Positions 1 through 64,000 of a stretch of DNA of 64,000 nt are shown piece by piece. The stretch lies in NCBI GenBank assembly GCA_016218025.1, contig JACRFD010000077.1, forward strand, positions 797 to 64,796. Direction: 5' to 3'. Below the pieces are notes generated by a model. That model searched no databases, was not told where the DNA came from, and worked only from the letters and a program-made list of their open reading frames with translations. The position numbers were made by a program, and so were the translations under genes. This DNA comes from Ignavibacteriales bacterium (lineage in GTDB: Bacteria; Bacteroidota; Ignavibacteria; UBA10030; SZUA-254). How positions within the stretch are numbered: position 1 is the stretch's first letter; every line of letters begins with the position of its first letter.

Positions 1-3000
1 TATTTGATATTGCATGTGTCGATCAATACAGTGTATCTCTTGTGTCTCAACTCAATCCTTCAAATTTTCTTGGTGACAAACTAAAGAGCAATAATGTATA
101 TTTCTCGGGATCGACATCATACGACGTAAACAACCATTCCTTTCCCAAGCTATATGCTCCGTCAAAATGGCTCTCAAGTTCAAGTATTATACATTTAGAT
201 AGCACAACATTCCCCGTAAGGAATGAAAATTCATTAATGAAATATTCATTCAACATGGCTGAGGTTATACATTCACCCGGCGAAGTAGGACTTGCGATCC
301 TGTCAGATTTGGGATGGCCTGTAAATAGAATTATCACTCCCATATCCCCATTTGGTGGTGAGATTTTACGAAAGGGTTCGACTTATAATATCCGCTGGAG
401 TGATAGTAAGGGCGGTGGATTAATTTTGAAATTGTTACGTAAAGGAACTGATGGTAATTACTTTCAAATTAAAAACGTATGCGATACATTGATTAATAGC
501 AATATCGGCAGAAATGAATATTCATGGACAGTTGATACATTGGTAGATGATGGAGATTTCAAGATTAAATTTTTGGATGAAACGTTTGGTTACGGATTAA
601 GTAATACTTTTACAATCATAACTCAGGTTGCCACTCCGCAATTTTCACCGCCTGAAGGTCAATTCGATTCCTCGCTATATGTTAAAATAAGCTGCTCAAC
701 ACAGGGGGCAGATATATGGTATACTCTAGACGGGACCATGCCGGATTCATCAAAATATAAATACACCGATTCAATTTGGGTTACATTTAGTAAAACTATT
801 AAAGCCCGTGCATATAAAATTGGAAGCCAACAGAGCAATATTGCGGAAGCAAAATATTATATTGGTCAAGGGATTGGTACACTTGATACAACTGGTCCAT
901 TGTCAGTAAATAACTCGAAGGGAGTAGTAAACAGTTCAAGGGGAATCAATTCGACAAGCTGCTCTGTTGGTAATATTTACTACTACGGTGAATACGCTCC
1001 AGTTCGTTGTTTTCTTGAATGGAATCTAACCAATATTGTCCCAATTGGTGCAAAAATTATAAGTGCGAGATTTGAAACCGCCGCTTCGGATTATGAGCTA
1101 CCTCCAACAATTAAAATTTATCATGTAAACGTTGATTTCTCTAAAGACACCACATTGTGGTCTGCATCTAATAACGGAACATTACTTGAGAATAATGTTT
1201 ATCTCTCTTGGGGTTTCAGTAAATCATACGATTCTGCAAGTACGTTTGTTACAAAATTAGAGCAAAGTTTACTGGATCAGAAATTTCAATTGGAATTTGT
1301 CTCAGAGCAGGAGACTTATGATGGAAGTTATATTGCCATTAATGCTTCGCAGACAAGATTATCAATAGTTTACAAGCTGCCAATACGTACAGTTACAATC
1401 AAGAACAATTTAGATGGAGCGTTTACAATTGATAGTATCAAAGTAAATGGGATTCAGTACCCATCGCCATATACAAATTCTTATCCATACGATACTGAAT
1501 TGACTATTGAAGCAACATTAAAAAAATTGAACTATTTGAGTGATAACTGGAAATTCAGGCAATGGAACGATGGAAGTGGACAATATTCCAAGAATATCAC
1601 CATCAAGGATCAATATGAATATACAGCCAACTTTGATAAAGTATATAATCTGACATTGAAAAATGATATGGAAGGAATTGAAAGCGGTCAGTTGATATAT
1701 GAAGGAAATACAATCCCCAGTGGTTATACAGATTTTGATGTTTTTATTAATCGTTCAAGAACTGTCAATGCGATCACTCCTCAAACTTATGCTGGGGTTA
1801 CTTGGAATTTTTACGGATGGAGCGACGGGGTTGATAGTATTGCGCGGCATATAACTGTTACAAGCACGCAGGAATATAAAGCTAAATATAAGGGTCATCT
1901 AATTTCTCAGACCTCATCAGCCACTAAGCTCAGCAGTCAACGCAAGATCGTGATTGAAGGAGATAAAAAATATGCGGTATATGAATCGGGAGGAATGATC
2001 TTTTTTATTTACGATTTAGGAGCTGGCTGGTCTAATGAATTTAGGGTAGGATATTCTACCTCCGCAAAAAATCCCTCTATAACATCTGATGCAAATTATG
2101 TTTATGTTGTTTGGGATGAAGGAACACCAGATGATAAGCATTATGTAATGATGTCAAAATTTTTTAAGAACGGGATTCCTGTGCCATTTAGTTGTGAACC
2201 GATTATGACTGGTATAAATACAAAATCAGATGATTATGTTACACCTGTAGTATGTGATGTTTTAAATGGTATTTGTCCACTTGGTACATTTGGCCCAGCG
2301 ATTATCTGGAGAGAAAAAACCGATCTTTATTCAGAATTATTATTATCAATTTACAATCGTTTTTCAAATCCTCATGTCTATTATAGAATTGCAACAAATG
2401 CAAAACAGCCATCTCTTATTAGATTTAATGATCAATATCTAGTAGTTTATGTGAATTCAGCGGGTCAAATTGAATATCAAAAGTTCAAGATTAATAGTAT
2501 TGGTGAAATGACAGATCAGACGACATCAATTTTATTGTCAGGCAGCTACACAGATTGTTCAAATCCTTCAATCACTACAAATTCTGATGGAAGGATATTT
2601 GTAGCATGGGATGGATTGAACGGATCAACTCGACATGTCTTTGTTAAAGAGTGTGATGCATCGGGTACATGGCTAACTACATCTGAATTTACTCATGGTA
2701 CACATTCATTGAGTTCTCCATCCATTGGAGTTGATAAGCAAACATTAAAAGTGAATGTAGTATTTGAGTGTGGAGATCATCTTGCACGAAAATCAAGATT
2801 ACTATCGAGCTCAACGTGGTACACATTATGCGATATGTGCCAAGGTTATGGTCCTGCAGTTTCATTTTTTGAGGATGATCCATATACGCCAACATATCCA
2901 ACCACTTACTTCACAAGCGGCACTAGTCAGCCGTATTCAATCATCTCTAATGTACTCGGCTCAATTCCTGCAACGCCAATCCAATCTACACCTGCCAATG

Positions 3001-3902
3001 AACAACAAAATGTAACCATCAATCCTACATTGATATGGAATTGCACTTTCGATGCTTCAACTTATCACCTGCAAGTTTCTAGAACTTCAGATTTTTCAGA
3101 AGATAATTTAATTGTAGATCGGCCTACACTTACAACTACTTCCTATCAACTCTCAAATCTTGCTTATTCATTTACATATTACTGGCGGATATCAGCAATA
3201 AATGAATCAGGTGAAAGCAATCCATCACCAACTTGGTCATTTACAACAATTCCGAATCCATTTCCTGCACCTTATTTATCCGGAATAAGAATCGCAGACG
3301 GAACGGTTTATCATCCGAAGTTAACATGGAGTACGGTCAGCGGTGCGGTTTCTTATGTACTCTATCGATATCAATGCGGCAGTACAGATGATTGCGACGA
3401 CGGTATTGACCAATCTTACGAAATCGTTTATCAAGGCACAGCATTAACATATACAGATCATTCGGTTGCAACCGTTGCAAAAGCAGGCAACGGTTCGGTT
3501 TGGTATATCGTAAGAGCTAAGAATAGTGCTAATGCATTAAGCGCAAGATCAAATCACAAAGGATTTTTCGTTTACTATGATATTGTTGATAAGAATGGCA
3601 CCAGAGAAGGCGAATTACCAACTAAAACAAAATTAGAAGCGAGTTATCCAAATCCATTCAATCCCATAACTACAATCCGATATCAACTTGCAGAGTCAGG
3701 TTATATTACTTTAGCTATATATAACGAACTTGGACAGGAGGTTGAAAAACTTGCTGGTGGATATCAGGAAGCAGGTTATTATGAACGAATCTGGGATGCA
3801 AAGAATAACCCGAGCGGCAGTTATTTTATTCGATTATTGATCACTGATGAAAATGGTAAAGCCCTTTACCTGAAGACAGAAAAAATTGTTGTGATGAAAT
3901 AA
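1..3902 (+). CDS. Large secreted surface protein with T9SS C-terminal sorting domain; 5' end probably lies outside the window
   Basis: ORF 42..3902. The same frame has no stop from nt 3 to 42, and the GTG-start product has no signal peptide. GADIWYTLDGTMPDSS...IKARAYKIG resembles a chitobiase/hexosaminidase C-terminal (Fn3-associated) domain. Two Fn3-like segments lie near the C-terminus. The tail SYPNPFNPITTIRYQL...IVVMK is T9SS-type. Confidence 0.7.
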   Translation, partial: FDIACVDQYSVSLVSQLNPSNFLGDKLKSNNVYFSGSTSYDVNNHSFPKLYAPSKWLSSSSIIHLDSTTFPVRNENSLMKYSFNMAEVIHSPGEVGLAILSDLGWPVNRIITPISPFGGEILRKGSTYNIRWSDSKGGGLILKLLRKGTDGNYFQIKNVCDTLINSNIGRNEYSWTVDTLVDDGDFKIKFLDETFGYGLSNTFTIITQVATPQFSPPEGQFDSSLYVKISCSTQGADIWYTLDGTMPDSSKYKYTDSIWVTFSKTIKARAYKIGSQQSNIAEAKYYIGQGIGTLDTTGPLSVNNSKGVVNSSRGINSTSCSVGNIYYYGEYAPVRCFLEWNLTNIVPIGAKIISARFETAASDYELPPTIKIYHVNVDFSKDTTLWSASNNGTLLENNVYLSWGFSKSYDSASTFVTKLEQSLLDQKFQLEFVSEQETYDGSYIAINASQTRLSIVYKLPIRTVTIKNNLDGAFTIDSIKVNGIQYPSPYTNSYPYDTELTIEATLKKLNYLSDNWKFRQWNDGSGQYSKNITIKDQYEYTANFDKVYNLTLKNDMEGIESGQLIYEGNTIPSGYTDFDVFINRSRTVNAITPQTYAGVTWNFYGWSDGVDSIARHITVTSTQEYKAKYKGHLISQTSSATKLSSQRKIVIEGDKKYAVYESGGMIFFIYDLGAGWSNEFRVGYSTSAKNPSITSDANYVYVVWDEGTPDDKHYVMMSKFFKNGIPVPFSCEPIMTGINTKSDDYVTPVVCDVLNGICPLGTFGPAIIWREKTDLYSELLLSIYNRFSNPHVYYRIATNAKQPSLIRFNDQYLVVYVNSAGQIEYQKFKINSIGEMTDQTTSILLSGSYTDCSNPSITTNSDGRIFVAWDGLNGSTRHVFVKECDASGTWLTTSEFTHGTHSLSSPSIGVDKQTLKVNVVFECGDHLARKSRLLSSSTWYTLCDMCQGYGPAVSFFEDDPYTPTYPTTYFTSGTSQPYSIISNVLGSIPATPIQSTPANEQQNVTINPTLIWNCTFDASTYHLQVSRTSDFSEDNLIVDRPTLTTTSYQLSNLAYSFTYYWRISAINESGESNPSPTWSFTTIPNPFPAPYLSGIRIADGTVYHPKLTWSTVSGAVSYVLYRYQCGSTDDCDDGIDQSYEIVYQGTALTYTDHSVATVAKAGNGSVWYIVRAKNSANALSARSNHKGFFVYYDIVDKNGTREGELPTKTKLEASYPNPFNPITTIRYQLAESGYITLAIYNELGQEVEKLAGGYQEAGYYERIWDAKNNPSGSYFIRLLITDENGKALYLKTEKIVVMK

Positions 3903-3924
3903 TAAACATAACTGAAATCTTGTC

Positions 3925-3980
3925 AAACCTCCGATTTTTTCTTTGCCTAATCGAAATTAAAATCGGAGGTTTACATTTTT
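3925..3980 (+). terminator. Intrinsic terminator after the T9SS cargo gene
   Basis: Arms aaacctccgatttt (3925-3938) and aaaatcggaggttt (3959-3972), followed by acatttttt. Confidence 0.6.
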
Positions 3981-4074
3981 TGCATCCATTTCCATCCTCT
4001 TGACTTTCCCCTTAAACTTTGGTAGTTTATATTTGTGATTAATTAACCCTAATACCCGCAAATCAAGGTTTTAA

Positions 4075-7000
4075 ATGAAATTACTAAAAATATTATTACC
4101 TCTTTTATTTGCAATATCATTTGCTTTCTCAGAACAGCCTGCTCAATTCGGCAGGTTGCTCTCTAAAAAATATATCGAGATGAAAACATTGGATCAAACG
4201 ATTGTGTTGATCTACTTAAAAGATAAAGGAACACCCAAAAACCTGCGGGAGCTAAATGCCTCCTCTTTAATATCCCAGAGATCGGCAAACAGGAGAATCA
4301 AAGCTTTAGGGAATAAATCTATTATAAGCGAGGCAGATCTCCCACTTGAGAATTCTTATATAAATGAAATTTCAAAAAATGTAATTCAAATCCGCCATCA
4401 CCTAAAATGGTTCAATGCGGTTACCGCTAAAGTTACCAAACAGCAAATCGATATTATCAAAACATTTCCATTCGTAAAAGAGATAGAACTTGTGGGAAGA
4501 TGGAGAAAAACTACGGGTGACGAAGATGAACAACCTATAAAATACTCTGATGAATCACCGACTACAAGCGGAACAACAAGTTTAGATTACGGAACATCGT
4601 ACACACAGGTAAATCAAATTAAAGTCCCGCAAGTGCACAATCTTGGCATCTACGGACAAGGTGTAGTTGTTTGTGTGTTAGATAACGGTTTTCGACTTTT
4701 AACACACGAATCTTTTGCATCGATGAATATAATTGCCCAGCACGATTTCGTAGATCACAAAGAAAGTGTAATTCCATATAATCCTAACACGGGTTTCGGA
4801 TCGCACGGCGTTAACACATTATCAACCATCGGCGGATACAAACCGGGGCAACTTATAGGACCTGCATTCAAAGCAGATTATATTTTAGCACGGACAGAAA
4901 ACGACTCGAGCGAAACTCCGATTGAAGAAGATAACTGGGCGGCGGCAATTCAGTGGGCGGACAGCATCGGCGTGGATGTTACAAGCACTTCGTTAGGATA
5001 TCTAACTTACGATGCACCTTACACAAGCTGGACCTGGGCAGATATGAACGGTAACACAACTTTGATAACGAAAGCCGCAGACAAAGCGGTTTCGCTTGGA
5101 ATTGTTGTAGTGAATTCTGCGGGAAATTCCGGCGCCGGTGATGGAATACATAATACTCTTGGTGCACCTGCAGACGGCGATAGTGTGATAGCCGCCGGTG
5201 CGGTTACTTCTACCGGCGTGCGGACATCATTCAGTTCCGTTGGACCGACTGCCGATGGCAGAACTAAACCCGACATCATGGCGATGGGCTCCGGCGTGAA
5301 GGTGGCAAGTTCAACTATCACTACCGGATATGGAACAGCAAGCGGAACATCTTTCTCATGCCCGCTTTCTGCAGGTGTTGCCGCGCTTATTTTGAGTGCA
5401 AATCCAACTTTAACACCGATGCAGGTGAGAGATGCAATGCGGAACACCGCAAGCAATGCCGCATCTCCGAATAATTTGATGGGCTGGGGAATTTTAAATA
5501 CCGATAGTGCAATCAAATATTTCGGCCCATTGCCGCTCGGGAAAATTTCGGGGAAGAAATTTATAGACGTCAATGGCAATGGATCATTGGATGCGGGTGA
5601 GCCGCCAATTGAAGGTACAAAAATATTTTTAAGCGGAGCCGGAACAGATTCAACAGTAACCGACAGTCAGGGTATTTATTATTTTGATTCTTTAGAAATT
5701 GGGAATTATAATATTTCGGCAGATTTACAGGCGGGCTGGGTTCGAACGACAAATCCTTCGTATTCAATTAATTTGTTACACGGAGTTGACACCGCAGGTT
5801 TTAATTTCGGAATATTTAAACTCGGATCGGTAAGTGGAACAGTGTTCAATGATTCAAATTATAATGGGATACTAGATCAAGGGGAATCCCGGTTGGCAAA
5901 CTGGAATTTGAGTCTTTCAGGACCGGCCACTTACCATGCAACATCAGACAGTTACGGGAATTTTTCATTCACTGATATCGGCACAGGCGCTTACACACTC
6001 TCGGAGAGCACTCAGGTCGGTTGGTCGAAAACCACACCCCTTGATTTCGGATATTTAATTGAGATAACAAGCGGAGTTGATACAAGCGGTTTTGTTTTTG
6101 GTAATTATTATTTATCAGACACAACAAGCCAAATTCGTACCGGCTGGAATCTTTTATCTTTACCGAACAAATTGACGGATCATAACCTGATGTCTATTTA
6201 TCCTTCCGCGATATCAGATGCTTTCATTTACGCTTATACTTACGTTCCTCTTGATACAGTACCTGAGAAGGTGGGTTTCTGGTTAAAATCAAGTCAAATC
6301 CAAAATATAATTATCGATGGTACACCACGTTTGATAGACACGATTGACGTTGTTGCAGGGTGGAATTTGATAGGAACGTTATCTGTGGCAATACCAAGAA
6401 AGACTGTAATTCAAATTCCTGACAGCATTATCACATCAGATTATTTTACCATATGGGATGGTGATTATGCCCCCGATACTTCTTTGAGGCCGCACTATGG
6501 TTATTGGGTTAAAACCAAATCATCAGGGAAGCTTGTTCTTAACGCTCTTGCAACTCAAACTGTTACATCGGTCCCCGCATGGAATCATACTCCTATCCCA
6601 TCGAACAGCATAACGATAGAAGACCGAATGGGTAATAATAAAATTCTCTATTTTGGTTTCGGGAATGAGTCTAAAAATTATTTAGAAAAGTATGAGCTTC
6701 CACCATCTCCACCGGATGGTATCTTCGATGTCCGTTTCTCTAACAATCAGCAGTTTGCGATCGCAGATGCATCTAAGAACATCTTCCCGATTACAATATC
6801 TTCTGCCGACTACCCGCTCACGATCAGATGGAAGACAAGCGATCTAAGCTGCCAAGCGTCTTTAATTATTGATGGAAATGGAATCAGATTGAATGAGGAA
6901 GGGAAAACTCAAATCTCAAATCAAGCATCTCAAATCCAACTCAAACTCTCTGATGAATCGCTTTCAGAGTTGCCAAGGAAATTCGAGCTTGAACAAAATT

Positions 7001-7254
7001 ATCCCAATCCGTTTAATCCAACAACTACTATTCGTTATCAATTATCTGTTTCAAGTTTTGCAACGCTGCGGGTGTATAACATTTTCGGTCAGGAAGTGAA
7101 AACATTATTTGAGGGATTTCAGGAAGCTGGCAATAAGTCGATTGAGTTCAAGTCAGAAAATCTCGCAAGCGGAATATATTATTATAAGCTGACTGCCAGT
7201 GCTTCGACAGGCTCAGCATTCATCGATGTGAAGAAGATGATTTTGATTCGGTAA
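4075..7254 (+). CDS. Subtilisin-family (S8) serine peptidase with SdrD/Cna-B-like repeats and T9SS C-terminal sorting domain
   Basis: Signal peptide present. Catalytic triad contexts are VCVLDNGF (Asp), GSHGVNTLSTIGG (His) and GTSFSCPLSAGVAALIL (Ser). Two segments match 'F.D.N.NG..D.GE' repeats. The tail NYPNPFNPTTTIRYQL...MILIR is T9SS-type. Confidence 0.9.
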   Translation: MKLLKILLPLLFAISFAFSEQPAQFGRLLSKKYIEMKTLDQTIVLIYLKDKGTPKNLRELNASSLISQRSANRRIKALGNKSIISEADLPLENSYINEISKNVIQIRHHLKWFNAVTAKVTKQQIDIIKTFPFVKEIELVGRWRKTTGDEDEQPIKYSDESPTTSGTTSLDYGTSYTQVNQIKVPQVHNLGIYGQGVVVCVLDNGFRLLTHESFASMNIIAQHDFVDHKESVIPYNPNTGFGSHGVNTLSTIGGYKPGQLIGPAFKADYILARTENDSSETPIEEDNWAAAIQWADSIGVDVTSTSLGYLTYDAPYTSWTWADMNGNTTLITKAADKAVSLGIVVVNSAGNSGAGDGIHNTLGAPADGDSVIAAGAVTSTGVRTSFSSVGPTADGRTKPDIMAMGSGVKVASSTITTGYGTASGTSFSCPLSAGVAALILSANPTLTPMQVRDAMRNTASNAASPNNLMGWGILNTDSAIKYFGPLPLGKISGKKFIDVNGNGSLDAGEPPIEGTKIFLSGAGTDSTVTDSQGIYYFDSLEIGNYNISADLQAGWVRTTNPSYSINLLHGVDTAGFNFGIFKLGSVSGTVFNDSNYNGILDQGESRLANWNLSLSGPATYHATSDSYGNFSFTDIGTGAYTLSESTQVGWSKTTPLDFGYLIEITSGVDTSGFVFGNYYLSDTTSQIRTGWNLLSLPNKLTDHNLMSIYPSAISDAFIYAYTYVPLDTVPEKVGFWLKSSQIQNIIIDGTPRLIDTIDVVAGWNLIGTLSVAIPRKTVIQIPDSIITSDYFTIWDGDYAPDTSLRPHYGYWVKTKSSGKLVLNALATQTVTSVPAWNHTPIPSNSITIEDRMGNNKILYFGFGNESKNYLEKYELPPSPPDGIFDVRFSNNQQFAIADASKNIFPITISSADYPLTIRWKTSDLSCQASLIIDGNGIRLNEEGKTQISNQASQIQLKLSDESLSELPRKFELEQNYPNPFNPTTTIRYQLSVSSFATLRVYNIFGQEVKTLFEGFQEAGNKSIEFKSENLASGIYYYKLTASASTGSAFIDVKKMILIR

Positions 7255-7422
7255 AGGAAATGGGTTTTAAAGAATGAGATTCTTCTTGATTAAAAACAGA
7301 TCGGAATCAATCCTTTTTAGAAAAAATTTCTTCCCTATTTTAGTTATTGGGCAAAAGCTAAAGAGAATGGAATATTGATTTTGAAGTAAACTGAATTCAA
7401 AAAATAATCAAGAAAAATTACG

Positions 7423-7495
7423 CCTATCTCCGGGATCCCACCGTGATTCGCTTTAATCCCGAAGCAATCACTACCCGGGGATAGGCTTTTTATTC
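7423..7495 (+). terminator. Long compound hairpin with T-run (terminator or small-RNA 3' end)
   Basis: gcctatctccggg (7423-7435) pairs with cccggggataggc (one G-U pair). An inner stem is gtgatt(c)gc/gcaatcac. The structure is followed by tttttatt and lies ~170 nt after the S8 gene stop. Confidence 0.45.
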
Positions 7496-7872
7496 CACTC
7501 TATTTTATTGGAGACACAAATTCTTTACCTCTCTCTATATATATATGTACACCGAAACATGCAAGCGTATTGAGAACATCTTTGATTGGAGATGGAAAAG
7601 ATCAATAGGTAAAGCTGTTATGGCGGTAAGAATTCCTCCCAAATTGAATATTAAGTGAGTTTTCCGGCATATCCCTCCCCATCAAAAATTGCAGGTTGAT
7701 TTTAGTTAAACATCTTTGTATCATAAAAGAGTTGATCCTATCGCGATCAGGATAGTTGGTTTAGAATACAAGGGGCATATATATAGATTTTGAGAACGGC
7801 AGGATAATAAATCGATATGTCTATAATAAACATACTATCAACAGGTAACACAAAAATCGAAGGAAGCACCGC

Positions 7873-10800
7873 ATGAAAAATTCTTCTCTTCGTTTTCCCA
7901 TTTCGACTGTTATCATCTACGCCATAGTGGGCGGCTTATGGATATTGCTTTCCGATAGACTTATTGAATTCTATACAATCGATATCAAAACTCTTACATT
8001 ATTGCAAACATACAAAGGGTGGGTATTCATTTTTATAACCGCCTTGTTACTCTACGTGCTATTGTTACGAAAATTCAAACTGCTCAATCAATCGTTTGCC
8101 AAACAAAAGAAAGCGGAAGAAGATTTGCGCGGCACCCAAGAACAGTATTCAAAACTTGTTGCCGAAATCCCTGTCGGGGTTTATCGCTTTCGCACAACAA
8201 ATAATAAAGAGATGAAGTTTGAATATGTAAGTCCGCGGTTTTGTGAAATGCTCGGTGTTACGGCTGAAAAAGTATATGCAGATGCGCAATCTGCTTTCAG
8301 AGCAATTCATGCAGACGAGTTGAATGATTTCATTCGTCTTAATTCCGAAGTGATGCAAACAAAACAGCCGTTCGTTTGGGAAGGGAGAGCTGTTGTCGGA
8401 GGTAAAATTAAATGGCTGCACATCGAGTCGACTCCCGAACTGTTGGAGAATGGCGATATTATGTGGAATGGCATTCAAACGGATATCAGCGATCGGATGC
8501 AAAGTGAAAAACGATTTCAAACGCTCTCGGAAGTCTCTCCAGTGGGAATATTTCGTACCGATATTAACGGTGATACAACGTATGTGAATCCTCGATGGAG
8601 TATGATATCCGGATTATCAGGGACTGAAGCATTGGGAAGAGGCTGGCTGAATGCCGTACATAAAGAAGATCGAGAAAAGATAATCGCCGAATGGAAAAAA
8701 GCGACACAAATCCATGTGGCATCTACATTAGAATATCGTTTCGTTCATCCAGATGGAAAAGTAGTCTGGGTAATCGGACAAGCTGTCCCTGAACGAAATT
8801 CAGACAATCAAATAGTGGGATATATCGGCACCGTAACAGATATCACCGAACGCAAGAAAGTAGAAGAAGCGTTGCAGAGAAGCGAACGCCGGCTTTCCTC
8901 TATCTATGATACTGTCGGCGATGTGATTTTCCATTTGGCGGTCGAGGCAGACGGGAATTATCGTTTTAGTTCGGTCAATAAAGCATTCTGTAATGTCACG
9001 GGATTGACTGAGGAAATGATAGTTGGGAAATTGGTTAATGAAGTTATCCCCGAACCCTCACGTTCGATAGTCCTTGGAAAATATCGGCAAGCAATTGCAG
9101 AAAATTCAACTATCCGATGGGAAGAGATTTCTGATTATCCAACCGGACGATTAATCGGCGATGTAAGTGTTGCCCCCGTTGTTGATAGTGAAGGACGCTG
9201 TACTCATCTTGTTGGCTCAGTTCACGATATCACCGAGCGCAAGCAGGCTGAGGAAGCACTTCGGGAAAGCGAATCCAAGTATCGAACTCTTTTCGAGTCG
9301 GCTAACGATGCTATTTTCTTGATGGATCAGAATATTTTTATAGACAGTAACGCAAAAGCCCTAGAGATGTTTGGTTGTACCCAGGAACAGATCATTGGAC
9401 AGCATCCTTACCGGTTCTCCCCGAATGTGCAACCTGATGGGCGAAACTCCATGGAGAAAGCACTGGAGAAGATCAATGCGGCACTCACAGGTCAGTCCCA
9501 GTTCTTTGAATGGCAACACAGACGTTATGATGGAACGCTGTTTGATGCGGAGGTCAGCCTGAATATCATCAGTACTTTCGGCAAAGACTACCTTATGGCA
9601 ATCGTTCGTGACATCACCGAGCGCAAGATGGTTGAGGAAGCGCTACGGGAGAGTGAAGAGAAGTTCGCCAGAGCCTTCAATTCGTCTCCTGATTCAATCA
9701 CACTTTCGCATATCGATACGGGTAAGTTGCTGGAAGTCAACACAGGATTCGAACGCATGTTTGGTTATTCAAGAGATGAAGCGATCGGAAGGTCAAGTCT
9801 TGACTTGGATTTGTATGCCAACCCTGCAGATCGTAGTCGAATGATTCAAATTCTAAAACAAGATGGCAAAGTTCAGGAACTGGAGATCGAAGGTCGCCGA
9901 AAGTCCGGTGAAATCCTGACCGCTCTGCTCTCAGTAGAAACGACAGAGGTTGGAGGAAGGTCCTTGATAGTCACGACTGTTCGCGACATCACTGACCGTA
10001 AGCAGGCGGAAGAAACAATCTACCAAAGCGAACAACGTTATAAACAATTACTCGAATCTATCACCGATTATACATACTCTGTTGAAATACAAAATGGTTA
10101 TCCTGTGAAAACCGTTCACGCACCCAGTTGCGAAAAGGTCACCGGCTACACGCCTGCCGACTACTCAGCGATGCCAAAGCTCTGGCTTCAAATGGTACAC
10201 CCCGGCGATCGGAATATTGTTGAGCATTACGCCGATCCTCTATGTGCAGGGAAACAAATTCCGGCTCTTGAGCATCGCATAGTCCACAAAAATGGATCTA
10301 TCCGTTGGGTTCGAAACACATATGTCCTGAAACATGATGCAAACGGAAAAGTCATTGGATACGATGGGCTAATATCGGATATTACCGAACGTAAACTCGC
10401 AGAGATTGAAATTCAGAAGTTGAATGCCGAACTCGAGCAACGTGTTGTCGAGCGAACCGCTCAATTAGAAGCGGCAAATAAAGAATTGGAAGCGTTTTCC
10501 TATTCTGTTTCCCACGATTTACGGGCACCATTGCGGCACGCCAGCGGATATGTCGATTTACTTGTGAAGAAGCACAAACCAGATCTTTCAGAAAAGGGAC
10601 AGCATTATCTTAACTCGATTGAAGATTCTGTTCGTCAGATGGGTGCGCTCATAGACGACCTGCTGCAATTCTCCAGAACCAGTCGACAGGAGATGCAGCA
10701 AACCAATCTGGATATGAGTACAGTGTTTCAGGAAGCATTTGATTCAATACAACGTGATAACACCGTACGCAATATCGAATGGGTCACCCCTGTTTTGCCT

Positions 10801-11148
10801 CGAGTCTTCGGTGACCACGCTCTGCTACGCTTGGTTTGGTTCAATTTGCTGAGCAATGCGGTCAAGTTCACTCGAACAAAAGAGAAAGCGAAGATAGAAA
10901 TTGGAGTTAATGAAGAGAAAAAGGAATTTATTTTCTTTGTACGCGATAATGGTGTGGGATTCGATATGCAGTATGCTCAAAAATTGTTTGGCGTATTTCA
11001 GCGACTCCATTCCACAGAAGAATTTGAAGGAACCGGCATCGGGCTTGCAAACGTCCGCCGAATCATTTTAAAGCACGGTGGACGCACCTGGGCTGAAGCA
11101 GAATTAGATAAAGGAGCTACATTTTATTTTTCATTGCCAAAAACATAA
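7873..11148 (+). CDS. Membrane-anchored multi-PAS sensor histidine kinase
   Basis: Two N-terminal TM helices. At least five PAS/PAC units are separated by 'DITERK..EEAL..SE' linkers. HisKA H-box is [13 protein letters not shown]. HATPase motifs are [15 protein letters not shown] and GTGIGLA. Confidence 0.9.
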
Positions 11149-11160
11149 GGAGAATTAGAC

Positions 11161-11604
11161 ATGATTGATTTAAGGACTATATTGCTCGTTGAAGATAATC
11201 CGAAAGATGTCGAATTGACTCTTGAGGCACTGGCTGAACACAACCTTGCCAACAGAGTTACAGTAGCTAAAGACGGCGTAGAGGCAATGGAATATCTGCG
11301 TTGCGAAGGTAAATACAAATTACGAAATCCGGAGCAACCGGCAGTAATACTTTTGGATATTAAAATGCCGCGCATGGATGGCATTGAAGTGCTTCAAGCT
11401 ATTCGGGGTGATGGCAAACTGAAAAAGATTCCGGTTGTTATGCTCACTTCCTCTCGCGAGGGTCCTGATCTAAAAAAGTGCTACGACCTCGGAGCCAATG
11501 CGTATGTGGTAAAGCCGGTAGATTTTGAAAATTTTATTGAAGCTGTGAAACAGGTTGGTGTTTTTTGGGCAGTTATTAACGAACTACCGCCAGAGAGGGT
11601 GTAA
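11161..11604 (+). CDS. Single-domain response regulator (CheY-like receiver)
   Basis: ILLVEDNPKDVEL..., the phospho-acceptor context VILLDIKMPRMDG, and SSREGPD...GANAYVVKP. Confidence 0.9.
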   Translation: MIDLRTILLVEDNPKDVELTLEALAEHNLANRVTVAKDGVEAMEYLRCEGKYKLRNPEQPAVILLDIKMPRMDGIEVLQAIRGDGKLKKIPVVMLTSSREGPDLKKCYDLGANAYVVKPVDFENFIEAVKQVGVFWAVINELPPERV

Positions 11605-11607
11605 TTT

Positions 11608-14600
11608 ATGAAAAAGAAATCTAATGATAAGATATCAATAAAAATTTTATGTCTTGAAGACTCGTCTCGAGATATGGAGATTATTGCGGAATTACTAAGA
11701 GACGCAGGAATCGAACTAACAATAGATTGGGCAGCTACCGAGAAAAAATTTGTTTCATTTCTCCGAAACAATAAGTACGACATTATTCTTTCTGATTTTA
11801 GATTACCGGCATTTGATGCATTCGGAGCATTGAGGATAACACTCCAGATATGTCCTGATGTTCCATTTATTTGTGTCTCCGGATCAATCGGTGAGGAGAC
11901 TGCCATCGATCTCATAAGGCAGGGCGCTGTTGATTATGTTTTAAAAGATCGATTAGTAAAACTTCCTACTGCAATTAAACGAGCGCTTGATGAAGTGAAG
12001 GAAAAAGAATCCCGACGACAAGCAGAAGAAGCACTATGTAAGAGTGAAGAACGCTACCGTCTTCTTTTCAACACCAGCATGGATGGTGTGTTGCTTACAT
12101 CCCCTACCGGCGAAATATTTTCAGCCAATCCGGCTGCATGTAAAATGTTCCAACGCACAGAAGAAGAGCTTTGTGCACTTGGACGAGATTGCGTTGTAGA
12201 TAAATCCGACCCACGATTAGAGATCGGTCTAGAAGAACGTGCCCGCACCGGTAAGTTCAGTGGAGAACTTATTCTGATGCGAAAAGACGGTTCAAAATTT
12301 CCTGCAGAAATTACCACCGCTATTTTTAAGGACAAAGATAAGCAAGAACGATCGAGTATGATTATAAGAGATATTACCGATCGTAAACGCTCGGAAGCAG
12401 TGCTTCGGGATGACGAAGCCAAAACGCGTACTATTCTCGAAGCTATTTCAACGGGTATATTAATTATTGACCCGGAAACACACACTATTGTAGATGTAAA
12501 TGCCGTTGCCATAAAACTGATCGGAGAATCGAAACAAAAAATAGTCGGAAGCGTTTGCCATGAATATATATGCTCTGCTGAAAAGGGGAAATGTCCAGTT
12601 ACAGATATTGGGCAATCAATCGACAATTCCGAACGTGTATTGATAACTAAAAAAGGTAAAAAAATTCCTATCCTCAAAAGTGTAGCACAAATAACCATCG
12701 GAGGCAAAAAATTCCTTATCGAGAACTTTACCGATATCACCGAGCGCAAGCAGGCGGAGGAAGCACTGCATGAGAGCGAAAGAAAAATAAGAGAAGCTCA
12801 AGAAATGGCTCACTTAGGTTATTGGAGCTGGAATGTTAAAACAGGAGACGTTGAATGGTCAGAGGAAGTGTACAAGATTTTTCGTCTTGACCCGAGCAAT
12901 TTCACTCCCCACATCGATTCAATCCTTGCATTATCGCCGTGGCCCGGTGATCATGAGCGCGACGAGGAATTAATTCGGCGAGCTATGGAAAATCATGAAA
13001 TGGGCTTTTACGAACAGCGGTTCCTTCGCCCTGACAAAAGTATCGGTTATTACCAGTCGACTTTCCAAGGTAAATATGATAACCAGGGGAATCTCACCTT
13101 CATTATCGGAACTATTCAAGACATTACCGAGCGCAAGCAGGCGGAAGAGAAGATTCGCGAAAAAGATATACAGTTTAGAAAGCTTTCTGCAAATGTGTCC
13201 GACCTGATTTTTCAGTTTACAAGACGACCTGACGGAACATATTGCGTTCCGATAGCCTCAGAAGGTATCAAGAACATTTTTGGATGTTCACCGGAAGATG
13301 TACTCGATGACTTTGCTCCGATTAGCAGGGTGATTTTCCCAGAAGATTCAGCCAGGGTAATAAGCGACATTGAATACTCTGCAAAGCATTTAACTTTCTT
13401 TACCTGTGAATTCAGAGTGCAAATTCCCGGCAAAGCAATCCAATGGATTTATTCTAAATCAAACCCCGAAAAATTGCCCGACGGTAGTATTACCTGGTAT
13501 GGCTTTAATGCAGACATCACCGAGCGCAAGGCGGCAGAGTCAAAGTTGAAGGAAAGCGAGGAGCAATACCGTACACTTGTAGAAACGATGAGAGACGGCG
13601 TTATGCAGGTTGATAATAATGATATCATCCTGTTCGTAAATGATAGCCTGTGCAAAACACTCGGCTATAAACGCGAAGAACTTGTGGGAAAAGTTGGGTA
13701 TGAAGTTTTTATTCATGAAGATGATAAGAAAAAAGTAATACAAAAAAACAAATTCCGTACAAAAGGTAAATCCGATAATTACGAGGTTCGGGCTATAAAG
13801 AAATCCGGTGAGATTATATGGTTAAATATAGGAGGCGCGCCTGTTTATAACCATCAGGGTTCGGTTATTGGTTCAGTTGGAATACTCACTGATATTACTG
13901 AGCGTAAACAGACAGAGGAAGCGCTTCGGAAAAGCGAAGAGCGATATCGTCTAATTTCAGCAGTCGCTTCAGATTACACTTTTTCAACCAAGCTCGGAGC
14001 TAAAGGTGAACTTGTTCTGGACTGGGTTGCAGGAGCATTTGAACGCATCACGGGATACGGATTCGAAGAATATGTTGCCAGAGGCGGATGGCGTGCGGCA
14101 CTGCATCCCGATGATCTGGTTAAAGATGATCTCGACATGGAGAAGCTCAGCAAAAACCAGCCTGTCATTACCGAGCTTCGGACAATCACAAAGAACGGAG
14201 ACACAGTATGGGTACGCATTTATGCCCATCCTGTATGGGATACTAAGCAAGAAAAATTGGTCGGAATTTTTGGTGCGGTACAGGACATCACGGAGCGTAA
14301 GCGTGCTGAGAACATATTACGTGAAAGCGAAGAGCGGTACCACTCGTTATTTGATAGAATGATGGACGGCGTTTATCGCAGTACGCACGAAGGAAAGTTT
14401 GTTGATGTTAATCCGGCAATGGTCAAGATGTTCGGCTTCAAAAGCAAAGAAGATATGCTGAAGGTTGACATTAAAAAAGATCTTTATTTTGCTCCATCTG
14501 AGAGAGACAGTTTATTCATGGACACAGGTCAAGAGCGCACGGAAATATTCCGGATGCGCCATAAGGATGGTTCCGAAATTTGGGTCGAAGATCACGGTAC

Positions 14601-16575
14601 GTATGTTCACGACGAAAAAGGAAATGTCATATTCCATGAAGGTATATTGCGCGATGTGACCGCCCGCCTATTGACCGAGGAAGCATTAGATAAGGAACGA
14701 ATTTTACTGCGCACTATAATTGATGCCTTACCTGATCGTATTTATGTTAAAGATACGCATGGAAAATTTATTTTGAATAATTCAGCGCACATGGAAGCAT
14801 TAGGTGTAAAATCACAGGAAGATACTATCGGCAAAACCGACTATAATTTCAGACCTAAAGAATATGCCGATAGATATGCTGTAAGCGACCAACAAGTTTT
14901 ACAAACAGGTAATCCGATGATTGGTAAGGAAGAACGATCAATTTCAGCGGCCCATGGAACTGGTTGGATGTTAATCAATAAAGTTCCTCTGCGCAACAGT
15001 CAGGGAAACATTGTTGGGTTAGTTGGCAACAGCAGTGATATTACAGCACTCAAACTAGCGGAAGAAAACATTCGGATGCTTTCTCGTGCGATGGAACAAA
15101 GCCCCGCTTCTATAGTCATAACCGATTTAGAAGGAAAGATAGAATACGTTAACCCAAAGTTTACACAGCTTACAGGATACACCTTAGCTGAGGCGCTCGG
15201 TCAAAACCCGCACATACTGAAATCGGGTGAAAAACCACCAGGAGAATATAAAGAGATGTGGGAGATTATCAAATCAGGCAAAGAATGGCGGGGTGAATTT
15301 CATAATAAGAAAAAGAGCGGAGAGCTTTACTGGGAATCAGCTTCGATTTCTCCAATCACGGATACATCCGGTAAGGCTACTCATTATCTCGCTGTGAAGG
15401 AAGATATTACAGAAAAGAAATCTCTCGAAGCGCAGCTATTACGATCACAGCGAATTGAAAGTATCGGCACTCTCGCAGGCGGTGTTGCACACGATCTTAA
15501 CAACGTGCTTGCTCCCATATTGCTCTCCATAGATGTTCTTAAGAGATCAATGCCTGATAAGAAAAATCAAAGAATGCTTGAAACATTGGAAACCAGCGCA
15601 CTACGTGGAAGCGCTATTGTAAAACAAATCCTCGGCTTTGCAAGAGGTGTTCAGGGTGAGCACGTGCTCATCCAGTTCCGTCATATCATCAACGAAATAA
15701 CCAACATCATCAGGGAAACATTCCCGAAATCTATAATAATTAAAGAGGATATGCCGAAAAATATCTGGACAATTGTAGGTGATCCAACAAACCTGCATCA
15801 GTTATTATTGAACCTTTGTGTAAACGCGCGCGATGCAATGCCGACCGGTGGAACTATCTATATTAGGGCGGAAAATAAAGTCATTGATGAACATTACACA
15901 CAAATGAACCGCGAGGCAATACCAGGGCAGTACGTACTGATGAGTGTTGAGGATAGCGGATGCGGCATGCCTCCAGCTATTGTGGATCGTATCTTTGAGC
16001 CATTTTTTACCACCAAGGAAGTTGGTAAAGGGACAGGACTTGGACTTTCCACCGTCCATGCCATTGTTAAAAGTCATAGTGGATTCATCAACGTGTATAG
16101 TGAAGTTGGCAAAGGTACGACGTTCAGAATCTATTTGCCGGCAGCTAAGGAAATAGGCGATGTTAAAGAGGAATTGAAAAAATCCCTTAATAGATTCATG
16201 GGCAAAGGAGAACTGATATTGATAGTTGATGATGAATTCTCGATCCAGCAAATAACAAAAAACACACTTGAGGCTTATGGATATCGGACACTCACAGCAT
16301 CTGATGGAACTGAAGCAATTGCACAGTTTGCATCTAAAAAAGATGAAATTGCTTTGGTGTTAACCGATATGATTATGCCTATAATGGATGGACAAAAGAC
16401 CATTCAGGTACTGCGCAAAATGAATCCGGCATTAAAGATTATTGCTTCAAGCGGTCTGGCAAGTAAGGATGATATTATTGTAGATAAGGGGCTTGCTGTT
16501 GATGCCTTCCTCGTAAAACCATACAATGCGGAAAAACTTTTAGAGACAATTCATTCTGTGTTAAAGAAAAAATAG
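11608..16575 (+). CDS. Hybrid sensor histidine kinase: N-terminal receiver, ~9-10 PAS/PAC units, HisKA/HATPase, C-terminal receiver
   Basis: N-terminal receiver context ([12 protein letters not shown]-like). Repeated 'DITERKQ/RAEEAL' linkers. H-box [11 protein letters not shown]. HATPase motifs [16 protein letters not shown] and GTGLGLS. C-terminal receiver [13 protein letters not shown]...KP. Confidence 0.9.
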
Positions 16576-16576
16576 T

Positions 16577-16635
16577 AAAACCTCCGACATCTTACAATGA
16601 TTTACTAAGGTAGATGTCGGAGATTTACTTTTTAG
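16577..16635 (+). terminator. Intrinsic terminator after the hybrid kinase
   Basis: ctccgacatct (16582-16592) pairs with agatgtcggag (16612-16622), followed by atttacttttt. Confidence 0.6.
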
Positions 16636-16794
16636 CCAACCCCTCTGATTGAACCAAAATAATTGGCATCTTGCTTCTACGATTTTAGATTATGCAATTA
16701 AATAGCAAGCCCCAGCCCTCAAAGAGAGCCGGGGCTTTTTTTACGCTCCGGTTATAGTCTAATCCACTCAACCAACCAGAGCAATTAAATAAGA

Positions 16795-18129
16795 TTATTT
16801 CATTTCCTTCAATGATTCTTTGAGGATATTCACTCCTTCATCAATTTGGTTCTTGTTGATTGTGAGCGGCGGACGGAACCGCATCGCTAACGCTCCGCTT
16901 CCAAGAATCACCAAACCTTTATCTGATGCTTTCTTCCTCAACTCATTCCGTTGTGCTGTGGTCGGAAGATCGAACGCAGAGAAAAGTCCCTTACCACGCA
17001 CATTCCCCACCAGTTTCGGAAATTCAGTTTGTAATTCATTTAATCGGTTAATCAAATGCTCACCAACAACGCGGGCATTATCAACTAACTTGTCCTCTTC
17101 AATAATCTCTAAATATTTCTGTGAACGAACCATATCGGTTAAACTGCCGCCCCACGTAGAATTCAACCTGCTTGGAACTTTGAAAACGTTATCTTTCACT
17201 TCATCAATACGTTTGCTCGACATGAATCCGCACACCTGTGTTTTCTTACCGAAAGAAATCATATCCGGCTTTATAAAATGCTGATGCGCCCACATTTTAC
17301 CAGATAGCCCGATTCCGGTTTGCACCTCGTCAAGTATCAGCATAATTTCATTTTCGTCTGCAATCTGTCGAAGCGCTTCAAAGAATTCTTTCCTGAAATG
17401 ATTATCTCCACCCTCACCCTGTATAGGTTCAAGTATAATAGAAGCGATATCATTTTTATATTGGCTGATTGCGTCTTTGATCTGTTTGATAGAATTTTGC
17501 TCTGCCTGTTGAACGGCTTTTAGATTCTCATCATTCAACGGAAATTTTGCAACCGGATTATCTATCCGGGGCCACTGGAATTTCGGATAATAATCGATCT
17601 TAGTCGGATCGGTGTTTGTTAATGACATTGTGTAGCCCGTTCTACCATGGAACGCCTGACGGAAGTGAATCACCTTCATCTTCGATTCATCTTGCAATCC
17701 TTTGTAAATTCCTTTTGCAAGATTCTTCCGCATCTTCCAGTCGAATGCTGCTTTAAGTGCATTCTCTACACCAAGAGCACCGCCCTCAACGAAAAAAACA
17801 TACGGCAGATAATCGGGCATTGCTACGCGTGAAAATGTTTCTACAAACTCAGCCATCTCAACGCAATAGACATCGGAGTTAGTTGGTTTGTTGATTGAAA
17901 CATACGCAATCTTTTCTTTGAATTCGGGAGTCATCATTTTCGGATGATTCAGACCGACAGGCATTGAAGCGACGAATGTAAAGAAATCGAGCAATCGGCG
18001 GTTCGATCTGGAATCCCAGATATAAACACCTTCGCTCTTTTTCAAATCGATAATAAAATCAAGAACATCGACCAGCATATGCTTGCCGATAGTGGACTCT
18101 ACGTCCTTAGGTTGAATATTTAATTTCAT
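16795..18129 (-). CDS. lat: L-lysine 6-transaminase (class III aminotransferase)
   Basis: Long collinear resemblance to characterised LAT enzymes as I remember them: MLVD.LD...DL..S.G.Y..D, LDFFTFVAS, NKPTNSDVY, FVETF, FFVEGGALGVENALKAAFDWK, AFHGRTGYT.SLTNT, EPIQGEGGD.HFR, FDEVQTG, FGKKTQVCG, PSRLNSTWGG.LTDMVR and RFRPPLT. Confidence 0.88.
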   Translation of the reverse strand: MKLNIQPKDVESTIGKHMLVDVLDFIIDLKKSEGVYIWDSRSNRRLLDFFTFVASMPVGLNHPKMMTPEFKEKIAYVSINKPTNSDVYCVEMAEFVETFSRVAMPDYLPYVFFVEGGALGVENALKAAFDWKMRKNLAKGIYKGLQDESKMKVIHFRQAFHGRTGYTMSLTNTDPTKIDYYPKFQWPRIDNPVAKFPLNDENLKAVQQAEQNSIKQIKDAISQYKNDIASIILEPIQGEGGDNHFRKEFFEALRQIADENEIMLILDEVQTGIGLSGKMWAHQHFIKPDMISFGKKTQVCGFMSSKRIDEVKDNVFKVPSRLNSTWGGSLTDMVRSQKYLEIIEEDKLVDNARVVGEHLINRLNELQTEFPKLVGNVRGKGLFSAFDLPTTAQRNELRKKASDKGLVILGSGALAMRFRPPLTINKNQIDEGVNILKESLKEMK

Positions 18130-18389
18130 AAAACACCTTGTCAGAGTTAAAATTATTGGTTATGAGTTATAAGTTTCATAAAACGATCACTTAGAATCGC
18201 TTCACGATTTAAACGGGAAAAATAAAACTCGACTTAGAAGAATTCCTGGTGTTCGTAGAAGGAAATAATGTAGGGTCTTCCGAAAATATGCGGATTCTGA
18301 ACTTTAAACCAAACTTTTTCTATTTGTCGGAAGAATTTCATGGTGAAATATAAGAAAATATCTCTATTTCACCAAAAGGAATAATCAAT

Positions 18390-18427
18390 ATAAAATATAA
18401 AAGGCAGTGAATAAATAGCTCACTGCC
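18390..18427 (-). terminator. Intrinsic terminator of the aldehyde dehydrogenase gene
   Basis: ggcagtga (18403-18410) pairs with tcactgcc (18420-18427). On the minus strand the hairpin is followed by ttttatatttt. Confidence 0.6.
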
Positions 18428-18465
18428 AATTTAATCTATACTAACTCCTCACCACTCACCAGATC

Positions 18466-19959
18466 TTATGTATCAATCTGCGCCTTCTGAAGTTTACCGC
18501 TGTAATCAACATAAACTGCTTTCCACTCACTGAAGAATTCAAACACTGTCCAGCCGCCTTCGCGGTGACCGTTGCCTGTTTGCTTCACTCCGCCGAAAGG
18601 CATATGCGCTTCTGCTCCAATTGTAGGACCATTGATATATGTAATGCCCGCCTTAATATCACGGATCGCTCTGAATGCATCGTTGATATTCTTCGTATAT
18701 ATTGAAGATGACAATCCATAGATAGTATCATTCAAAACATTGATTGCCTCATCAAGAGACTTTATTTTGATAACGGAAAGAACGGGACCGAAGATTTCTT
18801 CCTTCGCGATACGCATGTTTGGCGTTACACCGGTGAAGATCGTCGGCTGGTAAAACCAACCTTTATCAAGTCCGGCTCCGGTCGCAATATTACCACCGCA
18901 AACAAGCTTTGCACCTTCCTTTAATCCGATCTCAACATAGCTGTGATCCGTATTTCGTTGTCCTTCGTTCACACAAGGACCAACATCGGTTGGTGGGAGA
19001 AGTCCGTCACCAAGACGCAGTTTCTTTGTGCGCTCAACAAGCATCGAAACAAATTGATCGTGTATCTTCTCATGCAGAATCAATCGACTTGTTGCGGTGC
19101 AGCGTTGACCGGTAGTACCAAATGCGCCCCACAGCACACCTTCAAGCGCAAGATTAAGATCAGCATCATCCATAACTATCTGCGCATTTTTTCCACCGAG
19201 TTCCAGAGAAACACGTTTTAAATTTTTACTTGCAAGCTCGGAAATTTTCTTCCCAACTGCAGTAGAACCGGTGAAGCTTACAAGATCGACATCGGGATGA
19301 TCGACAATCGCCATTCCTACTTCGCTTCCGCCGCCATGCACGATATTTACAACACCTTCCGGTACTCCAGCTTCCAGCAGAATCTCAACAAGAACGGTTG
19401 CAGTTGCAGGAGTATCTGATGCCGGCTTGAATACAACCGTGTTGCCGCAAAGTAGCGCCGGAAAAATCTTCCATGTTGGAATTGCCATCGGGAAATTCCA
19501 CGGCGTAACAATACCTGCAACACCAATCGGTACACGGATTGACATGTTGAATTTATTAGAAAGTTCCGACGGAACTGTATGTCCGAATAATCTTCTACCT
19601 TCAGATGCAGCATAATATGCCGTGTCGATTCCCTCTTGCACATCGCCGCGTGTCTCCATTAAAACTTTACCCATCTCACGTGTCATCAGCATCGCGACTT
19701 CTTCTTTCCGTCTGACCATGATATCGCCTACAGTTTTAAGAATATCGCCGCGTTTGGGTGCTGGTACAAGCCGCCATTTTTCAAATGCGGTTCGCGCCGC
19801 CTTTACAGCTTCGTCGACTTCTTCTTTGCTTGATTTCGGGAATATGCCGACTACCTCATCCCAATTAGCAGGATTTCGGTTCTCGAATGTTTTTCCGGAT
19901 TTGGCATCAACCCATTTGCCGTTAATATAATTTTGATATTTTTTCATGCTGTTCTCCAT
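18466..19959 (-). CDS. NAD(P)+-dependent aldehyde dehydrogenase; possibly piperideine-6-carboxylate / alpha-aminoadipic semialdehyde dehydrogenase
   Basis: ALDH motifs are FKPASDTP, ELGGKNAQIV, catalytic Cys in GQRCTATSRL, and EEIFGPV. PAPKRGDIL, GDVQEGID and GAE...PFGGVKQTGNGHREGG resemble the ALDH7/Pcd-like branch. The gene lies next to lat. Confidence 0.85.
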   Translation of the reverse strand: MENSMKKYQNYINGKWVDAKSGKTFENRNPANWDEVVGIFPKSSKEEVDEAVKAARTAFEKWRLVPAPKRGDILKTVGDIMVRRKEEVAMLMTREMGKVLMETRGDVQEGIDTAYYAASEGRRLFGHTVPSELSNKFNMSIRVPIGVAGIVTPWNFPMAIPTWKIFPALLCGNTVVFKPASDTPATATVLVEILLEAGVPEGVVNIVHGGGSEVGMAIVDHPDVDLVSFTGSTAVGKKISELASKNLKRVSLELGGKNAQIVMDDADLNLALEGVLWGAFGTTGQRCTATSRLILHEKIHDQFVSMLVERTKKLRLGDGLLPPTDVGPCVNEGQRNTDHSYVEIGLKEGAKLVCGGNIATGAGLDKGWFYQPTIFTGVTPNMRIAKEEIFGPVLSVIKIKSLDEAINVLNDTIYGLSSSIYTKNINDAFRAIRDIKAGITYINGPTIGAEAHMPFGGVKQTGNGHREGGWTVFEFFSEWKAVYVDYSGKLQKAQIDT

Positions 19960-19985
19960 CTAAAAATGTCTCTAACAATTTTTTA

Positions 19986-20174
19986 TTATTTTTCTTTTTC
20001 TATACCAAGTTGTTTCCGAATCAACTTACAAAGTGTATCGGCAATTTCTGTGTGGCGAGGAATAGGAGCGATCCTCCCATTAGTGGGATTATGATAAATG
20101 TCGTGCCTTCCACCTGAACGTTTGAGATAACAACCAAGTTGCATTACTTCTTTGATAAATTCTTTCCGCTTCAA
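19986..20174 (-). CDS. hicA: HicA-family type II toxin (mRNA interferase)
   Basis: 62 aa. KEFIKEVMQLGCYLKRSGGRHDIYHNP...PIPRHTEI...LCKLIRKQLGI matches the HicA/YcfA pattern (G.H..Y..P......P.H..EI). TTG start overlaps the hicB stop in a shared TTGA. Confidence 0.8.
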   Translation of the reverse strand: MKRKEFIKEVMQLGCYLKRSGGRHDIYHNPTNGRIAPIPRHTEIADTLCKLIRKQLGIEKEK

Positions 20175-20380
20175 ACCGCAATCCCAATTTCAGTTTTTTT
20201 GACTGAACGACGTGGAAATGGCATTGCTGTTTCTTCCATCATCATTTTATAGACATCACGCACATTTTCTTTTAATTCAGTCAGTGTTTTCCCCTGGCTA
20301 AACACTCCGGGTATCTCTTTTAATCGCCCAACATACCAAGTTTTGTCTTTCCAGTATTCAAGTGTAAATGTGTGTTCCAT
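20171..20380 (-). CDS. hicB: HicB-family antitoxin, short form with no appended DNA-binding domain
   Basis: 69 aa. FTLEYWKDKTWYVGRLKEIPGVFSQGKTLTELKENVRDVYKMMMEE is a typical HicB/UPF0150 N-terminal fold. It sits directly upstream of hicA and appears translationally coupled to it. Confidence 0.75.
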   Translation of the reverse strand: MEHTFTLEYWKDKTWYVGRLKEIPGVFSQGKTLTELKENVRDVYKMMMEETAMPFPRRSVKKTEIGIAV

Positions 20381-20397
20381 AAAATTCTCCTAAAAAA

Positions 20398-21690
20398 TTA
20401 CAGTTCAACTTTTTTAAATATATAATCAACATTACGAATACTTCTCTTCATATCAAACAGTTCATCAAGCTCAATATTATTTAAATATTTCGTAATAGTA
20501 TTATCGGATTTCAAAACATCTTTAAAACTCTTTTTATTTTGCCACACTTCCATCGCATATTTTTGCACTGCTGCATAAGCATCTTCCCTTTTCATCCCTT
20601 TTTTGGTCAAAGCTAACAGAACCGACTGTGAAAAGATAAGTCCGCGTGTAATCTCCAAATTCTTCTTCATGTTTTCGGGATAGACAATCAGTTTCTCTAT
20701 AATATCGGTGAAAAGTCCGAGCATGTAATCGAGAAGGGTGCAGCTATCCGGGATAATTATTCTCTCAACGGAAGAATGAGTGATATCGCGTTCGTGCCAG
20801 AGTGAAATATTTTCCATGGCAGCCTGCGCGTTACAGCGAAGAACCCGCGCAAGTCCTGCAACCCGCTCACATGTAATTGGATTGCGTTTGTGCGGCATTG
20901 CCGAAGAACCCTTCTGCCCTTTTGAAAAATATTCCTCCACTTCAAGCACTTCAGTCTTCTGAAGATGACGAATCTCTGTTGCAAATTTTTCAAGCGAACT
21001 TCCTATGATGGCAATAGTTGACATAAATTCAGCATGAAGATCGCGTTGTAATATTTGCGTTGAGATCGGTGCCGGCTTCAGTCCCAATTTTTCACAAACA
21101 TAATTTTCTACAAACGGATCGAGGTGTTCGTAAGTACCGACAGCACCTGATATCTGTCCGTAGGAAATATTCTCTTTTGCATTCTCTAATCTCTTGATGT
21201 TGCGTTTAGTTTCATCATACCAGAGTGCAAGTTTTAATCCAAAAGTAGTCGGTTCGGCATGAATGCCATGCGTTCGCCCTACCATAATTGTATATTTGTT
21301 TTCATTTGCCCGTTTTTCAAGAACATCCTTAAGTCGGTTTAACTCTTTCAGTAATAAATCTGCCGATTGTTTCATCTGGATTGCAAGTCCGGTATCGAGA
21401 ATATCGGACGATGTCATACCGAGATGGATGAAACGTGATTCAGCTCCGACGTATTCACCTACATTTGTCAGGAACGCAATCACATCGTGTTTAATTTCAG
21501 ATTCAATTTCATCGATCCGTTTCGAATCAAATTTTGCCTTTTCACGGATTACTCTAACCGCATCTTTTGGAATTACACCAAGCTCCGCCTGCGCTTCACA
21601 TGCAAGAATCTCAATATCAAGCCAGGTTTGAAATTTATTTTCATCCGTCCAGATTTTTCCCATCGACGGACGAGTATAACGGGATATCAT
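20398..21690 (-). CDS. purB: Adenylosuccinate lyase
   Basis: MISRYTRPSMGKIW..., the fumarate-lyase signature SSAMPHKRNP, and collinearity with PurB throughout. Confidence 0.95.
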   Translation of the reverse strand: MISRYTRPSMGKIWTDENKFQTWLDIEILACEAQAELGVIPKDAVRVIREKAKFDSKRIDEIESEIKHDVIAFLTNVGEYVGAESRFIHLGMTSSDILDTGLAIQMKQSADLLLKELNRLKDVLEKRANENKYTIMVGRTHGIHAEPTTFGLKLALWYDETKRNIKRLENAKENISYGQISGAVGTYEHLDPFVENYVCEKLGLKPAPISTQILQRDLHAEFMSTIAIIGSSLEKFATEIRHLQKTEVLEVEEYFSKGQKGSSAMPHKRNPITCERVAGLARVLRCNAQAAMENISLWHERDITHSSVERIIIPDSCTLLDYMLGLFTDIIEKLIVYPENMKKNLEITRGLIFSQSVLLALTKKGMKREDAYAAVQKYAMEVWQNKKSFKDVLKSDNTITKYLNNIELDELFDMKRSIRNVDYIFKKVEL

Positions 21691-22895
21691 GACGGACTCT
21701 TTTCTAACTTTAGATTCAGACTCATCGATTTTTTATCGCGAATAACCTTAATCTTCAACACATCACCTTCTTTTGAATTTTGTACGATACCGATTATATC
21801 GTCGTCCTTCATTATTTTTTCATTGTTCACTTCAACTATAATATCACCCGGTTTAAAACCGCCATCTTCAGCAGGACTTCTCCGTTTAACGTCGGTAACA
21901 ATCACACCTTCTGCTTTCGCTAAATCAAAATAACGAGCAACGCGTGCGTCAACTGTTTGAATCTCCAATCCCGTCCAGAAGTTGCGTTGAACTTTTCCGC
22001 TGCGCTTCAGCTCGGCAACTATACTTTTTACACGATTAATCGGGATGGCAAATCCCAAGCCGATATTTCCTTGATTCGGCGTATAAATCACCGCATTAAC
22101 ACCGATCACTTCTCCGTCAGAATTTAAAAGCGGTCCCCCACTGTTTCCTTGATTGATTGCCGCATCGGTTTGAATCATGCCGCGATAAATACGTCCGCCT
22201 TCAGCATTGAGATTCATTCCCGTCTGGCTAACAACTCCTACTGTTACAGTCGGTTTATCCGCGATCTCAAAAAGACCGAACGGATTACCCATCGCGATAA
22301 CCCACTCACCGATAATGACATCATCGGAATTACCGAGTTTGATATAAGGAAAATCTTTCCCGTCAATCTTTAATAATGAAATATCCGACACTAAATCTGT
22401 TCCAACAAGATGGGCTTCATATTTCTCTTTATTGGTCATCGTGACAGTGATTTTAGAAGCGTTGCCCGCCACGTGATCGTTTGTTAAGATATATCCATCT
22501 GGAGAAATAAGAAATCCGGATCCAAGTCCTTTAACTTCTTGTTTATAAGTTCGATCTCCGAAATACTGCCGGAAAAACGGATCATCACCAAACATACGCG
22601 ACCACGGATTTTGATATGTGTATTCACGAACTTCAGTAACGTTAATTCCAACAACAGCAGGGCTTGCAACGGCAACTGATCTGGTTATTGCATTTTGTCT
22701 ATGATCTGATATTTGATCACCGGACTGGTTGCCATTTTCAGATTGTTGATAACCGGCAGTGCTGACATTCGCGTTAAATATATCTTCATCGCCATTCGAT
22801 TTACCGGCTGAACTGTGCCCAACGCCGTAACCAAGTCCGAATCCTACGAATAACGGCAACAACAAAACAAGTAGAACGATAATAATTTTTTTCAT
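21687..22895 (-). CDS. HtrA/DegP-family periplasmic serine protease (S1C) with PDZ domain
   Basis: Catalytic contexts are TNDHV (His), DISLLKI (Asp) and GNSGGPLLN (Ser), with a C-terminal PDZ domain. The ATG at 22895 (MKKIIIVLLVLL...) is preferred over the TTG at 22910 used in the ORF track. Confidence 0.9.
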   Translation of the reverse strand: MKKIIIVLLVLLLPLFVGFGLGYGVGHSSAGKSNGDEDIFNANVSTAGYQQSENGNQSGDQISDHRQNAITRSVAVASPAVVGINVTEVREYTYQNPWSRMFGDDPFFRQYFGDRTYKQEVKGLGSGFLISPDGYILTNDHVAGNASKITVTMTNKEKYEAHLVGTDLVSDISLLKIDGKDFPYIKLGNSDDVIIGEWVIAMGNPFGLFEIADKPTVTVGVVSQTGMNLNAEGGRIYRGMIQTDAAINQGNSGGPLLNSDGEVIGVNAVIYTPNQGNIGLGFAIPINRVKSIVAELKRSGKVQRNFWTGLEIQTVDARVARYFDLAKAEGVIVTDVKRRSPAEDGGFKPGDIIVEVNNEKIMKDDDIIGIVQNSKEGDVLKIKVIRDKKSMSLNLKLEKSPS

Positions 22896-22912
22896 ATCTA
22901 TTACCTTCAAAT

Positions 22913-23869
22913 TTATTTTTTTCTGCTTATTACTTTCCTAACAGCTTTCACTATTGCATCTTTGTCAATTCCATATTTTTTCATCAATTCAGTACCGACA
23001 CCCGATTCACCGAAAGTATCGTTGATCGCAACAAATTCCTGTGGCACCGGATAATATTGAGCAAGAATTTCTGCTACTGCCCCGCCAAGACCGCCATGCT
23101 TTTGATGATCTTCGGCAGTAACAATTGCACCGGTTTCTTTCGCGGATTTTACGATTGCCTCAACATCGATTGGTTTAATAGTGTGCATATTTATTACACG
23201 AACACTGATGCCCTCGTTAGATAAAATTTCTTCTGCAAGTATCGCTTCCCAAACCTGTAATCCGCAGGCGATGATTGTTATATCTTTTCCATCAATCAGA
23301 GTATCGGCTTTGCCGAATTGAAAAGCGTCCTCGGAATTTGTAAACACAGGTGAGTTATCTCTGAAGTACCGCATGTATAACGGCTGCTTCAGATTTAAAG
23401 ATGCCTTAATCATTTTTTTTGTTTGATTATAATCGCAAGGAGATGCAACAACCATATGGGGAAGCGCACGCATGATAGCCATATCTTCTAATGATTGGTG
23501 TGTGGCTCCATCGGGACCGACTGTAATACCACAATGCGACGCACAAATTTTTACCGGCAACTCGCTATATGCAAGCGATTGTCGTATCTGGTCAAAAGGT
23601 CTGCCTGAAGCGAACTCGCCGTATGCTGAAACAAATGGTATCTTCCCAGCAATAGCAAGTCCGGCTGCAACACCGATCATATCCTGCTCTGAAATTCCGA
23701 TATTGAAGAAACGATCAGGGAAAGCTTTTTTAAACAGATCAGTTTTCACTGAGCCGGTAACATCTGCACCCAACGCGACCACGTTTGGATTTTCATTTCC
23801 CAATTCGACCAACGCCTCACCGAAACCGAGCCGAGTTGCTTTGTTATCTGTTATTTTATATTTATTCAT
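22913..23869 (-). CDS. Transketolase, C-terminal (pyrimidine-binding) subunit
   Basis: FGEALVELG, FNIGISEQDMIGVAAGLA, GPDGATHQSLEDMA. This is the second half of a split transketolase. Confidence 0.9.
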   Translation of the reverse strand: MNKYKITDNKATRLGFGEALVELGNENPNVVALGADVTGSVKTDLFKKAFPDRFFNIGISEQDMIGVAAGLAIAGKIPFVSAYGEFASGRPFDQIRQSLAYSELPVKICASHCGITVGPDGATHQSLEDMAIMRALPHMVVASPCDYNQTKKMIKASLNLKQPLYMRYFRDNSPVFTNSEDAFQFGKADTLIDGKDITIIACGLQVWEAILAEEILSNEGISVRVINMHTIKPIDVEAIVKSAKETGAIVTAEDHQKHGGLGGAVAEILAQYYPVPQEFVAINDTFGESGVGTELMKKYGIDKDAIVKAVRKVISRKK

Positions 23870-24016
23870 AGATATTAAATTAAAAATTTAAAATTAAAAA
23901 ATATTTGTTACCATCTTATTTGCGATAGTGCGAAAACTTACAAGCACTATTTAATCGATCCACCATTCCACCTTATACATTACTCCATTAATCCATTATC
24001 GCATCAATCCAACAAA

Positions 24017-24892
24017 TTATTTTTCCCAATCAAATTCTATAAAATCATTAAACTTAGTCTTTGGCAATTCGCTTAGAGCTTTTTTGCCTTGCTCATCATT
24101 CGGTGGAACACCATGCCATTTATAATCATCTTCCATAAATGAGACTCCCTTCCCCATTTTCGTATTTGCGATGACTACACTTGGTTTACCTTTAAACGAC
24201 TGAACTTGTTTCAAAGTTGCTCTAAATTTTTCAATATCATTCCCGTCGCATTCAACAACATTCCAATTAAATGCCTTCCATTTATCTGCGAGGGGATTAA
24301 GTCCTTTCACATCATCCGTTTTGCCATCTATCTGACAATTATTTCTATCAACAATCGCGATGAGGTTATCAACTTTATGATGACCGGCTGTCATCGCCGA
24401 TTCCCAAACCTGTCCTTCATTAAGTTCTCCATCACCGAGGAACACATAAACTCTCCGCTCACTTTTATCAAGTCTTAATCCAAGGGCACAACCAACCGCA
24501 ACCGATAATCCTTGCCCCAAAGAGCCTGAAGCAAGTTCAACACCCGGGATGCCGTGTGTATGTCCCGGAGCGGGATGACCTTGTAGGCGGCTGTTAATTT
24601 TTCTGAGAGTTGATAATTCAGTAAGCGGTATATATCCTTTCCGTGCGAGGGAAGCATACCAGATCGGACAATAATGTCCGGCAGATAGAAAGAAAAAATC
24701 TCTTTCTTTCCATGTAGGATTTTTCGCATCTATTTTGAGAATGTTAAAATAGAGTGCTGAAAAAATATCTGCCGCGCCGAGGGGACCTCCTGAATGTCCC
24801 GAATTAGATATCATTAACATTTTTATTACATCGCGCCGCAACTGACGGGCAATTTCAGGGAGTTCCTGAATCGATAATTGATCAACATTCAT
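24017..24892 (-). CDS. Transketolase, N-terminal (thiamine-diphosphate-binding) subunit
   Basis: SGHSGGPLGAADI, LSAGHYCP, GSLGQGLSVAVG, and GDGELNEGQVWE (the TPP-binding GDG...N motif). Confidence 0.9.
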   Translation of the reverse strand: MNVDQLSIQELPEIARQLRRDVIKMLMISNSGHSGGPLGAADIFSALYFNILKIDAKNPTWKERDFFFLSAGHYCPIWYASLARKGYIPLTELSTLRKINSRLQGHPAPGHTHGIPGVELASGSLGQGLSVAVGCALGLRLDKSERRVYVFLGDGELNEGQVWESAMTAGHHKVDNLIAIVDRNNCQIDGKTDDVKGLNPLADKWKAFNWNVVECDGNDIEKFRATLKQVQSFKGKPSVVIANTKMGKGVSFMEDDYKWHGVPPNDEQGKKALSELPKTKFNDFIEFDWEK

Positions 24893-24897
24893 TATTA

Positions 24898-25512
24898 TTA
24901 TTGACTCACTTTCAAAAAATATTCTTTTAATGGATTTACATGTTTCAAAATTATTAATACGGTTATAATGGATCCTATATAAATCATATTAGTTTTAGCA
25001 AGACCGGGTATTAAAATAGAGCTCATTAAAAATTCAGGCATTACCCAAAGTATCAGAAGACAAATCATTGTGCTCAATACCGTTGAGACATGAACATTCT
25101 TAATAAAATAATTAAGAATAAAGTATGCGATCAACCAGTTTGCAACAAAACTCCAGCAAAGCAAAAGCATCATACCTGCTGTAGTTGCGAGTCCTCTCCC
25201 GCCCTTGAACTTCAACCAGGGTGAATAATTATGACCTAAAATTGAGCCGATGCCTGCGGTTGCACCTGTAACCGGTCCTTCTCCAATAACGAAGGCTCCA
25301 ATCAATGTTGCTGCAATTCCTTTGATCAAATCCACAATTAAGACAACAACGCCAATCCATTTAGAGCCGGTTACCTCATATGCATTTCTGGCGCCAACAT
25401 TCCCGCTTCCTTCCTGCCTGATATCCAATTTAGATTCACGTTTAACAGCAATATAAGCTGTAGGAAGCGACCCAACGAGGAAACCTATAATTAAGGAAGT
25501 TATGTAAGTCAA
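24898..25512 (-). CDS. plsY: Glycerol-3-phosphate acyltransferase PlsY
   Basis: Multi-pass membrane protein with GSGNVGARNA and KGGRGLAT motifs. Confidence 0.9.
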   Translation of the reverse strand: MTYITSLIIGFLVGSLPTAYIAVKRESKLDIRQEGSGNVGARNAYEVTGSKWIGVVVLIVDLIKGIAATLIGAFVIGEGPVTGATAGIGSILGHNYSPWLKFKGGRGLATTAGMMLLLCWSFVANWLIAYFILNYFIKNVHVSTVLSTMICLLILWVMPEFLMSSILIPGLAKTNMIYIGSIITVLIILKHVNPLKEYFLKVSQ

Positions 25513-25583
25513 AGGATTTGCTATTAAATATCAATTACGTTGCTTAAAAATAATAAAAAAGCAGGGAACTTACAAAGTTTGGG

Positions 25584-25615
25584 TTTGCATCTGCTGCTAA
25601 AAAGAAGTATATTTT
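25584..25615 (+). promoter_or_regulatory. Putative Bacteroidetes-type promoter (-33 TTTG / -7 TAtaTTTt) for larB
   Basis: TTTG at 25584-25587 and tatatttt at 25608-25615, 20 nt apart. The site lies inside a motif shared with the ptsN-like upstream region. Confidence 0.35.
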
Positions 25616-25653
25616 CCGACAGACATTTCAAACAATATAGTTCCATCTGTACA

Positions 25654-26403
25654 ATGACTAAAGAAGAACTTAAGGAAGTAATTCAAAAATTCAAATGCGG
25701 TGATTTAACCGAGAAGCAATTGATAGACATGTTAACATCATTGCGGTTTGAATCGCTTGGATATGCGATGGTTGATCATCACCGACAACTCAGACAGGGC
25801 TTTCCGGAAGTTATTTTATGCGAGGGAAAAACACCAGAGCAGGTTGCTGATATTGCTTCACGGATATTTAGTCGAAAACAACCTTTGCTTGCAACACGCG
25901 CAAATGTAGATCACTTCAAGATGGTAAAGAAAAAAATTAAGTCCGCACATTACCACCAGTTCGCCAGAGTCATTACAGCAAATGAACCTAAACGCAATAA
26001 TGGTAAAACAAATGTTTTAATTATCAGCGCCGGAACATCGGATATACCGGTAGCGGAAGAAGCCGCTCTCACTGCATCTATGTTCGGTAATAAAGTAGAA
26101 AAATTATACGATGTTGGTGTTGCCGGAATTCATCGATTGTTATCTCACACGGATAAACTTTTGAACGCATCTGTAATTGTAGTTGTTGCAGGCATGGAAG
26201 GCGCTTTACCAAGCGTTGTTGGCGGGCTTGTCGATGTACCGGTTATTGCAGTGCCGACATCTATAGGTTACGGTGCAAGCTTTAAAGGGGTCGCCGCTCT
26301 TCTGGCAATGCTGAATTCATGTGCAAGCGGTATTACAGTTGTGAACATTGACAATGGATTTGGAGCCGGTTTCGCAGCAAGTTTGATGAATAAAAATCGA
26401 TAA
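25654..26403 (+). CDS. larB: Nickel-pincer cofactor biosynthesis protein LarB (AIR-carboxylase-like)
   Basis: VLIISAGTSDIPVAEEA, VGVAGIHRL, VVAGMEGALPSVVGGL, PVIAVPTS.GYG. The ATG at 25654 (MTKEELKEV...) is preferred to the TTG at 25540 used in the ORF track. Confidence 0.8.
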   Translation: MTKEELKEVIQKFKCGDLTEKQLIDMLTSLRFESLGYAMVDHHRQLRQGFPEVILCEGKTPEQVADIASRIFSRKQPLLATRANVDHFKMVKKKIKSAHYHQFARVITANEPKRNNGKTNVLIISAGTSDIPVAEEAALTASMFGNKVEKLYDVGVAGIHRLLSHTDKLLNASVIVVVAGMEGALPSVVGGLVDVPVIAVPTSIGYGASFKGVAALLAMLNSCASGITVVNIDNGFGAGFAASLMNKNR

Positions 26404-26451
26404 ATAGTCACGAGACATTATAAGTATTATTTTTTTGAGTTGATTGAAAAA

Positions 26452-26481
26452 ATTGAACTTGTTGCTAAAAAAATATATTTT
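26452..26481 (+). promoter_or_regulatory. Putative Bacteroidetes-type promoter for the ptsN-like gene
   Basis: aTTG at 26452-26455 and tatatttt at 26474-26481. The site shares tgctaaaaa..tatattttccg.aca with the larB upstream region. Confidence 0.35.
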
Positions 26482-26594
26482 CCGTACATTAATACTGAAT
26501 TAATAAACCTTTTCTTACGATAATCATACAGGCGAAGAGATTTGCTGCTATTTAGACTCATTAAAACTGCCTATCTACGGAGTAGAACCAAAGC

Positions 26595-27065
26595 ATGAAA
26601 ATTAGCGATATCCTCGAGGAAAAACTGGTAATTAACAACCTGCAGGGAAGCACAAAAGAAGACATTATTAATGGTTTAGTTGAAATTGTAGGGCAATCTC
26701 CGAAGGTTCTTGACAAAGAAAAAGTTCGAACAGCTATATTCGATAGAGAAAAAATAATGTCAACCGGCGTTGGAAATGGTTTCGCAATCCCCCACGGCAA
26801 GACAGATGCAGTAGCCGATATCGTTGCCGCATTTGGAATTACGGCTGAGCCAATCCCATATCAATCGCTCGACGAAAAACCTGTTCGTTTGGTTTTCATG
26901 CTGGTTGGCAAAGACAATTTAGTTGGTCCGCACATTAAGCTTTTAAGCAGAATATCACGCTTGATGAATAAAGAAGAGTTCCGCAACAAACTTTTAGAAA
27001 CTAAAAGCTCGCAAGAAATTATTGCGACGTTTAAACAAGAGGAAGCTAATTATTCGGAGATGTAA
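26595..27065 (+). CDS. PTS EIIA type-2 domain protein (PtsN / EIIA-Ntr-like)
   Basis: Phosphorylatable His in GVGNGFAIPHGKTD; ~155 aa single-domain architecture. Confidence 0.8.
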   Translation: MKISDILEEKLVINNLQGSTKEDIINGLVEIVGQSPKVLDKEKVRTAIFDREKIMSTGVGNGFAIPHGKTDAVADIVAAFGITAEPIPYQSLDEKPVRLVFMLVGKDNLVGPHIKLLSRISRLMNKEEFRNKLLETKSSQEIIATFKQEEANYSEM

Positions 27066-27134
27066 TTTTTCCGATAGATTCCGCATCTTCCTTTCCCGGC
27101 GGTTCCATCCGTATCGGTTTATTTGGAGTAACAT

Positions 27135-28397
27135 TTGAAATTCAAGTCAGTTAAAGGCACAAAGGATATACTTCCTGAAGATATTTTCAAGTGGCATTTT
27201 GTGGAGCAAAAAATTCGCTCCATTATGCACACATTTAATTACCGCGAAATCAGAACTCCTGTTTTTGAAGAGACAGCTTTATTCTCAAGAGGAATTGGAG
27301 AACTCACAGACATTGTGGGCAAAGAAATGTACACATTTCCGGATCGCAGCGGAACATCGCTGACATTAAAACCGGAAATGACTGCGGCAGTTATGCGGGC
27401 TTATCTTCAAAATAATTTAGGTGAACAACAACCCTTAACAAAAGTGTATTATATATCTCCGATGTTTCGACAGGAAAGACCGCAAGCCGGACGGCTTCGC
27501 CAATTTCATCAGTTCGGTGCTGAATCTATAGGATCATCTAATCCGACAAGTGATGCAGAAATTATATCTTTATCAAATCAGATATACAAATCATTCGAGA
27601 TCAGAAATTTTAAGACAAGCATAAATTCGGTGGGCTGTGAAAAATGTCGGCCTCAATATAAAGAAATTTTGAAAAACCATTTAATGGGATTTGCACAAAA
27701 ACTTTCGGAGGAAAGTCAAAAGCGTTTAGAACAAAATCCTTTACGGATTTTGGATTCTAAAAATGAAACCGACAGAGAACTTACAAAGAATGCCCCGCTT
27801 GTTAAGGATCATCTCTGCGAAGAATGTGCCAATCACTTTTCTGAAGTTCAACAGATTCTCAACAAACTCAATGTCCCTTACTCAATCGACGGGAGAATTG
27901 TACGCGGTCTCGATTATTACACAAAAACCGCATACGAAATCGTAAGTTCGGATCTCGGCTCGCAGGATGCACTTGCAGGTGGCGGCAGGTATGATTTATT
28001 AGTAGAACAGATCGGCGGAAAAATTACACCATCGGTCGGTTTTGCAGCCGGAATTGAAAGGTTGTTAATGACGCTGGAAAAAGGAAATGTTTTTAGCGGT
28101 AATGATATTTCGCCCGATGTTTTTATTGCCGCGGCAGATGATCTGGGTAAAATCTGGGCTATTGAAACAGCAATGAAATTACGCAATGTGGGAATTCCTT
28201 CTGAAATTGATTTTCTCAATCGGAGTTTAAAAGCTCAGATGCGTGAAGCAGATAGGCAAAAAGCTCGATTCGTGATTGTTGCAGGTGCAACAGAGATTGA
28301 GAAACAAAGTTTTACAATTAAAAATATGCAAACCGGCGTGCAAATGGATGTTCCTTCATCAGAAATCTTGAATCATTTCCAAAATGAAACAAGGTAA
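27135..28397 (+). CDS. hisS: Histidine--tRNA ligase
   Basis: GTKDILPE, class II motifs (YYISPMFRQERPQAGRLRQFHQFG, GGGRYD, GFAAGIERL), and a C-terminal anticodon-binding domain. Confidence 0.95.
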   Translation: MKFKSVKGTKDILPEDIFKWHFVEQKIRSIMHTFNYREIRTPVFEETALFSRGIGELTDIVGKEMYTFPDRSGTSLTLKPEMTAAVMRAYLQNNLGEQQPLTKVYYISPMFRQERPQAGRLRQFHQFGAESIGSSNPTSDAEIISLSNQIYKSFEIRNFKTSINSVGCEKCRPQYKEILKNHLMGFAQKLSEESQKRLEQNPLRILDSKNETDRELTKNAPLVKDHLCEECANHFSEVQQILNKLNVPYSIDGRIVRGLDYYTKTAYEIVSSDLGSQDALAGGGRYDLLVEQIGGKITPSVGFAAGIERLLMTLEKGNVFSGNDISPDVFIAAADDLGKIWAIETAMKLRNVGIPSEIDFLNRSLKAQMREADRQKARFVIVAGATEIEKQSFTIKNMQTGVQMDVPSSEILNHFQNETR

Positions 28398-28794
28398 ACG
28401 GATTAAACCGGTTTTTCCGATCGAGTACCGTTTACTCGTTACGCCCTTATTGAAAGAACGCGAACGAAAAACTGTTACACTTTTTGCAATGAGAACCGTA
28501 AATGAGTTCTGCAATTTCCATTATGAAATCAGTCTCGACTCGGTTGTGGAAGAGAGAACTATTCGTCTCACAATACGTGGATTGAAAGCCCCGCAGGTGT
28601 CGATACCTGACACGGGACCGGCGATTAAAAAAATTGAGTTCGATAATCTTCATGGTGAGTACAAAGTGTTTATCTCCAAGCACGGAAAAGAAGAAAATAT
28701 ATTTTCAATCGACGTTTCAGAGAAAAAAATTAAAATTATAAAAAGTCCGAAAAAAAAATTCATTGAAATAGTAACCGAATCCGATTCATGGTAA
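28384..28794 (+). CDS. Hypothetical protein
   Basis: 136-aa ORF overlapping the hisS end by 14 nt. I recognised no motif. Confidence 0.4.
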   Translation: MKQGKRIKPVFPIEYRLLVTPLLKERERKTVTLFAMRTVNEFCNFHYEISLDSVVEERTIRLTIRGLKAPQVSIPDTGPAIKKIEFDNLHGEYKVFISKHGKEENIFSIDVSEKKIKIIKSPKKKFIEIVTESDSW

Positions 28795-28887
28795 TAGGTT
28801 ACCTGCTTACTGAGCAAATCCGGCAGCATACATTATATCTGCCATAATTATTTTTAGACATTACTTCAATTTACAATAACATTCAAA

Positions 28888-29715
28888 ATGTATCCTGAAC
28901 TTTTTAAGATCGGTCCGTTCACAGTCCATAGCTTCGGATTAATGATGGCAATCGGCTTTATTGTTGCCAGTTACCTGCTGACAAAGGAATTAAAGCGATT
29001 AGGCTACGACCCAAATCTCGGCAGTACAATAACTCTACTTGCTGTTATTTTCGGCGTAGCAGGATCAAAAATATTATTCCTCATCGAAGACTGGAACCAT
29101 TTCATACAAAACCCAATAGGTGAAGCATTTTCACCCGGTGGTCTTACATGGTACGGAGGATTTTTCCTTGCAACTTTTGCAATCTGGATTTATGTGAAAA
29201 AGAAAAAAATCCCGTTTGCAACTATTTGTGATGCTGCGGCTCCGGCACTTATGATAGGTTATGGAATTGCCCGCATCGGGTGTCATCTTTCAGGTGATGG
29301 CGATTATGGATTCCCCACTTCACTTCCATGGGGCGCGGAATATTCAAACGGAACATATCCTCCCTCAATCGCTTTTCGCGAATTTCCTGAAATTGTGAGG
29401 CAATACGGGGTTGACGGTATCGTTTCCAACAGTATTCGCGTTCACCCCACACCGGTTTATGAATTTATTTCTTCATTATTTTTGTTCTTTATTTTGTGGA
29501 AGCTCCGTTTTAAAAAATTTAAACCCGGTTTAATATTTATGATTTATTTGATCTTTTACGGATTAGAAAGATTTTTTGTAGAATTCTTGCGTCTGAATCC
29601 GAGAATATTATTGGGGCTATCAGAAGCACAACTAATTTCAATATTCTTAATTATCATCGGCATATCTGGCATTTCGATATTATCGAAAAACAAACATGCT
29701 GCAACCAGAAACTAA
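28888..29715 (+). CDS. lgt: Prolipoprotein diacylglyceryl transferase
   Basis: FTVHSFGLMMAIGF, GGLTWYGG, ARIGCHLSGDG, HPTPVYE. Confidence 0.9.
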   Translation: MYPELFKIGPFTVHSFGLMMAIGFIVASYLLTKELKRLGYDPNLGSTITLLAVIFGVAGSKILFLIEDWNHFIQNPIGEAFSPGGLTWYGGFFLATFAIWIYVKKKKIPFATICDAAAPALMIGYGIARIGCHLSGDGDYGFPTSLPWGAEYSNGTYPPSIAFREFPEIVRQYGVDGIVSNSIRVHPTPVYEFISSLFLFFILWKLRFKKFKPGLIFMIYLIFYGLERFFVEFLRLNPRILLGLSEAQLISIFLIIIGISGISILSKNKHAATRN

Positions 29716-29741
29716 TATAGATTAAAGAGTTAAAAAACAAT

Positions 29742-30815
29742 ATGGATTACGAAAAACACCAACCAGCCCATTCAGGACACAATCCTCAGAAGCCGGCACG
29801 CCATAAAAACAGACGCGTACGTACCAACCAACAAGCTCCAGCTCCGCGTCTGGACCAGCTTATCTATCATGATAAAAATGAACATAAAAGCCACCGCCAC
29901 CATCGGCATGACCATTCCGATAAGCAAGACCGTCCTTCTCCGCTAAGAGTAGTTCACGATAGAAAACCAACGGCAGATATCATTGCCGGAAGACAACCTG
30001 TTTTAGAAGCATTGCGCAGCGGCAGATTGATAGAGAAAATAGTGATACTTGGAGGTGTTAAAGGATCGGCAATTGAGAACATCAGACAGATGGCAAAAAA
30101 GAACCGTGTTCCTTTTATTGAAGTGGGAAAAATGAAATTCCGCGATCTCGTCAGCGACACAACCACACAAGGTGTTGTGGCAATAGTCGGAACCAAAACT
30201 TATGTTGAAGTAGACGATATATTACAAAAGGCACAGGGACGAAAAGAACAACCTTTTGTTTTGATTTTAGATGAGATAGAAGACCCTCAAAACCTTGGAG
30301 CTTTAATACGAACCGCTGAATGCGCCGGAGTTCACGGTGTGGTTATTCCAAAACATCATGCAGCGTCGATCAACCAGACGGTGTCAAAAACATCTGCAGG
30401 TGCAAGCGAACATGTGCTTGCAACAAAAGTTACAAATATAGCTACAACTTTGGATGAGTTGAAAGAAAAAGGAATTTGGGTTGTCGGGACAGACTCCGAT
30501 GCAGAGAAACTTTACACAGACATCGACTATCAAGGACCGATCGCATTGGTGATAGGCAACGAGGGAAAAGGCGTCAGGCAGCTTGTTAAAGAAAAATGCG
30601 ATTTTATTGTTAAGATCCCTCTCCTTGGTAAGATCCAATCACTGAATGCATCTGTTGCGGGTGGATTAATGATGTATGAAGTAGTGAGGCAACGCCGTTC
30701 CAACGCACCGAATCCTTACCACGAGCCGACGGAGAAATTGGAAAAAGTAAATAATGAGTCAATCGAAAACGAAATGGAAATATCGGGGGAAGAAGAAGAT
30801 AATTTTAATAAATAA
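29742..30815 (+). CDS. rlmB: 23S rRNA (guanosine-2'-O)-methyltransferase RlmB (SpoU/TrmH family) with basic His-rich N-terminal extension
   Basis: SpoU substrate-binding region GRQPVLEAL...; SPOUT motifs are LDEIEDPQNLGALIRTAE, LVIGNEGKGV, IP..G...SLNASVA. About 85 N-terminal residues are low-complexity (HKSHRHHRHDHSDK). Confidence 0.85.
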   Translation: MDYEKHQPAHSGHNPQKPARHKNRRVRTNQQAPAPRLDQLIYHDKNEHKSHRHHRHDHSDKQDRPSPLRVVHDRKPTADIIAGRQPVLEALRSGRLIEKIVILGGVKGSAIENIRQMAKKNRVPFIEVGKMKFRDLVSDTTTQGVVAIVGTKTYVEVDDILQKAQGRKEQPFVLILDEIEDPQNLGALIRTAECAGVHGVVIPKHHAASINQTVSKTSAGASEHVLATKVTNIATTLDELKEKGIWVVGTDSDAEKLYTDIDYQGPIALVIGNEGKGVRQLVKEKCDFIVKIPLLGKIQSLNASVAGGLMMYEVVRQRRSNAPNPYHEPTEKLEKVNNESIENEMEISGEEEDNFNK

Positions 30816-30819
30816 ACTA

Positions 30820-30862
30820 AAAATCTCAGGTTTATCTTAGATAAATCTGAGATTTTATATTT
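30820..30862 (+). terminator. Intrinsic terminator after rlmB
   Basis: Near-perfect hairpin aaaatctcag-g-tttatc-tta-gataaa-t-ctgagatttt (30820-30856), followed by atatttt. Confidence 0.7.
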
Positions 30863-31334
30863 TAGTCGGTCAACACAACAAAAGCAAAATCATACCGCTT
30901 CGTTATGAAGTCGCGCAAACATGAAGCTTATGTGACGCCATTATTATTAAAATTTTTGCAACTACCCCTTGATTTAATCACAGAACTATATTTAATTTAG
31001 TTTCCCTCGTCACACAATAACAGAGTCGTAATTCGAAAACTAATTATTGAAATAATCCTAATCTTTCCAATTTTTCTAACCACATAAATACGAAACTACT
31101 TGTCTACTTAGCTCCCTATTTCTACAGTTCACATTTCATTTTTTTGCAAGAATCTTAGTATGAACTTCGATCAACTTTCCCTTCATCACTCAGACTTGTT
31201 CTTTGATTTCCACCGATTTTTTTCGTACAATTATTTCATATAAATAATAAAATGGATAAGCCGATCTGAAATCATCATCGGATCACACCGTTCTAAATCC
31301 CTTAATATTATATGAAAGTGAGGTTTTTTCATAA

Positions 31335-32552
31335 ATGAATGTGAGCCAACTTGCACGTTCTATCGCTGAATCGCCTACTCTTCGGTTAACCGAAGAAGCT
31401 CGGTTATTAAAAGAAAAAGGCGAAGCAGTTATTCACCTCGGAGCGGGTGAACCGAAAAATAAAGCTCCAATCAACGCCATCCTGAGTTCAGCGGCAAAAC
31501 TTAATACCGGCGATGTAAAATACACGCCAACTGACGGCACTCCGTCGCTTAAGAAAGCAATCATCAGATACACTGAAGAGAACTACGATAAGATGGTTGC
31601 ACCGGAAAATATTATCGTGTCGGCAGGCGCGAAACAATCTGTCTTCAATTTACTCTACACTTTATTAAATCCGCAGGAAGAAGTTATTATTCTCGCACCA
31701 TACTGGGTCAGTTATCCGGAAATGGTGCGCATGTGTTACGGCGTACCGGTAATCGTTACACCCGAAGACGGTTCATTCCATCCACGAATGAAAGACATCG
31801 AACAAAAAGTCAGTTCTTACACAAAGGCGATTATCATAAACAGTCCCAACAATCCATCGGGCGTAATGTACAGCGAACAGTTTATCGCAGAGATAATTGA
31901 ATTCTGTGAGCGCAAAGGTATTTACTGCATCATGGACGATATCTATCATAAATTAATTTTTGATGGAAGAAAACCTATCTCTGCATACAAACATACAAAG
32001 AAAGATTTAGAAAATTCCAGACTGATTATCGTGAACGGAATCTCGAAACTTTATGGTATGACCGGCTTCCGAATCGGGTGGACGGTTGCACCAAAAGCGT
32101 TAACGCAGATTATGACAAATGTACAAGGACAAATTACAACAACAACATCTGTCGTACTTCAAGCGGCTGCCGAAGGCGCGCTGATGGGTATTCAAAGTAT
32201 CGTTGAAGGATTACGATTGATGATCGAGAATAACCGGAACGTTATGATGCAGGAGCTGCAATCTTTCAACGGAGTAAAAGTCAACAAACCGGATGGAACA
32301 TTTTACTGTTTACCCGACTTCAGAGCATACAATCAAAACTCACTTGAATTATCTAACTTCCTTTTGAAGAAAGCTTTGGTCGTAACGGTTCCCGGAAAAG
32401 AATTCGGCATGGAAGGTCACTTACGCTTGAGTTACTGCGGCTCGATAAAAGAAATCAAGCAAGGTATTGAACGAATAAAATGGGCGCTTGATCCCAACTC
32501 ACCAAATGAAATATTTATCGGCGAACGGAAATTAGTGAGGGATTGGTTATGA
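31335..32552 (+). CDS. PLP-dependent class I/II aminotransferase (aspartate/aromatic type)
   Basis: GAGEP, NSPNNPSG, PLP lysine in GISKLYGMTGFRIGW, and RLSY near the C-terminus. Confidence 0.85.
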   Translation: MNVSQLARSIAESPTLRLTEEARLLKEKGEAVIHLGAGEPKNKAPINAILSSAAKLNTGDVKYTPTDGTPSLKKAIIRYTEENYDKMVAPENIIVSAGAKQSVFNLLYTLLNPQEEVIILAPYWVSYPEMVRMCYGVPVIVTPEDGSFHPRMKDIEQKVSSYTKAIIINSPNNPSGVMYSEQFIAEIIEFCERKGIYCIMDDIYHKLIFDGRKPISAYKHTKKDLENSRLIIVNGISKLYGMTGFRIGWTVAPKALTQIMTNVQGQITTTTSVVLQAAAEGALMGIQSIVEGLRLMIENNRNVMMQELQSFNGVKVNKPDGTFYCLPDFRAYNQNSLELSNFLLKKALVVTVPGKEFGMEGHLRLSYCGSIKEIKQGIERIKWALDPNSPNEIFIGERKLVRDWL

Positions 32553-34189
32553 ACAATTTATTGAATATAAAAACACCGGCTCAAGATCAAGCCAAAGCCC
32601 TGAAGAGCGATTACGGATTGGCAAATCACGGCTTAACCAACCTGAATACGGTTTATTGGAATCTTCCTACTGAAGCACTCTATGAAGAGATCACTTTCCG
32701 TGGAGAAGCAAAAATTTCCAAGCTCGGACCAATCATAGCACACACAGGAAAACACACAGGTAGATCGGCTAACGATAAATTTGTTGTGAAGGAACCTTCG
32801 ACACAGGATAAAGTATGGTGGGGCGAGTACAACCGACCTTTCAATCAGGATAAGTTCAACGAGGTTCACAGTCGCTTGCAAGGTTTCTTGCAGGGCCGGG
32901 ATCTTTTTGTTCAAGACTGCTTTGCTGGAGCGGATGAAGAATATCGATTGCCTATCCGAATCATCACAGAGAAAGCATGGCACAGCGCTTTCGCGCGAAA
33001 TATGTTCATCCTGCCTAAAACTGCCGAAGAATATAAACGGCATGTTCCAGATTTCACAATCATGTCGATTCCTTCTTTTAAAGGATTACCGCAGATCGAT
33101 GGAACATCGACAGAAACATTTATACTTTTAAACTTCGAACAGAAGATAGGCATAATTGGCAACACTGCTTACGGTGGAGAAATAAAGAAATCGATCTTCA
33201 CAGTAATGAATTTCTTACTGCCGTTAGATGGAGTAATGCCGATGCATTGTTCCGCGAACATCGGGAAAGAAAAAGATACCGCTTTGTTCTTTGGATTATC
33301 AGGCACCGGAAAAACAACTCTTTCTGCCGATCCGAACCGCGGATTAATCGGCGATGACGAACATGGCTGGAGCGATGAAGGTATCTTCAACTTCGAGGGA
33401 GGCTGCTATGCGAAAGTTGTTGCCCTCTCTCCCACTGCCGAGCCGCAGATTTACGCATGCACACAGAAGTTCGGAACAATTTTAGAAAATGTTGTTTACG
33501 ATCCGGTTACCCGCAAGATTGATTTGGATGACGCAACAATTACAGAAAACACACGCGCATCGTATCCTCTTGAATTTATCGACAATGCAGTACCGGAAAA
33601 AATGGGCGGACATCCTAAGAACATCATTCTATTAACGTGCGATGGACTTGGAGTGTTGCCTCCGATAGCGAAGCTTTCACCTGAACAGGCGATGTATCAG
33701 TTTATGTCGGGCTACACAACGAAAGTTGCAGGGACAGAGATGGGACTTGGTAAAGAGCCGGAGCTGACTTTCAGCGCATGTTTCGGCGCACCGTTCATGG
33801 TACATCATCCGGCTGTTTATGCCGACTTGCTTAAGCGGAAAATGCTGAAGTACGGCGCGCACTGCTGGTTGGTAAACACCGGCTGGGTTGGCGGACCATA
33901 CGGCGTAGGCAAGCGAATAAGCATTAAGTATACGCGACAATTATTGAACGCGGCGCTTAGCGGTGAACTGCTAAAAGTTAAATTCAAAAAAGATCCTCTC
34001 TTTGGTTTCGAAGTGCCTGAAACTTGCGGAGATATACCACAAAGCGTACTCAATCCTGCATCGTCGTGGAACAGCAAAGAAGCACACATGACGAAATACA
34101 AGCAGCTTGCGAGCCGGTTCATTGAGAACTTCAAGAAATATGAATCCGGTTGTCCGGTTGAAGTTATTAAGGCTGGACCGAAGGTGTAG
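32543..34189 (+). CDS. pckA: Phosphoenolpyruvate carboxykinase (ATP)
   Basis: GRSANDKF, kinase-1a FFGLSGTGKTTLS, IGDDEHGW, FNFEGGCYAK. Confidence 0.95.
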   Translation: MVMNNLLNIKTPAQDQAKALKSDYGLANHGLTNLNTVYWNLPTEALYEEITFRGEAKISKLGPIIAHTGKHTGRSANDKFVVKEPSTQDKVWWGEYNRPFNQDKFNEVHSRLQGFLQGRDLFVQDCFAGADEEYRLPIRIITEKAWHSAFARNMFILPKTAEEYKRHVPDFTIMSIPSFKGLPQIDGTSTETFILLNFEQKIGIIGNTAYGGEIKKSIFTVMNFLLPLDGVMPMHCSANIGKEKDTALFFGLSGTGKTTLSADPNRGLIGDDEHGWSDEGIFNFEGGCYAKVVALSPTAEPQIYACTQKFGTILENVVYDPVTRKIDLDDATITENTRASYPLEFIDNAVPEKMGGHPKNIILLTCDGLGVLPPIAKLSPEQAMYQFMSGYTTKVAGTEMGLGKEPELTFSACFGAPFMVHHPAVYADLLKRKMLKYGAHCWLVNTGWVGGPYGVGKRISIKYTRQLLNAALSGELLKVKFKKDPLFGFEVPETCGDIPQSVLNPASSWNSKEAHMTKYKQLASRFIENFKKYESGCPVEVIKAGPKV

Positions 34190-34227
34190 TATTAGCCGGT
34201 GGTGAGTAGTAAGTAGTGAGTAACTAT

Positions 34228-34269
34228 AAAACTCCGATTTCGAAAGAGGTCGGAGTTTTTTATTTGTAA
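34228..34269 (+). terminator. Terminator hairpin, copy 1 of a 42-nt direct repeat
   Basis: aaaactccgatttc-GAAA-gaggtcggagtttt plus ttatttgtaa; 14-bp stem including two G-U pairs; T-run follows. Confidence 0.7.
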
Positions 34270-34431
34270 TGGAGGAAGAGACAATTTATATCCATTTTAT
34301 GAAAGAGCAAAAACATTATTCATCATAATAACCTTTAAATTCCACCAATTTTTGACAAAATTAAACTTGAATTTGACATTTTGAAATAACTACGTTATAT
34401 TAATTCGTAATAACATGATGATTTAATATAC

Positions 34432-35310
34432 ATGCCTAACGCATTTCAATCAATTCAAAAAGAGGTTTCTCAGCATCATTCGTTGCGACAACCATTTATA
34501 AGAAATATCCAAAAATTGCGAGAGAAACGTTTGGTTATTTCTTTTTTTATCTCTTTTTATTCAAAATCACCGCTAAGCCAAGAAGACGCTGATATGATTG
34601 AGGAGGTGTTATGTAATTCAGATACATCGAAAGGCATAACGCTTATACTTGATGCCCCTGGAGGTGACGGATTAGCCGCTGAACGAATTATTCAACTCTG
34701 CCGTAAATATAGCAATAAGGATTTCGAAACAATAGTCCCCGCTAGAGCAAAATCAGCAGCCACGATGGTTTGCCTCGGTTCAGACCGAATATTGATGGGG
34801 GCAACGTCCGAATTGGGACCTATTGATCCTCAGATTCCAATGAAAATCGGTGAATCATGGCAATGGGTGGCTGCTCATAGAGTTATAAAAACTTTTGATG
34901 ATCTAATGTCAAAAGCCATTGATCTGAAAGAAGGACATATCGAGCCTCTTTTGCAACAATTAGCTCAATTTAATGCTACACAAATTGAGATGTTACGATC
35001 AGCGACAAAACTGTCTGAAAGTATAGCTATATCATCTTTGAAAAGGGGCATGTTGAAAAATAAAAATGAAAAAGATATTAAGACTAAAATCAAGTGTTTC
35101 ACTGATCCAGAGATAACATTTTCTCATGGACGTGCCTTAAATATAGAACATCTCACAGATTGCGAATTAATTATTGAAGAGATCGAATTAAAATCTGATC
35201 TTTGGAGAAATGTGCGTGATCTTTATTCTCGAAGCAAATTCGTAGTAGATCGTGGAGAACCAGGTCGTAAATTATTAGAGACAACTAATTCCTCATATCA
35301 GGCAACATAG
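34432..35310 (+). CDS. SDH-family (DUF114/SDH_sah-like) Clp-fold serine protease
   Basis: ITLILDAPGGDGLAAERII, VPARAKSAATMVCLGSDRILMG (candidate nucleophile Ser), and ELGPIDPQ. This pattern fits the ClpP/SppA-like fold family that RefSeq labels SDH family Clp fold serine proteinase (from memory, not searched). Confidence 0.7.
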   Translation: MPNAFQSIQKEVSQHHSLRQPFIRNIQKLREKRLVISFFISFYSKSPLSQEDADMIEEVLCNSDTSKGITLILDAPGGDGLAAERIIQLCRKYSNKDFETIVPARAKSAATMVCLGSDRILMGATSELGPIDPQIPMKIGESWQWVAAHRVIKTFDDLMSKAIDLKEGHIEPLLQQLAQFNATQIEMLRSATKLSESIAISSLKRGMLKNKNEKDIKTKIKCFTDPEITFSHGRALNIEHLTDCELIIEEIELKSDLWRNVRDLYSRSKFVVDRGEPGRKLLETTNSSYQAT

Positions 35311-35321
35311 AGGTTATTACT

Positions 35322-35537
35322 ATGAAAAAAAAATCTACCAAAAAAATAAAATCAGATAAACTAAAAAAACTTTTCAATAAACATTTAGAAGCTCTCGATA
35401 AAATTGAACGCGCCGCACGCTTTCCAATTGAGAATCCTTCCATTATAATATTGGAAAATTCTGATTGGCAAATACAAAAACATGAATCAAAAAATTATCC
35501 TGGCGCAGCTTCATTTTTCCTTTCTGCTCATATTTGA
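35322..35537 (+). CDS. Small hypothetical protein (71 aa, Lys-rich N-terminus), probably co-translated with the protease
   Basis: AGAGG lies 9-10 nt upstream of the ATG, and the gap from the upstream ORF is 11 nt. I recognised no family. Confidence 0.45.
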   Translation: MKKKSTKKIKSDKLKKLFNKHLEALDKIERAARFPIENPSIIILENSDWQIQKHESKNYPGAASFFLSAHI

Positions 35538-35592
35538 ATTCTTTTTTTGACTGTTTTTATTTCGCATTCTTGAAAGACAATATCATAAAATA

Positions 35593-35634
35593 AAAACTCC
35601 GATTTCGGAAGAGGTCGGAGTTTTTTATTTGTAA
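35593..35634 (+). terminator. Terminator hairpin, copy 2 of the 42-nt direct repeat; also serves convergent coaD
   Basis: Identical to 34228-34269 except for one loop base (GGAA instead of GAAA). Confidence 0.7.
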
Positions 35635-35716
35635 ACTAAAAGATAATACATTGACGTATAGTGGCACTAAACGTCAATAGACTTGCGTTTAGTTCGGGGG
35701 CTAAAATAATAAAACT

Positions 35717-36193
35717 TTACTTAAATTTCTTTCTCAACGTCTGCTTAACACTTACCGGCACAAACCCCGATACATCTCCCCCCATTCTTGCAATCTCACG
35801 CACGATACTCGAATTTAGATATGTATATTTCTCGTGCGGCATAAGAAAAACCGTCGTTATTTCTTTGGCAAGTTTGCGGTTCGTTAATGCCATTTGAAAC
35901 TCATATTCAAAATCAGAAACTGCCCTTAAACCGCGGACAATTGCCGTGGCTTTTTTCTTCTTCGCATAATTAACAAGCAGTCCTTCAGAACTGTCGACTT
36001 CAACATTCTTAAATTTCTTCACAACATCTTTTATCATCTTTACACGCTCTTCGGTGCTGAACAGCGGAGCCTTTGAACTATTACGCGCGACCATAACTAT
36101 CACTTTATCGAATATCTCCCTCGCCCTCTCTATAACATCAACATGACCGTAAGTTATCGGATCGAATGTTCCTGGGTAAATAGCTATTTTCAT
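35717..36193 (-). CDS. coaD: Pantetheine-phosphate adenylyltransferase
   Basis: [24 protein letters not shown]..., [12 protein letters not shown]. Confidence 0.95.
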
Positions 36194-36756
36194 TTTTCAT
36201 CTCCTTTTTCTTTTGGATAGACGAAGAAACTAACACGCGTGTTGCCGAATTCTTTCTGCACTTCCATGCTATACATGAGAGAATTTGGAAAGGATGTATG
36301 CTTCGAATGTTCTATTATCAAATATCCATTTTTATTAAGCAGGTTATTCCGGAATATTATTTCAGGAATATCGGGTATACGGGTGTATGAATACGGCGGA
36401 TCGGCAAAAATCAAATCATATTTATTTTTTGATTTTTCGATGTAAGTCAATGCATCACCTTGAAAAATCTGCGTCTGCGAAATACAACCAAGCATATCAG
36501 CATTCTCTTCTATTATATCCAAAACTCCTTCATTGTCATCCACAAACGTCACCGAACTTGCACCGCGACTTATCGTTTCAAAGCCCAGACTTCCGCTCCC
36601 TGCAAACAAATCAAGAACCTGTATATCTTTCAAAGATAATCGGTTCAGAAACATATTGAATATTGTAGTCTTCACCCTGTCGGTAGCCGGACGTACACTT
36701 TTATCCTGAACCGTGGTAAGATTTCGACCTTTGAATTTTCCGGTTATTATTCTCAT
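36190..36756 (-). CDS. rsmD: 16S rRNA (guanine966-N2)-methyltransferase RsmD
   Basis: [13 protein letters not shown]...[26 protein letters not shown], and the DPPY motif (FADPPY). The ATG at 36756 is preferred; the track ORF extends upstream into the neighbouring gene. Confidence 0.85.
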
Positions 36757-36757
36757 T

Positions 36758-37627
36758 TCATCTCTTTCGCAATGCAACACCGGTGGCAGCGGCAAATAAA
36801 TGTTCTTTTCCTGCAAACAATTTAAAGTCACTGTAAGAAGAGGTAGTTATATTTCTCCTGAACGGATTCAGCATATTCACATGAATCCCCAGCCGGTTTC
36901 TGAGAGTTACACCGAGTTCCTGTGACGCGGTTCCGCCGCAAAGATATAATTCCGTTACAATCTCTTCTTGTTTAATGGATTGGAATAAATTAACGATGCT
37001 GTCTGAAGTTGATTGAAGGTTGTGACCGAATTTTACAACTCTTCCATTGACAAAAATGCCAATACTGATTTCATTAAAATCGGAAAGAATCAGTGCAACA
37101 GTTTTATTTCTGATTTCGGGAAAGACAGAAAGCAGCGTTTGCTCTGCGCCGAAAAATGAGGTGTCGGCGATATGAAGCTCTATTTTTTTAGATTCCAAAG
37201 CCGATTGTATTCCGAACAATTTTTCACGTTTTATTGCCACAACAAGAACATCTGCCACCTGATCACGGGCTGATATTCTAAGAGAGTGCAAATCGTAAAT
37301 ATATTCTTTCGGCTGATAATTTTTAATGAAGTTCGACAGTTCCCAGTGCACATGTCCATTTTGTTCAGATTGGTTCAAGGTAGTATCTAAAGGAAAAGTA
37401 TGCAGTACAACAGAATTGATATCGAGCGCAACCGAAACCTTGTCGGCTTTCTTTAGAATCCGCAGTTCGGGAGAAATAATTTTCTCAAGGAACCAGTGAT
37501 CTGATTGTTTTGCTGATAAATGTTCGGCAAGGTGAAGTAATTTTACATCTCCATTTTTTACTTCATAAACTGCGATATGCGATCTGTTTCCGGAATAACT
37601 TACACCGGCTACAATTTCTTTACCCAT
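36758..37627 (-). CDS. Hypothetical protein, possibly PilM/FtsA-like actin-fold ATPase
   Basis: The N-terminal G.S....SHIAV.E region and the C-terminal LYLCGGTAS...LG..V..LNPF are weakly reminiscent of PilM. Confidence 0.4.
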   Translation of the reverse strand: MGKEIVAGVSYSGNRSHIAVYEVKNGDVKLLHLAEHLSAKQSDHWFLEKIISPELRILKKADKVSVALDINSVVLHTFPLDTTLNQSEQNGHVHWELSNFIKNYQPKEYIYDLHSLRISARDQVADVLVVAIKREKLFGIQSALESKKIELHIADTSFFGAEQTLLSVFPEIRNKTVALILSDFNEISIGIFVNGRVVKFGHNLQSTSDSIVNLFQSIKQEEIVTELYLCGGTASQELGVTLRNRLGIHVNMLNPFRRNITTSSYSDFKLFAGKEHLFAAATGVALRKR

Positions 37628-37630
37628 TTT

Positions 37631-38107
37631 TCACTTTCCTGCCGTTACAAGCGGCGAAATTTTTTCGAACTTCTTTTTACCGATCCCACCGACTTTCATT
37701 AGTCCGGAAATATTTTTAAAGTTTCCGTTTTTCTCGCGATAGGAAATAATATTTTGTGCAATTGTCTCACCTATCCCCGGTAATTTCATTAATTCATTCT
37801 TCGATGCGGAATTAATGTCTATCGATTTAATTTCAAGATTTTTTAATGATGAATTGATGTTTACGAGTGAGTCGGATGCTAGATTTCCATCAGCAGCATT
37901 TTTGCTCAACAAGCTTTCGGGAACAGCCGAACGAGCGATAAATTCAGAATCGATTGCCGAATAATTATATTGAGTTTGATTACCGATGGATGATTTGTAC
38001 AGCTTGATTCCGATGCCGGAGAAAAACGCAATCACCAGAAACAAAATAATCCTGCTCTCGGATTTCGTAAACCCAAATGTTTGATTAAATTTAGAGAGGA
38101 TATTCAT
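37631..38107 (-). CDS. comEA: ComEA-family helix-hairpin-helix DNA-binding protein
   Basis: N-terminal TM helix and C-terminal tandem HhH: DINSASKNELMKLPGIGETIAQNIISYREKNGNFKNISGLMKVGGIGKKKFEKI. Confidence 0.8.
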   Translation of the reverse strand: MNILSKFNQTFGFTKSESRIILFLVIAFFSGIGIKLYKSSIGNQTQYNYSAIDSEFIARSAVPESLLSKNAADGNLASDSLVNINSSLKNLEIKSIDINSASKNELMKLPGIGETIAQNIISYREKNGNFKNISGLMKVGGIGKKKFEKISPLVTAGK

Positions 38108-38110
38108 TTG

Positions 38111-39286
38111 TCACGATAAAATATCTTTCATTTTTTCAAAAAAGGATCTATCAGAATTCGCCGATTTATCTCCTTCGTGCGGTTGAATACTATCGCTTTT
38201 TGAAAGTTGCTTCATTAAATCTTTATCTTCTTTTGATAAATGAGTAGGCACATAAACATTAACTCTGACTAATTGATCTCCTCTATAATCACCGCGGAGA
38301 TTTGGAATTCCTTTTCCTCTTAACCTGAGTACTTTACCCGATTGAGTTCCGGGCTCAATTTTTAATTTTGTTTTTCCATTGATTGTCGGAATTTCAATTT
38401 CAGTTCCTAATGCGGACTGTGGAAAACTGACAAGCATATCTAATAAAATATCGTCACCGTTTCTTGTGAATATTTTATGTGGTTCTTCCTCAATCACAAC
38501 TATCAAATCGCCTGCTTCTCCACCCCGCTGCCCTGCATTCCCCTGTTCTTGTAACGGGATATAATTTCCTTCTGCAACACCTGCCGGGACATTCACTTTA
38601 ATTGTTGTTTCGCCCTGGACACGTCCTTCGCCGTGACAATTAGTACATCGATCTTTTATGATGCGTCCTTCACCTCCGCAATTACTGCAAGTTGTTACGC
38701 TTACAAATTGTCCAAAAACCGAACGAGAGACTTGTCGGACTTCTCCATGTCCATTGCAAACGGGACAGGCAGTTTTTGTTGATCCTGCTTTTGCACCCGT
38801 ACCGTTGCAAATATCGCATCCTTTCCATCTCTTTACTTTTAATTTTTTCTCTACACCTGATGCAATCTCTTCCAAAGTTAGTCTAAGACGTATTTTTAAA
38901 TCCGAACCGGGAACACCTACCTGCATTCTGCTACGCTGACTTGATCTACCGCCGGTAAACACTTCTTCAAAAATGGAACCACCAATTCCACCGCCAAAAA
39001 TATCGTTGAAGTGCTGGAAGACATCGTTAAAATTTGTGTATGTATGGAAATCGGATCCTGCACGCATTCCTTCGTGACCAAATTGGTCGTAACGCCTCCG
39101 TTTGTTATCATCACTTAAAACTTCATAAGCTTCAGCGGCTTCTTTAAAATTTTCTTCAGCTTCTTTATTCCCAGGATTGCGGTCAGGGTGCCACTTCATC
39201 GCAGCTTTGCGGTAAGATTTTTTTATTTCATCCTGTGTTGCATTTCTTTGAAGTTCAAGTATTTCGTAATAATCGCGTTTCGGCAT
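38111..39286 (-). CDS. dnaJ: Molecular chaperone DnaJ
   Basis: J-domain with HPDRNP, a G/F region, and four CxxCxGxG zinc motifs. Confidence 0.95.
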
Positions 39287-39295
39287 TTTTATTCT

Positions 39296-39913
39296 CTAAT
39301 CAGTTTCAGATAAATTATTCTTTAAAGGCTCTTCGTCATTCTGCTGCTTCGTTGAAACAACAACTTTTGCATGTCGAATCACCCGCTCGTGAAGCATGTA
39401 TCCTTTTTCAACTTCTTGCATTACTGTATGATCGGGATATTCCTCTGATGGCATTTGCAACAATGCATCATGAAATTCCGGATTAAAAGGCTGACCAACC
39501 GCATTAAGCGGTTTAACACCCTGAAGCTCTAAAGTTCTTTTCAATTTATTATAAATTAGTTCGATGCCTTTAACAAAACTTTCATTTTCAACGTTAGCCT
39601 CTTTAAGAGCAAGAAAGAATCTCTCAAAATCATCAAGCACTGGCAGCATTTTTTCGATTAGATCTTCATTCGCATAACGGATGATATTTGCAGTTTCATT
39701 TTCTATACGTTTTTTGTAATTCTCGAACTCCGCAGCTTTCCTTAACGCTTGGTCTTTATATTGAAGAACATTATTTTCCAGCTCCACAATTTTGGAACTG
39801 AGCATATCGGTTTGTGTTAGTTCAGGCAGCTGATTCTGGATATTTTGTTCTGAGGATTTTTCTTTCTTTTGATTATCTAAATTTTCCTCATCCATATTAT
39901 TGTCGATTTCCAT
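39296..39913 (-). CDS. grpE: Nucleotide exchange factor GrpE
   Basis: Coiled-coil N-terminus, AEFENYKKR, FNPEFHDAL, and its position upstream of dnaJ. Confidence 0.9.
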   Translation of the reverse strand: MEIDNNMDEENLDNQKKEKSSEQNIQNQLPELTQTDMLSSKIVELENNVLQYKDQALRKAAEFENYKKRIENETANIIRYANEDLIEKMLPVLDDFERFFLALKEANVENESFVKGIELIYNKLKRTLELQGVKPLNAVGQPFNPEFHDALLQMPSEEYPDHTVMQEVEKGYMLHERVIRHAKVVVSTKQQNDEEPLKNNLSETD

Positions 39914-40204
39914 AAGAATTTTGATAAGAAATGTAAAAACTTATCCAATAATAACCATTTTTGAAAACTTTTGCAAAAACTGATAAATAAGTATTATTTA
40001 ATAATCATATCTAATATTTTTTGAGATGAGTATGTAGAAACAAAGGAATAATTTGATGTAGAATATTAGCCAGTTGGTTCAATATATCAAGTCAATCGAA
40101 GCATAGAAAACAGGAAACTATAAAATCAATAAATATTTGCCAATTACTAAGTGAACAATATTGGTATGGAACTTGTAATATTATAATTACTCCTTAAAAT
40201 ATTT

Positions 40205-40250
40205 GTGGATTAGTGATTGAACCCCGGACGAACAGCCGGGGTTTTATTTT
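40205..40250 (+). terminator. Orphan terminator-like unit 1 (GTGGATTAG + hairpin + T-run)
   Basis: gtggattag at 40205-40213; aaccccgg (40220-27) pairs with ccggggtt (40236-43); followed by ttatttt. Confidence 0.45.
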
Positions 40251-40335
40251 ATACACAGGTAAACGTGTGAAAATAATCACACTGCGGTTGCACACGCTCT
40301 TTACAAATATTAAATTAAAACAGATTAGTTAATTG

Positions 40336-40380
40336 GTGGATTAGAGAAAACCTCAACAAAAAAAGTTGGGGTTTTTTATT
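40336..40380 (+). terminator. Orphan terminator-like unit 2 (GTGGATTAG + hairpin + T-run)
   Basis: gtggattag at 40336-40344; aaaacctcaac (40347-57) pairs with gttggggtttt (40365-75) with one G-U pair; a T-run follows. Confidence 0.45.
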
Positions 40381-40493
40381 TTAAGTAAAACAATAACATC
40401 TACTCCGGATTTTCAATTTTTTGATTCCTTACCACATTATTTGTATATTTGATACGGTCTTTTATAAAGCTGTGTAAAATGTAGATTTTTCTT

Positions 40494-40569
40494 GGGGCTG
40501 TAGCTCAGTTGGGAGAGCGCCTCGTTCGCAACGAGGAGGTCGTCGGTTCGATCCCGATCAGCTCCACCA
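40494..40569 (+). tRNA. tRNA-Ala (anticodon CGC), CCA encoded
   Basis: 76 nt. Acceptor GGGGCTG/CAGCTCC with the G3:U70 alanine identity pair. D arm GCTCAGTTGGGAGAGC, anticodon arm CCTCG-TTCGCAA-CGAGG, T arm GTCGG-TTCGATC-CCGAT, then ACCA. Confidence 0.9.
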
Positions 40570-40588
40570 ATATTTTTTAGATTAAACC

Positions 40589-40867
40589 ATGTATTTTGTA
40601 TACATCTTACAAAGTGAGAAAGATGGTTCACTGTATACTGGTCAGACAATCAATCTTATTGATAGAATTAAAAGGCACAATCAAGGTTTGATAAAAACGA
40701 CTAAAACAAAAAGACCATTCCGTCTCGGATATTATGAGATATATGGTTCGAGATCAGAAGCAATGTATCGTGAATGGCAATTTAAGAAGCAATGGAATAC
40801 TGAACGGAAAAAAAGATTGATCGCCGATTTCGACCAAGCAAAGATTAAAGAAGTATTAGGGCTGTAG
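40589..40867 (+). CDS. Small GIY-YIG nuclease family protein (UPF0213/YhbQ-like, 92 aa)
   Basis: YFVYILQSEKDGSLYTGQTINLIDRIKRHNQG...PFRLGYYE...A..RE..KK matches the GIY-YIG core (Y-Y, R, E). It starts 20 nt after tRNA-Ala, and its last three codons and stop lie inside the second tRNA-Ala copy. Confidence 0.8.
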   Translation: MYFVYILQSEKDGSLYTGQTINLIDRIKRHNQGLIKTTKTKRPFRLGYYEIYGSRSEAMYREWQFKKQWNTERKKRLIADFDQAKIKEVLGL

Positions 40868-40980
40868 CTCAGCTGGTCTACGACTCTACGATCAACGATC
40901 CCGTAGGGAGTCGTAGACTCGTAGAGGAGAGCGCCTCGTTCGCAACGAGGAGGTCGTCGGTTCGATCCCGATCAGTTCCA
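40858..40980 (+). pseudogene. Second tRNA-Ala(CGC) copy disrupted by a 50-nt palindromic insertion in the D-loop
   Basis: Outside 40877-40926 it matches the first copy at 70/73 positions. The differences are G1->A (creating an A1-C72 mismatch), T16->C and C69->T. It is followed by ACA rather than CCA. Confidence 0.6.
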
Positions 40981-41056
40981 CAGAATGTATGGTATCTGTT
41001 CTGCGCCAGAGGCGCATCCGCCTTCCGCCATTAAAATCGGCGGACAGGTTGGCGGA

Positions 41057-41074
41057 GATCCCGATCAGCTCCAC
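41057..41074 (+). repeat. Third, partial copy of the tRNA-Ala 3' end
   Basis: gatcccgatcagctccac is identical to 40550-40567 of the intact tRNA (T-loop 3' part, T-stem, acceptor 3' strand, discriminator). Confidence 0.7.
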
Positions 41075-41077
41075 TTC

Positions 41078-41203
41078 CAATCCGACATAACTTAACAATC
41101 CCGCAGAGCGGGAGCGGTTAAGTTATAAGTCGGATTGAGAATCCCTGCTTGCCGGTTAATTGCAAGCAGCAGGCAAGCCGCCGAAGTGAAACGAAGGCGG
41201 GAT
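41078..41203. other. GC-rich cluster of stable hairpins of unknown function
   Basis: Hairpin 41078-41137: caatccgac-ataacttaac...gttaagttat-aa-gtcggattg with an inner tcccgc/gcggga stem. Domain 41141-41203 is closed by atccc/gggat and contains ctgcttgc/gcaagcag and ccgcc/ggcgg stems. Confidence 0.4.
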
Positions 41204-41316
41204 AAAAAGTTCTTAGTGAGTAGTTAATTGTGAGTCTGATTATTAAACGCTCACAAATCTACCAATCACAAGTAAGTCGATCAACCACTATTCCGTACTT
41301 CAATCACCTTCATCGA

Positions 41317-43431
41317 ATGAATAATACAAATAAATCCAATCGTCTCATCAACGAAAAAAGTCCGTACCTCCTTCAGCACGCGCACAATCCCGTAGATTGG
41401 TATCCTTGGGGAGATGAAGCATTTCAAAAAGCCCGCGATGAAAACAAACCGATTTTCGTATCGATAGGTTATTCAACCTGTTATTGGTGCCATGTTATGG
41501 AGCGGGAAGTATTTGAAAATGAAACTATCGCTCAAATAATGAACGAGAAAATGATCAACATAAAAGTCGACCGTGAGGAGCGCCCCGATGTTGACCGCGT
41601 TTATATGAGTGCGCTTATTGCCACCACCGGACAAGGCGGCTGGCCCATGTCGGTTTTTCTTACTCATGATCTGAAACCTTTCTATGCCGCAACATATATT
41701 CGTCCAATCGAACATCACGGCAAGCCGGGATTTTCTGATCTGGTAAAACGCATCAGTGAACTTTGGATAAACGAGCAAAATAAAATAATTTCAACCAGCG
41801 ACCAGATCACTGAACATCTGAAACAATTGTCAAAACCGGATCATGAAATCATTATTAATGAATCGAATATTAGTAAAGCATATCAAAAATTTTTAGAGAG
41901 TTACGATTCACAATATTGCGGGTTTGGCAATGCGCCAAAATTCCCAAGACCTTCTGTGTTTAATTTTCTATTAAGATATTTTAAACAAACCGGCAATGGC
42001 TCATCGCTTAAAATAGTTCTCAACACCCTCCGAGCAATGGCACGCGGCGGCATGTACGATCAGCTTGGCGGCGGCTTTCATCGCTATTCAGTTGATGAGC
42101 AATGGCGTGTTCCTCATTTCGAAAAAATGCTTTACGATCAGGCACAACTTGCTATTTCATATTTAGAAACGTATCAGATTACGAAAGACGATACGCTGAT
42201 TGAAACCACAAAAGGTATTTTAGATTATGTGCTGATAAAACTTCATCATAAAGATGGCGGATTTTATTCCGCAGAAGACGCAGAGAGTGTTACTGATTCA
42301 TCTAAACCGAACGAAAAAGAAGAAGGTGCTTTTTATGTTTGGACAAAATATGAAATCGATTTGCTTCTCGGAAAAGAAAATGGAGAAATCTTTCATTTTA
42401 ATTTCGGGCTTGAAGATGAAGGAAACGCTCTCGAAGACCACCTGAATGTTTTTTATGAACAGAACATCCCATACGTTGCTCATAACATTGAGGAGACTGC
42501 ACAGAAGTTTGGAAAAACACCTGATGAATTGAAGCAACTCATACTTGCAACAAAACATAAATTATATCTCGAACGCGAGAAACGTCCGCATCCGCATCTT
42601 GACGATAAAATAATAACGGCTTGGAACGGGTTGATGATCTCGGCTTATGCCAAAGCATACCGGTGTCTTGAGTATGATATTTACCGAGATACTGCAGAGA
42701 GCGCTGCACAATTCATAATGAAAAATCTTTACAATCCACAAACTCAAACTCTTTATCGTCGTTACCGCGACGGTGATGCCCGCTTCGATGGCGGCTTGCA
42801 GGATTATGCTTTTATGATTCAAGGATTGATTGATCTTTATGAAACAACTTTCGATTTCCAATGGCTTGAATACGCAATATCGTTGACAGAAAAACAGATT
42901 GAATTATTTTGGGATAAAGAGTCGGGCGGATTTTTCGACACAACCGGAAACGATCCATCAATTATTTTAAGAACAAAAGAAGATTACGATGGCGCCGAAC
43001 CGACAGGCAATTCCATTGCCGCGTTGAATCTCCTAAAACTTTCACAAATAATCAATAGCAACAATTGGCGCGAGATGGCAGAAAAAACTATGCAATCGTT
43101 TGGAGCACGCCTGACTCAAATGCCGGAAGCGTTGCCACAAATGTTAGCAGCGTTAAATTGGAATCTATCAACTCCGAAGGAAATAATTATAGTCGGTAAT
43201 CGAAATGCAGAAGACACTAAAATAATGTTAAGAGAAATCGGTAAACATTTCCTGCCGAATAAAATCATCCTGCTTGTAGATGACGATTCGAAATCGAAGT
43301 TAGTCGCCTATCTGCCGTTCATCGAAAATATGACGATGATAGACGGTAAAGCAACAGCTTATATTTGTCAGAATTATAGCTGTCAACTGCCGACGAATGA
43401 TATTGAAAAAGTTGCTGAGAAGTTGGGGTAA
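41317..43431 (+). CDS. Thioredoxin-domain protein of the YyaL/SSP411 (DUF255) family
   Basis: [43 protein letters not shown], and a C-terminal (alpha/alpha)6-barrel-like region. The ATG at 41317 is preferred over the GTG at 41230 used in the ORF track. Confidence 0.85.
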
Positions 43432-43443
43432 CGTCGTAAAGGC

Positions 43444-43497
43444 AAAGTGCGACTCACCTTCAATTTAGGATCACCCATGGAGGTGAGTCGCACATTC
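43444..43497. repeat. REP-like palindromic element, copy 1
   Basis: aaagtgcgactcacc-(loop)-ggtgagtcgcacattc with a 13-bp stem (43447-59 / 43481-93). Confidence 0.7.
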
Positions 43498-43506
43498 AGT
43501 TTACGT

Positions 43507-43558
43507 GTGCCAACAGCCGACGAATGATGTTGAAATAGTTGCTGGGATGTTGGGGTAG
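43507..43558 (+). repeat. Displaced, diverged duplicate of the last ~50 nt of the YyaL-family gene
   Basis: 43511-43558 matches 43384-43431 at 42/48 positions, stop codon included (TAG versus TAA). Confidence 0.7.
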
Positions 43559-43712
43559 AGTCCATCTCTCAGATGGACTTAGCGGAAAATTCGACTACGA
43601 GTCGAACTCTACGATTGTTTGACATTTCAATTTAGAAAGATTATATTTTTTCACAACATTATTCATCCCAATTTGTATTATCAATAAGATTTTATACTTC
43701 TGAAGGAGATTT

Positions 43713-45395
43713 ATGAAACCGATTCTAATTATATCTTTACTTTCTATATTTATCATCATGGTATCCTGCTCCCCCGCCCCAAACGATGAGCAGAAACTGC
43801 GTGAGTTCATCACCAATCATCTCAAAACTGTCGAGCCGTTGATGAAAACGCAGAACTTAGCCGACTGGCAGGCAAACGCAACAGGCGAAAAGAAATTTTA
43901 CGATGAATCCGCGGCGGCTGAAATTGAAATTAAAAAAATCCGTTCCAATAAAACCGAGTATGCTTTCCTCAAAGAATTGAAGGAGAAAGGACCAATTAAA
44001 GATACTCTTCTCCAGCGGCAGCTTATCGTTCTTTACAACAATTATCTCAAAAATCAGATCGACACTTCTCTGATGCGGAAGATGGTTGAGAAGCAGGCGG
44101 CAATCTCGGAAAAGTTCAACAACTTCCGTGGAAAAATTGAGGGAAAAGAATACGCCGATAACGATTTACGCAGCATGCTGAAAGATGAACGTAACTCTGA
44201 TAAACGAAAACAAGTTTGGGAAGCGACCAAGCAAGTCGGACGTGAAGTCGCGCCGTTGATTATCGAGTTAGTTAAGCTTCGCAATCAGGCGGCAAAGCAG
44301 CTCGGTTTCGATAACTATTATGTAATGGCGCTTTCAACCGACGAGCAGAATGCAGACGATGTCATCAAAGTGTTCGATGAGTTAAAACAATTGACAGACG
44401 AGCCATTTAAACAATTAAAATCGGAGCTTGATGCGTCTATCGCAAAGAAATTCGGCACGAAACCGGAAAAGCTGATGCCGTGGAATTATGTGAATCCGTT
44501 CTTCCAGGAAATATCTGAAGCCGGCACAGTCGATCTTGATAAATTTTTCAAAGGTAAAAATGTTGTCGAGGTTGGAACTGCTTTCTACAAAGGCATTAAT
44601 TTACCGGTGGAAGATATTCTAAAGAACAGCGATCTTTACCCGCGCAAAGGAAAATACCAACATGCTTTCTGTAACGACATAGACCGGCTTGGCGATGTGA
44701 GAACAATGTGCAACATCACCGATAATCATGAATGGATGGGAACACTTTTACATGAATTAGGTCACGGTGTTTATTCATTGAATGTTGACCGTAATCTTCC
44801 GTTCTTACTACGAACAGAAGCACATACATTTACAACAGAAGCAATTGCAAATCTTATGGGCAGGCAGGCATATAACGTAGATTGGCTGCAAGCGATGGTT
44901 GGCTTGGACGAGAAAGAAAAAGAATCTCTCCGCAAGGATGTTCAGAAGAATTTAAGAATGACGCAATTAGCATTCACACGCTGGTCGCAGGTGATGGTGC
45001 GATTCGAACGGGCTATGTATGAAAATCCGGATCAGGATTTGAACAAATTGTGGTGGGATTTAGTCGAGCAGTATCAATTTGTTAAACAACCTGAAAATCG
45101 AAACGAGCCTGATTGGGCAGCAAAAATTCATCTGGCACAATATCCTTGCTATTACCACAACTATACGCTCGGCGAACTTGCTGCATCTCAGATTACGAAC
45201 AGTATAGTAAGGACAGTCGAGAAGCAAAACGCATTTGCCGAAATTTCATTTGCAGATAAGCCGGAGATCGGAGATTACCTGAAGCAGAAAATATTTATGC
45301 CCGGCGCTAAGTATCAGTGGAATGATTTCCTGAAACAAGCTACCGGTGAAGAATTGACAGCGAAATATTTTGCCGAAGAGTTTGTAGCGAAGTAA
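43713..45395 (+). CDS. Zinc metallopeptidase lipoprotein (gluzincin; M2/ACE-like by motif spacing)
   Basis: Lipobox IMVSC. HELGHGVY followed ~25 aa later by TEAIANL (the ACE family has HEMGH...EAIGD). About 560 aa. Confidence 0.7.
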   Translation: MKPILIISLLSIFIIMVSCSPAPNDEQKLREFITNHLKTVEPLMKTQNLADWQANATGEKKFYDESAAAEIEIKKIRSNKTEYAFLKELKEKGPIKDTLLQRQLIVLYNNYLKNQIDTSLMRKMVEKQAAISEKFNNFRGKIEGKEYADNDLRSMLKDERNSDKRKQVWEATKQVGREVAPLIIELVKLRNQAAKQLGFDNYYVMALSTDEQNADDVIKVFDELKQLTDEPFKQLKSELDASIAKKFGTKPEKLMPWNYVNPFFQEISEAGTVDLDKFFKGKNVVEVGTAFYKGINLPVEDILKNSDLYPRKGKYQHAFCNDIDRLGDVRTMCNITDNHEWMGTLLHELGHGVYSLNVDRNLPFLLRTEAHTFTTEAIANLMGRQAYNVDWLQAMVGLDEKEKESLRKDVQKNLRMTQLAFTRWSQVMVRFERAMYENPDQDLNKLWWDLVEQYQFVKQPENRNEPDWAAKIHLAQYPCYYHNYTLGELAASQITNSIVRTVEKQNAFAEISFADKPEIGDYLKQKIFMPGAKYQWNDFLKQATGEELTAKYFAEEFVAK

Positions 45396-45438
45396 CCTCG
45401 ATTCATATCACAGAACTCCGACTGTCAAAGATTAAATT

Positions 45439-45492
45439 AAAGTGCGACTCACGTCCAACCTTGAATCTGCCCTGAACGTGAGTCGCACATTC
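45439..45492. repeat. REP-like palindromic element, copy 2; sits between convergent genes
   Basis: aaagtgcgactcacg-(loop)-cgtgagtcgcacattc with a 12-bp stem (45442-53 / 45477-88). It shares the 14-nt and 15-nt arms with copy 1. Confidence 0.7.
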
Positions 45493-45522
45493 TATCATCA
45501 AAATAATTAGGTATACACAATA

Positions 45523-46746
45523 CTATCGAAAATATCCAGCAATTTCATTTGATAGAGAGCTTGCAGCTTTCTGAACTGCCTTCTGTACGAGTTCATCGGG
45601 GGATGGTGGAAATTCATCTGCTTTGCCACAGAGTTCGCGCGATGAAGAACTCAAAGCTTCTTCATCCCCTGTGAATCTGCCAAAATTGATAGTTATTTCA
45701 ACTTCGCTTGGAGTTGTACCCGACTTAACTATTTTTCCTGTTGCAACATCGATTATCTGATAACTGCAAGTAATGCTTGCTTTTGCTTTTCTTGTTGTTA
45801 TTTCGACCACCGCATAAACTTGCCGTTTAGGTTTATCTTTACCTTGATATAGTTCGGCACGCTCTTCCTTTCTAGATTTTGTTTCAGGTGGATTGGTTGT
45901 TGAAATTGAAGTAACTTTGCCGAATACAAATGCATGTAAACCAAGAACCTTGCCCATTTCTACGGCGGTTTTTTCGTCAACGATATTAGTTTGACCAAGT
46001 TTTTGTTCATTGACTAGTTGATTAATTCTATCTCGAGAAATTAGATCCATAAATTCCAAATTTTTTGGATCTGCCATTGCATTACTGATTATATATTCTG
46101 ATAAACTTTCTCCAATTTCTCCATATTGTGTTTTTCCACTTTTATTCTCGAATGGCATTACTGCCACTCTTCGTACGGCAGCGGTACGCATTTTTTCATA
46201 TCGTTCGGCAGCATCTTTATAACCATTAATGTATTCAAGAGATCGAGTATATGCTTTTGCTGCATCTTTATGCTTACCTGAGTTCTCAAATGACAAAGCA
46301 TTTTGGTAATGTTTTTCCGCTGCATTTTTTGTTGCATTATCGATTTCATTATCAACATTCTTTGTGGAAAATGAAATCATAGTTTCAGTTTTAGGGTCCT
46401 TTTGCTTCGGTATACCCCCTACAATATCCGAGAGTGTTTTGATAGTTGTATACAGTTTAAAAGCTTCATCCCAGTCATTGACAGATTCAGCTTTTTTTGC
46501 ACGCGAGTAATATTCTTCATAAGTTGAAGGGAAAAGATTTGTAAGAAAATTTGTTGCATCTTCATACCCTGGTTTTTCTCGAAGAGTTTGTGCAGTGTAA
46601 CGTACAGATGAGACTATATCACCCGCTTCATGTGCGCGTTTTGCTGATTCCCAAGCTTTAGGTGCACAACCATTGAAGATGAAAGTCGTAAATAAAAAAA
46701 GACCGACAGTCATCAGTATTATCATTTTACTGATAAATTGTTTCAT
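45523..46746 (-). CDS. Lipoprotein with helical N-terminal half and CsgG/LpoB-like C-terminal domain
   Basis: Lipobox FNGC. RVAVMPFENKSG...GE.L.E.I...M......F.DLISRDRINQL..EQKL...N.VD..TAVE.GK.LG..A.VFGKV resembles the CsgG/LpoB-type fold pattern. Confidence 0.45.
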   Translation of the reverse strand: MKQFISKMIILMTVGLFLFTTFIFNGCAPKAWESAKRAHEAGDIVSSVRYTAQTLREKPGYEDATNFLTNLFPSTYEEYYSRAKKAESVNDWDEAFKLYTTIKTLSDIVGGIPKQKDPKTETMISFSTKNVDNEIDNATKNAAEKHYQNALSFENSGKHKDAAKAYTRSLEYINGYKDAAERYEKMRTAAVRRVAVMPFENKSGKTQYGEIGESLSEYIISNAMADPKNLEFMDLISRDRINQLVNEQKLGQTNIVDEKTAVEMGKVLGLHAFVFGKVTSISTTNPPETKSRKEERAELYQGKDKPKRQVYAVVEITTRKAKASITCSYQIIDVATGKIVKSGTTPSEVEITINFGRFTGDEEALSSSSRELCGKADEFPPSPDELVQKAVQKAASSLSNEIAGYFR

Positions 46747-46825
46747 TGATAAATCTCCTTTTATATTATATGAATAAATTTATTAATTAGGTTTGAAAAT
46801 TATCTTTTATTCCCTAGAACGAAAA

Positions 46826-47215
46826 AACCCCTATCAGCTTTTTAGCCAACAGAGGTTTCTTAAAACTTTCGACGATCTCCTAACAGAAACCCCGGTAGCA
46901 TAATGCCGGGTTCTATGTGATCGCCAGACCAGCATAGAGCTTACACAAGCACTTGCTCACCGGGGCACGGTGTGCCCCGACATGTAAAATGCTTGTGTCG
47001 CAACTCTATAAAAAAATTGCTCTACAACTGGTCTGGCAGGTGGTATTGTAACAATAATATTTATGAAAAACAAGTTCCATCTTGGCGCCGAGTTGCCCTA
47101 TAAAAAAGGTAACCGAAAGGGGACTTTAATCCCAACATAGGAACACACAGATTGGCATAAAATTGTGATAACAGCACAGCGGAAACAGCCGCGTGGGTTT
47201 GACATTCCTTGATAT
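46826..47215 (-). ncRNA. Candidate structured RNA or 5' leader; class unknown, strand tentative
   Basis: Nested long-range helices include gccagaccag/ctggtctggc, tagagc/gctcta, acacaagca/tgcttgtgt and cggggcac/gtgccccg. There are also hairpins at 46886-46913 and 47170-47195. On the minus strand a terminator-like hairpin with a T6 run lies at 46826-46860. Confidence 0.3.
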
Positions 47216-47278
47216 TAATCATATATTTTCCCCATACCAAATCATTAATATTCGTTTTTTACAATAAATAAAAGAAAT

Positions 47279-48859
47279 ATGAAGCCCGCTCTTGTTTTTA
47301 TCGCGCTTATTTTTTGCTTTCTCTCAATTCCCGGTTGTTCAACTCAAGGCATACAAAATTCTATCTCAACCGGAGAGAATATAATCACTCCCGATCTAAT
47401 GAAGCAACACATTTACTTTCTCGCTTCCGATTCGATGATGGGAAGAGACACACCAAGCCGCCAACTCGATTCCGCCGCATCTTACATTGCCGAAATCTTT
47501 AAATCAAGCGGGCTCAAACCTGTAAACGGAAGTTATTACCAGAAGGTTGGACTTGGGATCGTGAGTTTGGGCGAAGATAATTATTTAAAAATTACAAAAG
47601 ATAATTCAGAGCAATCGTATAAAATAAAATCGGAATTCACGCCGTTCGATCTGACTGGGAATAAAGAAGCAAACGGTTCTATCCTATTTGCAGGTTACGG
47701 CATCACCGCCCCCGATTATAAATATGATGATTACAAAGATATCGATGCCAAGGGGAAGATTGTTCTCGTATTAAAACATGAGCCGCAGGAAAACGATTCG
47801 AATTCGGTTTTCAAAGGAATCGATGAAACCCAATTTTCCAATGTAAGTGAAAAAGTGAAAAATGCTATTGAGCATGGCGCAGTTGGAGTTCTTGTTGTAA
47901 CCGATCCGCTTAATCACACATCACTCACACCGCGCGGTTTTCCCTGGCCCTCGCTCTCCAAAACTTTACCCAAAGATGCCCTGCCAATGGTATTAATTGA
48001 TGAAACAGAAAAGAGAGTCCCTGTTGTACAAATCGGAGAAGAGGTTATTTTAAAACTTTTAGGAAGTGTGGATGAATTAAAAAATATTCAATCAAAAATC
48101 GACAGCACACTTCAGCCGCAGTCATTTGAAATCAAGGATGCAGCGATATCCTTAAAGACTACAATAATCATAGAGGATAAATCAAGCCGAAATGTAGTAG
48201 GTTATCTCGAAGGAACTGATCCGAAACTAAAAGATGAAGTTCTTGTAATCGGAGGTCATTACGATCATGTCGGCTATATGAAACAGCACGCCGACACTGT
48301 AGATTATATTTTCAATGGTGCGGATGATAACGCCTCCGGCACAAGCTCAGTCATGGCAGTTGCACAGGCGTTCGGTGCAGTGAATCAGAAGCCGAAACGA
48401 TCTATATTATTTATGGCTTTTGCCGGTGAAGAAAAGGGATTGATGGGATCGCGCGTTTATGTAAACAATCCCCTATTCCCTCTCGATCAAACTGTTGCAA
48501 TGTTAAATATCGATATGGTGGGACGGAATGGAGATGATACTCTGTGGATGGTAAATGAAGCGCTATGCCCGGAATTAGCAAAAATTAATGAGGAAGAAAA
48601 TAAAGATATCGGACTTCAACTTCTTGATGAAGAAAAATTACAGGGCGGCAGCGACCACATGAGTTTTCAGAAGAAAGGAATTCCGTTTTTGTTTTATCAC
48701 TCAGGATTACATTCCGATCTTCACAAGGTTTCAGATAATCCTGAATTTATTAATACAAAAAAAGCTGCGCGAGCGTCTCAGCTTGTATTCCGTACTGCAT
48801 GGCGGATATCGAATGATAATAAAAAATATAAGTTAGTTGATTCCAAAACTCTTTTTTAA
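47279..48859 (+). CDS. M28-family aminopeptidase lipoprotein with PA domain
   Basis: Lipobox IPGCS. M28 motifs are GGHYDHVG, GADDNASGTSSVMAVAQ, FAGEEKGLMGS and GSDHMSF. Confidence 0.85.
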   Translation: MKPALVFIALIFCFLSIPGCSTQGIQNSISTGENIITPDLMKQHIYFLASDSMMGRDTPSRQLDSAASYIAEIFKSSGLKPVNGSYYQKVGLGIVSLGEDNYLKITKDNSEQSYKIKSEFTPFDLTGNKEANGSILFAGYGITAPDYKYDDYKDIDAKGKIVLVLKHEPQENDSNSVFKGIDETQFSNVSEKVKNAIEHGAVGVLVVTDPLNHTSLTPRGFPWPSLSKTLPKDALPMVLIDETEKRVPVVQIGEEVILKLLGSVDELKNIQSKIDSTLQPQSFEIKDAAISLKTTIIIEDKSSRNVVGYLEGTDPKLKDEVLVIGGHYDHVGYMKQHADTVDYIFNGADDNASGTSSVMAVAQAFGAVNQKPKRSILFMAFAGEEKGLMGSRVYVNNPLFPLDQTVAMLNIDMVGRNGDDTLWMVNEALCPELAKINEEENKDIGLQLLDEEKLQGGSDHMSFQKKGIPFLFYHSGLHSDLHKVSDNPEFINTKKAARASQLVFRTAWRISNDNKKYKLVDSKTLF

Positions 48860-49099
48860 TTTCGTCTACCCCTTTTGTGTTTGGGGTTGACTAATAAGTT
48901 TGTTTTCTCGTTACATCCCGTCACGACCACGTCGTGACGGGACACTCGAAAACCGGCTACAGATGTGGTTCTCGAGTTCATAGTTTCGATATGGAGTATC
49001 GAGAGAACCTTCTTAGACAGTTCTAAATTTAAATGGGATCGGCTGTACATGAAAGAAACAAAAATAAATTTTCAATTTTCAATAAATCAAGGAGCCCGT

Positions 49100-49942
49100 A
49101 TGAACAAATTTTATTCACATCTGTCACTCATAACGATTGCAATCTTGCTCTCGGTATCTTTTCTTTTTGCACAAGATAGCTACAAGATCGAGTACAAATT
49201 CCAAAAAGGAACAACATACCGCTACAGCCACATTTCCAACAGCAACATCACACAAGAGATGATGGGCAAAGAAATGAAGATGACCAACGCGAGCGACATG
49301 ACCATTCGTGTTTCCGTCGATGATATTACGAAAGAAGGAAACTTTGGATTAGTTGTCAGTGTCGATTCAGCGAAGAATACAACTAAAAGTCCGATGATGG
49401 ATACAACCATGATTCTTAACAATATAATTGGCAAGCGAACAAAAATTACAGTATCTAAAATGGGATCGGTATTATCGCGTGAAGTAATCGATACGATTAA
49501 GAACGAAGGAATGATGGGCGGCTCGCAACGCGGAATGGCAAGCATGACTAAACTTCCGGATAAACCGGTAAAGGTTGGAGAAAAATGGACAACCACTACA
49601 ATCGATACCATCGAATCAATGGGCGGCAAGATAATCCATACTACAAACATGGAATTCACATTGACCGGTAAAGAGACTAAACAAAAGCACGATTGCCTGA
49701 AACTTGATTATACCGGAACAACCACCGACACAGGTAAAATGGTTATGAACGGAATGGATTTATTTGTTGAAGGCAGCGGTAAAGTTAAAGGTACAATGTA
49801 CTTTGATCCGAAAATTGGGATAACAATCGTTGATGAATCATCGACCGATAATGAACAAACTATGGCAATAACAGGTCAACAGAACATGACGATTCCTATG
49901 TCGGTTTCAACAAAATCGGTAAAAACATTTTTAGAGAAGTAA
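49100..49942 (+). CDS. Secreted hypothetical protein, Met- and Thr-rich
   Basis: AAGGAG lies 6 nt upstream of the ATG at 49100. Signal peptide is MNKFYSHLSLITIAILLSVSFLFAQD. By my count, 23 Met in ~280 aa. Confidence 0.55.
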   Translation: MNKFYSHLSLITIAILLSVSFLFAQDSYKIEYKFQKGTTYRYSHISNSNITQEMMGKEMKMTNASDMTIRVSVDDITKEGNFGLVVSVDSAKNTTKSPMMDTTMILNNIIGKRTKITVSKMGSVLSREVIDTIKNEGMMGGSQRGMASMTKLPDKPVKVGEKWTTTTIDTIESMGGKIIHTTNMEFTLTGKETKQKHDCLKLDYTGTTTDTGKMVMNGMDLFVEGSGKVKGTMYFDPKIGITIVDESSTDNEQTMAITGQQNMTIPMSVSTKSVKTFLEK

Positions 49943-49943
49943 C

Positions 49944-51251
49944 ATGCGGTTAATTAAGATTTTAATGATCGTTTTGCTCTCGATATTTTTCGAGATCGCG
50001 TTTTGCCAGAACGATTCTTTTAGCATTTCTCAAAATGAGTATGCAGGTCGACGGCAGCAATTACTTTCATCGCTCGATTCGGGTACGGTTGTTGTGATGA
50101 GATCGGGCGATTATAAAATGAGATCGAATGATGTTGAATACAGATACAGGCAGGAGAGTAATTTTCTTTATCTTACCGGTTGGAGGTCTACCAACCGGTA
50201 TATTATTTTCTCTCCTGCAGGATTTGAAACCGACGGTAAGCGTAACAATGTTTTCTTGTTCACAACAAGTCAAGAAGAAAGCAAACAAACAAAAATAGGA
50301 ACAAACGAAATCATTTGTAACATCTCAAGATTTCAAGAGCTATTCAAGTCGGTTTTGACAAATGCCAAAACTCTTTATATCTCTGCCCCGGATTTGCAAT
50401 TTGTGAACGACTGGCTGAACGACAAAAAAATCTTCCTCGATAAGAATGCGAAGAAAGAACTTGAGCAGCGATACCCTGATCTCAAAGTGAAAAATGCGCT
50501 GCCGCTGTTCGGTAAATTTAGAGAAATAAAATCTGAAGCCGAGTTGCGGCTCATGCAAAAGTCTATCGTGTTTACATGGAATGGTTTAAAACGTGCAATG
50601 ATGGATTGTAAGCCGGATACGTGGGAATACGAGCTACAAGCAGATATTGAATACGAGATGATGCACGGAGGGGCGGATTTTCCAAGCTGGACATCCATTA
50701 TTGGATCGGGTGAAAATTCGCTCATATTACATTACGATGATAATCGCCGGCAGATGAAAAACGGCGATCTCGTTGTCATGGATGTTGGTGCGGAATACGA
50801 CGGCTATGCTTGTGATATCACAAGAACAATTCCTGTTTCGGGGAAATTCACAAAAGCACAGACAGAAGTTTACAACATAGTTTTGAAAGCTCAGGAAGAA
50901 GTTATTAAAATCGTCAAACCCGGAATCACGATGAAGGATATGGATGCAAAGGCAAAAGAAGTAATCGTGCAAGCAGGATTCGGAAAATTTATCCGTCATG
51001 GCGTTACCCATCCTGTAGGAATTGATGTACATGATATTTGGGCGAGCGACACATTGCGAGCCGGGATGGTTATGACCGTTGAACCGGGGATTTATATACC
51101 TACTGATGCTGACAGTATTGCGTCAGATTTTAGGGGTTTTGGTATACGGATTGAAGATGATGTACTAGTGACTGAATCTGGTTGTGAAGTTATGACGAAA
51201 AATGTACCGAAGGAAATTGATGAAATTGAAAGGTTGATGAGAAAAAAATAG
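49944..51251 (+). CDS. pepP: Xaa-Pro aminopeptidase (M24B)
   Basis: Metal-ligand contexts are DVGAEYDGYACDITRT, HGVTHPVGIDVHD, EPGIY and IRIEDD. Confidence 0.9.
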   Translation: MRLIKILMIVLLSIFFEIAFCQNDSFSISQNEYAGRRQQLLSSLDSGTVVVMRSGDYKMRSNDVEYRYRQESNFLYLTGWRSTNRYIIFSPAGFETDGKRNNVFLFTTSQEESKQTKIGTNEIICNISRFQELFKSVLTNAKTLYISAPDLQFVNDWLNDKKIFLDKNAKKELEQRYPDLKVKNALPLFGKFREIKSEAELRLMQKSIVFTWNGLKRAMMDCKPDTWEYELQADIEYEMMHGGADFPSWTSIIGSGENSLILHYDDNRRQMKNGDLVVMDVGAEYDGYACDITRTIPVSGKFTKAQTEVYNIVLKAQEEVIKIVKPGITMKDMDAKAKEVIVQAGFGKFIRHGVTHPVGIDVHDIWASDTLRAGMVMTVEPGIYIPTDADSIASDFRGFGIRIEDDVLVTESGCEVMTKNVPKEIDEIERLMRKK

Positions 51252-51304
51252 TCGAGGAAATAAATGGAATCGACAAGAAAAAAATGTTAAAAAAATGTGT
51301 GGAA

Positions 51305-51330
51305 ATTAGCTTATCATAAGCTACTTTTAA
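51305..51330 (+). terminator. Terminator-like hairpin after pepP
   Basis: agcttat-cat-aagct followed by actttt. The stem is short, so this is weak. Confidence 0.35.
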
Positions 51331-51418
51331 GTTATGTGATCCTCATTTTAACGTTCTTCAAAACAAATGTATCATACCAAGGAATTAAACCTATAAAAAT
51401 AGCGTTACAATAAATAAC

Positions 51419-51826
51419 ATGGCAAGCTCATTTAAATATCGCTCGGTTGCCCTACTCCTTGCTGGAATCTTTTCGGTTTTCAACATCGGGCTGCCGGTAG
51501 TTTTGCATTATTGCAAGATGATGGAAACAGTTTCGAGAAATTCTTGTGGTATGTGCGATATTGAAAAAATGGACACCGACAATATACAAGTTTCTAAAAC
51601 GGCATCTTCTTGCTGCAAAACAATACTTGGTGTAGATCGCAACAAGACCGAGTTTCTTGAATCACAACAGATTGATGTAGCAAAATTTCAACACTCCATT
51701 ACTACGATACTCCATACTTCTCCGGGTATTGATTTCAAATATCGTTCAAATATATACTTTACTACTACCTACTCACCCCCTCTCTTCGAAGATATACCTA
51801 TCTTCACATCTTCACTTCTGATTTAA
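51419..51826 (+). CDS. Small membrane-anchored Cys-rich protein (HYC...CC...PP motif pattern)
   Basis: N-terminal TM helix followed by LHYCKMM, SCGMCD, SSCCKT and YSPPLF. This pattern matches what I recall RefSeq labelling the HYC_CC_PP family (not verified). Confidence 0.5.
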   Translation: MASSFKYRSVALLLAGIFSVFNIGLPVVLHYCKMMETVSRNSCGMCDIEKMDTDNIQVSKTASSCCKTILGVDRNKTEFLESQQIDVAKFQHSITTILHTSPGIDFKYRSNIYFTTTYSPPLFEDIPIFTSSLLI

Positions 51827-51964
51827 TTCTGCTTCATAAACGGATTCTGATTCGTTTAAGATGTACTACTTAAAAAGTCGGGCAGCAATCGATTTCGATA
51901 AAATATTTGATTTTAATAATTACACTTTATGAATGATTCACCAATAAACAAGGAAATACTTTTT

Positions 51965-52828
51965 ATGAAAAACAAATCATTATTTTCTACTCTGTTGTTC
52001 TTTTCTACGTTTTTATTAGTTGGAACAACACAGATGTTCTCACAGCATCATTATAATAACTGGGTTCACAGGAATGCAACGGACACAACAATTGCACGTT
52101 GCTGGGACGATTCGCTCACCTTCGCAATGTTTCCCCCCGGTTCTATGATGGGAATGATGTTCCCCGATTCAATTTACTGTCGTATCGATCGAATGCATCT
52201 TGATAGTTTGGATCATCCACACGATTCAACATTTATGGGCTGGCATAGAATCGAAATTGGGCGGGATAGTACTCACTTTGATATGATGGACGATTCCATG
52301 ATGAGCGGAAATCATATGATGCAGTTTATGACAGGTCTACAGTGTCAGTTGCGCTGGGATAGTCTCTATGCCGATTCACTCCATCGCGGATGGAAGCCGA
52401 CCGGTGTCCGTGGTTGGAACGGTACACAGTGGGTAAGTTTAACAAACGTTTCATTTATTGGAACAACTGCCACAGTGAAAACAGCCCAAGCATATGCCGC
52501 AATAGCGTTTACCGGTACGCCGCCGGCAATCATGGGAATTTCTCTAACGGCAGATATACCATCACAATTCAAATTGGAGCAAAACTATCCAAATCCATTT
52601 AATCCCTCTACCGAGATCCGCTTTAATATACCGTTGACTGAGAATGTAACGTTGAAGGTTTACAACGTGCTTGGTAATGTTGTCGCAACACTTTTTGACA
52701 ATCAATTATTGAGCGCCGGAGAGCATTTCGTTTCATTCAACGCATCAAATTTAGCCAGCGGAATATATTTCTATTCATTGCAATCGGGTAAATTCAAAGC
52801 TATAAATAAAATGGTTCTCCTTCGTTAA
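51965..52828 (+). CDS. T9SS-sorted secreted protein with Met/His-rich N-terminal half (candidate metal binder)
   Basis: Signal peptide from the ATG at 51965. By my count ~16 Met and ~10 His in the first ~145 aa (SMMGMMFPD, HPHD, DMMDDSMMSGNHMMQFM). C-terminal NYPNPFNPSTEIRFNI...MVLLR is a T9SS tail. Confidence 0.6.
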   Translation: MKNKSLFSTLLFFSTFLLVGTTQMFSQHHYNNWVHRNATDTTIARCWDDSLTFAMFPPGSMMGMMFPDSIYCRIDRMHLDSLDHPHDSTFMGWHRIEIGRDSTHFDMMDDSMMSGNHMMQFMTGLQCQLRWDSLYADSLHRGWKPTGVRGWNGTQWVSLTNVSFIGTTATVKTAQAYAAIAFTGTPPAIMGISLTADIPSQFKLEQNYPNPFNPSTEIRFNIPLTENVTLKVYNVLGNVVATLFDNQLLSAGEHFVSFNASNLASGIYFYSLQSGKFKAINKMVLLR

Positions 52829-52955
52829 TTCGGATAAGCTCCATGGATTTCAAGATGTGGGTTTGGGGGAAAACCTGCAAACCCACATTTGAAGTCTTCG
52901 ATAAATTTATAAATCAGACTTGGATAATTATTGAAATATTCATAGATTATAATAG

Positions 52956-53303
52956 TTGATATTAAAACTCTCAAAATATTACCCACAAACGACAAATCTG
53001 ATCGTAATTTTCTGCCTTACCATTTCCATGTTATGGTGTGGTGATATTAACTGCCTAAATGGCAACAGCACTGATCAATGTTCAACATTGGTTTGTGAAC
53101 TGCTCGGCAGTCATCAGAATTCGCAAACTAATCACGACGACAATCATTCGGATAACTGCACCTGCATCTGCCACATCCCGGCAATAGCAGGTGTTTTATC
53201 AACCGTGTCATCTTCATTTCAACCGGAGAATAACACAGTAGCTATTTCATTCTCTATTCCAACAGCCCCAGTCCAAAACATCTACCACCCTCCAAAAGCG
53301 TAA
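52956..53303 (+). CDS. Small Cys/His-rich hypothetical protein
   Basis: TTG-start ORF with a hydrophobic N-terminus; HQNSQTNHDDNHSDNCTCICH; ends in YHPPKA. Its position immediately upstream of the efflux genes supports that it is real. Confidence 0.35.
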   Translation: MILKLSKYYPQTTNLIVIFCLTISMLWCGDINCLNGNSTDQCSTLVCELLGSHQNSQTNHDDNHSDNCTCICHIPAIAGVLSTVSSSFQPENNTVAISFSIPTAPVQNIYHPPKA

Positions 53304-53380
53304 CTCTCTTACGCTGTTACCCGATTCCTCCGGGTTTCTATAATTCATAAATTTTTAAAATCTATTAAGCGAGGTTCGCT

Positions 53381-54637
53381 TTGTTACAACGCTATATTTA
53401 TTTAATAGGATCGTTATTCCTGTTATGTTATACTGTTTTGTTCTCTCAGTTGAAGGAACAACTCTCCCTTAACGACGCTATAACATTTGCAATTAAAAAT
53501 AACCCACAATTAATCTCTTCGTCGAAACAAATTGATGTTGAAAGCGGACGATTCTGGCGTGGAGTTTCGCCACAATCTCCTTCACTCTCCGTGAATTATC
53601 AATATATTCCAAAAGGAAACAGCATCAAACAATTCGGTGAACGAACGGTTGAAATAAGTCAATCGTTGGATTTTCCAACAAACATTCTTTTTCGCGGTTT
53701 GCAGTTGTCGTCGAAGGTCTCTGTTGCCGAAGCAGAATATTCTTCAACTTCAAACGATATTATATCACGAGTAAAGATTGCATATTACGACGTACTGGCG
53801 AAACAAAAAAAGATAGAACTTGCCGGCGAAAATCTGGCAATCGCCGAAGACTTCGCTCGCAAAGCGGATATCCGTTATAATGTTGGCGAAGCTACAAACC
53901 TGGAACGATTAACGGCAAATGTTCAGTTCACACAGGCGCGGAACGCTTTAGACGTAGCACAGAATGATCTTAAAATCGCGTTCGGCGAATTGTATCATGT
54001 TCTCGGTCTCAGAAAAGAAGACCAACCCGATAAAATAATTCTTACTGATAGTCTTGTTTACAAACCGATAACGCAAACATCGGAGCAGCTTAAAGAGCGG
54101 GCTTTTAAAATCAATCCACAACTTATAGCAGCATCCGAAAGAGTATCGGTCGCCTCAATCGATAGGGCATTGGCATGGTCGAGTTTTCTGCCGAACCTGA
54201 ATGCTTCGTATTATCGTCAGACTGTGGATGGTAACTCGGATTTCTACGGTGTTTCTTTTGGAATTTCCCTGCCTCTCTGGTTTTTGTTTGATCAGCGTGG
54301 TCAGATTCAGGAAGCATCGGCAAATTTGAATGTTGCAAAATCTGATTTACAATCTTTTCGCAATTTCATCAGCATGAATGTTCAGACCGCTTATTTGGAA
54401 TTGAAGAATGACGAACGGCAAATCAAACTGCATCAAACCGATATTCTTCCTCAGGCAAAGGAAGTTTACCGTACCGCTCTTGCAAGTTACGAAGCGGGTG
54501 AAATTACTTATTTAGAATTCTTACAAGCCCGGCAAACACTTATTTCATCGCGAAGCGAATTCATCGACGAACTCGCTCTCTACTGCAAATCGCTTGCGAA
54601 ATTGGAATATGCAATCGGATCATCTGTTATTGAATAA
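53381..54637 (+). CDS. TolC-family outer-membrane efflux protein (CzcC/CusC-like)
   Basis: Signal peptide, two OEP repeats, and a typical LSLNDAI..A..NNP opening. Confidence 0.85.
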   Translation: MLQRYIYLIGSLFLLCYTVLFSQLKEQLSLNDAITFAIKNNPQLISSSKQIDVESGRFWRGVSPQSPSLSVNYQYIPKGNSIKQFGERTVEISQSLDFPTNILFRGLQLSSKVSVAEAEYSSTSNDIISRVKIAYYDVLAKQKKIELAGENLAIAEDFARKADIRYNVGEATNLERLTANVQFTQARNALDVAQNDLKIAFGELYHVLGLRKEDQPDKIILTDSLVYKPITQTSEQLKERAFKINPQLIAASERVSVASIDRALAWSSFLPNLNASYYRQTVDGNSDFYGVSFGISLPLWFLFDQRGQIQEASANLNVAKSDLQSFRNFISMNVQTAYLELKNDERQIKLHQTDILPQAKEVYRTALASYEAGEITYLEFLQARQTLISSRSEFIDELALYCKSLAKLEYAIGSSVIE

Positions 54638-54662
54638 TATTTATAATCAAAAGGTATCAATC

Positions 54663-55835
54663 ATGAAATTAAAATTATTTTTTATCCTTATAATATTTTT
54701 CGGCATTCTCGTATTATTTGGTTGCGGCAAAAAGGATGAGTCAAAAAAAGAAGAAACCCATACTGAACAAACTGAAATTGTAAAACTTTCTGCCGAATCA
54801 ATTAAACAAATAAAATTAGAGACTGAAATCGTAAAGCTAAAATCGTTCACCGGCTATTTAAGCGTACCTGCGAAAGTGATTACAAATCAGGACAACGAAG
54901 CTCAGGTTGGCTCACTCATTCAAGGAAGAGTACATCAGATATTTGTTAAAGTCGGCGATTATGTTAAAGCAGGGCAGACATTATTGACTGTTGAGGGTCT
55001 TGATGTTGGAGCGATTAAAGCCGGGTTCCTGAAAGCAAAAGCCACGCTCGATTATTCAAAAGCGACTTTCGAAAGACAGAAGAAATTATTCGATGATAAA
55101 ATAGGATCACAAAAAGCATTATTAGAAAGTCAAGCCGAATATGAAAAAGCCCTTGCAGAATATAAAGCGGAGGATAAACGCATTCATTCTGTCGGACTCA
55201 ATGACGAAGATGTAACTATGGGAAAAGACGGCGATGAACATACTTCCGGCACGTTGCCCGTTAAGTCTCATCTTGACGGTATTGTTATTGAAAGAAATGT
55301 TGTCGTTGGTCAGTTTGTCGATGCCTCTACAAATGCTTTCAAAGTCATAAATACAAACACGGTTTGGATAGACGGACAGATATATGAAAAGGATTTGGCA
55401 AAGATCAATAATAAAACGAGTGCCGTATTTACAACAATGACTTATCCGAACGAAAAATTTATAGGCAGAATTATTTATACAGGTCAAACAGTCGATGAAC
55501 AATCAAGAACGATTACTGTTCGTGGTGAATTTAGCAATCCCGATAACAAATTGAAGCCTCAAATGTTCGGCGATCTAAAATTCTCTATTGGCTCAGAAGT
55601 AAAAAGTATTCTGTTACCCGTTGAAGCCTTAGTCAAAGATGCCGATCAGAGTTATCTGTTTATCTCGATAAATGATACCACATTCGGGAAACGCGTTGTT
55701 ACCACCGGTTCATCCGTTGATGATTTGATTGAAATAACATCAGGTCTGAATCAAGGTGAGAGTATCGTATCCAAAGGAATATTTTATCTGAAAAGTGAAC
55801 TGAAGAAAGAAGAATTATCGGGAGACGAACACTGA
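54663..55835 (+). CDS. Efflux RND periplasmic adaptor subunit (CzcB/CusB/HlyD family) lipoprotein
   Basis: The ATG at 54663 gives MKLKLFFILIIFFGILVLFGCGKK (lipobox). Lipoyl-like and beta-barrel segments follow. The gene abuts the RND pump gene. Confidence 0.85.
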   Translation: MKLKLFFILIIFFGILVLFGCGKKDESKKEETHTEQTEIVKLSAESIKQIKLETEIVKLKSFTGYLSVPAKVITNQDNEAQVGSLIQGRVHQIFVKVGDYVKAGQTLLTVEGLDVGAIKAGFLKAKATLDYSKATFERQKKLFDDKIGSQKALLESQAEYEKALAEYKAEDKRIHSVGLNDEDVTMGKDGDEHTSGTLPVKSHLDGIVIERNVVVGQFVDASTNAFKVINTNTVWIDGQIYEKDLAKINNKTSAVFTTMTYPNEKFIGRIIYTGQTVDEQSRTITVRGEFSNPDNKLKPQMFGDLKFSIGSEVKSILLPVEALVKDADQSYLFISINDTTFGKRVVTTGSSVDDLIEITSGLNQGESIVSKGIFYLKSELKKEELSGDEH

Positions 55836-58800
55836 TGCTGGAAAAGATTATATCACTCACGTTGAAGCAAAAAGGAATGATATTATTCCTATCGCTTATC
55901 ATAGTTACATTCGGAATTTATTCATATCTAAAATTACCAATCGATGCCTTTCCGGATGTCACAAATATACAGGTAGAAGTTGTCAGCCATGCAAACGGAC
56001 TTTCAGCCATTGAGATTGAACGAAATGTCACTTATCCGATTGAAATGGCAATGCGGGGTTTGCCGGATGTAGAACAAATGCGCTCTGTAACTAAATTCGG
56101 TCTTTCAATAGTTACGATAGTATTCAAGGATAATGTAGATATTTATTTTGCACGGCAATTGGTCTTTGAGCGTTTGGGTGAAGCGAAAGAAAATGTCCCC
56201 AAAGGTGTTGAGATTGCGATGGGACCAATCGCTACAGCGATGGGAGAGATTTATCAATATACTCTCGAGGGGAAAATCCCAAGCGACTCATTAGAAAGGA
56301 TATCTTACTTAACAAATCTGAGAACAATTCAAGAATGGATTATTACTCCGCAGCTAAAAAGCGTTGCCGGAGTGAACGAGATTAATTCCTTCGGCGGATA
56401 TTTCAAACAATATCAGGTAATTGTTTCTCCGACTAAATTACTAAAATACGGGATCACCGCAGATGAAGTATATTCAGCCATTGGAAATAATAATCAAAAT
56501 GTCGGCGGAAATATTCTTGAGAAAAATTCAGATCAATATATTGTCCGCGGCGTAGGCTTGATTAAAGACTTAAGCGATATTGAAAATATCGTTTTAAAAT
56601 CCCATGAAGGCACCCCGACATACATACGAGATGTTGCCCAAGTAAAAATCGGTGAAGCTGTTCGGATGGGGGCTTCGATGAAAAACGGCAACGAAGAATC
56701 GGTCGGAGGAATTGTTATGATGCTTCGCGGCGAAAACAGTCGTGAAGTGGTTGAGCGTGTAAAATTAAAAGTCGATGAAATCAATGAAAACAATATGCTC
56801 CCCGACGGAATTAAAATAATTCCTTACTACGACAGGAGCGATATCGTTGATGCCAGCGTTAATACAGTAAATAAAGCATTAATCGAAGGATCGATTTTTG
56901 TTCTAATAATTCTGTATCTTTTATTGAGAAGTTTTAGAGGAAGCTTCGTTGTGCTTATCGCTTTACCCTTGTCTTTACTAGTCACATTTACGGTCATGAA
57001 GATAATCGGATTGAGCGCAAACTTAATGTCACTCGGTGGACTTGCGATTTCAATTGGAATGATAATAGATGCAACGATTATTCAGGTGGAAAATGTGCAA
57101 AGGCATCTTAGCGAAACCGGTAAAGAGCAATCAAAAATATTAACCGTGCTCAGAGCGGTACTTGAGGTAAGAAAACCGAGCATATTTGGCGAATTGATAA
57201 TTGCCCTTACATTCATTCCGATCCTTTCCCTTGAGGGAATTGAAGGAAAAATGTTTGGACCATTAGCCGAGACTGTAGCAGTAGCTCTGATATCTTCATT
57301 ATTTCTTTCGATTTTTGTTATACCGGTTCTTTGTTCGATATTCTTGAAATCCCAACCCGAAAAAGAAAGCATAGTAATGAAATTTGCAAAGAAGTATTAT
57401 GCGGTATTATTAGAAAATGCGATGAAAAAGAAAATATTACTCTTAAGCATTGCAGGAATATTGTTGGTTGTTTCACTTATAGTGTTCACAAGATTAGGGA
57501 CAGAATTTATTCCGATCATGGATGAGGGTGCATTCGATATGGACGTTGCTTTGCTTCCCGGAGTTTCGCTATCAAAAGCTGCTGAGATTAATCAACTTGC
57601 CGCACAGAAAATGAAAGAATTTGACGAGCTTGATGTTGTTGTATCCCGGATCGGACAAACCGGCGTTGCATTAGATACACGGGGTGTGGATAAGACCGGC
57701 TATGTCGGTATATTAAAGCCCAAGAGTGAATGGAAACGTGATATTACAAGAGAAGAACTGACAAATGAGATGCGTGAATCTTTGGAAAAAATTCCCGGAT
57801 TAGGATTCAGCTTCAGCCAGCCGATACAATGCAGAATCGATGAACTTGTTGCCGGTACGAAGGCACAATTGATTCTGAAATTGTTCGGTGAAGATATTGA
57901 TATGTTGAAGAAAAAAGCAGATGAGATCACTCGAATTCTTTCGTCAATTGAAGGCGGAACCGATTTGATGACAGAAAAAGTTTCGGGACAGCCATATTTA
58001 ACCATCAACATTGACCGTTCGAAAATTGCCCGTTACGGATTAAACATTAGCGATGTTCAAAATGTAATCGAAATAGCAGTTGCCGGAAAAGCAGCCTCAA
58101 AATTTTACGAAGAAAATAGGAGCTTCGATATCACCGTTCGTTTGCCTGAAGAAAACCGGAATTCCATTGAAGCAATTGAGAATATATTAGTTCCTACAAA
58201 AACAGGAATGAATATTCCTCTTGCACAATTAGCAGATGTAAAAATGATCGAAGGACCGGTACAGATCAGCCGGCAAGATGGAATACGAAGAATCGGCATC
58301 GAGATGAATGTAAGCGGAAGAGACATTGGCAGTTTTGTTGCAGAGGCAAAACAAAAAATAAAGGCAAATGTTCAACTACCGGCGGGTTATTTTTTGACCT
58401 GGGGTGGACAATTTGAAAATCAGCAAAGAGCAATGAACAAACTTATGATAGTCGGACCGATTGCGGTCGGATTAATTTTACTTCTTCTGTTTATAACATT
58501 CAGATCCATTCGTCTTGCACTGCTTGTAATATCAAATCTGCCGTTTGCTTTGATAGGAGGAGTTTTTTCTCTGTACATTTCGGGATTGTACTTATCCGTC
58601 CCGGCATCTGTTGGATTCATAGTCTTATTCGGTGTGGCGGTGTTAAATGGTGTGGTGCTCGTTTCTCAAATATCGCAATTACGTGAAGAAGGCATGGAAC
58701 TGAACGAGGCAATTAAAAAAGGAAGCCTGAACAGGTTACGACCGGTGCTGATGACCGCCTCCATAGCAATATTCAGCTTGATCCCGATGTTGTACGCGAG

Positions 58801-58939
58801 TGGTGCTGGATCAGAAATACAAAAACCGCTCGCCACTGTTGTCGTAGGAGGTTTAATTACTTCAACTCTGCTCACATTGTTAATTATCCCGGCGGTTTAC
58901 AGTTGGTTTGAAAAGAAACAAGTTGAAGCAGAAATGTAA
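55835..58939 (+). CDS. Heavy-metal efflux RND transporter, CusA/CzcA family
   Basis: 1034 aa with 12-TM HME-RND architecture. N-terminal motif PIDAFPDVTNIQVEV; IDATIIQVEN in TM4 (the HME signature region). Confidence 0.95.
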   Translation: MLEKIISLTLKQKGMILFLSLIIVTFGIYSYLKLPIDAFPDVTNIQVEVVSHANGLSAIEIERNVTYPIEMAMRGLPDVEQMRSVTKFGLSIVTIVFKDNVDIYFARQLVFERLGEAKENVPKGVEIAMGPIATAMGEIYQYTLEGKIPSDSLERISYLTNLRTIQEWIITPQLKSVAGVNEINSFGGYFKQYQVIVSPTKLLKYGITADEVYSAIGNNNQNVGGNILEKNSDQYIVRGVGLIKDLSDIENIVLKSHEGTPTYIRDVAQVKIGEAVRMGASMKNGNEESVGGIVMMLRGENSREVVERVKLKVDEINENNMLPDGIKIIPYYDRSDIVDASVNTVNKALIEGSIFVLIILYLLLRSFRGSFVVLIALPLSLLVTFTVMKIIGLSANLMSLGGLAISIGMIIDATIIQVENVQRHLSETGKEQSKILTVLRAVLEVRKPSIFGELIIALTFIPILSLEGIEGKMFGPLAETVAVALISSLFLSIFVIPVLCSIFLKSQPEKESIVMKFAKKYYAVLLENAMKKKILLLSIAGILLVVSLIVFTRLGTEFIPIMDEGAFDMDVALLPGVSLSKAAEINQLAAQKMKEFDELDVVVSRIGQTGVALDTRGVDKTGYVGILKPKSEWKRDITREELTNEMRESLEKIPGLGFSFSQPIQCRIDELVAGTKAQLILKLFGEDIDMLKKKADEITRILSSIEGGTDLMTEKVSGQPYLTINIDRSKIARYGLNISDVQNVIEIAVAGKAASKFYEENRSFDITVRLPEENRNSIEAIENILVPTKTGMNIPLAQLADVKMIEGPVQISRQDGIRRIGIEMNVSGRDIGSFVAEAKQKIKANVQLPAGYFLTWGGQFENQQRAMNKLMIVGPIAVGLILLLLFITFRSIRLALLVISNLPFALIGGVFSLYISGLYLSVPASVGFIVLFGVAVLNGVVLVSQISQLREEGMELNEAIKKGSLNRLRPVLMTASIAIFSLIPMLYASGAGSEIQKPLATVVVGGLITSTLLTLLIIPAVYSWFEKKQVEAEM

Positions 58940-59026
58940 ATAACTGATGTTACTCAGGAACACTAATTTGTCATATTGACAGTTTTGCGTAACATAAGTA
59001 AATAGTTATAAGGAAAGGAAAATAAA

Positions 59027-59368
59027 ATGAAAGAGATTAAAGCAATAATAAGACCATTCAAATTGTTGGAAGTAACCGAGCAGCTTCAAAATATTGAGGG
59101 ACTGCCGGGAGTAACTGTATCAGAAATCAAAGGATTTGGCAAAGGCAGAGCTAAAAATGCTAAAGATAAAGTTACTTATGAGATGGTGGAATTCATTCCA
59201 CGAATAAAATTAGAAGTTGTTGTTAATGATGAAATGGCTGACGAGGTTGTAAATGTGATACAGAAATATTCTCACACCGGAAATACTGGAGATGGAAAGA
59301 TATTTATCATCGATGTTGAAGACGTTATCAAGATCCGAACGAACGAGCGGGGTAAGAAAGCAATATGA
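59027..59368 (+). CDS. PII (GlnB)-like signal-transduction protein
   Basis: 113 aa. MKEIKAIIRPFKL..V...L, T-loop-like GFGKGRAKNAKDKVTYEMVEF, and GDGKIFI..VE..I.IRT.E.G. Confidence 0.8.
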   Translation: MKEIKAIIRPFKLLEVTEQLQNIEGLPGVTVSEIKGFGKGRAKNAKDKVTYEMVEFIPRIKLEVVVNDEMADEVVNVIQKYSHTGNTGDGKIFIIDVEDVIKIRTNERGKKAI

Positions 59369-59396
59369 GTACAACAAATAAAGGATTATAGGTAAA

Positions 59397-60050
59397 ATGA
59401 TAAAAAAGAAAATAGAGAAAACGCCCATTGTACCGGAGAGTCGGACAAGAAAACTTCTACCTTTACTAATCCTTTTGGTAATTGTGATAGGATTTCTCGG
59501 GTACGCTGGAGTGACGCTCGTGAATAGTCTGAAAGCGCCCGACCACGTACATTCAAGAGACGACAATCCAGACCAGATGAAGCAAGCAAACCAGACCGAA
59601 ATCATGAGGTTGCAAAAGTTAATTGAGAATGAACCGAACAATGTACCTGCTTTGACACAACTCGGGGATTTGTATCTTCAACAGGAAGAATATAATGCCG
59701 CAGTAAAATGGTTTAATCGAGCGCATACTGTTGATGGAAACAATGTACGTGTCTTGACTGGATTGGGTAATGCTTACCGTCTGTCGGAAAAACCGGATGA
59801 AGGTTTAGCCCTACTACGTAAATCAATCGCTATTGACTCTTCTTATGCAGAATCATGGTTGCTCCTTGGCGTTGTGTACCGCTTCGATAAGAACAAGCCC
59901 GACAGTGCACAATGGGCGTGGGAGAAATTTCTCAGACTTGAGCCAACAGGTGAGAATGCAGAACGAGTTAAGAAAGAAATACAGACAATAGCTACAGAAA
60001 AACAGAAACGCAGTACCCTTTCACTTCCTTCTGCAGTAAGAAATTATTGA
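59397..60050 (+). CDS. Membrane-anchored TPR-repeat protein
   Basis: One TM helix followed by 3-4 TPR units (ALTQLGDLYLQQEEYNAAVKWFNRA...). Confidence 0.7.
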   Translation: MIKKKIEKTPIVPESRTRKLLPLLILLVIVIGFLGYAGVTLVNSLKAPDHVHSRDDNPDQMKQANQTEIMRLQKLIENEPNNVPALTQLGDLYLQQEEYNAAVKWFNRAHTVDGNNVRVLTGLGNAYRLSEKPDEGLALLRKSIAIDSSYAESWLLLGVVYRFDKNKPDSAQWAWEKFLRLEPTGENAERVKKEIQTIATEKQKRSTLSLPSAVRNY

Positions 60051-60055
60051 CCAGT

Positions 60056-60148
60056 GCTTTAATATCACTGTTCGTTTACCGGAAGGAAAAAGAAATTCCA
60101 TCTGTTTACGGTTGGTTTGAAAAGAAACAAGTAGAGGCAAAAATGTAA
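60056..60148 (+). pseudogene. Scar of a second czcA/cusA-like gene: two short fragments joined by an internal deletion
   Basis: 60056-60101 matches 58122-58167 at 37/46 positions. 60104-60148 matches the last 45 nt of czcA (58895-58939, stop included) at 41/45 positions. Confidence 0.65.
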
Positions 60149-60429
60149 TTAGTCTCTTTAACTCGATTCTTGTATATTAATTAATCACTGATGTTACACA
60201 CAAAAAGCAATTATTACCTTTACCGTTCTCTGCGACCTTTGCGTCTTTGCGGTTTTTCTTTATTTTAAACGGTTTTCATTTAACGGAGAGTCGCCGAGTA
60301 CGCAGAGATAAGCGGAGTTTCTGTAGTAAACTATTACATTGCGTAACGTCAGTCAGTCACAAAACACTTTGTGCAAAAGATACAATGACAAAATATCGGA
60401 CATTTAAACTGTCAAAATAAGGAGAAAGA

Positions 60430-61188
60430 ATGTTATTAAATCGCAGAAATATTTCACTTGTTATTCGTTCACTAATTGTTGTAATGGCAATTGTTGTACT
60501 CAAGTTATTTTTACATCAATATTCCATCGAATTTATTACAATAAATAACCTTTTTTCAGGTATAGTGGCTGCAAATGTATTTTTAATAGGTTTCCTACTA
60601 AGTGGAATATTATCGGACTATAAAGAAAGCGAAAAGATCCCCGGTGAAATTGCGGTTCACATTTCAATTCTATATGATGAAGCAGTAATATTATCGGCTA
60701 ATGATAATGAACTATCAGATATGATCAAGACTCGTATCAAGATCGCCTTGTCGAGCATTCTAGATTGGTTCTATCGAAAAATAAAAACAAATGATATTTT
60801 AGATAAGCTTGAAGAAATTAATTTGTTACTTTCAAAGTACGATGGCAAAGTGCAGGCAAATTATATCATCCGGTTAAAGCAGGAAATCTCAAATTTAAAG
60901 CGCCTCGTGATACGAACTGATACTATACGTGATACAAACTTTATATCATCGGGATATTTGATCGCTACATTTACAACTTTTATCTTGTGTTTTGGTCTAA
61001 TATTTTCAAAACTGGATCCGTTCGTTGAATCAGTTTTTTTTGTCGGCGCAATCAGTTTTTTGATGGTCTTTTTATTGTACTTAATACATGATCTAGATAA
61101 TCCATTCAATTACAATACTAAAACTTCGGTGGAAAATATTTCACTGCATCCGATCAATAGAATATTGAATAGGATCGAGAACAAATGA
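60430..61188 (+). CDS. Four-TM membrane protein (DUF4239- or bestrophin-like; uncertain)
   Basis: Two N-terminal and two C-terminal TM helices flank a helical soluble region. The C-terminal part contains IHDLDNPF. Confidence 0.5.
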   Translation: MLLNRRNISLVIRSLIVVMAIVVLKLFLHQYSIEFITINNLFSGIVAANVFLIGFLLSGILSDYKESEKIPGEIAVHISILYDEAVILSANDNELSDMIKTRIKIALSSILDWFYRKIKTNDILDKLEEINLLLSKYDGKVQANYIIRLKQEISNLKRLVIRTDTIRDTNFISSGYLIATFTTFILCFGLIFSKLDPFVESVFFVGAISFLMVFLLYLIHDLDNPFNYNTKTSVENISLHPINRILNRIENK

Positions 61189-61319
61189 ACGCAGGCAGAG
61201 TGCCATTGAAATATCTCTTTACCTCCCCTATTCGAGCAGTTTGTGCAAATATCTACAGTTGCGGCCAGCCAGATAGTTCGTCAATTGCAGTATTAATCAA
61301 AATTCGTTATCTTTAAATT

Positions 61320-61670
61320 ATGAAGAACATCGACAGAAATATTTCCTTGATTCTGCTTGTTTTGTTTTATGTATTTATTATTTCGGTTGATCGATATTGT
61401 ATTCCCGACGGACATCTGAGGTCTGAAAAAACACGCCACCTTACAACTACTACAAAACAAACTCACCCCTGTCGCTATCGATTACTACTGATACAAGGAA
61501 GGAACGTTTCGTCATCAACGAGAATCAACATCCTTGCTCTTGCTGACGTTTTGGATATACAACTATTTCGTAAACAATTCTCTCAGCTTATTCAATTTTC
61601 TATCCCCGAGTTTTGTCCTACCAGATCATACAACCCTCTTTATCTACCAAGAGGACCTACAACAGCGTAA
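61320..61670 (+). CDS. Doubtful hypothetical ORF with an N-terminal TM helix
   Basis: This is the only ORF in a ~700-nt gap. Composition is atypical for coding sequence. It is loosely similar in layout to the small proteins at 51419 and 52956. Confidence 0.2.
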   Translation: MKNIDRNISLILLVLFYVFIISVDRYCIPDGHLRSEKTRHLTTTTKQTHPCRYRLLLIQGRNVSSSTRINILALADVLDIQLFRKQFSQLIQFSIPEFCPTRSYNPLYLPRGPTTA

Positions 61671-61882
61671 GTTTCTCACAGCACTGTGTTGAAGCGTACC
61701 TTGAAAACATTATTACAACCGCTTCAGCAGTAGATTGCACTATGGTTATGCAGGTTCATCTCAAGGACACGCTTAATTGTTCATTTTGCAGCGACATAAG
61801 ATGAATAATAAATTCTGTAATTCAGATATTATTGTATTTATGTAAATCGTAACAAATAAAATTTTTAAAAGGAAATTAAAGT

Positions 61883-62734
61883 ATGAACATCACTAAAACT
61901 GTATTACTAATGGCAGTACTCACCGTGCTGCTTGTTGTTGTCGGGAATCTTATTGGAGGGCAAGGAGGAATGATGATAGCTTTCCTCGTGGCAATAGTTA
62001 TGAACTTCGGAACGTACTGGTTCAGCGATAAAATTATCCTCCGAATGTACAAAGCACAAGAGCTTACGAAGGATAACGCCCCCGCTCTCTTTCAAATCAC
62101 CGAGGAACTAACCGCACGAGCCGGTATTCCCATGCCGAAACTTTATCGTATTGATGGCGAACAGCCCAATGCGTTTGCTACGGGAAGGGATCCGCAGCAC
62201 GCGGCAGTAGCGGTGACAGAGGGAATCGTACGGCTTCTCTCCAAAGATGAATTACGAGGTGTGATTGCACACGAGTTAGCACACATCAAGCATCGGGACA
62301 TCCTTGTCGGCACGATCGCGGCAACATTTGCCGGTGCCATCAGCATGCTTGCCAGTATGGCGCAATGGGCAATGATCTTTGGTGGCGGAAGGAGTTCAAA
62401 CGATCGAGAAGGCGGCAGTCCAATTGCCGGTATAGTAATGATGATTGTGGCACCATTAGCCGCAATGATGATTCAGATGGCAATCTCCAGATCGCGAGAG
62501 TTTCTTGCAGATGAGGGTGGTGCACAAATGTCCGGAAATCCTCTTTCCCTCGCAAATGCACTGCGCAAGCTTCAATCAAAAGCGGAACAAATTCCGATGG
62601 AAGCTAATCAGGCAACAGCACATATGTTCATCGTTAATCCGTTAAGCGGCGGTGGATTTACCAAACTCTTCAGCACTCACCCTCCAATGGAAGAACGCGT
62701 GAAACGATTGGAGGCGATGGTCTATGGTCAATAG
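61883..62734 (+). CDS. htpX: Zinc metalloprotease HtpX (M48)
   Basis: [10 protein letters not shown]; four TM segments; [11 protein letters not shown]. Confidence 0.9.
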
Positions 62735-62855
62735 AATCCAATTTGACGGTGGTGGACAGTAAACTTGGATGTTCAGCCACAGAACAGAATTGCCATTGGC
62801 AAGAAAACTATTGAAAACACTAAAAAATAAATATTATCAAAAAAGGTAACTAACC

Positions 62856-63161
62856 ATGCCAGTAAAACCAAGCGACAAAGAAGAAGAATATTTTAATAAA
62901 CTTGATCTTGAAAGAAGGAAGAAGATTAATGATGAAAAATTGAAGTTGTCAATGGAAGAAGAAAAAATTAAACTCAAAGAACTTCATTACATGCGTTGTC
63001 CCAAATGCGGAATGGAATTAAGAGAAATTAATTATAAAGGAATCAATGTAGATAATTGTGTTTCATGCGACGGTGTATGGTTTGATGCCGGTGAAATTGA
63101 CAATCTCTTAAAACTTGAAAAGCCGGCAATAAACAAATTATTCAGCGTATTCAAAAAATAA
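62856..63161 (+). CDS. TFIIB-type zinc-ribbon domain protein
   Basis: MRCPKCG...NVDNCVSCDGVWFDAGEID. Confidence 0.7.
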   Translation: MPVKPSDKEEEYFNKLDLERRKKINDEKLKLSMEEEKIKLKELHYMRCPKCGMELREINYKGINVDNCVSCDGVWFDAGEIDNLLKLEKPAINKLFSVFKK

Positions 63162-63176
63162 TCTGATAATGATTCT

Positions 63177-63680
63177 ATGAATCGACTCGTTTCAGTTTCA
63201 AGGGCTGAGAACATTTTCCCAATTTACAAGGATACACCCATCGGTCGGATGTTGAAGTATCATAACCTCGCCCTTCCATTTGAGTCATACTCAAAAGCTG
63301 AGTTGCTTATTGGAATGTGTATGGACAACCGCAAATACTTAAACATTCCCGATAACTTCGCCTTCATCATCCGAACTGGGGGTGCTAACCTAAGACATAG
63401 CGAATTTAAAGTCTCGTATGCAATTGCTGTTGGTGGTGTATCCGCCATTGCCTTAATAGGTCACACACAATGTGGCATGGTAAATCTCGTTTTACGAAAA
63501 GAACAATTCGTTCGAGGTTTAATGGATCGTGCAGGCTGGCAACGAGACTTGGCAGAAGAACATTTTCATCATTTTGCACCTATGTTCGAGATCGGAAATG
63601 AAATCGATTTTGTTTTAAACGAAACGTCTTCGATTGAGATATCCCAAGATTCAAGTTGCTCCAATGCTATATCGTGTTGA
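63177..63680 (+). CDS. Beta-carbonic-anhydrase-like protein; its C-terminus appears to continue in another frame to 63714
   Basis: CMDNR (C.D.R) and GHTQCG (H..CG) zinc-ligand motifs. See the frameshift finding. Confidence 0.6.
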   Translation: MNRLVSVSRAENIFPIYKDTPIGRMLKYHNLALPFESYSKAELLIGMCMDNRKYLNIPDNFAFIIRTGGANLRHSEFKVSYAIAVGGVSAIALIGHTQCGMVNLVLRKEQFVRGLMDRAGWQRDLAEEHFHHFAPMFEIGNEIDFVLNETSSIEISQDSSCSNAISC

Positions 63681-63737
63681 AGATAATTTATTGTATTTGT
63701 CGGATGAAGCGTGACTAAATTGGATCGGTGTTGATAT

Positions 63738-63971
63738 ATGAATCCCATATTGCTCGAATCGCTCAGGCAGACAAAGAGATTCATCATAATTGTAATAGGT
63801 TTTACAATTCTTTTGATTGGAATAGCAATGGTCGTGTTGCCGGGACCTGCGGTCATCGTCATTCCGCTTGGTTTGAGTATTCTTGCAACAGAATTAGTTT
63901 GGGCAAGAAATATACTGAATAAGATCAAAAATAAATTTCAAAAACAGGAAAACAAGAAAGAAAAAATATGA
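63738..63971 (+). CDS. PGPGW-domain small membrane protein
   Basis: VVLPGPAVIVIPLGLSILATELVWAR matches the PGPGW pattern. Confidence 0.65.
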   Translation: MNPILLESLRQTKRFIIIVIGFTILLIGIAMVVLPGPAVIVIPLGLSILATELVWARNILNKIKNKFQKQENKKEKI

Positions 63972-64000
63972 TAGACCAAATTCTTCCATGGATACTCTTC
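63968..64000 (+). CDS. Start of an unidentified ORF running off the window
   Basis: ATG overlaps the previous stop in a shared ATGA. Only 11 codons are visible (MIDQILPWILF). Confidence 0.25.
   Translation, partial: MIDQILPWILF

Follow-up and report, generated by a model that had tools for sequence, protein, structure and literature searches.

SDH-type proteinases with the ClpP fold form a large family (PF01972) for which the literature searched describes no cellular role and for which fold and sequence comparison found no solved structure. The described system closest to the gene pair reported here is FS_HP_SDH_sah, a two-gene anti-phage system listed in DefenseFinder and reportedly described from phage-inducible chromosomal islands by Fillol-Salom et al. 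(Cell 2022). Other parallels are offered by the NfeD (1510-N)/stomatin operon, by the rexAB genes of phage lambda, which lie downstream of cI, and by toxin-first type II toxin-antitoxin pairs such as HigBA, HicAB and MqsRA.

The window (the whole 64,000-nucleotide stretch that was analysed) contains a two-gene cassette that encodes a 292-aa SDH-type protease and a 71-aa protein. Like FS_HP_SDH_sah, a name attested in the literature (PMC13532340), the cassette joins an SDH_sah (PF01972) protease to a hypothetical protein in a mobile setting, a likeness of composition and context. In contrast to that system, the small gene lies 3' of the protease gene, the cassette has no upstream ORF, and the host is an Ignavibacteriales MAG rather than an enterobacterial satellite. 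The composition is therefore not unprecedented, given that DefenseFinder lists such a pair, and the claim of an initial sequence-only reading that no system of this composition had been described was too strong. The small partner belongs to a family not described before, which is defined here for the first time, and no relevant PADLOC v2 model matches either cassette protein. The Tai paper (PMC11364771) was considered and is unrelated to SDH proteases.

With NfeD and stomatin, the cassette shares the arrangement of a ClpP-fold serine protease gene adjoining a partner gene. However, NfeD is a membrane protein with a Ser-Lys dyad and a large SPFH partner, whereas both cassette proteins seem to be soluble and the small one, of ~60-70 aa, has no SPFH domain. 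The parallel with rexAB lies in the slot after cI, which in E. coli can be held by a distant SDH proteinase and a 56-aa ORF; neither is related in sequence to RexA or RexB, and the likeness is positional and concerns relatives of 26% identity, not the window clade. Type II toxin-antitoxin systems are likewise coupled, mobile and patchily distributed two-gene units found near other toxin-antitoxin genes, and the pair has the corresponding architecture of adjacent, co-directional, tightly coupled genes inherited as a unit. Unlike in those systems, neither product carries a known toxin or antitoxin domain, a protease takes the place of an RNase or kinase as the larger product, and the small protein has no recognised DNA-binding fold. 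With the protease gene first, the pair follows the rarer of the toxin-antitoxin gene orders, which counts against the functional reading preferred below.

A foreign cassette in the pckA-coaD terminator

The cassette consists of a 1323-nt low-GC segment between two copies of a 42-nt direct repeat, and the segment holds one promoter-like site and the two ORFs. On its left lies pckA (ATP-dependent PEP carboxykinase; 32543-34189, + strand; PF01293 PEPCK_ATP, E 1.4e-214), which is now ended by the left repeat copy (34228-34269, + strand), a predicted bidirectional intrinsic terminator with a GAAA loop. The AT-rich, non-coding leader (34270-34431, + strand; 162 nt, 23.5% GC) contains no + strand ORF of at least 20 aa. 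Its promoter-like site (TTGACA-17-TATATT; 34373-34401, + strand), designated by an 11/12 consensus match only, lies 30 nt 5' of the protease ATG. The protease gene (34432-35310, + strand) and the partner gene (35322-35537, + strand) are separated by 11 nt and followed by a T-rich 3' untranslated end (35538-35592, + strand; 21.8% GC). The right repeat copy (35593-35634, + strand), with a GGAA loop, ends + strand transcription of the cassette and could act for coaD on the opposite strand. A second hairpin (ATTGACGT...ACGTCAAT; 35650-35678), with a - strand folding energy of -13.1 kcal/mol, belongs to the native right flank, outside the inserted unit, and marks the original junction. Beyond it lies coaD (phosphopantetheine adenylyltransferase; 35717-36193, - strand; PF01467 CTP_transf_like, E 3.7e-33).

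The two repeat copies are identical at 41 of 42 positions and spaced by 1365 nt, and their sole mismatch (34243 A, 35608 G) falls in the tetraloop of a perfect 14-bp stem; identity continues beyond the hairpin into TATTTGTAA. The hairpin spans 32 nt and is followed by a T run in both copies. On the + strand the copies fold at -19.2 and -21.0 kcal/mol (z -5.4 and -5.7), and on the - strand at -14.7 kcal/mol. The 64-kb window holds no third copy at up to 3 mismatches, and 100 shuffles gave 0 matches.

The cassette is compositionally foreign. Its GC content is 33.6%, whereas the window averages 39.9% (sd 2.7); this places it in the lowest 1% of stretches of the same size, and GC3 is 0.28 in the protease gene and 0.18 in the partner gene, compared with 0.47 in pckA and 0.42 in coaD. 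These measurements bear out the earlier impression, gained by eye, that the cassette is more AT-rich than its neighbours. The repeat with its loop difference, the leader of about 160 nt and the lack of an integrase or transposase gene within the unit, whose ORF listing comprises two ORFs only, had also been noted from the letters and were reproduced. The spacer between the genes is 11 nt long as first described, but the AGAGG placed within it (35309-35313) shares two bases with the protease TAG stop, so that only AGG lies inside.

Comparison with related genomes supports an insertion. In one relative (L061), whose pckA product is 97% identical, the pckA stop is followed by 24 nt, a single terminator copy (7671-7711) orthologous to the left window copy, and then ~60 nt that match the window right flank (35635-35695) at 90%; the second hairpin is conserved at this level directly after the single terminator. 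In another (L029), pckA and coaD are convergent and 166 nt apart, and three more (L044, L063 and L006) have no cassette 3' of pckA. The cassette is absent from 5/5 close relatives, pckA orthologues of 95-97% aa identity occur without it, and the L061 arrangement is an empty site. L061 and L029 uphold the proposal that the unit had entered the common terminator of pckA and coaD, and L061 supplies the cassette-free site with one terminator copy that had been named as the test of insertion; the cassette throughout the relatives, which would have spoken against it, was found in 0/5. The relatives used for the empty site are other species rather than other strains, because they are only ~83-85% identical in DNA, and no exact matches to the window pckA and coaD products, sought as a route to contigs of the same species, are on record. 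From the foreign composition and the phyletic pattern, we infer insertion with duplication of the terminator rather than later loss by recombination between the repeats.

The locus represents a clean natural case of a recombinase-less cassette inserted where a bidirectional terminator stood, and an empty site can be compared with it. The most plausible route would be a Campbell-type single crossover of a circular copy that contained the 42-mer, or else some other event involving the hairpin. Several known kinds of element were considered and rejected. An integron cassette would carry an attC site of ~57-141 nt with R''/L''-L'/R' boxes; the hairpin here is 32 nt long and has no extrahelical bases, its 3' arm reads GTTTTTT rather than the GTTRRRY core, and no integron integrase gene occurs in the cassette or among the ORFs of 31000-38500. 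An insertion sequence or transposon was dismissed on the two-ORF content, the lack of terminal inverted repeats and of common non-coding ends, and the 42-nt duplication, which as a target duplication is, to our knowledge, unlike that of any standard transposase. A group II intron or structured RNA was likewise discarded, the two Rfam matches being sub-threshold chance matches on the terminator, and a 22-nt inverted repeat (34316-34337/35308-35329) was put down to chance similarity between AT-rich sequences.

The protease and its small partner

The 292-aa protein matches PF01972 SDH_protease over residues 48-167 (E 2.9e-12; 46.6 bits against a gathering score of 31.3), in agreement with its first assignment to the SDH_sah/DUF114 ClpP-like family. 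Its match to NCBIfam NF047768 Clp_like_SDH covers residues 40-174 only and reaches 59.7 bits, below the equivalog cut-off of 250. On these scores the protein is placed in the SDH fold family and outside the NF047768 equivalog, and its distance from that cut-off marks it as belonging to a divergent clade. Candidate catalytic residues are Ser108 (AKSAAT), Asp132 (IDPQ) and His232 (SHGR), in the order expected for the family, with G77-G78 as the candidate oxyanion hole; all are invariant in 40 homologues of 44-79% identity. The AF2 model (pLDDT 91) has SppA, ClpP and 1510-N NfeD as its nearest folds, and the last is also the nearest solved-structure relative by sequence (E 7e-4). Neither the protease nor the partner sequence contains a signal peptide or membrane segment.

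Close relatives of the protease number 3723, and all the close homologues listed carry a precomputed PF01972 match. The closest (76-79% aa identity) include a Verrucomicrobiae MAG; set against the lack of the cassette beside pckA orthologues of 95-97% identity, this adds to the case for an insertion. Retrieved enterobacterial SDH proteinases are 25-27% identical to the window protein. A single-sequence scan of metagenome and viral contigs gave no matches, and an alignment-based rescan was successful. Homologues of 355-419 aa were considered as natural fusions of protease and partner and rejected, since their extensions are N-terminal only.

The partner (71 aa, pI 9.9) consists of a Lys-rich N-terminus, a predicted helix and a tail with F34-x14-W49. 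Pfam, NCBIfam, PHROGs and PADLOC offer no family for it, as its initial description anticipated, and phmmer with this protein alone returned only the self-match. Databases mostly lack gene calls for the clade nearest to it (FP...W type). Across 79 homologous loci, in which protease identity ranges from 37 to 79%, an ORF of 45-140 aa starts between -20 and +80 nt from the protease stop in 78, and 63 of the 64 partner ORFs measured start between -20 and +43 nt, many overlapping as ATGA. One clade of a large protease family is thereby obligately linked to a specific small partner. A basic N-terminus, one long helix and an F/Y-x14-W tail recur across the loci (the tail motif in 52/58 partners; median pI 9.8), and the alignment shows W49 without exception and F34 almost without exception. 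Identities among partners track those among proteases (Mantel r 0.79; 0/2000 permutations reach r), with mean identities of 22% for the partner and 50% for the protease. The family comprises 458 cluster representatives, all stand-alone proteins of 38-109 aa, and a model built from one member shows the helix followed by a tail that appears flexible. By these patterns the 71-aa ORF is a real, conserved protease partner, and the refuting condition set at first, conservation beside no SDH protease anywhere, does not apply. A reverse look-up from two partner proteins found an SDH protease remnant upstream in one locus (L177) and, in another (L175), an upstream gene without a Pfam match on record.

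Distribution of the pair

The pair is patchily spread across phyla and often adjoins IS elements, toxin-antitoxin genes or restriction genes. For example, it lies between TIR and MmeI-type RM genes and an SLFN/AlbA_2 gene in L003, beside ParE/Phd/HicB and MNT/HEPN genes in L174 and L175, and next to IS21, IS66, IS1-like, resolvase or Ltp genes in L172/L173, L179, L180 and L178. PADLOC matches among the neighbours include type IIG RM, HmaC, DUF499, BrxP and SspD. Many copies are located among housekeeping genes, and a survey of 137 neighbouring ORFs at 19 loci returned mostly ordinary families. In L177 the protease gene has decayed to a pseudogene. Direct repeats flank the pair in several unrelated loci (the window, L123, L127 and L110), and the nearest homologous cassettes have no conserved non-coding ends in common. 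The clade moves between phyla and lands in terminators and at mobile-element borders, and these contexts, together with the base composition, fit a horizontally moving accessory module.

Distant protease relatives (25-27% identity) occupy prophage accessory slots, including slots that usually house exclusion genes. In E. coli lambdoid prophages, an SDH proteinase and a 56-aa ORF directly follow cI (20/5426 genomes). Another occupied prophage slot lies between Q and holin. When E. coli genomes were searched (megablast, blastn) for an SDH gene carried by a satellite, which could serve as the FS_HP_SDH_sah reference, only two prophage types turned up. Further relatives lie beside HicAB in Porphyromonas phages and 3' of the tail genes in Gordonia phage BeeGee. 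The prophage relatives are only ~26% identical to the window protease, and homology of their downstream ORFs to the window partner is not demonstrable.

Possible roles of the pair

On balance, we lean towards reading this foreign two-gene operon in the pckA-coaD terminator as a mobile anti-phage or toxin-antitoxin-like module in which the protease acts and the small protein controls it. Segment 34270-35634 is a horizontally acquired, self-contained operon that entered the bidirectional terminator common to both genes and left one terminator copy on each side, so that all three transcription units should stay terminated. Its first product is a serine protease of the SDH type and ClpP fold, probably cytosolic, in which the Ser/Asp/His set is intact, and its second a translationally coupled, fast-evolving basic protein of ~60-70 aa with a long helix and a flexible F/Y-x14-W tail, the two being inherited and transferred across phyla as a unit. 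The insertion site, the foreign composition, the intactness and conservation of the two genes, their obligate linkage and their mobile or prophage contexts are shown. Circumstantial evidence from these contexts, from the full-length phrog_11747 match and from the DefenseFinder listing points to defence, by abortive infection or exclusion, or to a toxin-antitoxin-like role, and makes the pair a concrete candidate for defence or addiction based on a protease. Against this weigh the lack of a matching PADLOC v2 model, the many copies among housekeeping genes with mostly ordinary neighbours, the low identity of the prophage relatives, the gene order, the lack of common non-coding ends and the species-level distance of the empty-site relatives. 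As to which partner regulates which, we infer that the protease would be the effector, under the control of the small protein as a dedicated regulator. In its simplest form this regulator would be a labile inhibitor or pseudo-substrate, with its tail lodged in the substrate groove until displaced by infection or stress.

A more specific proposal, which we advance only tentatively and regard as rather unlikely, is that the pair represents an undescribed class of protease immunity. The basic helix and F/Y-x14-W tail would act as a latch peptide that keeps the ClpP-fold SDH protease inactive, and a phage cue would release the protease to cleave host or phage proteins. Such cassettes would separately spread, without a recombinase, at terminator hairpins or short repeats, which would explain the direct repeats at the window and the three other loci where they occur.

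Compared with the mobile module favoured above, a purely selfish addiction module, in which one product is toxic and the other neutralises it, spreading by post-segregational killing and by hitch-hiking on mobile DNA with no anti-phage role, seems to us possible but doubtful. The overlapping or closely spaced genes, the patchy distribution with horizontal transfer, the toxin-antitoxin neighbours of L174 and L175, the decay in L177 and the solitary insertions between housekeeping genes, the window included, would all suit it. However, distant relatives hold lysogen-expressed prophage slots that are usually home to exclusion genes, and a two-gene SDH_sah system is listed as defence. Both readings could hold together, since abortive infection is the way in which many toxin-antitoxin modules act. 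Less probable still is a cellular role in which the protease processes a dedicated substrate, for example the precursor of a secreted or signalling peptide, as in the NfeD/stomatin operon. The partner-specific 1510-N NfeD protease is the nearest solved relative of the cassette protease by sequence as well as a fold match, and the modelled flexible tail might be a cleavage substrate. Yet the proteins lack signal peptides and membrane segments, no export, modification or receptor genes accompany the pair in the contexts examined, the partner evolves very fast, and the pair occurs sporadically, in mobile-element and prophage surroundings.

Two further explanations carry little weight with us. A remnant of prophage morphogenesis, in which a ClpP/S49-type head-maturation protease is kept with a fragment of a scaffold or decoration protein, appears the most improbable of all; weak matches to NF045542 (E 3.9e-06) and phrog_1684 (E 6.5e-05) suggest it, but the former scores 26.9 bits against a cut-off of 120, and the best PHROG, phrog_11747, matched over the full length (E 8e-41), is of unassigned function. 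Moreover, no portal, capsid or terminase gene adjoins the pair in the window or in ~30 contexts, where capsid-block neighbours would be expected, and the phage relatives sit outside the head gene block. It is also very improbable that the two 42-mers belong to a common terminator or REP-like family and merely flank an old resident operon, a concern raised when the repeat was first noticed. Another similar hairpin pair in the window (43444-43497/45439-45492), 80% identical, lends this some colour, as does the scope of the repeat search, which spanned only 64 kb of the genome. Against it stand the identity of the copies past the hairpin, the lack of a third copy within those 64 kb, and a compositionally foreign cassette missing from all close relatives, one of which, L061, has exactly one terminator copy joined to both native flanks.

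The cassette and its insertion site

The cassette is bracketed by a 42-nt direct repeat (34228-34269 and 35593-35634, spaced 1365 nt apart) whose copies agree at 41 of 42 positions, the sole mismatch being a tetraloop position (A at 34243 in the left copy, G at 35608 in the right). Positions, identity and the loop-only difference are all as the sequence-only reading had described them. Each copy is a 14-bp stem closed by a tetraloop, with an A run on one side and a T run on the other. Because both copies fold strongly on both strands, the element is predicted to be a bidirectional intrinsic terminator, which is what the convergent genes pckA and coaD lead one to expect. No third copy occurs in the 64-kb window at up to three mismatches, nor in 100 shuffles, and an origin of the pair as chance terminators is poorly supported. 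A second hairpin-type direct repeat pair, AAAGTGCGACTCAC...GTGAGTCGCACATTC, is present at 43444-43497 and 45439-45492 (54 nt, 80% identical), with one copy after a 733-aa ORF (41230-43431) and the other after a 560-aa ORF (43713-45395); it brackets a single gene, resembling the arrangement of the 42-mer around the cassette.

A pckA scan with one genome per species yielded five close relatives, all of which lack the cassette. In one, locus L061 (pckA 97% identical in amino acids and ~83% in nucleotides to that of the window), the pckA stop codon is followed by 24 nt, a single terminator copy and ~60 nt matching the right flank of the cassette (35635-35695). Window 35593-35695 and L061 7671-7774 are 90% identical as an aligned block that includes a second hairpin. 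L061, from another species, is an empty site with one terminator copy, and the alignment of pckA-coaD loci supports the earlier claim that a unit was inserted into the shared terminator and duplicated it. The second hairpin plus 17 nt (window 35650-35695; L061 7729-7774), directly right of the cassette, is ~98% conserved; the genes beyond it differ, being coaD in the window and a DUF4143-type ATPase-like ORF in L061.

Among the remaining relatives, L029 (pckA 87% identical in amino acids) carries convergent pckA and coaD separated by 166 nt, and L044, L063 and L006 (95-97%) have different sequences 3' of pckA. These differences mark the region 3' of pckA as variable within the lineage, with the hairpin as a probable recurrent breakpoint. 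In L063, just the left arm of the terminator and its loop persist (7686-7705), followed by unrelated sequence and then a four-helix-bundle-like ORF; since this breakpoint falls inside the hairpin, it suggests that the pckA terminator is a recombination hotspot. In L063, L006 and L044, the rsmD-coaD(-dnaJ) block is upstream of aminotransferase-pckA and shares its strand; in the window (31300-39300 compared) and in L029, it is downstream and on the other strand. This change of side and strand indicates a probable inversion or rearrangement with one end near the pckA terminator.

Within the cassette, a 162-nt leader (23.5% GC, ORF-free on the + strand) separates the left repeat from the protease ORF (34432-35310, + strand, 292 aa), and an 11-nt spacer separates the latter from the partner ORF (35322-35537, + strand, 71 aa). 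A near-consensus promoter-like site, TTGACA-17-TATATT (11/12), is found at 34373-34401. The AGAGG previously placed inside the spacer is present (35309-35313) but shares bases with the TAG stop codon of the protease, and hence does not lie wholly in the spacer. The impression, formed by eye, that the cassette is more AT-rich than pckA and coaD holds when computed: its GC content of 33.6% places it among the lowest 1% of equally long segments, for which the mean over the window is 39.9% (sd 2.7), and GC3 is 0.28 and 0.18 for the cassette genes, 0.47 for pckA and 0.42 for coaD. Two further promoter-like sites lie inside the partner ORF (35421-35471), one on the + strand (TTTCCA-17-TATAAT, 10/12) and one on the - strand (TTGCCA-18-TATAAT, 11/12); the latter could drive an antisense transcript over the partner gene.

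A protease and its linked small partner

The protease scores above the gathering threshold of PF01972, confirming its assignment to the SDH_sah/DUF114 ClpP-like family, and falls far short of the NCBIfam equivalog (59.7 bits; cut-off 250). It also matches phrog_11747 (function unknown) over its full length (E 8e-41). Across 40 homologues (44-79% identity), residues G77-G78, K107-S108 (AKSAAT), D132 (IDPQ) and H232 (SHGR) do not vary. An AF2 model (pLDDT 91) comprises an N-terminal domain of ClpP/crotonase type and a helical C-terminal domain bearing His232. The closest solved folds are SppA, ClpP and the 1510-N NfeD protease (TM 0.40-0.47), the last being the sole detection in a sequence-profile search of solved structures (E 7e-4); neither fold nor profile searches returned a solved structure of the SDH family.

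Conservation of the 71-aa ORF beside SDH proteases was found across homologous loci. Protease relatives at 37-79% identity were examined at 86 loci, 79 with enough downstream DNA; in 78 of these 79, the start codon of a 45-140-aa ORF falls between -20 and +80 nt of the protease stop, and a strict partner motif is present in 70 of the 79, a looser one in most others. The 71-aa protein is, on this comparative evidence, very probably a real partner of the protease. Common to the aligned partners are a basic N-terminus (median pI 9.8) and a helix, together with an aromatic residue beside Pro (F34 in the window) and, exactly 15 residues past it, an invariant Trp (W49); F/Y-x14-W occurs in 52/58. 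Searched with a profile, 1.84 billion cluster representatives yielded 458 family members, all stand-alone proteins of 38-109 aa, none with a Pfam domain or name. In an AF2 model of one member, a single helix (residues 3-36) ends at the PF motif, and the tail past it, which carries the Trp, is of low confidence. Pairwise identities of partner and protease are correlated (Mantel r 0.79; 0/2000 permutations), with much faster divergence of the partner (mean identity 22%; protease 50%). Reverse look-ups began from two partner proteins. One led to an SDH protease remnant upstream (L177, 7100-8183), where a protease split into 139 aa (PF01972 hit) and 88 aa adjoins an intact 60-aa partner ORF; at the other, L175, the upstream gene encodes 203 aa with no recorded Pfam hit.

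Origin, insertion route and genomic surroundings

The nearest relatives of the protease (76-79% identical in amino acids) include a Verrucomicrobiae MAG, which, together with composition, supports a foreign origin and insertion of the cassette, the comparison genomes all being other species rather than other strains. For the closest homologous cassettes (L089, L003 and L001), shared DNA similarity is confined to coding regions. The ORFs of the cassette include no recombinase, in agreement with the earlier statement that integrase and transposase are absent; no terminal inverted repeats bound it, and no Rfam element was found for it. A 42-nt duplication does not fit standard transposase insertion, and the hairpin fails the attC criteria of an integron cassette. 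The simplest route would be a single crossover in which a circular copy bearing the same 42 nt recombined with the chromosomal terminator, a route that predicts ready loss through recombination between the repeats.

Most of 46 testable homologous loci lack flanking direct repeats longer than chance. The pair is so flanked on three unrelated metagenome contigs, by repeats differing in sequence from the 42-mer: 98 nt at 91% plus 87 nt at 89% in L123 (1930-2338/3833-4037; apparently a duplicated 3' gene end), a 38-nt element in L127 (551-716/2419-2480) and a 24-nt element in L110 (688-826/2242-2295).

Occurrence of the pair is sporadic, often at mobile or conflict-rich spots. In L003 it lies between TIR plus MmeI-type RM genes and an SLFN/AlbA_2 gene; on two contigs of ERZ21830300 (L172 and L173), identical copies of the protease and a 65-aa partner each adjoin IS21 (rve + IstB) in differing orientations. 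Other neighbours are ParE, Phd and HicB genes (L174), MNT/HEPN genes (partner locus L175), resolvase plus Ltp genes, an IS66 element or an IS1-like element. Among 137 neighbour ORFs at 19 loci, a minority match PADLOC models (type IIG RM, HmaC, DUF499, BrxP, SspD) and many are housekeeping genes.

Distant protease relatives (25-30% identity) occupy accessory positions in phages and plasmids. For example, in a lambdoid prophage region of E. coli plasmid NZ_CP130669.1 (L169, 3146-4987), a cI-like repressor gene is immediately followed by the gene of an SDH proteinase 26% identical to that of the window and by an abutting 56-aa ORF, an arrangement seen in lambdoid prophages of 20/5426 complete E. 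coli genomes; in lambda, this position is occupied by rexAB. Distant relatives also lie between Q and holin in E. coli (47/5426 genomes), beside HicAB in Porphyromonas phages, after a late regulator in a Mu-like phage, after tail genes in Gordonia phage BeeGee and beside an integrase in a Pseudomonas element. The genes downstream of them are variable and show no demonstrable homology to the partner family.

Candidate function and relation to known systems

A mobile accessory two-gene module is the best-supported reading of the cassette. It is most likely anti-phage or toxin-antitoxin-like, with the protease as putative effector and the small protein as regulator. Tight translational coupling, fast co-evolution and the helix-plus-flexible-tail shape favour a partner that would act as a latch or pseudo-substrate of the protease. 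The roles may be reversed, with a toxic basic peptide restrained by the protease, or, as a less likely alternative to the main reading, the protease may process the partner as a substrate. Descent from a head-maturation protease, of which the cassette would be a remnant, is poorly supported, and the protease scores under the cut-off of the head-maturation model.

FS_HP_SDH_sah, a defence system reported from phage-inducible chromosomal islands, consists of two genes, one of them for an SDH_sah protease. As described, it is a two-gene unit like the cassette, which is a possible member. The claim in the sequence-only reading that no system of such composition had been described is too strong, because FS_HP_SDH_sah is listed in DefenseFinder (PMC13532340). 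The SDH fold family is already known and named; the partner family definition, the demonstration of its obligate linkage to this protease clade across phyla, and the anatomy of an insertion at a terminator for which an empty site is available appear to be new.

Elsewhere in the window, two tandem tRNA-Ala(CGC) genes (40494-40569 and 40907-40981, 414 nt apart), identical at 98% over 56 nt of their 3' parts, could have arisen by simple tandem duplication or be what an integration at a tRNA left behind. A ~385-nt periodic coding repeat (DITERK..AEEAL..SE) is present in nine copies in two clusters at 8839-14334, and its pattern appears typical of tandem PAS-domain sensor proteins.

Follow-up and report, generated by a model that had tools for sequence, protein, structure and literature searches.

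A small GIY-YIG nuclease gene between repeats of tRNA-Ala or SRP RNA genes in Ignavibacteria and Bacteroidota: a probable homing-type cassette with palindromic modules

In an Ignavibacteriales bacterium, a gene for a 92-aa GIY-YIG nuclease lies between an intact tRNA-Ala(CGC) gene and a second copy of it that is interrupted in the D-loop, and a short piece of the same tRNA recurs downstream. The question raised by this locus is whether the nuclease gene belongs to a selfish element that targets tRNA genes or is a stable passenger of a tRNA transcription unit, the two options offered in a preliminary description. We analysed the locus in its 64-kb window, the whole stretch of DNA under study, and compared it with related loci from genomes and metagenomes.

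All parts of the locus are on the + strand. The intact tRNA-Ala(CGC) at 40494..40569 (D-loop CAGTTGG) was called by ARAGORN and matched the Rfam tRNA model with 67 bits; it forms a clean cloverleaf with G3:U70. The gene for the single-domain nuclease, which is of the Slx1/UPF0213 type and was recognized by its Pfam GIY-YIG match, occupies 40589..40867, and its last codons, GGG CTG TAG, coincide with nt 2-10 of the second tRNA copy. Alignment to the first copy divides the second into nt 1-18 at 40858..40875, a palindromic module of 50 nt that interrupts the D-loop at G18/G19 (40876..40925, with 40877-40926 equally valid owing to a 1-nt ambiguity), and nt 19-74 at 40926..40981. The two copies differ at nt 1 (A in copy 2), nt 16 (C) and nt 69 (T, which creates a G4.U69 wobble), and the C16 variant of the D-loop, CAGCTGG, is common to most type A cassette loci. 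Two GC-rich hairpins were read from the letters that follow, TGCGCC-AGA-GGCGCA at 41002-41016 and TCCGCC...GGCGGA at 41017-41056, and directly after them comes a copy of tRNA nt 57-74 (41057..41074; T-loop 3' part, T-stem 3' strand and acceptor 3' strand). The preliminary description had placed the intact tRNA, the gene, the stop codon at nt 8-10 of copy 2, the 50-nt D-loop insertion and the exact 18-nt tRNA 3' end (18/18 identical) just where we find them. It had let copy 2 end at 40980, while the span is 40858-40981, and its figure of 70/73 for the identity of the two copies is corrected to 71/73 over nt 2-74.

The 18-nt fragment agrees with copy 1 (C69) and not with copy 2, and the hairpins at 41002..41056 occupy the place of the anticodon arm and the T-arm 5' side of an older displaced tRNA. 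Both the hairpin arrangement and a homologue of the fragment are kept in locus L043, and in L054, L064, L065 and L068, too, unrelated hairpins have taken the place of arms. Judging from these alignments, we read 41057..41074 and the preceding hairpins as the probable remnant of an older event that left an older displaced 3' copy. The fragment had been noticed before; its membership in a general cassette pattern had been missed.

When ARAGORN and Rfam were run on the locus, a second tRNA was called at 40907-40981 (37.8 bits). This call is an artefact, in which the 3' half of the insert serves as a false acceptor and D arm and G3:U70 is lost. With the 50 nt removed by hand, copy 2 was called as a normal tRNA-Ala cloverleaf that keeps G3:U70. 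It had been suggested that copy 2 might score as a normal tRNA once the insertion was accounted for, and this holds for the cloverleaf, with the A1.C72 mismatch and the G4.U69 wobble remaining. An uninterrupted D-loop G18-G19 serves the tRNA elbow. Copy 2 has its D-loop interrupted by the module between G18 and G19/G20, and the mismatched first base pair previously reported, A1.C72, leaves positions 1 and 72 unpaired. The absence of an encoded CCA in copy 2 is likewise correct as an observation; it is no sign of decay because nearly all intact tRNA-Ala genes in related loci also lack CCA. The best reading is that the upstream tRNA-Ala is the working gene in the window and that copy 2, with a single module of three units in its D-loop, is a spare.

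A promoter-like site in front of the tRNA, at 40421..40451, contains a sigma-70-like match at 40421-40449 (TTGATT-17-TATATT) and, read by eye, also fits TTTG-N20-TATATTTG, a Bacteroidota-type -33/-7 pattern. No promoter-like site was seen between the intact tRNA and the open reading frame (ORF), and no terminator-like site was seen on the + strand from 40378 to 41350, so that tRNA, ORF and displaced copy plausibly form one transcript. An Rfam scan of the region matched only tRNA, weak sRNA matches upstream being terminator hairpins, and searches with PADLOC and PHROGs gave no meaningful match. The cassette is neighboured by grpE/dnaJ and a gene for a 733-aa protein, with no recombinase gene among the neighbouring ORFs.

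The nuclease matches the PF01541 GIY-YIG profile over residues 1-71 with 65.2 bits (cut-off 22.6, E 6.8e-18). The catalytic set of GIY-YIG enzymes comprises the tyrosines of the GIY and YIG motifs, an arginine, a histidine, a metal-binding glutamate and an asparagine. The corresponding residues Y5 (VYI), Y16 (YTG), R26, H30, E62 and N70 show little or no variation in two alignments (A1 and A2). The AF2 model (pLDDT 94.4) predicts strands at 2-9, 15-20 and 44-52 which, with the helices, make a three-stranded sheet with flanking helices. Foldseek retrieved GIY-YIG structures only, the best being the UPF0213 protein BH0048 and Slx1 (probability 1.0 for 1zg2 and the Slx1 chains; E 0.45 for I-TevI), and a PDB profile search gave 1zg2 (E 4e-13) and 1ywl (E 6e-9). 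By sequence and predicted fold, the protein is thus closer to the Slx1/UPF0213 nucleases than to I-TevI-type or classical homing endonucleases. The nuclease domain of Slx1 cuts branched and stem-loop DNA. Neither Pfam nor the AF2 model gave a separate DNA-binding domain in the 92-aa single-domain protein. The earlier view of the gene as carrying a homing endonuclease module is right as to the GIY-YIG domain and does not extend to the classical type. Values of dN/dS of 0.05-0.12 in the family represent strong purifying selection, and synonymous sites are saturated between the window and the syntenic relative L024.

The linkage of GIY-YIG genes to tRNA genes, proposed in the preliminary description, proved very strong. 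In all of about 41 loci with close homologues (from Ignavibacteria/Bacteroidota MAGs and metagenomes, with L001-L019 and L022 coming from genomes and L024-L044 from metagenomes; these loci are phylogenetically non-independent, as are all counts across them), the ORF is enclosed by direct repeats of a structured-RNA gene, and tRNA-Ala or SRP RNA sequence touches or overlaps it on the same strand. The targets are tRNA-Ala(CGC), tRNA-Ala(GGC) or SRP RNA, the last a second kind of target that had gone unnoticed. Across the family one repeat is an intact RNA gene, so the host loses nothing, and the other is partial or displaced and carries palindromic modules. The cassettes, about 0.4 kb long, are built in three ways: a 5' piece, the ORF and a full tRNA; a full tRNA, the ORF and a 3' piece; or a full SRP RNA, the ORF and a 3' piece. 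The ends of the ORF often fall within the RNA gene: the stop codon occupies tRNA nt 8-10 or nt 29-31, and the start is the anticodon-loop ATG. We also looked up seven more distant relatives. Six of them are embedded in genes for tRNA-Val/Asp, Tyr, Pro or Asp that have displaced copies, and the seventh (L069) shows just a putative tRNA-like 3' fragment. No tRNA was found near homologues of less than about 46% identity. Full-text literature searches yielded no description of such a bacterial GIY-YIG cassette, and the family in bacterial tRNA and SRP RNA genes is apparently undescribed.

The 50-nt insert in the window is not random, a point that had also escaped the preliminary description. About 15 other loci (among them L001-L004, L010, L012, L013, L024, L025, L027-L029, L031 and L043) carry the same module at this place in the D-loop. 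In displaced copies of this lineage the modules are conserved and consist of 16-nt units (SYCTACGRS-TCGTAGA), nested or in tandem. That of the window nests the 16-nt units G-TCTACGA-C-...-TCGTAGA and C-TCTACGA-...-G-TCGTAGA and also holds an inner 18-nt unit (TCAACGATCCCGTAGGGA). Insert lengths are quantised, with 25 of 46 being exact multiples of 16 nt and 31 of 46 deviating from one by no more than 1 nt. Single units of 16 nt all face the same way with respect to transcription. Another lineage has a different module, TCCCGAT..ATCGGGA, on two different tRNAs; module type tracks the lineage of the protein and not the target. Between L002 and L004 dS is 0.33, and yet the 64-nt displaced copy with its module is identical. 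The insert sites are often loops (D-loop, anticodon loop, T-loop and the SRP GGAA tetraloop), while some inserts divide stems and some take the place of whole arms. The number of module sites is one in displaced pieces of about 31 and 46 nt, two in those of 55 nt and usually two or three in those of 72-75 nt. Uninterrupted displaced segments are mostly 14-26 nt, and segments of 14-24 nt lie between conserved hairpins in L016, L018, L019 and L031; long uninterrupted homology is found in the window (56 nt, 49 identical), in L030 (64 nt) and in L017 (52 nt).

Three simpler accounts of the modules were set aside. A genome-wide repeat of the REP/RAYT or MITE kind does not agree with a motif census, in which module 7-mers cluster only beside the ORFs: they lie within about 100 nt of the ORF, with scattered singletons elsewhere in the DNA examined and, in the 64 kb of the window, only chance singletons outside the cassette. 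A single nested-hairpin fold of the 32-nt module is not established by the compensatory changes, which favour nested pairing in L010 and L012 and interleaved pairing in L028 and L043. A strict 1-nt target duplication fits many sites and fails at others, such as the 31-nt T-arm insert of L014.

The system turns over, as tandem arrays, dead copies, solo remnants and changes of target attest, together with a unit difference between nearly identical loci. L013 and L041 are 99.5% identical over 4.3 kb, and the sole gap is a 17-nt unit at the module centre; L014 differs from L036 and L038 by a tandem partial unit. Tandem arrays of the ORF occur in L002, L011, L024, L026, L036, L038 and L068, degenerate ORFs in L017-L019, L022, L043, L044 and possibly L010, and solo 5' tRNA remnants upstream of tRNA-Ala in L006, L007, L015 and L022. 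In the protein tree, cassettes of the CGC and GGC isoacceptors are intermixed. Displaced segments keep about 100% identity with the intact gene next to them, and SRP variants particular to a lineage are matched too; the displaced SRP copy of L017 is closer to the SRP RNA of other lineages than to its own. In related tRNA-Ala(CGC)-ffs loci the cassette precedes the tRNA, follows it or follows ffs, the remaining positions being empty. No filled/empty pair was found among near-identical genomes, and at the loci of the nearest GrpE homologues (L057-L062; 71-77% identity) grpE has no tRNA-Ala beside it, which precludes such a comparison. No vector is evident, since a protein profile search of 2.9 million viral contigs returned no copies. 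A viral match to the module 17-mer (L063) falls within a coding region and is a chance hit.

We propose, with a probability of roughly 0.65, that these loci are homing-type and probably selfish cassettes which reside within structured-RNA genes and replace part of the target gene. Of the two options posed at the outset, the selfish element fits better than the stable passenger because of the variable insertion architecture, the arrays, the degenerate ORFs, the solo remnants and the differences between near-identical genomes. The ORF would be expressed through read-through from the promoter of the RNA gene, and the nuclease would break a cassette-free copy of that gene, probably recognizing hairpin or cruciform DNA and not a long sequence. 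Recombinational repair from a cassette-bearing copy would then copy in the cassette together with the replacement gene segment. The palindromic units may be made by a local nuclease-dependent process, chiefly at hairpin tips. They would persist because they divide the homology of the repeats, leaving stretches that in the loci modified most strongly do not exceed about 25 nt; without them, the repeats would recombine and the cassette would be cleanly deleted. A further effect of the units may be the loss of nuclease sites from the spare copy. Several observations weigh against parts of this proposal. The intact RNA gene of a carrier genome keeps any site lying within the RNA gene, so that the proposal does not account for self-immunity, and the protein lacks the DNA-binding domain that classical homing endonucleases need. 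The long uninterrupted homologies in the window, L030 and L017 weaken the argument from broken homology.

As to how the modules arise, they might be products of a new kind of DNA transaction by a minimal Slx1-like nuclease, which we hold to be a speculative and rather unlikely possibility. In that case the nuclease would open hairpin tips in the spare RNA-gene copy, where defined palindromic units of 15-16 nt would be grafted in, with the flanking nucleotide apparently duplicated. A stronger form would have the array of hairpins and target-identical segments program the choice of target by the nuclease.

The alternative to a selfish cassette is a domesticated or stable passenger: a host gene of long residence that is transcribed together with tRNA or SRP RNA. 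Its product would be of use to the host, for example by processing hairpin or R-loop DNA where RNA genes are strongly transcribed, or through an action on RNAs. The repeats and modules would then be by-products of nuclease activity on nearby hairpin-forming DNA. The purifying selection and the synonymous saturation between the window and L024 also fit such a long-resident, possibly domesticated gene, as do the membership of the fold in a repair-type family of structure-specific nucleases and the lack of viral copies, and a role in RNA metabolism was suggested by the authors of PMC1564403. Against this stand the differences in cassette position and target between related genomes, the frequency of arrays, frameshifted or truncated copies and solo remnants, the intermixing of isoacceptors in the protein tree and the absence of the gene from equivalent sites of related tRNA-ffs loci. 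We consider the passenger explanation unlikely.

The fidelity of a small nuclease to its targets could also be explained if the module-punctuated displaced copy guided it to the matching RNA gene, by transcribed target-identical pieces flanked by protein-binding hairpins or by an equivalent DNA structure. A 92-aa nuclease that has no DNA-binding domain and nonetheless shows clear target fidelity would be accounted for, and the near-perfect identity of displaced segments to the adjacent gene, the short segments parted by conserved hairpins in L016, L018, L019 and L031, and the association of module type with protein lineage are all consistent with the idea. It is nevertheless very unlikely, since the target-identical pieces between modules are only 6-11 nt in L068 and L051, many loci have a single module, and the intact gene in the same cell would be a target too. 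We also know of no RNA-guided enzyme of such a size or of a GIY-YIG, Slx1-like fold.

Still less probable is an intron-like insert, in which the 50-nt module would be removed from the RNA to leave copy 2 as a second working tRNA-Ala and the nuclease would serve a mini-intron in its excision or its homing. The normal fold of copy 2 without its insert, the preference of inserts for loops and the uniform orientation of the 16-nt single units would suit this explanation. In most loci, however, the module-bearing copy is truncated (nt 1-31, nt 29-74 or the SRP 3' part), so that no functional RNA would result even after excision. Nor does it agree with the A1.C72 mismatch, with inserts that divide stems or replace entire arms, or with the lack of any Rfam intron family match (E <= 1) for inserts whose 16-50 nt are far below ribozyme size. 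Finally, duplicated tRNA 3' ends such as 41057-41074 are typically left by integrase-mediated insertion, the footprint named in the preliminary description, but that reading, or a decaying tandem tRNA duplicate with the nuclease gene as an unrelated neighbour, is effectively refuted by the comparative data. In about 41 loci, and again in distant relatives, the ORF stands in repeats that contain its ends; these repeats extend to 5' parts (nt 1-31), to whole tRNAs and to SRP RNA; the neighbourhood has no recombinase gene; and the modules are conserved and cassette-specific.

Among known systems, the Seg family of T4-like phages, especially SegB with its place in the tRNA gene cluster, resembles the proposed selfish cassette in being an intron-free GIY-YIG gene among tRNA genes. 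Seg genes spread by double-strand-break repair with co-conversion, a route that the cassette may share. One report (PMC13096335) describes SegB as driving tandem amplification of tRNA loci, a parallel to the tandem arrays of the cassette. In contrast, Seg proteins are about 200-250 aa, have DNA-binding domains and are phage-borne, whereas the cassette protein, of 92 aa, is Slx1/UPF0213-like and chromosomal; and Seg genes have neither the gene-restoring partial target duplicate nor the palindromic modules of the cassette. Mobile endonuclease ORFs of fungal mitochondria, such as the Allomyces atp6 element and those of Glomeromycota, carry a replacement end of the host gene, and the original end stays downstream as a pseudogene; mobile palindromic GC clusters are also present in these genomes. 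The insertion with a substitute gene end follows the same logic as the intact and displaced copies of the cassette. The fungal ORFs differ in having protein-coding organellar hosts and LAGLIDADG or multi-domain GIY-YIG enzymes, while the cassette is bacterial and targets RNA genes, and they lack quantised 16-nt modules confined to the displaced copy. Tyrosine-integrase islands in tRNA and tmRNA genes share the conserved RNA target, the carried replacement part and the partial direct repeats; they have a recombinase, a 3'-only duplication and kilobases of DNA, unlike the cassette with its 5' parts and its length of about 0.4 kb. REP elements with their RAYT transposases, which are HUH enzymes, and the very small nested palindromic repeats of cyanobacteria are dispersed genome-wide. 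Like the cassette units, they are inter-inserting palindromic units tied to one nuclease or transposase gene; the cassette units are 16 nt, local to the displaced RNA-gene copy and beside a GIY-YIG gene. The best matches in sequence and fold are the UPF0213 proteins (BH0048, EF2693 and E. coli YhbQ) and the Slx1 domain, with which the single GIY-YIG domain of about 90 aa is shared. Slx1 cuts stem-loops, flaps and junctions and requires Slx4 and a RING domain. For the UPF0213 proteins, we know of no described function, RNA-gene linkage or repeat architecture.

To our knowledge, single-domain UPF0213/Slx1-like nucleases, although very common in bacteria, have had no assigned role for some twenty years, and the cassette family gives one of their clades a concrete and testable context. 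A strategy of invading a gene and carrying its replacement is known from fungal mitochondrial genes and integrase islands; if our proposal is correct, it would extend to bacterial chromosomal tRNA and SRP RNA genes in a cassette of 0.4 kb. The quantised, nested 16-nt units confined to the spare copy are a sharply defined signature and point to a novel mechanism of insertion or repair. Should they indeed come from a new DNA transaction, units of 15-16 nt would be the smallest mobile DNA units known. On a practical level, the cassette loci mislead tRNA finders, as with the false call at 40907-40981, and create pseudo-tRNA and pseudo-SRP fragments in annotations.

The intact tRNA-Ala(CGC) lies at 40494-40569 on the forward strand (ARAGORN; Rfam, 67 bits). 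A GIY-YIG ORF of 92 codons on the same strand (40589-40867; 65 bits against a domain cut-off of 22.6) starts 19 nt past its end, and the final codons of the ORF, GGG CTG TAG, are nt 2-10 of a second tRNA-Ala copy. Spliced alignment to the intact copy resolves this displaced copy into nt 2-18, 50 extra nt and nt 19-74, with differences at A1, C16 and T69. Farther along the forward strand, sequence matching found an exact 18-nt copy of tRNA nt 57-74 at 41057-41074. The preliminary description of these four elements was correct, small details aside. Scanning with ARAGORN and Rfam confirmed the intact tRNA; the additional "tRNA" that both call at 40907-40981 is an artefact in which the 3' half of the insert is borrowed as acceptor and D arm. 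Once the 50 nt are taken out, the second copy is recognised as a normal tRNA-Ala, carrying a mismatch at A1.C72 and a wobble pair at G4.U69.

Since a promoter-like site is present at 40421-40451 and a site search of this region found neither a promoter separating the tRNA from the ORF nor a forward-strand terminator up to 41350, the ORF is probably expressed by read-through from the promoter of the RNA gene. Between grpE and this tRNA promoter are two similar modules of about 80 nt on the forward strand (40169-40250 and 40300-40380), each containing 'tggattag...' and closed by a strong intrinsic terminator. These are candidate tandem small-RNA genes, for which Rfam gave only weak sRNA-like matches resting on the terminator hairpins.

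We fetched 23 comparison loci from genome assemblies and 27 from metagenomes (loci are designated L001, L002 and so on). The close homologues are all from Ignavibacteria/Bacteroidota MAGs, and in all of their loci (L001-L019, L022, L024-L044) the ORF is on the same strand as, and directly against, a structured-RNA gene. When the flanks were read and aligned to the intact RNA, a common plan emerged: direct repeats of part of the RNA gene stand on both sides of the ORF, one within the intact gene and the other partial and displaced. Four layouts were distinguished. In type A (L001-L004, L010, L012, L013, L025-L029, L039-L041, L044), tRNA-Ala nt 1 to about 31 precede the ORF and the full tRNA follows; the stop codon is tRNA nt 8-10, and on the GGC isoacceptor an anticodon-loop ATG can serve as start codon (L001, L012, L026). 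In type B (L005, L011, L014, L018, L031, L036, L038), a full tRNA-Ala(GGC) is followed by the ORF and then by a tRNA piece that begins at about nt 20-29 and runs to nt 74; the stop codon, TGA, is tRNA nt 29-31. In the SRP type (L006-L009, L015-L017, L019, L030, L032-L035, L037, L042), a full SRP RNA (Rfam RF00169) precedes the ORF, which is followed by the 3' part of the SRP RNA and its terminator. The window, L043 and L024 share the last layout, a full tRNA, the ORF and a nearly whole second tRNA. L024 encodes the protein closest to that of the window (80% identity), has at least three tandem units and shares a downstream 733-aa gene with the window; L043 retains the window layout, downstream hairpins and nt 57-74 fragment included, with a dead ORF. 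Many homologues end in ...LGL, which is the translated tRNA 5' end. More distant proteins (about 47-64% identity) follow the same plan on other tRNAs: between tRNA-Val and tRNA-Asp with pseudo-Val pieces (L051), on tRNA-Tyr (L054), on tRNA-Pro (L056, L064, L068) and on tRNA-Asp (L065). Homologues below about 46% identity had no tRNA nearby in the loci looked up.

The best-supported reading is that of a selfish, homing-type cassette living in structured-RNA genes. The replacement segment brought by the cassette would keep the host gene whole, and the original segment would stay behind as the displaced copy. At loci whose stop codon falls within a real tRNA, RNase P processing would remove it, and nuclease levels would thereby be kept low.

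The AF2 model of the nuclease is confident (pLDDT 94). It is matched best, in structure and sequence, by BH0048 and EF2693, both UPF0213 proteins, and by the Slx1 nuclease domain, the I-TevI catalytic domain being a far weaker match, and neither domain matching nor the model revealed a second domain in the 92-aa protein. The GIY-YIG catalytic residues are conserved in alignments and dN/dS is 0.05-0.12, with synonymous sites saturated between the window and L024. Fold, conserved residues and dN/dS together suggest that the gene encodes a functional nuclease belonging to the structure-specific branch rather than a classical homing enzyme with a long recognition site. A domesticated host nuclease would also suit the strong purifying selection and the Slx1-like fold, but we consider it improbable.

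The 50-nt insert of the window is not random sequence: its palindrome recurs in about 15 loci, always at G18/G19 of the D-loop. Across all displaced copies, insert lengths are exact multiples of 16 nt in 25 of 46 and within 1 nt of a multiple in 31 of 46, from loci that are not phylogenetically independent. The 16-nt unit has the consensus S-YCTACGR-S-TCGTAGA. In the common 32-nt module, a unit is nested at the centre of a second, oppositely oriented one. Tandem units occur as well, as do modules of 48 and 64 nt, and the window insert is 16 + 16 + 18 nt. Inserts recur after nt 6, 18, 33 and 48-52 of tRNA and after nt 34, 46/47, 59-63 and 84 of SRP RNA, where site 46/47 is within the GGAA apical loop and site 84 at a bulge. 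The 7-mers of the unit are confined to about 100 nt around the ORFs, apart from chance singletons elsewhere, and the rest of the 64-kb window follows this pattern. In single 16-nt units (e.g. L016:3323-3338), base 1 is complementary to base 9 in nine of nine; the first 9 nt form a mini-palindrome (such as GCC-TAC-GGC or CCC-TAC-GGG) followed by the invariant TCGTAGA, and orientation relative to transcription is likewise the same in all nine.

The module is constrained: although a third of the synonymous sites have changed between L002 and L004 (dS 0.33), the two have an identical 64-nt displaced copy plus module. Its outer arms are almost invariant across proteins only 55-65% identical. It is also dynamic: L013 and L041, 99.5% identical over 4.3 kb, have as their sole gap a 17-nt unit at the module centre. 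Other protein lineages carry different hairpins: TCCCGAT(N4-5)ATCGGGA, present only beside the cassettes in L051, L052 and L068, stands in for the anticodon arm or T arm, 17 nt for 17 nt. The GC hairpins ahead of the third fragment in the window (41002-41056) are of this arm-replacing kind and are kept in L043.

The modules are probably not neutral scars but belong to the cassette, either as functional elements or as mechanistically templated ones. In our preferred account they would arise by a local, nuclease-dependent process acting at hairpin tips. They may persist by cutting repeat homology into short pieces and so protect the cassette from clean deletion. Most of the uninterrupted segments measure 14-26 nt, and the number of module sites rises with the length of the displaced copy; counter-examples are the 49 identical nt kept in the window and uninterrupted stretches of 64 nt (L030) and 52 nt (L017). 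An intron-like role for the module is unlikely, as the copies that bear modules are mostly truncated. The punctuated displaced copy might instead act as a guide, a reading of low probability that is weakened by lineages whose target-identical pieces are only 6-11 nt. The layout, together with the lack of a recombinase gene nearby, excludes an integrase footprint.

Returning to the selfish cassette, a full-text literature search found no description of such nuclease cassettes in bacteria. A 2006 superfamily survey noted nothing beyond the fusion of a Slx1-like domain to a tRNA G18 methyltransferase (PMC1564403). The closest analogues are the T4 Seg endonucleases (SegB lies within a tRNA cluster), fungal mitochondrial endonuclease ORFs that bring along a substitute for the gene end, tRNA-gene integrase islands, and REP/RAYT repeats; each has one feature in common with the cassette and none has all of them. 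We know of no precedent for the quantised palindromic modules.

Several signs point to turnover. Tandem arrays occur in L002, L011, L024, L026, L036, L038 and L068, and frameshifted or truncated ORFs in L017-L019, L022, L043, L044 and possibly L010. In L006, L007, L015 and L022, tRNA-Ala is preceded by solo 5' tRNA fragments accompanied by hairpins. The flanks of L014 and L036/L038 are 99% identical, and an extra partial unit sets them apart. CGC- and GGC-isoacceptor cassettes, whose tRNAs have nt 1-27 in common, are intermixed in the protein tree, and those of the SRP type cluster together. Related tRNA-Ala(CGC)-ffs loci (ffs, the SRP RNA gene) differ in cassette position, the remaining positions being empty. 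Displaced copies are usually identical to the adjoining intact gene, lineage-specific SRP variants included. An exception is L017, where the displaced SRP copy (L017:1018-1115), adjacent to a degenerate cassette and 1.9 kb away from the intact ffs (L017:3299-3387), matches the SRP RNA of L015 at 70/72 and of L008 at 70/75 positions, versus 66/73 for its own.

In L007:2474-2790, three tandem 105-nt repeats, each beginning with tRNA-Ala nt 1-17 and continuing with two unrelated hairpins, stand directly upstream of an intact tRNA-Ala with no ORF between; the cassette is downstream, past ffs. In L024:1184-1700, an insert of roughly 480 nt breaks the third tandem nuclease ORF some 8 codons from its start; the insert has direct repeats of about 45 nt at both sides and a 105-aa ORF inside. 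Beyond the third fragment in the window is a long hairpin (41078-41137) whose arm motif, ATCCGAC/GTCGGAT, is shared with hairpins that neighbour the cassette of L011. Another hairpin (about 41141-41175) has a loose similarity to SRP RNA domain IV (AATCCCTGC..CCGG..GCAAGCAGC) and may be a remnant of the tRNA-Ala-ffs pairing seen in relatives; Rfam had no match for the hairpins at 41078-41175. The first 38 nt of the window ORF (40589-40626) and the L051 ORF (L051:1606-1643) are identical at 37 of 38 positions, although the proteins are only 64% identical. Recombination might account for this, or else a constraint on the nucleotide sequence of the 5' end.
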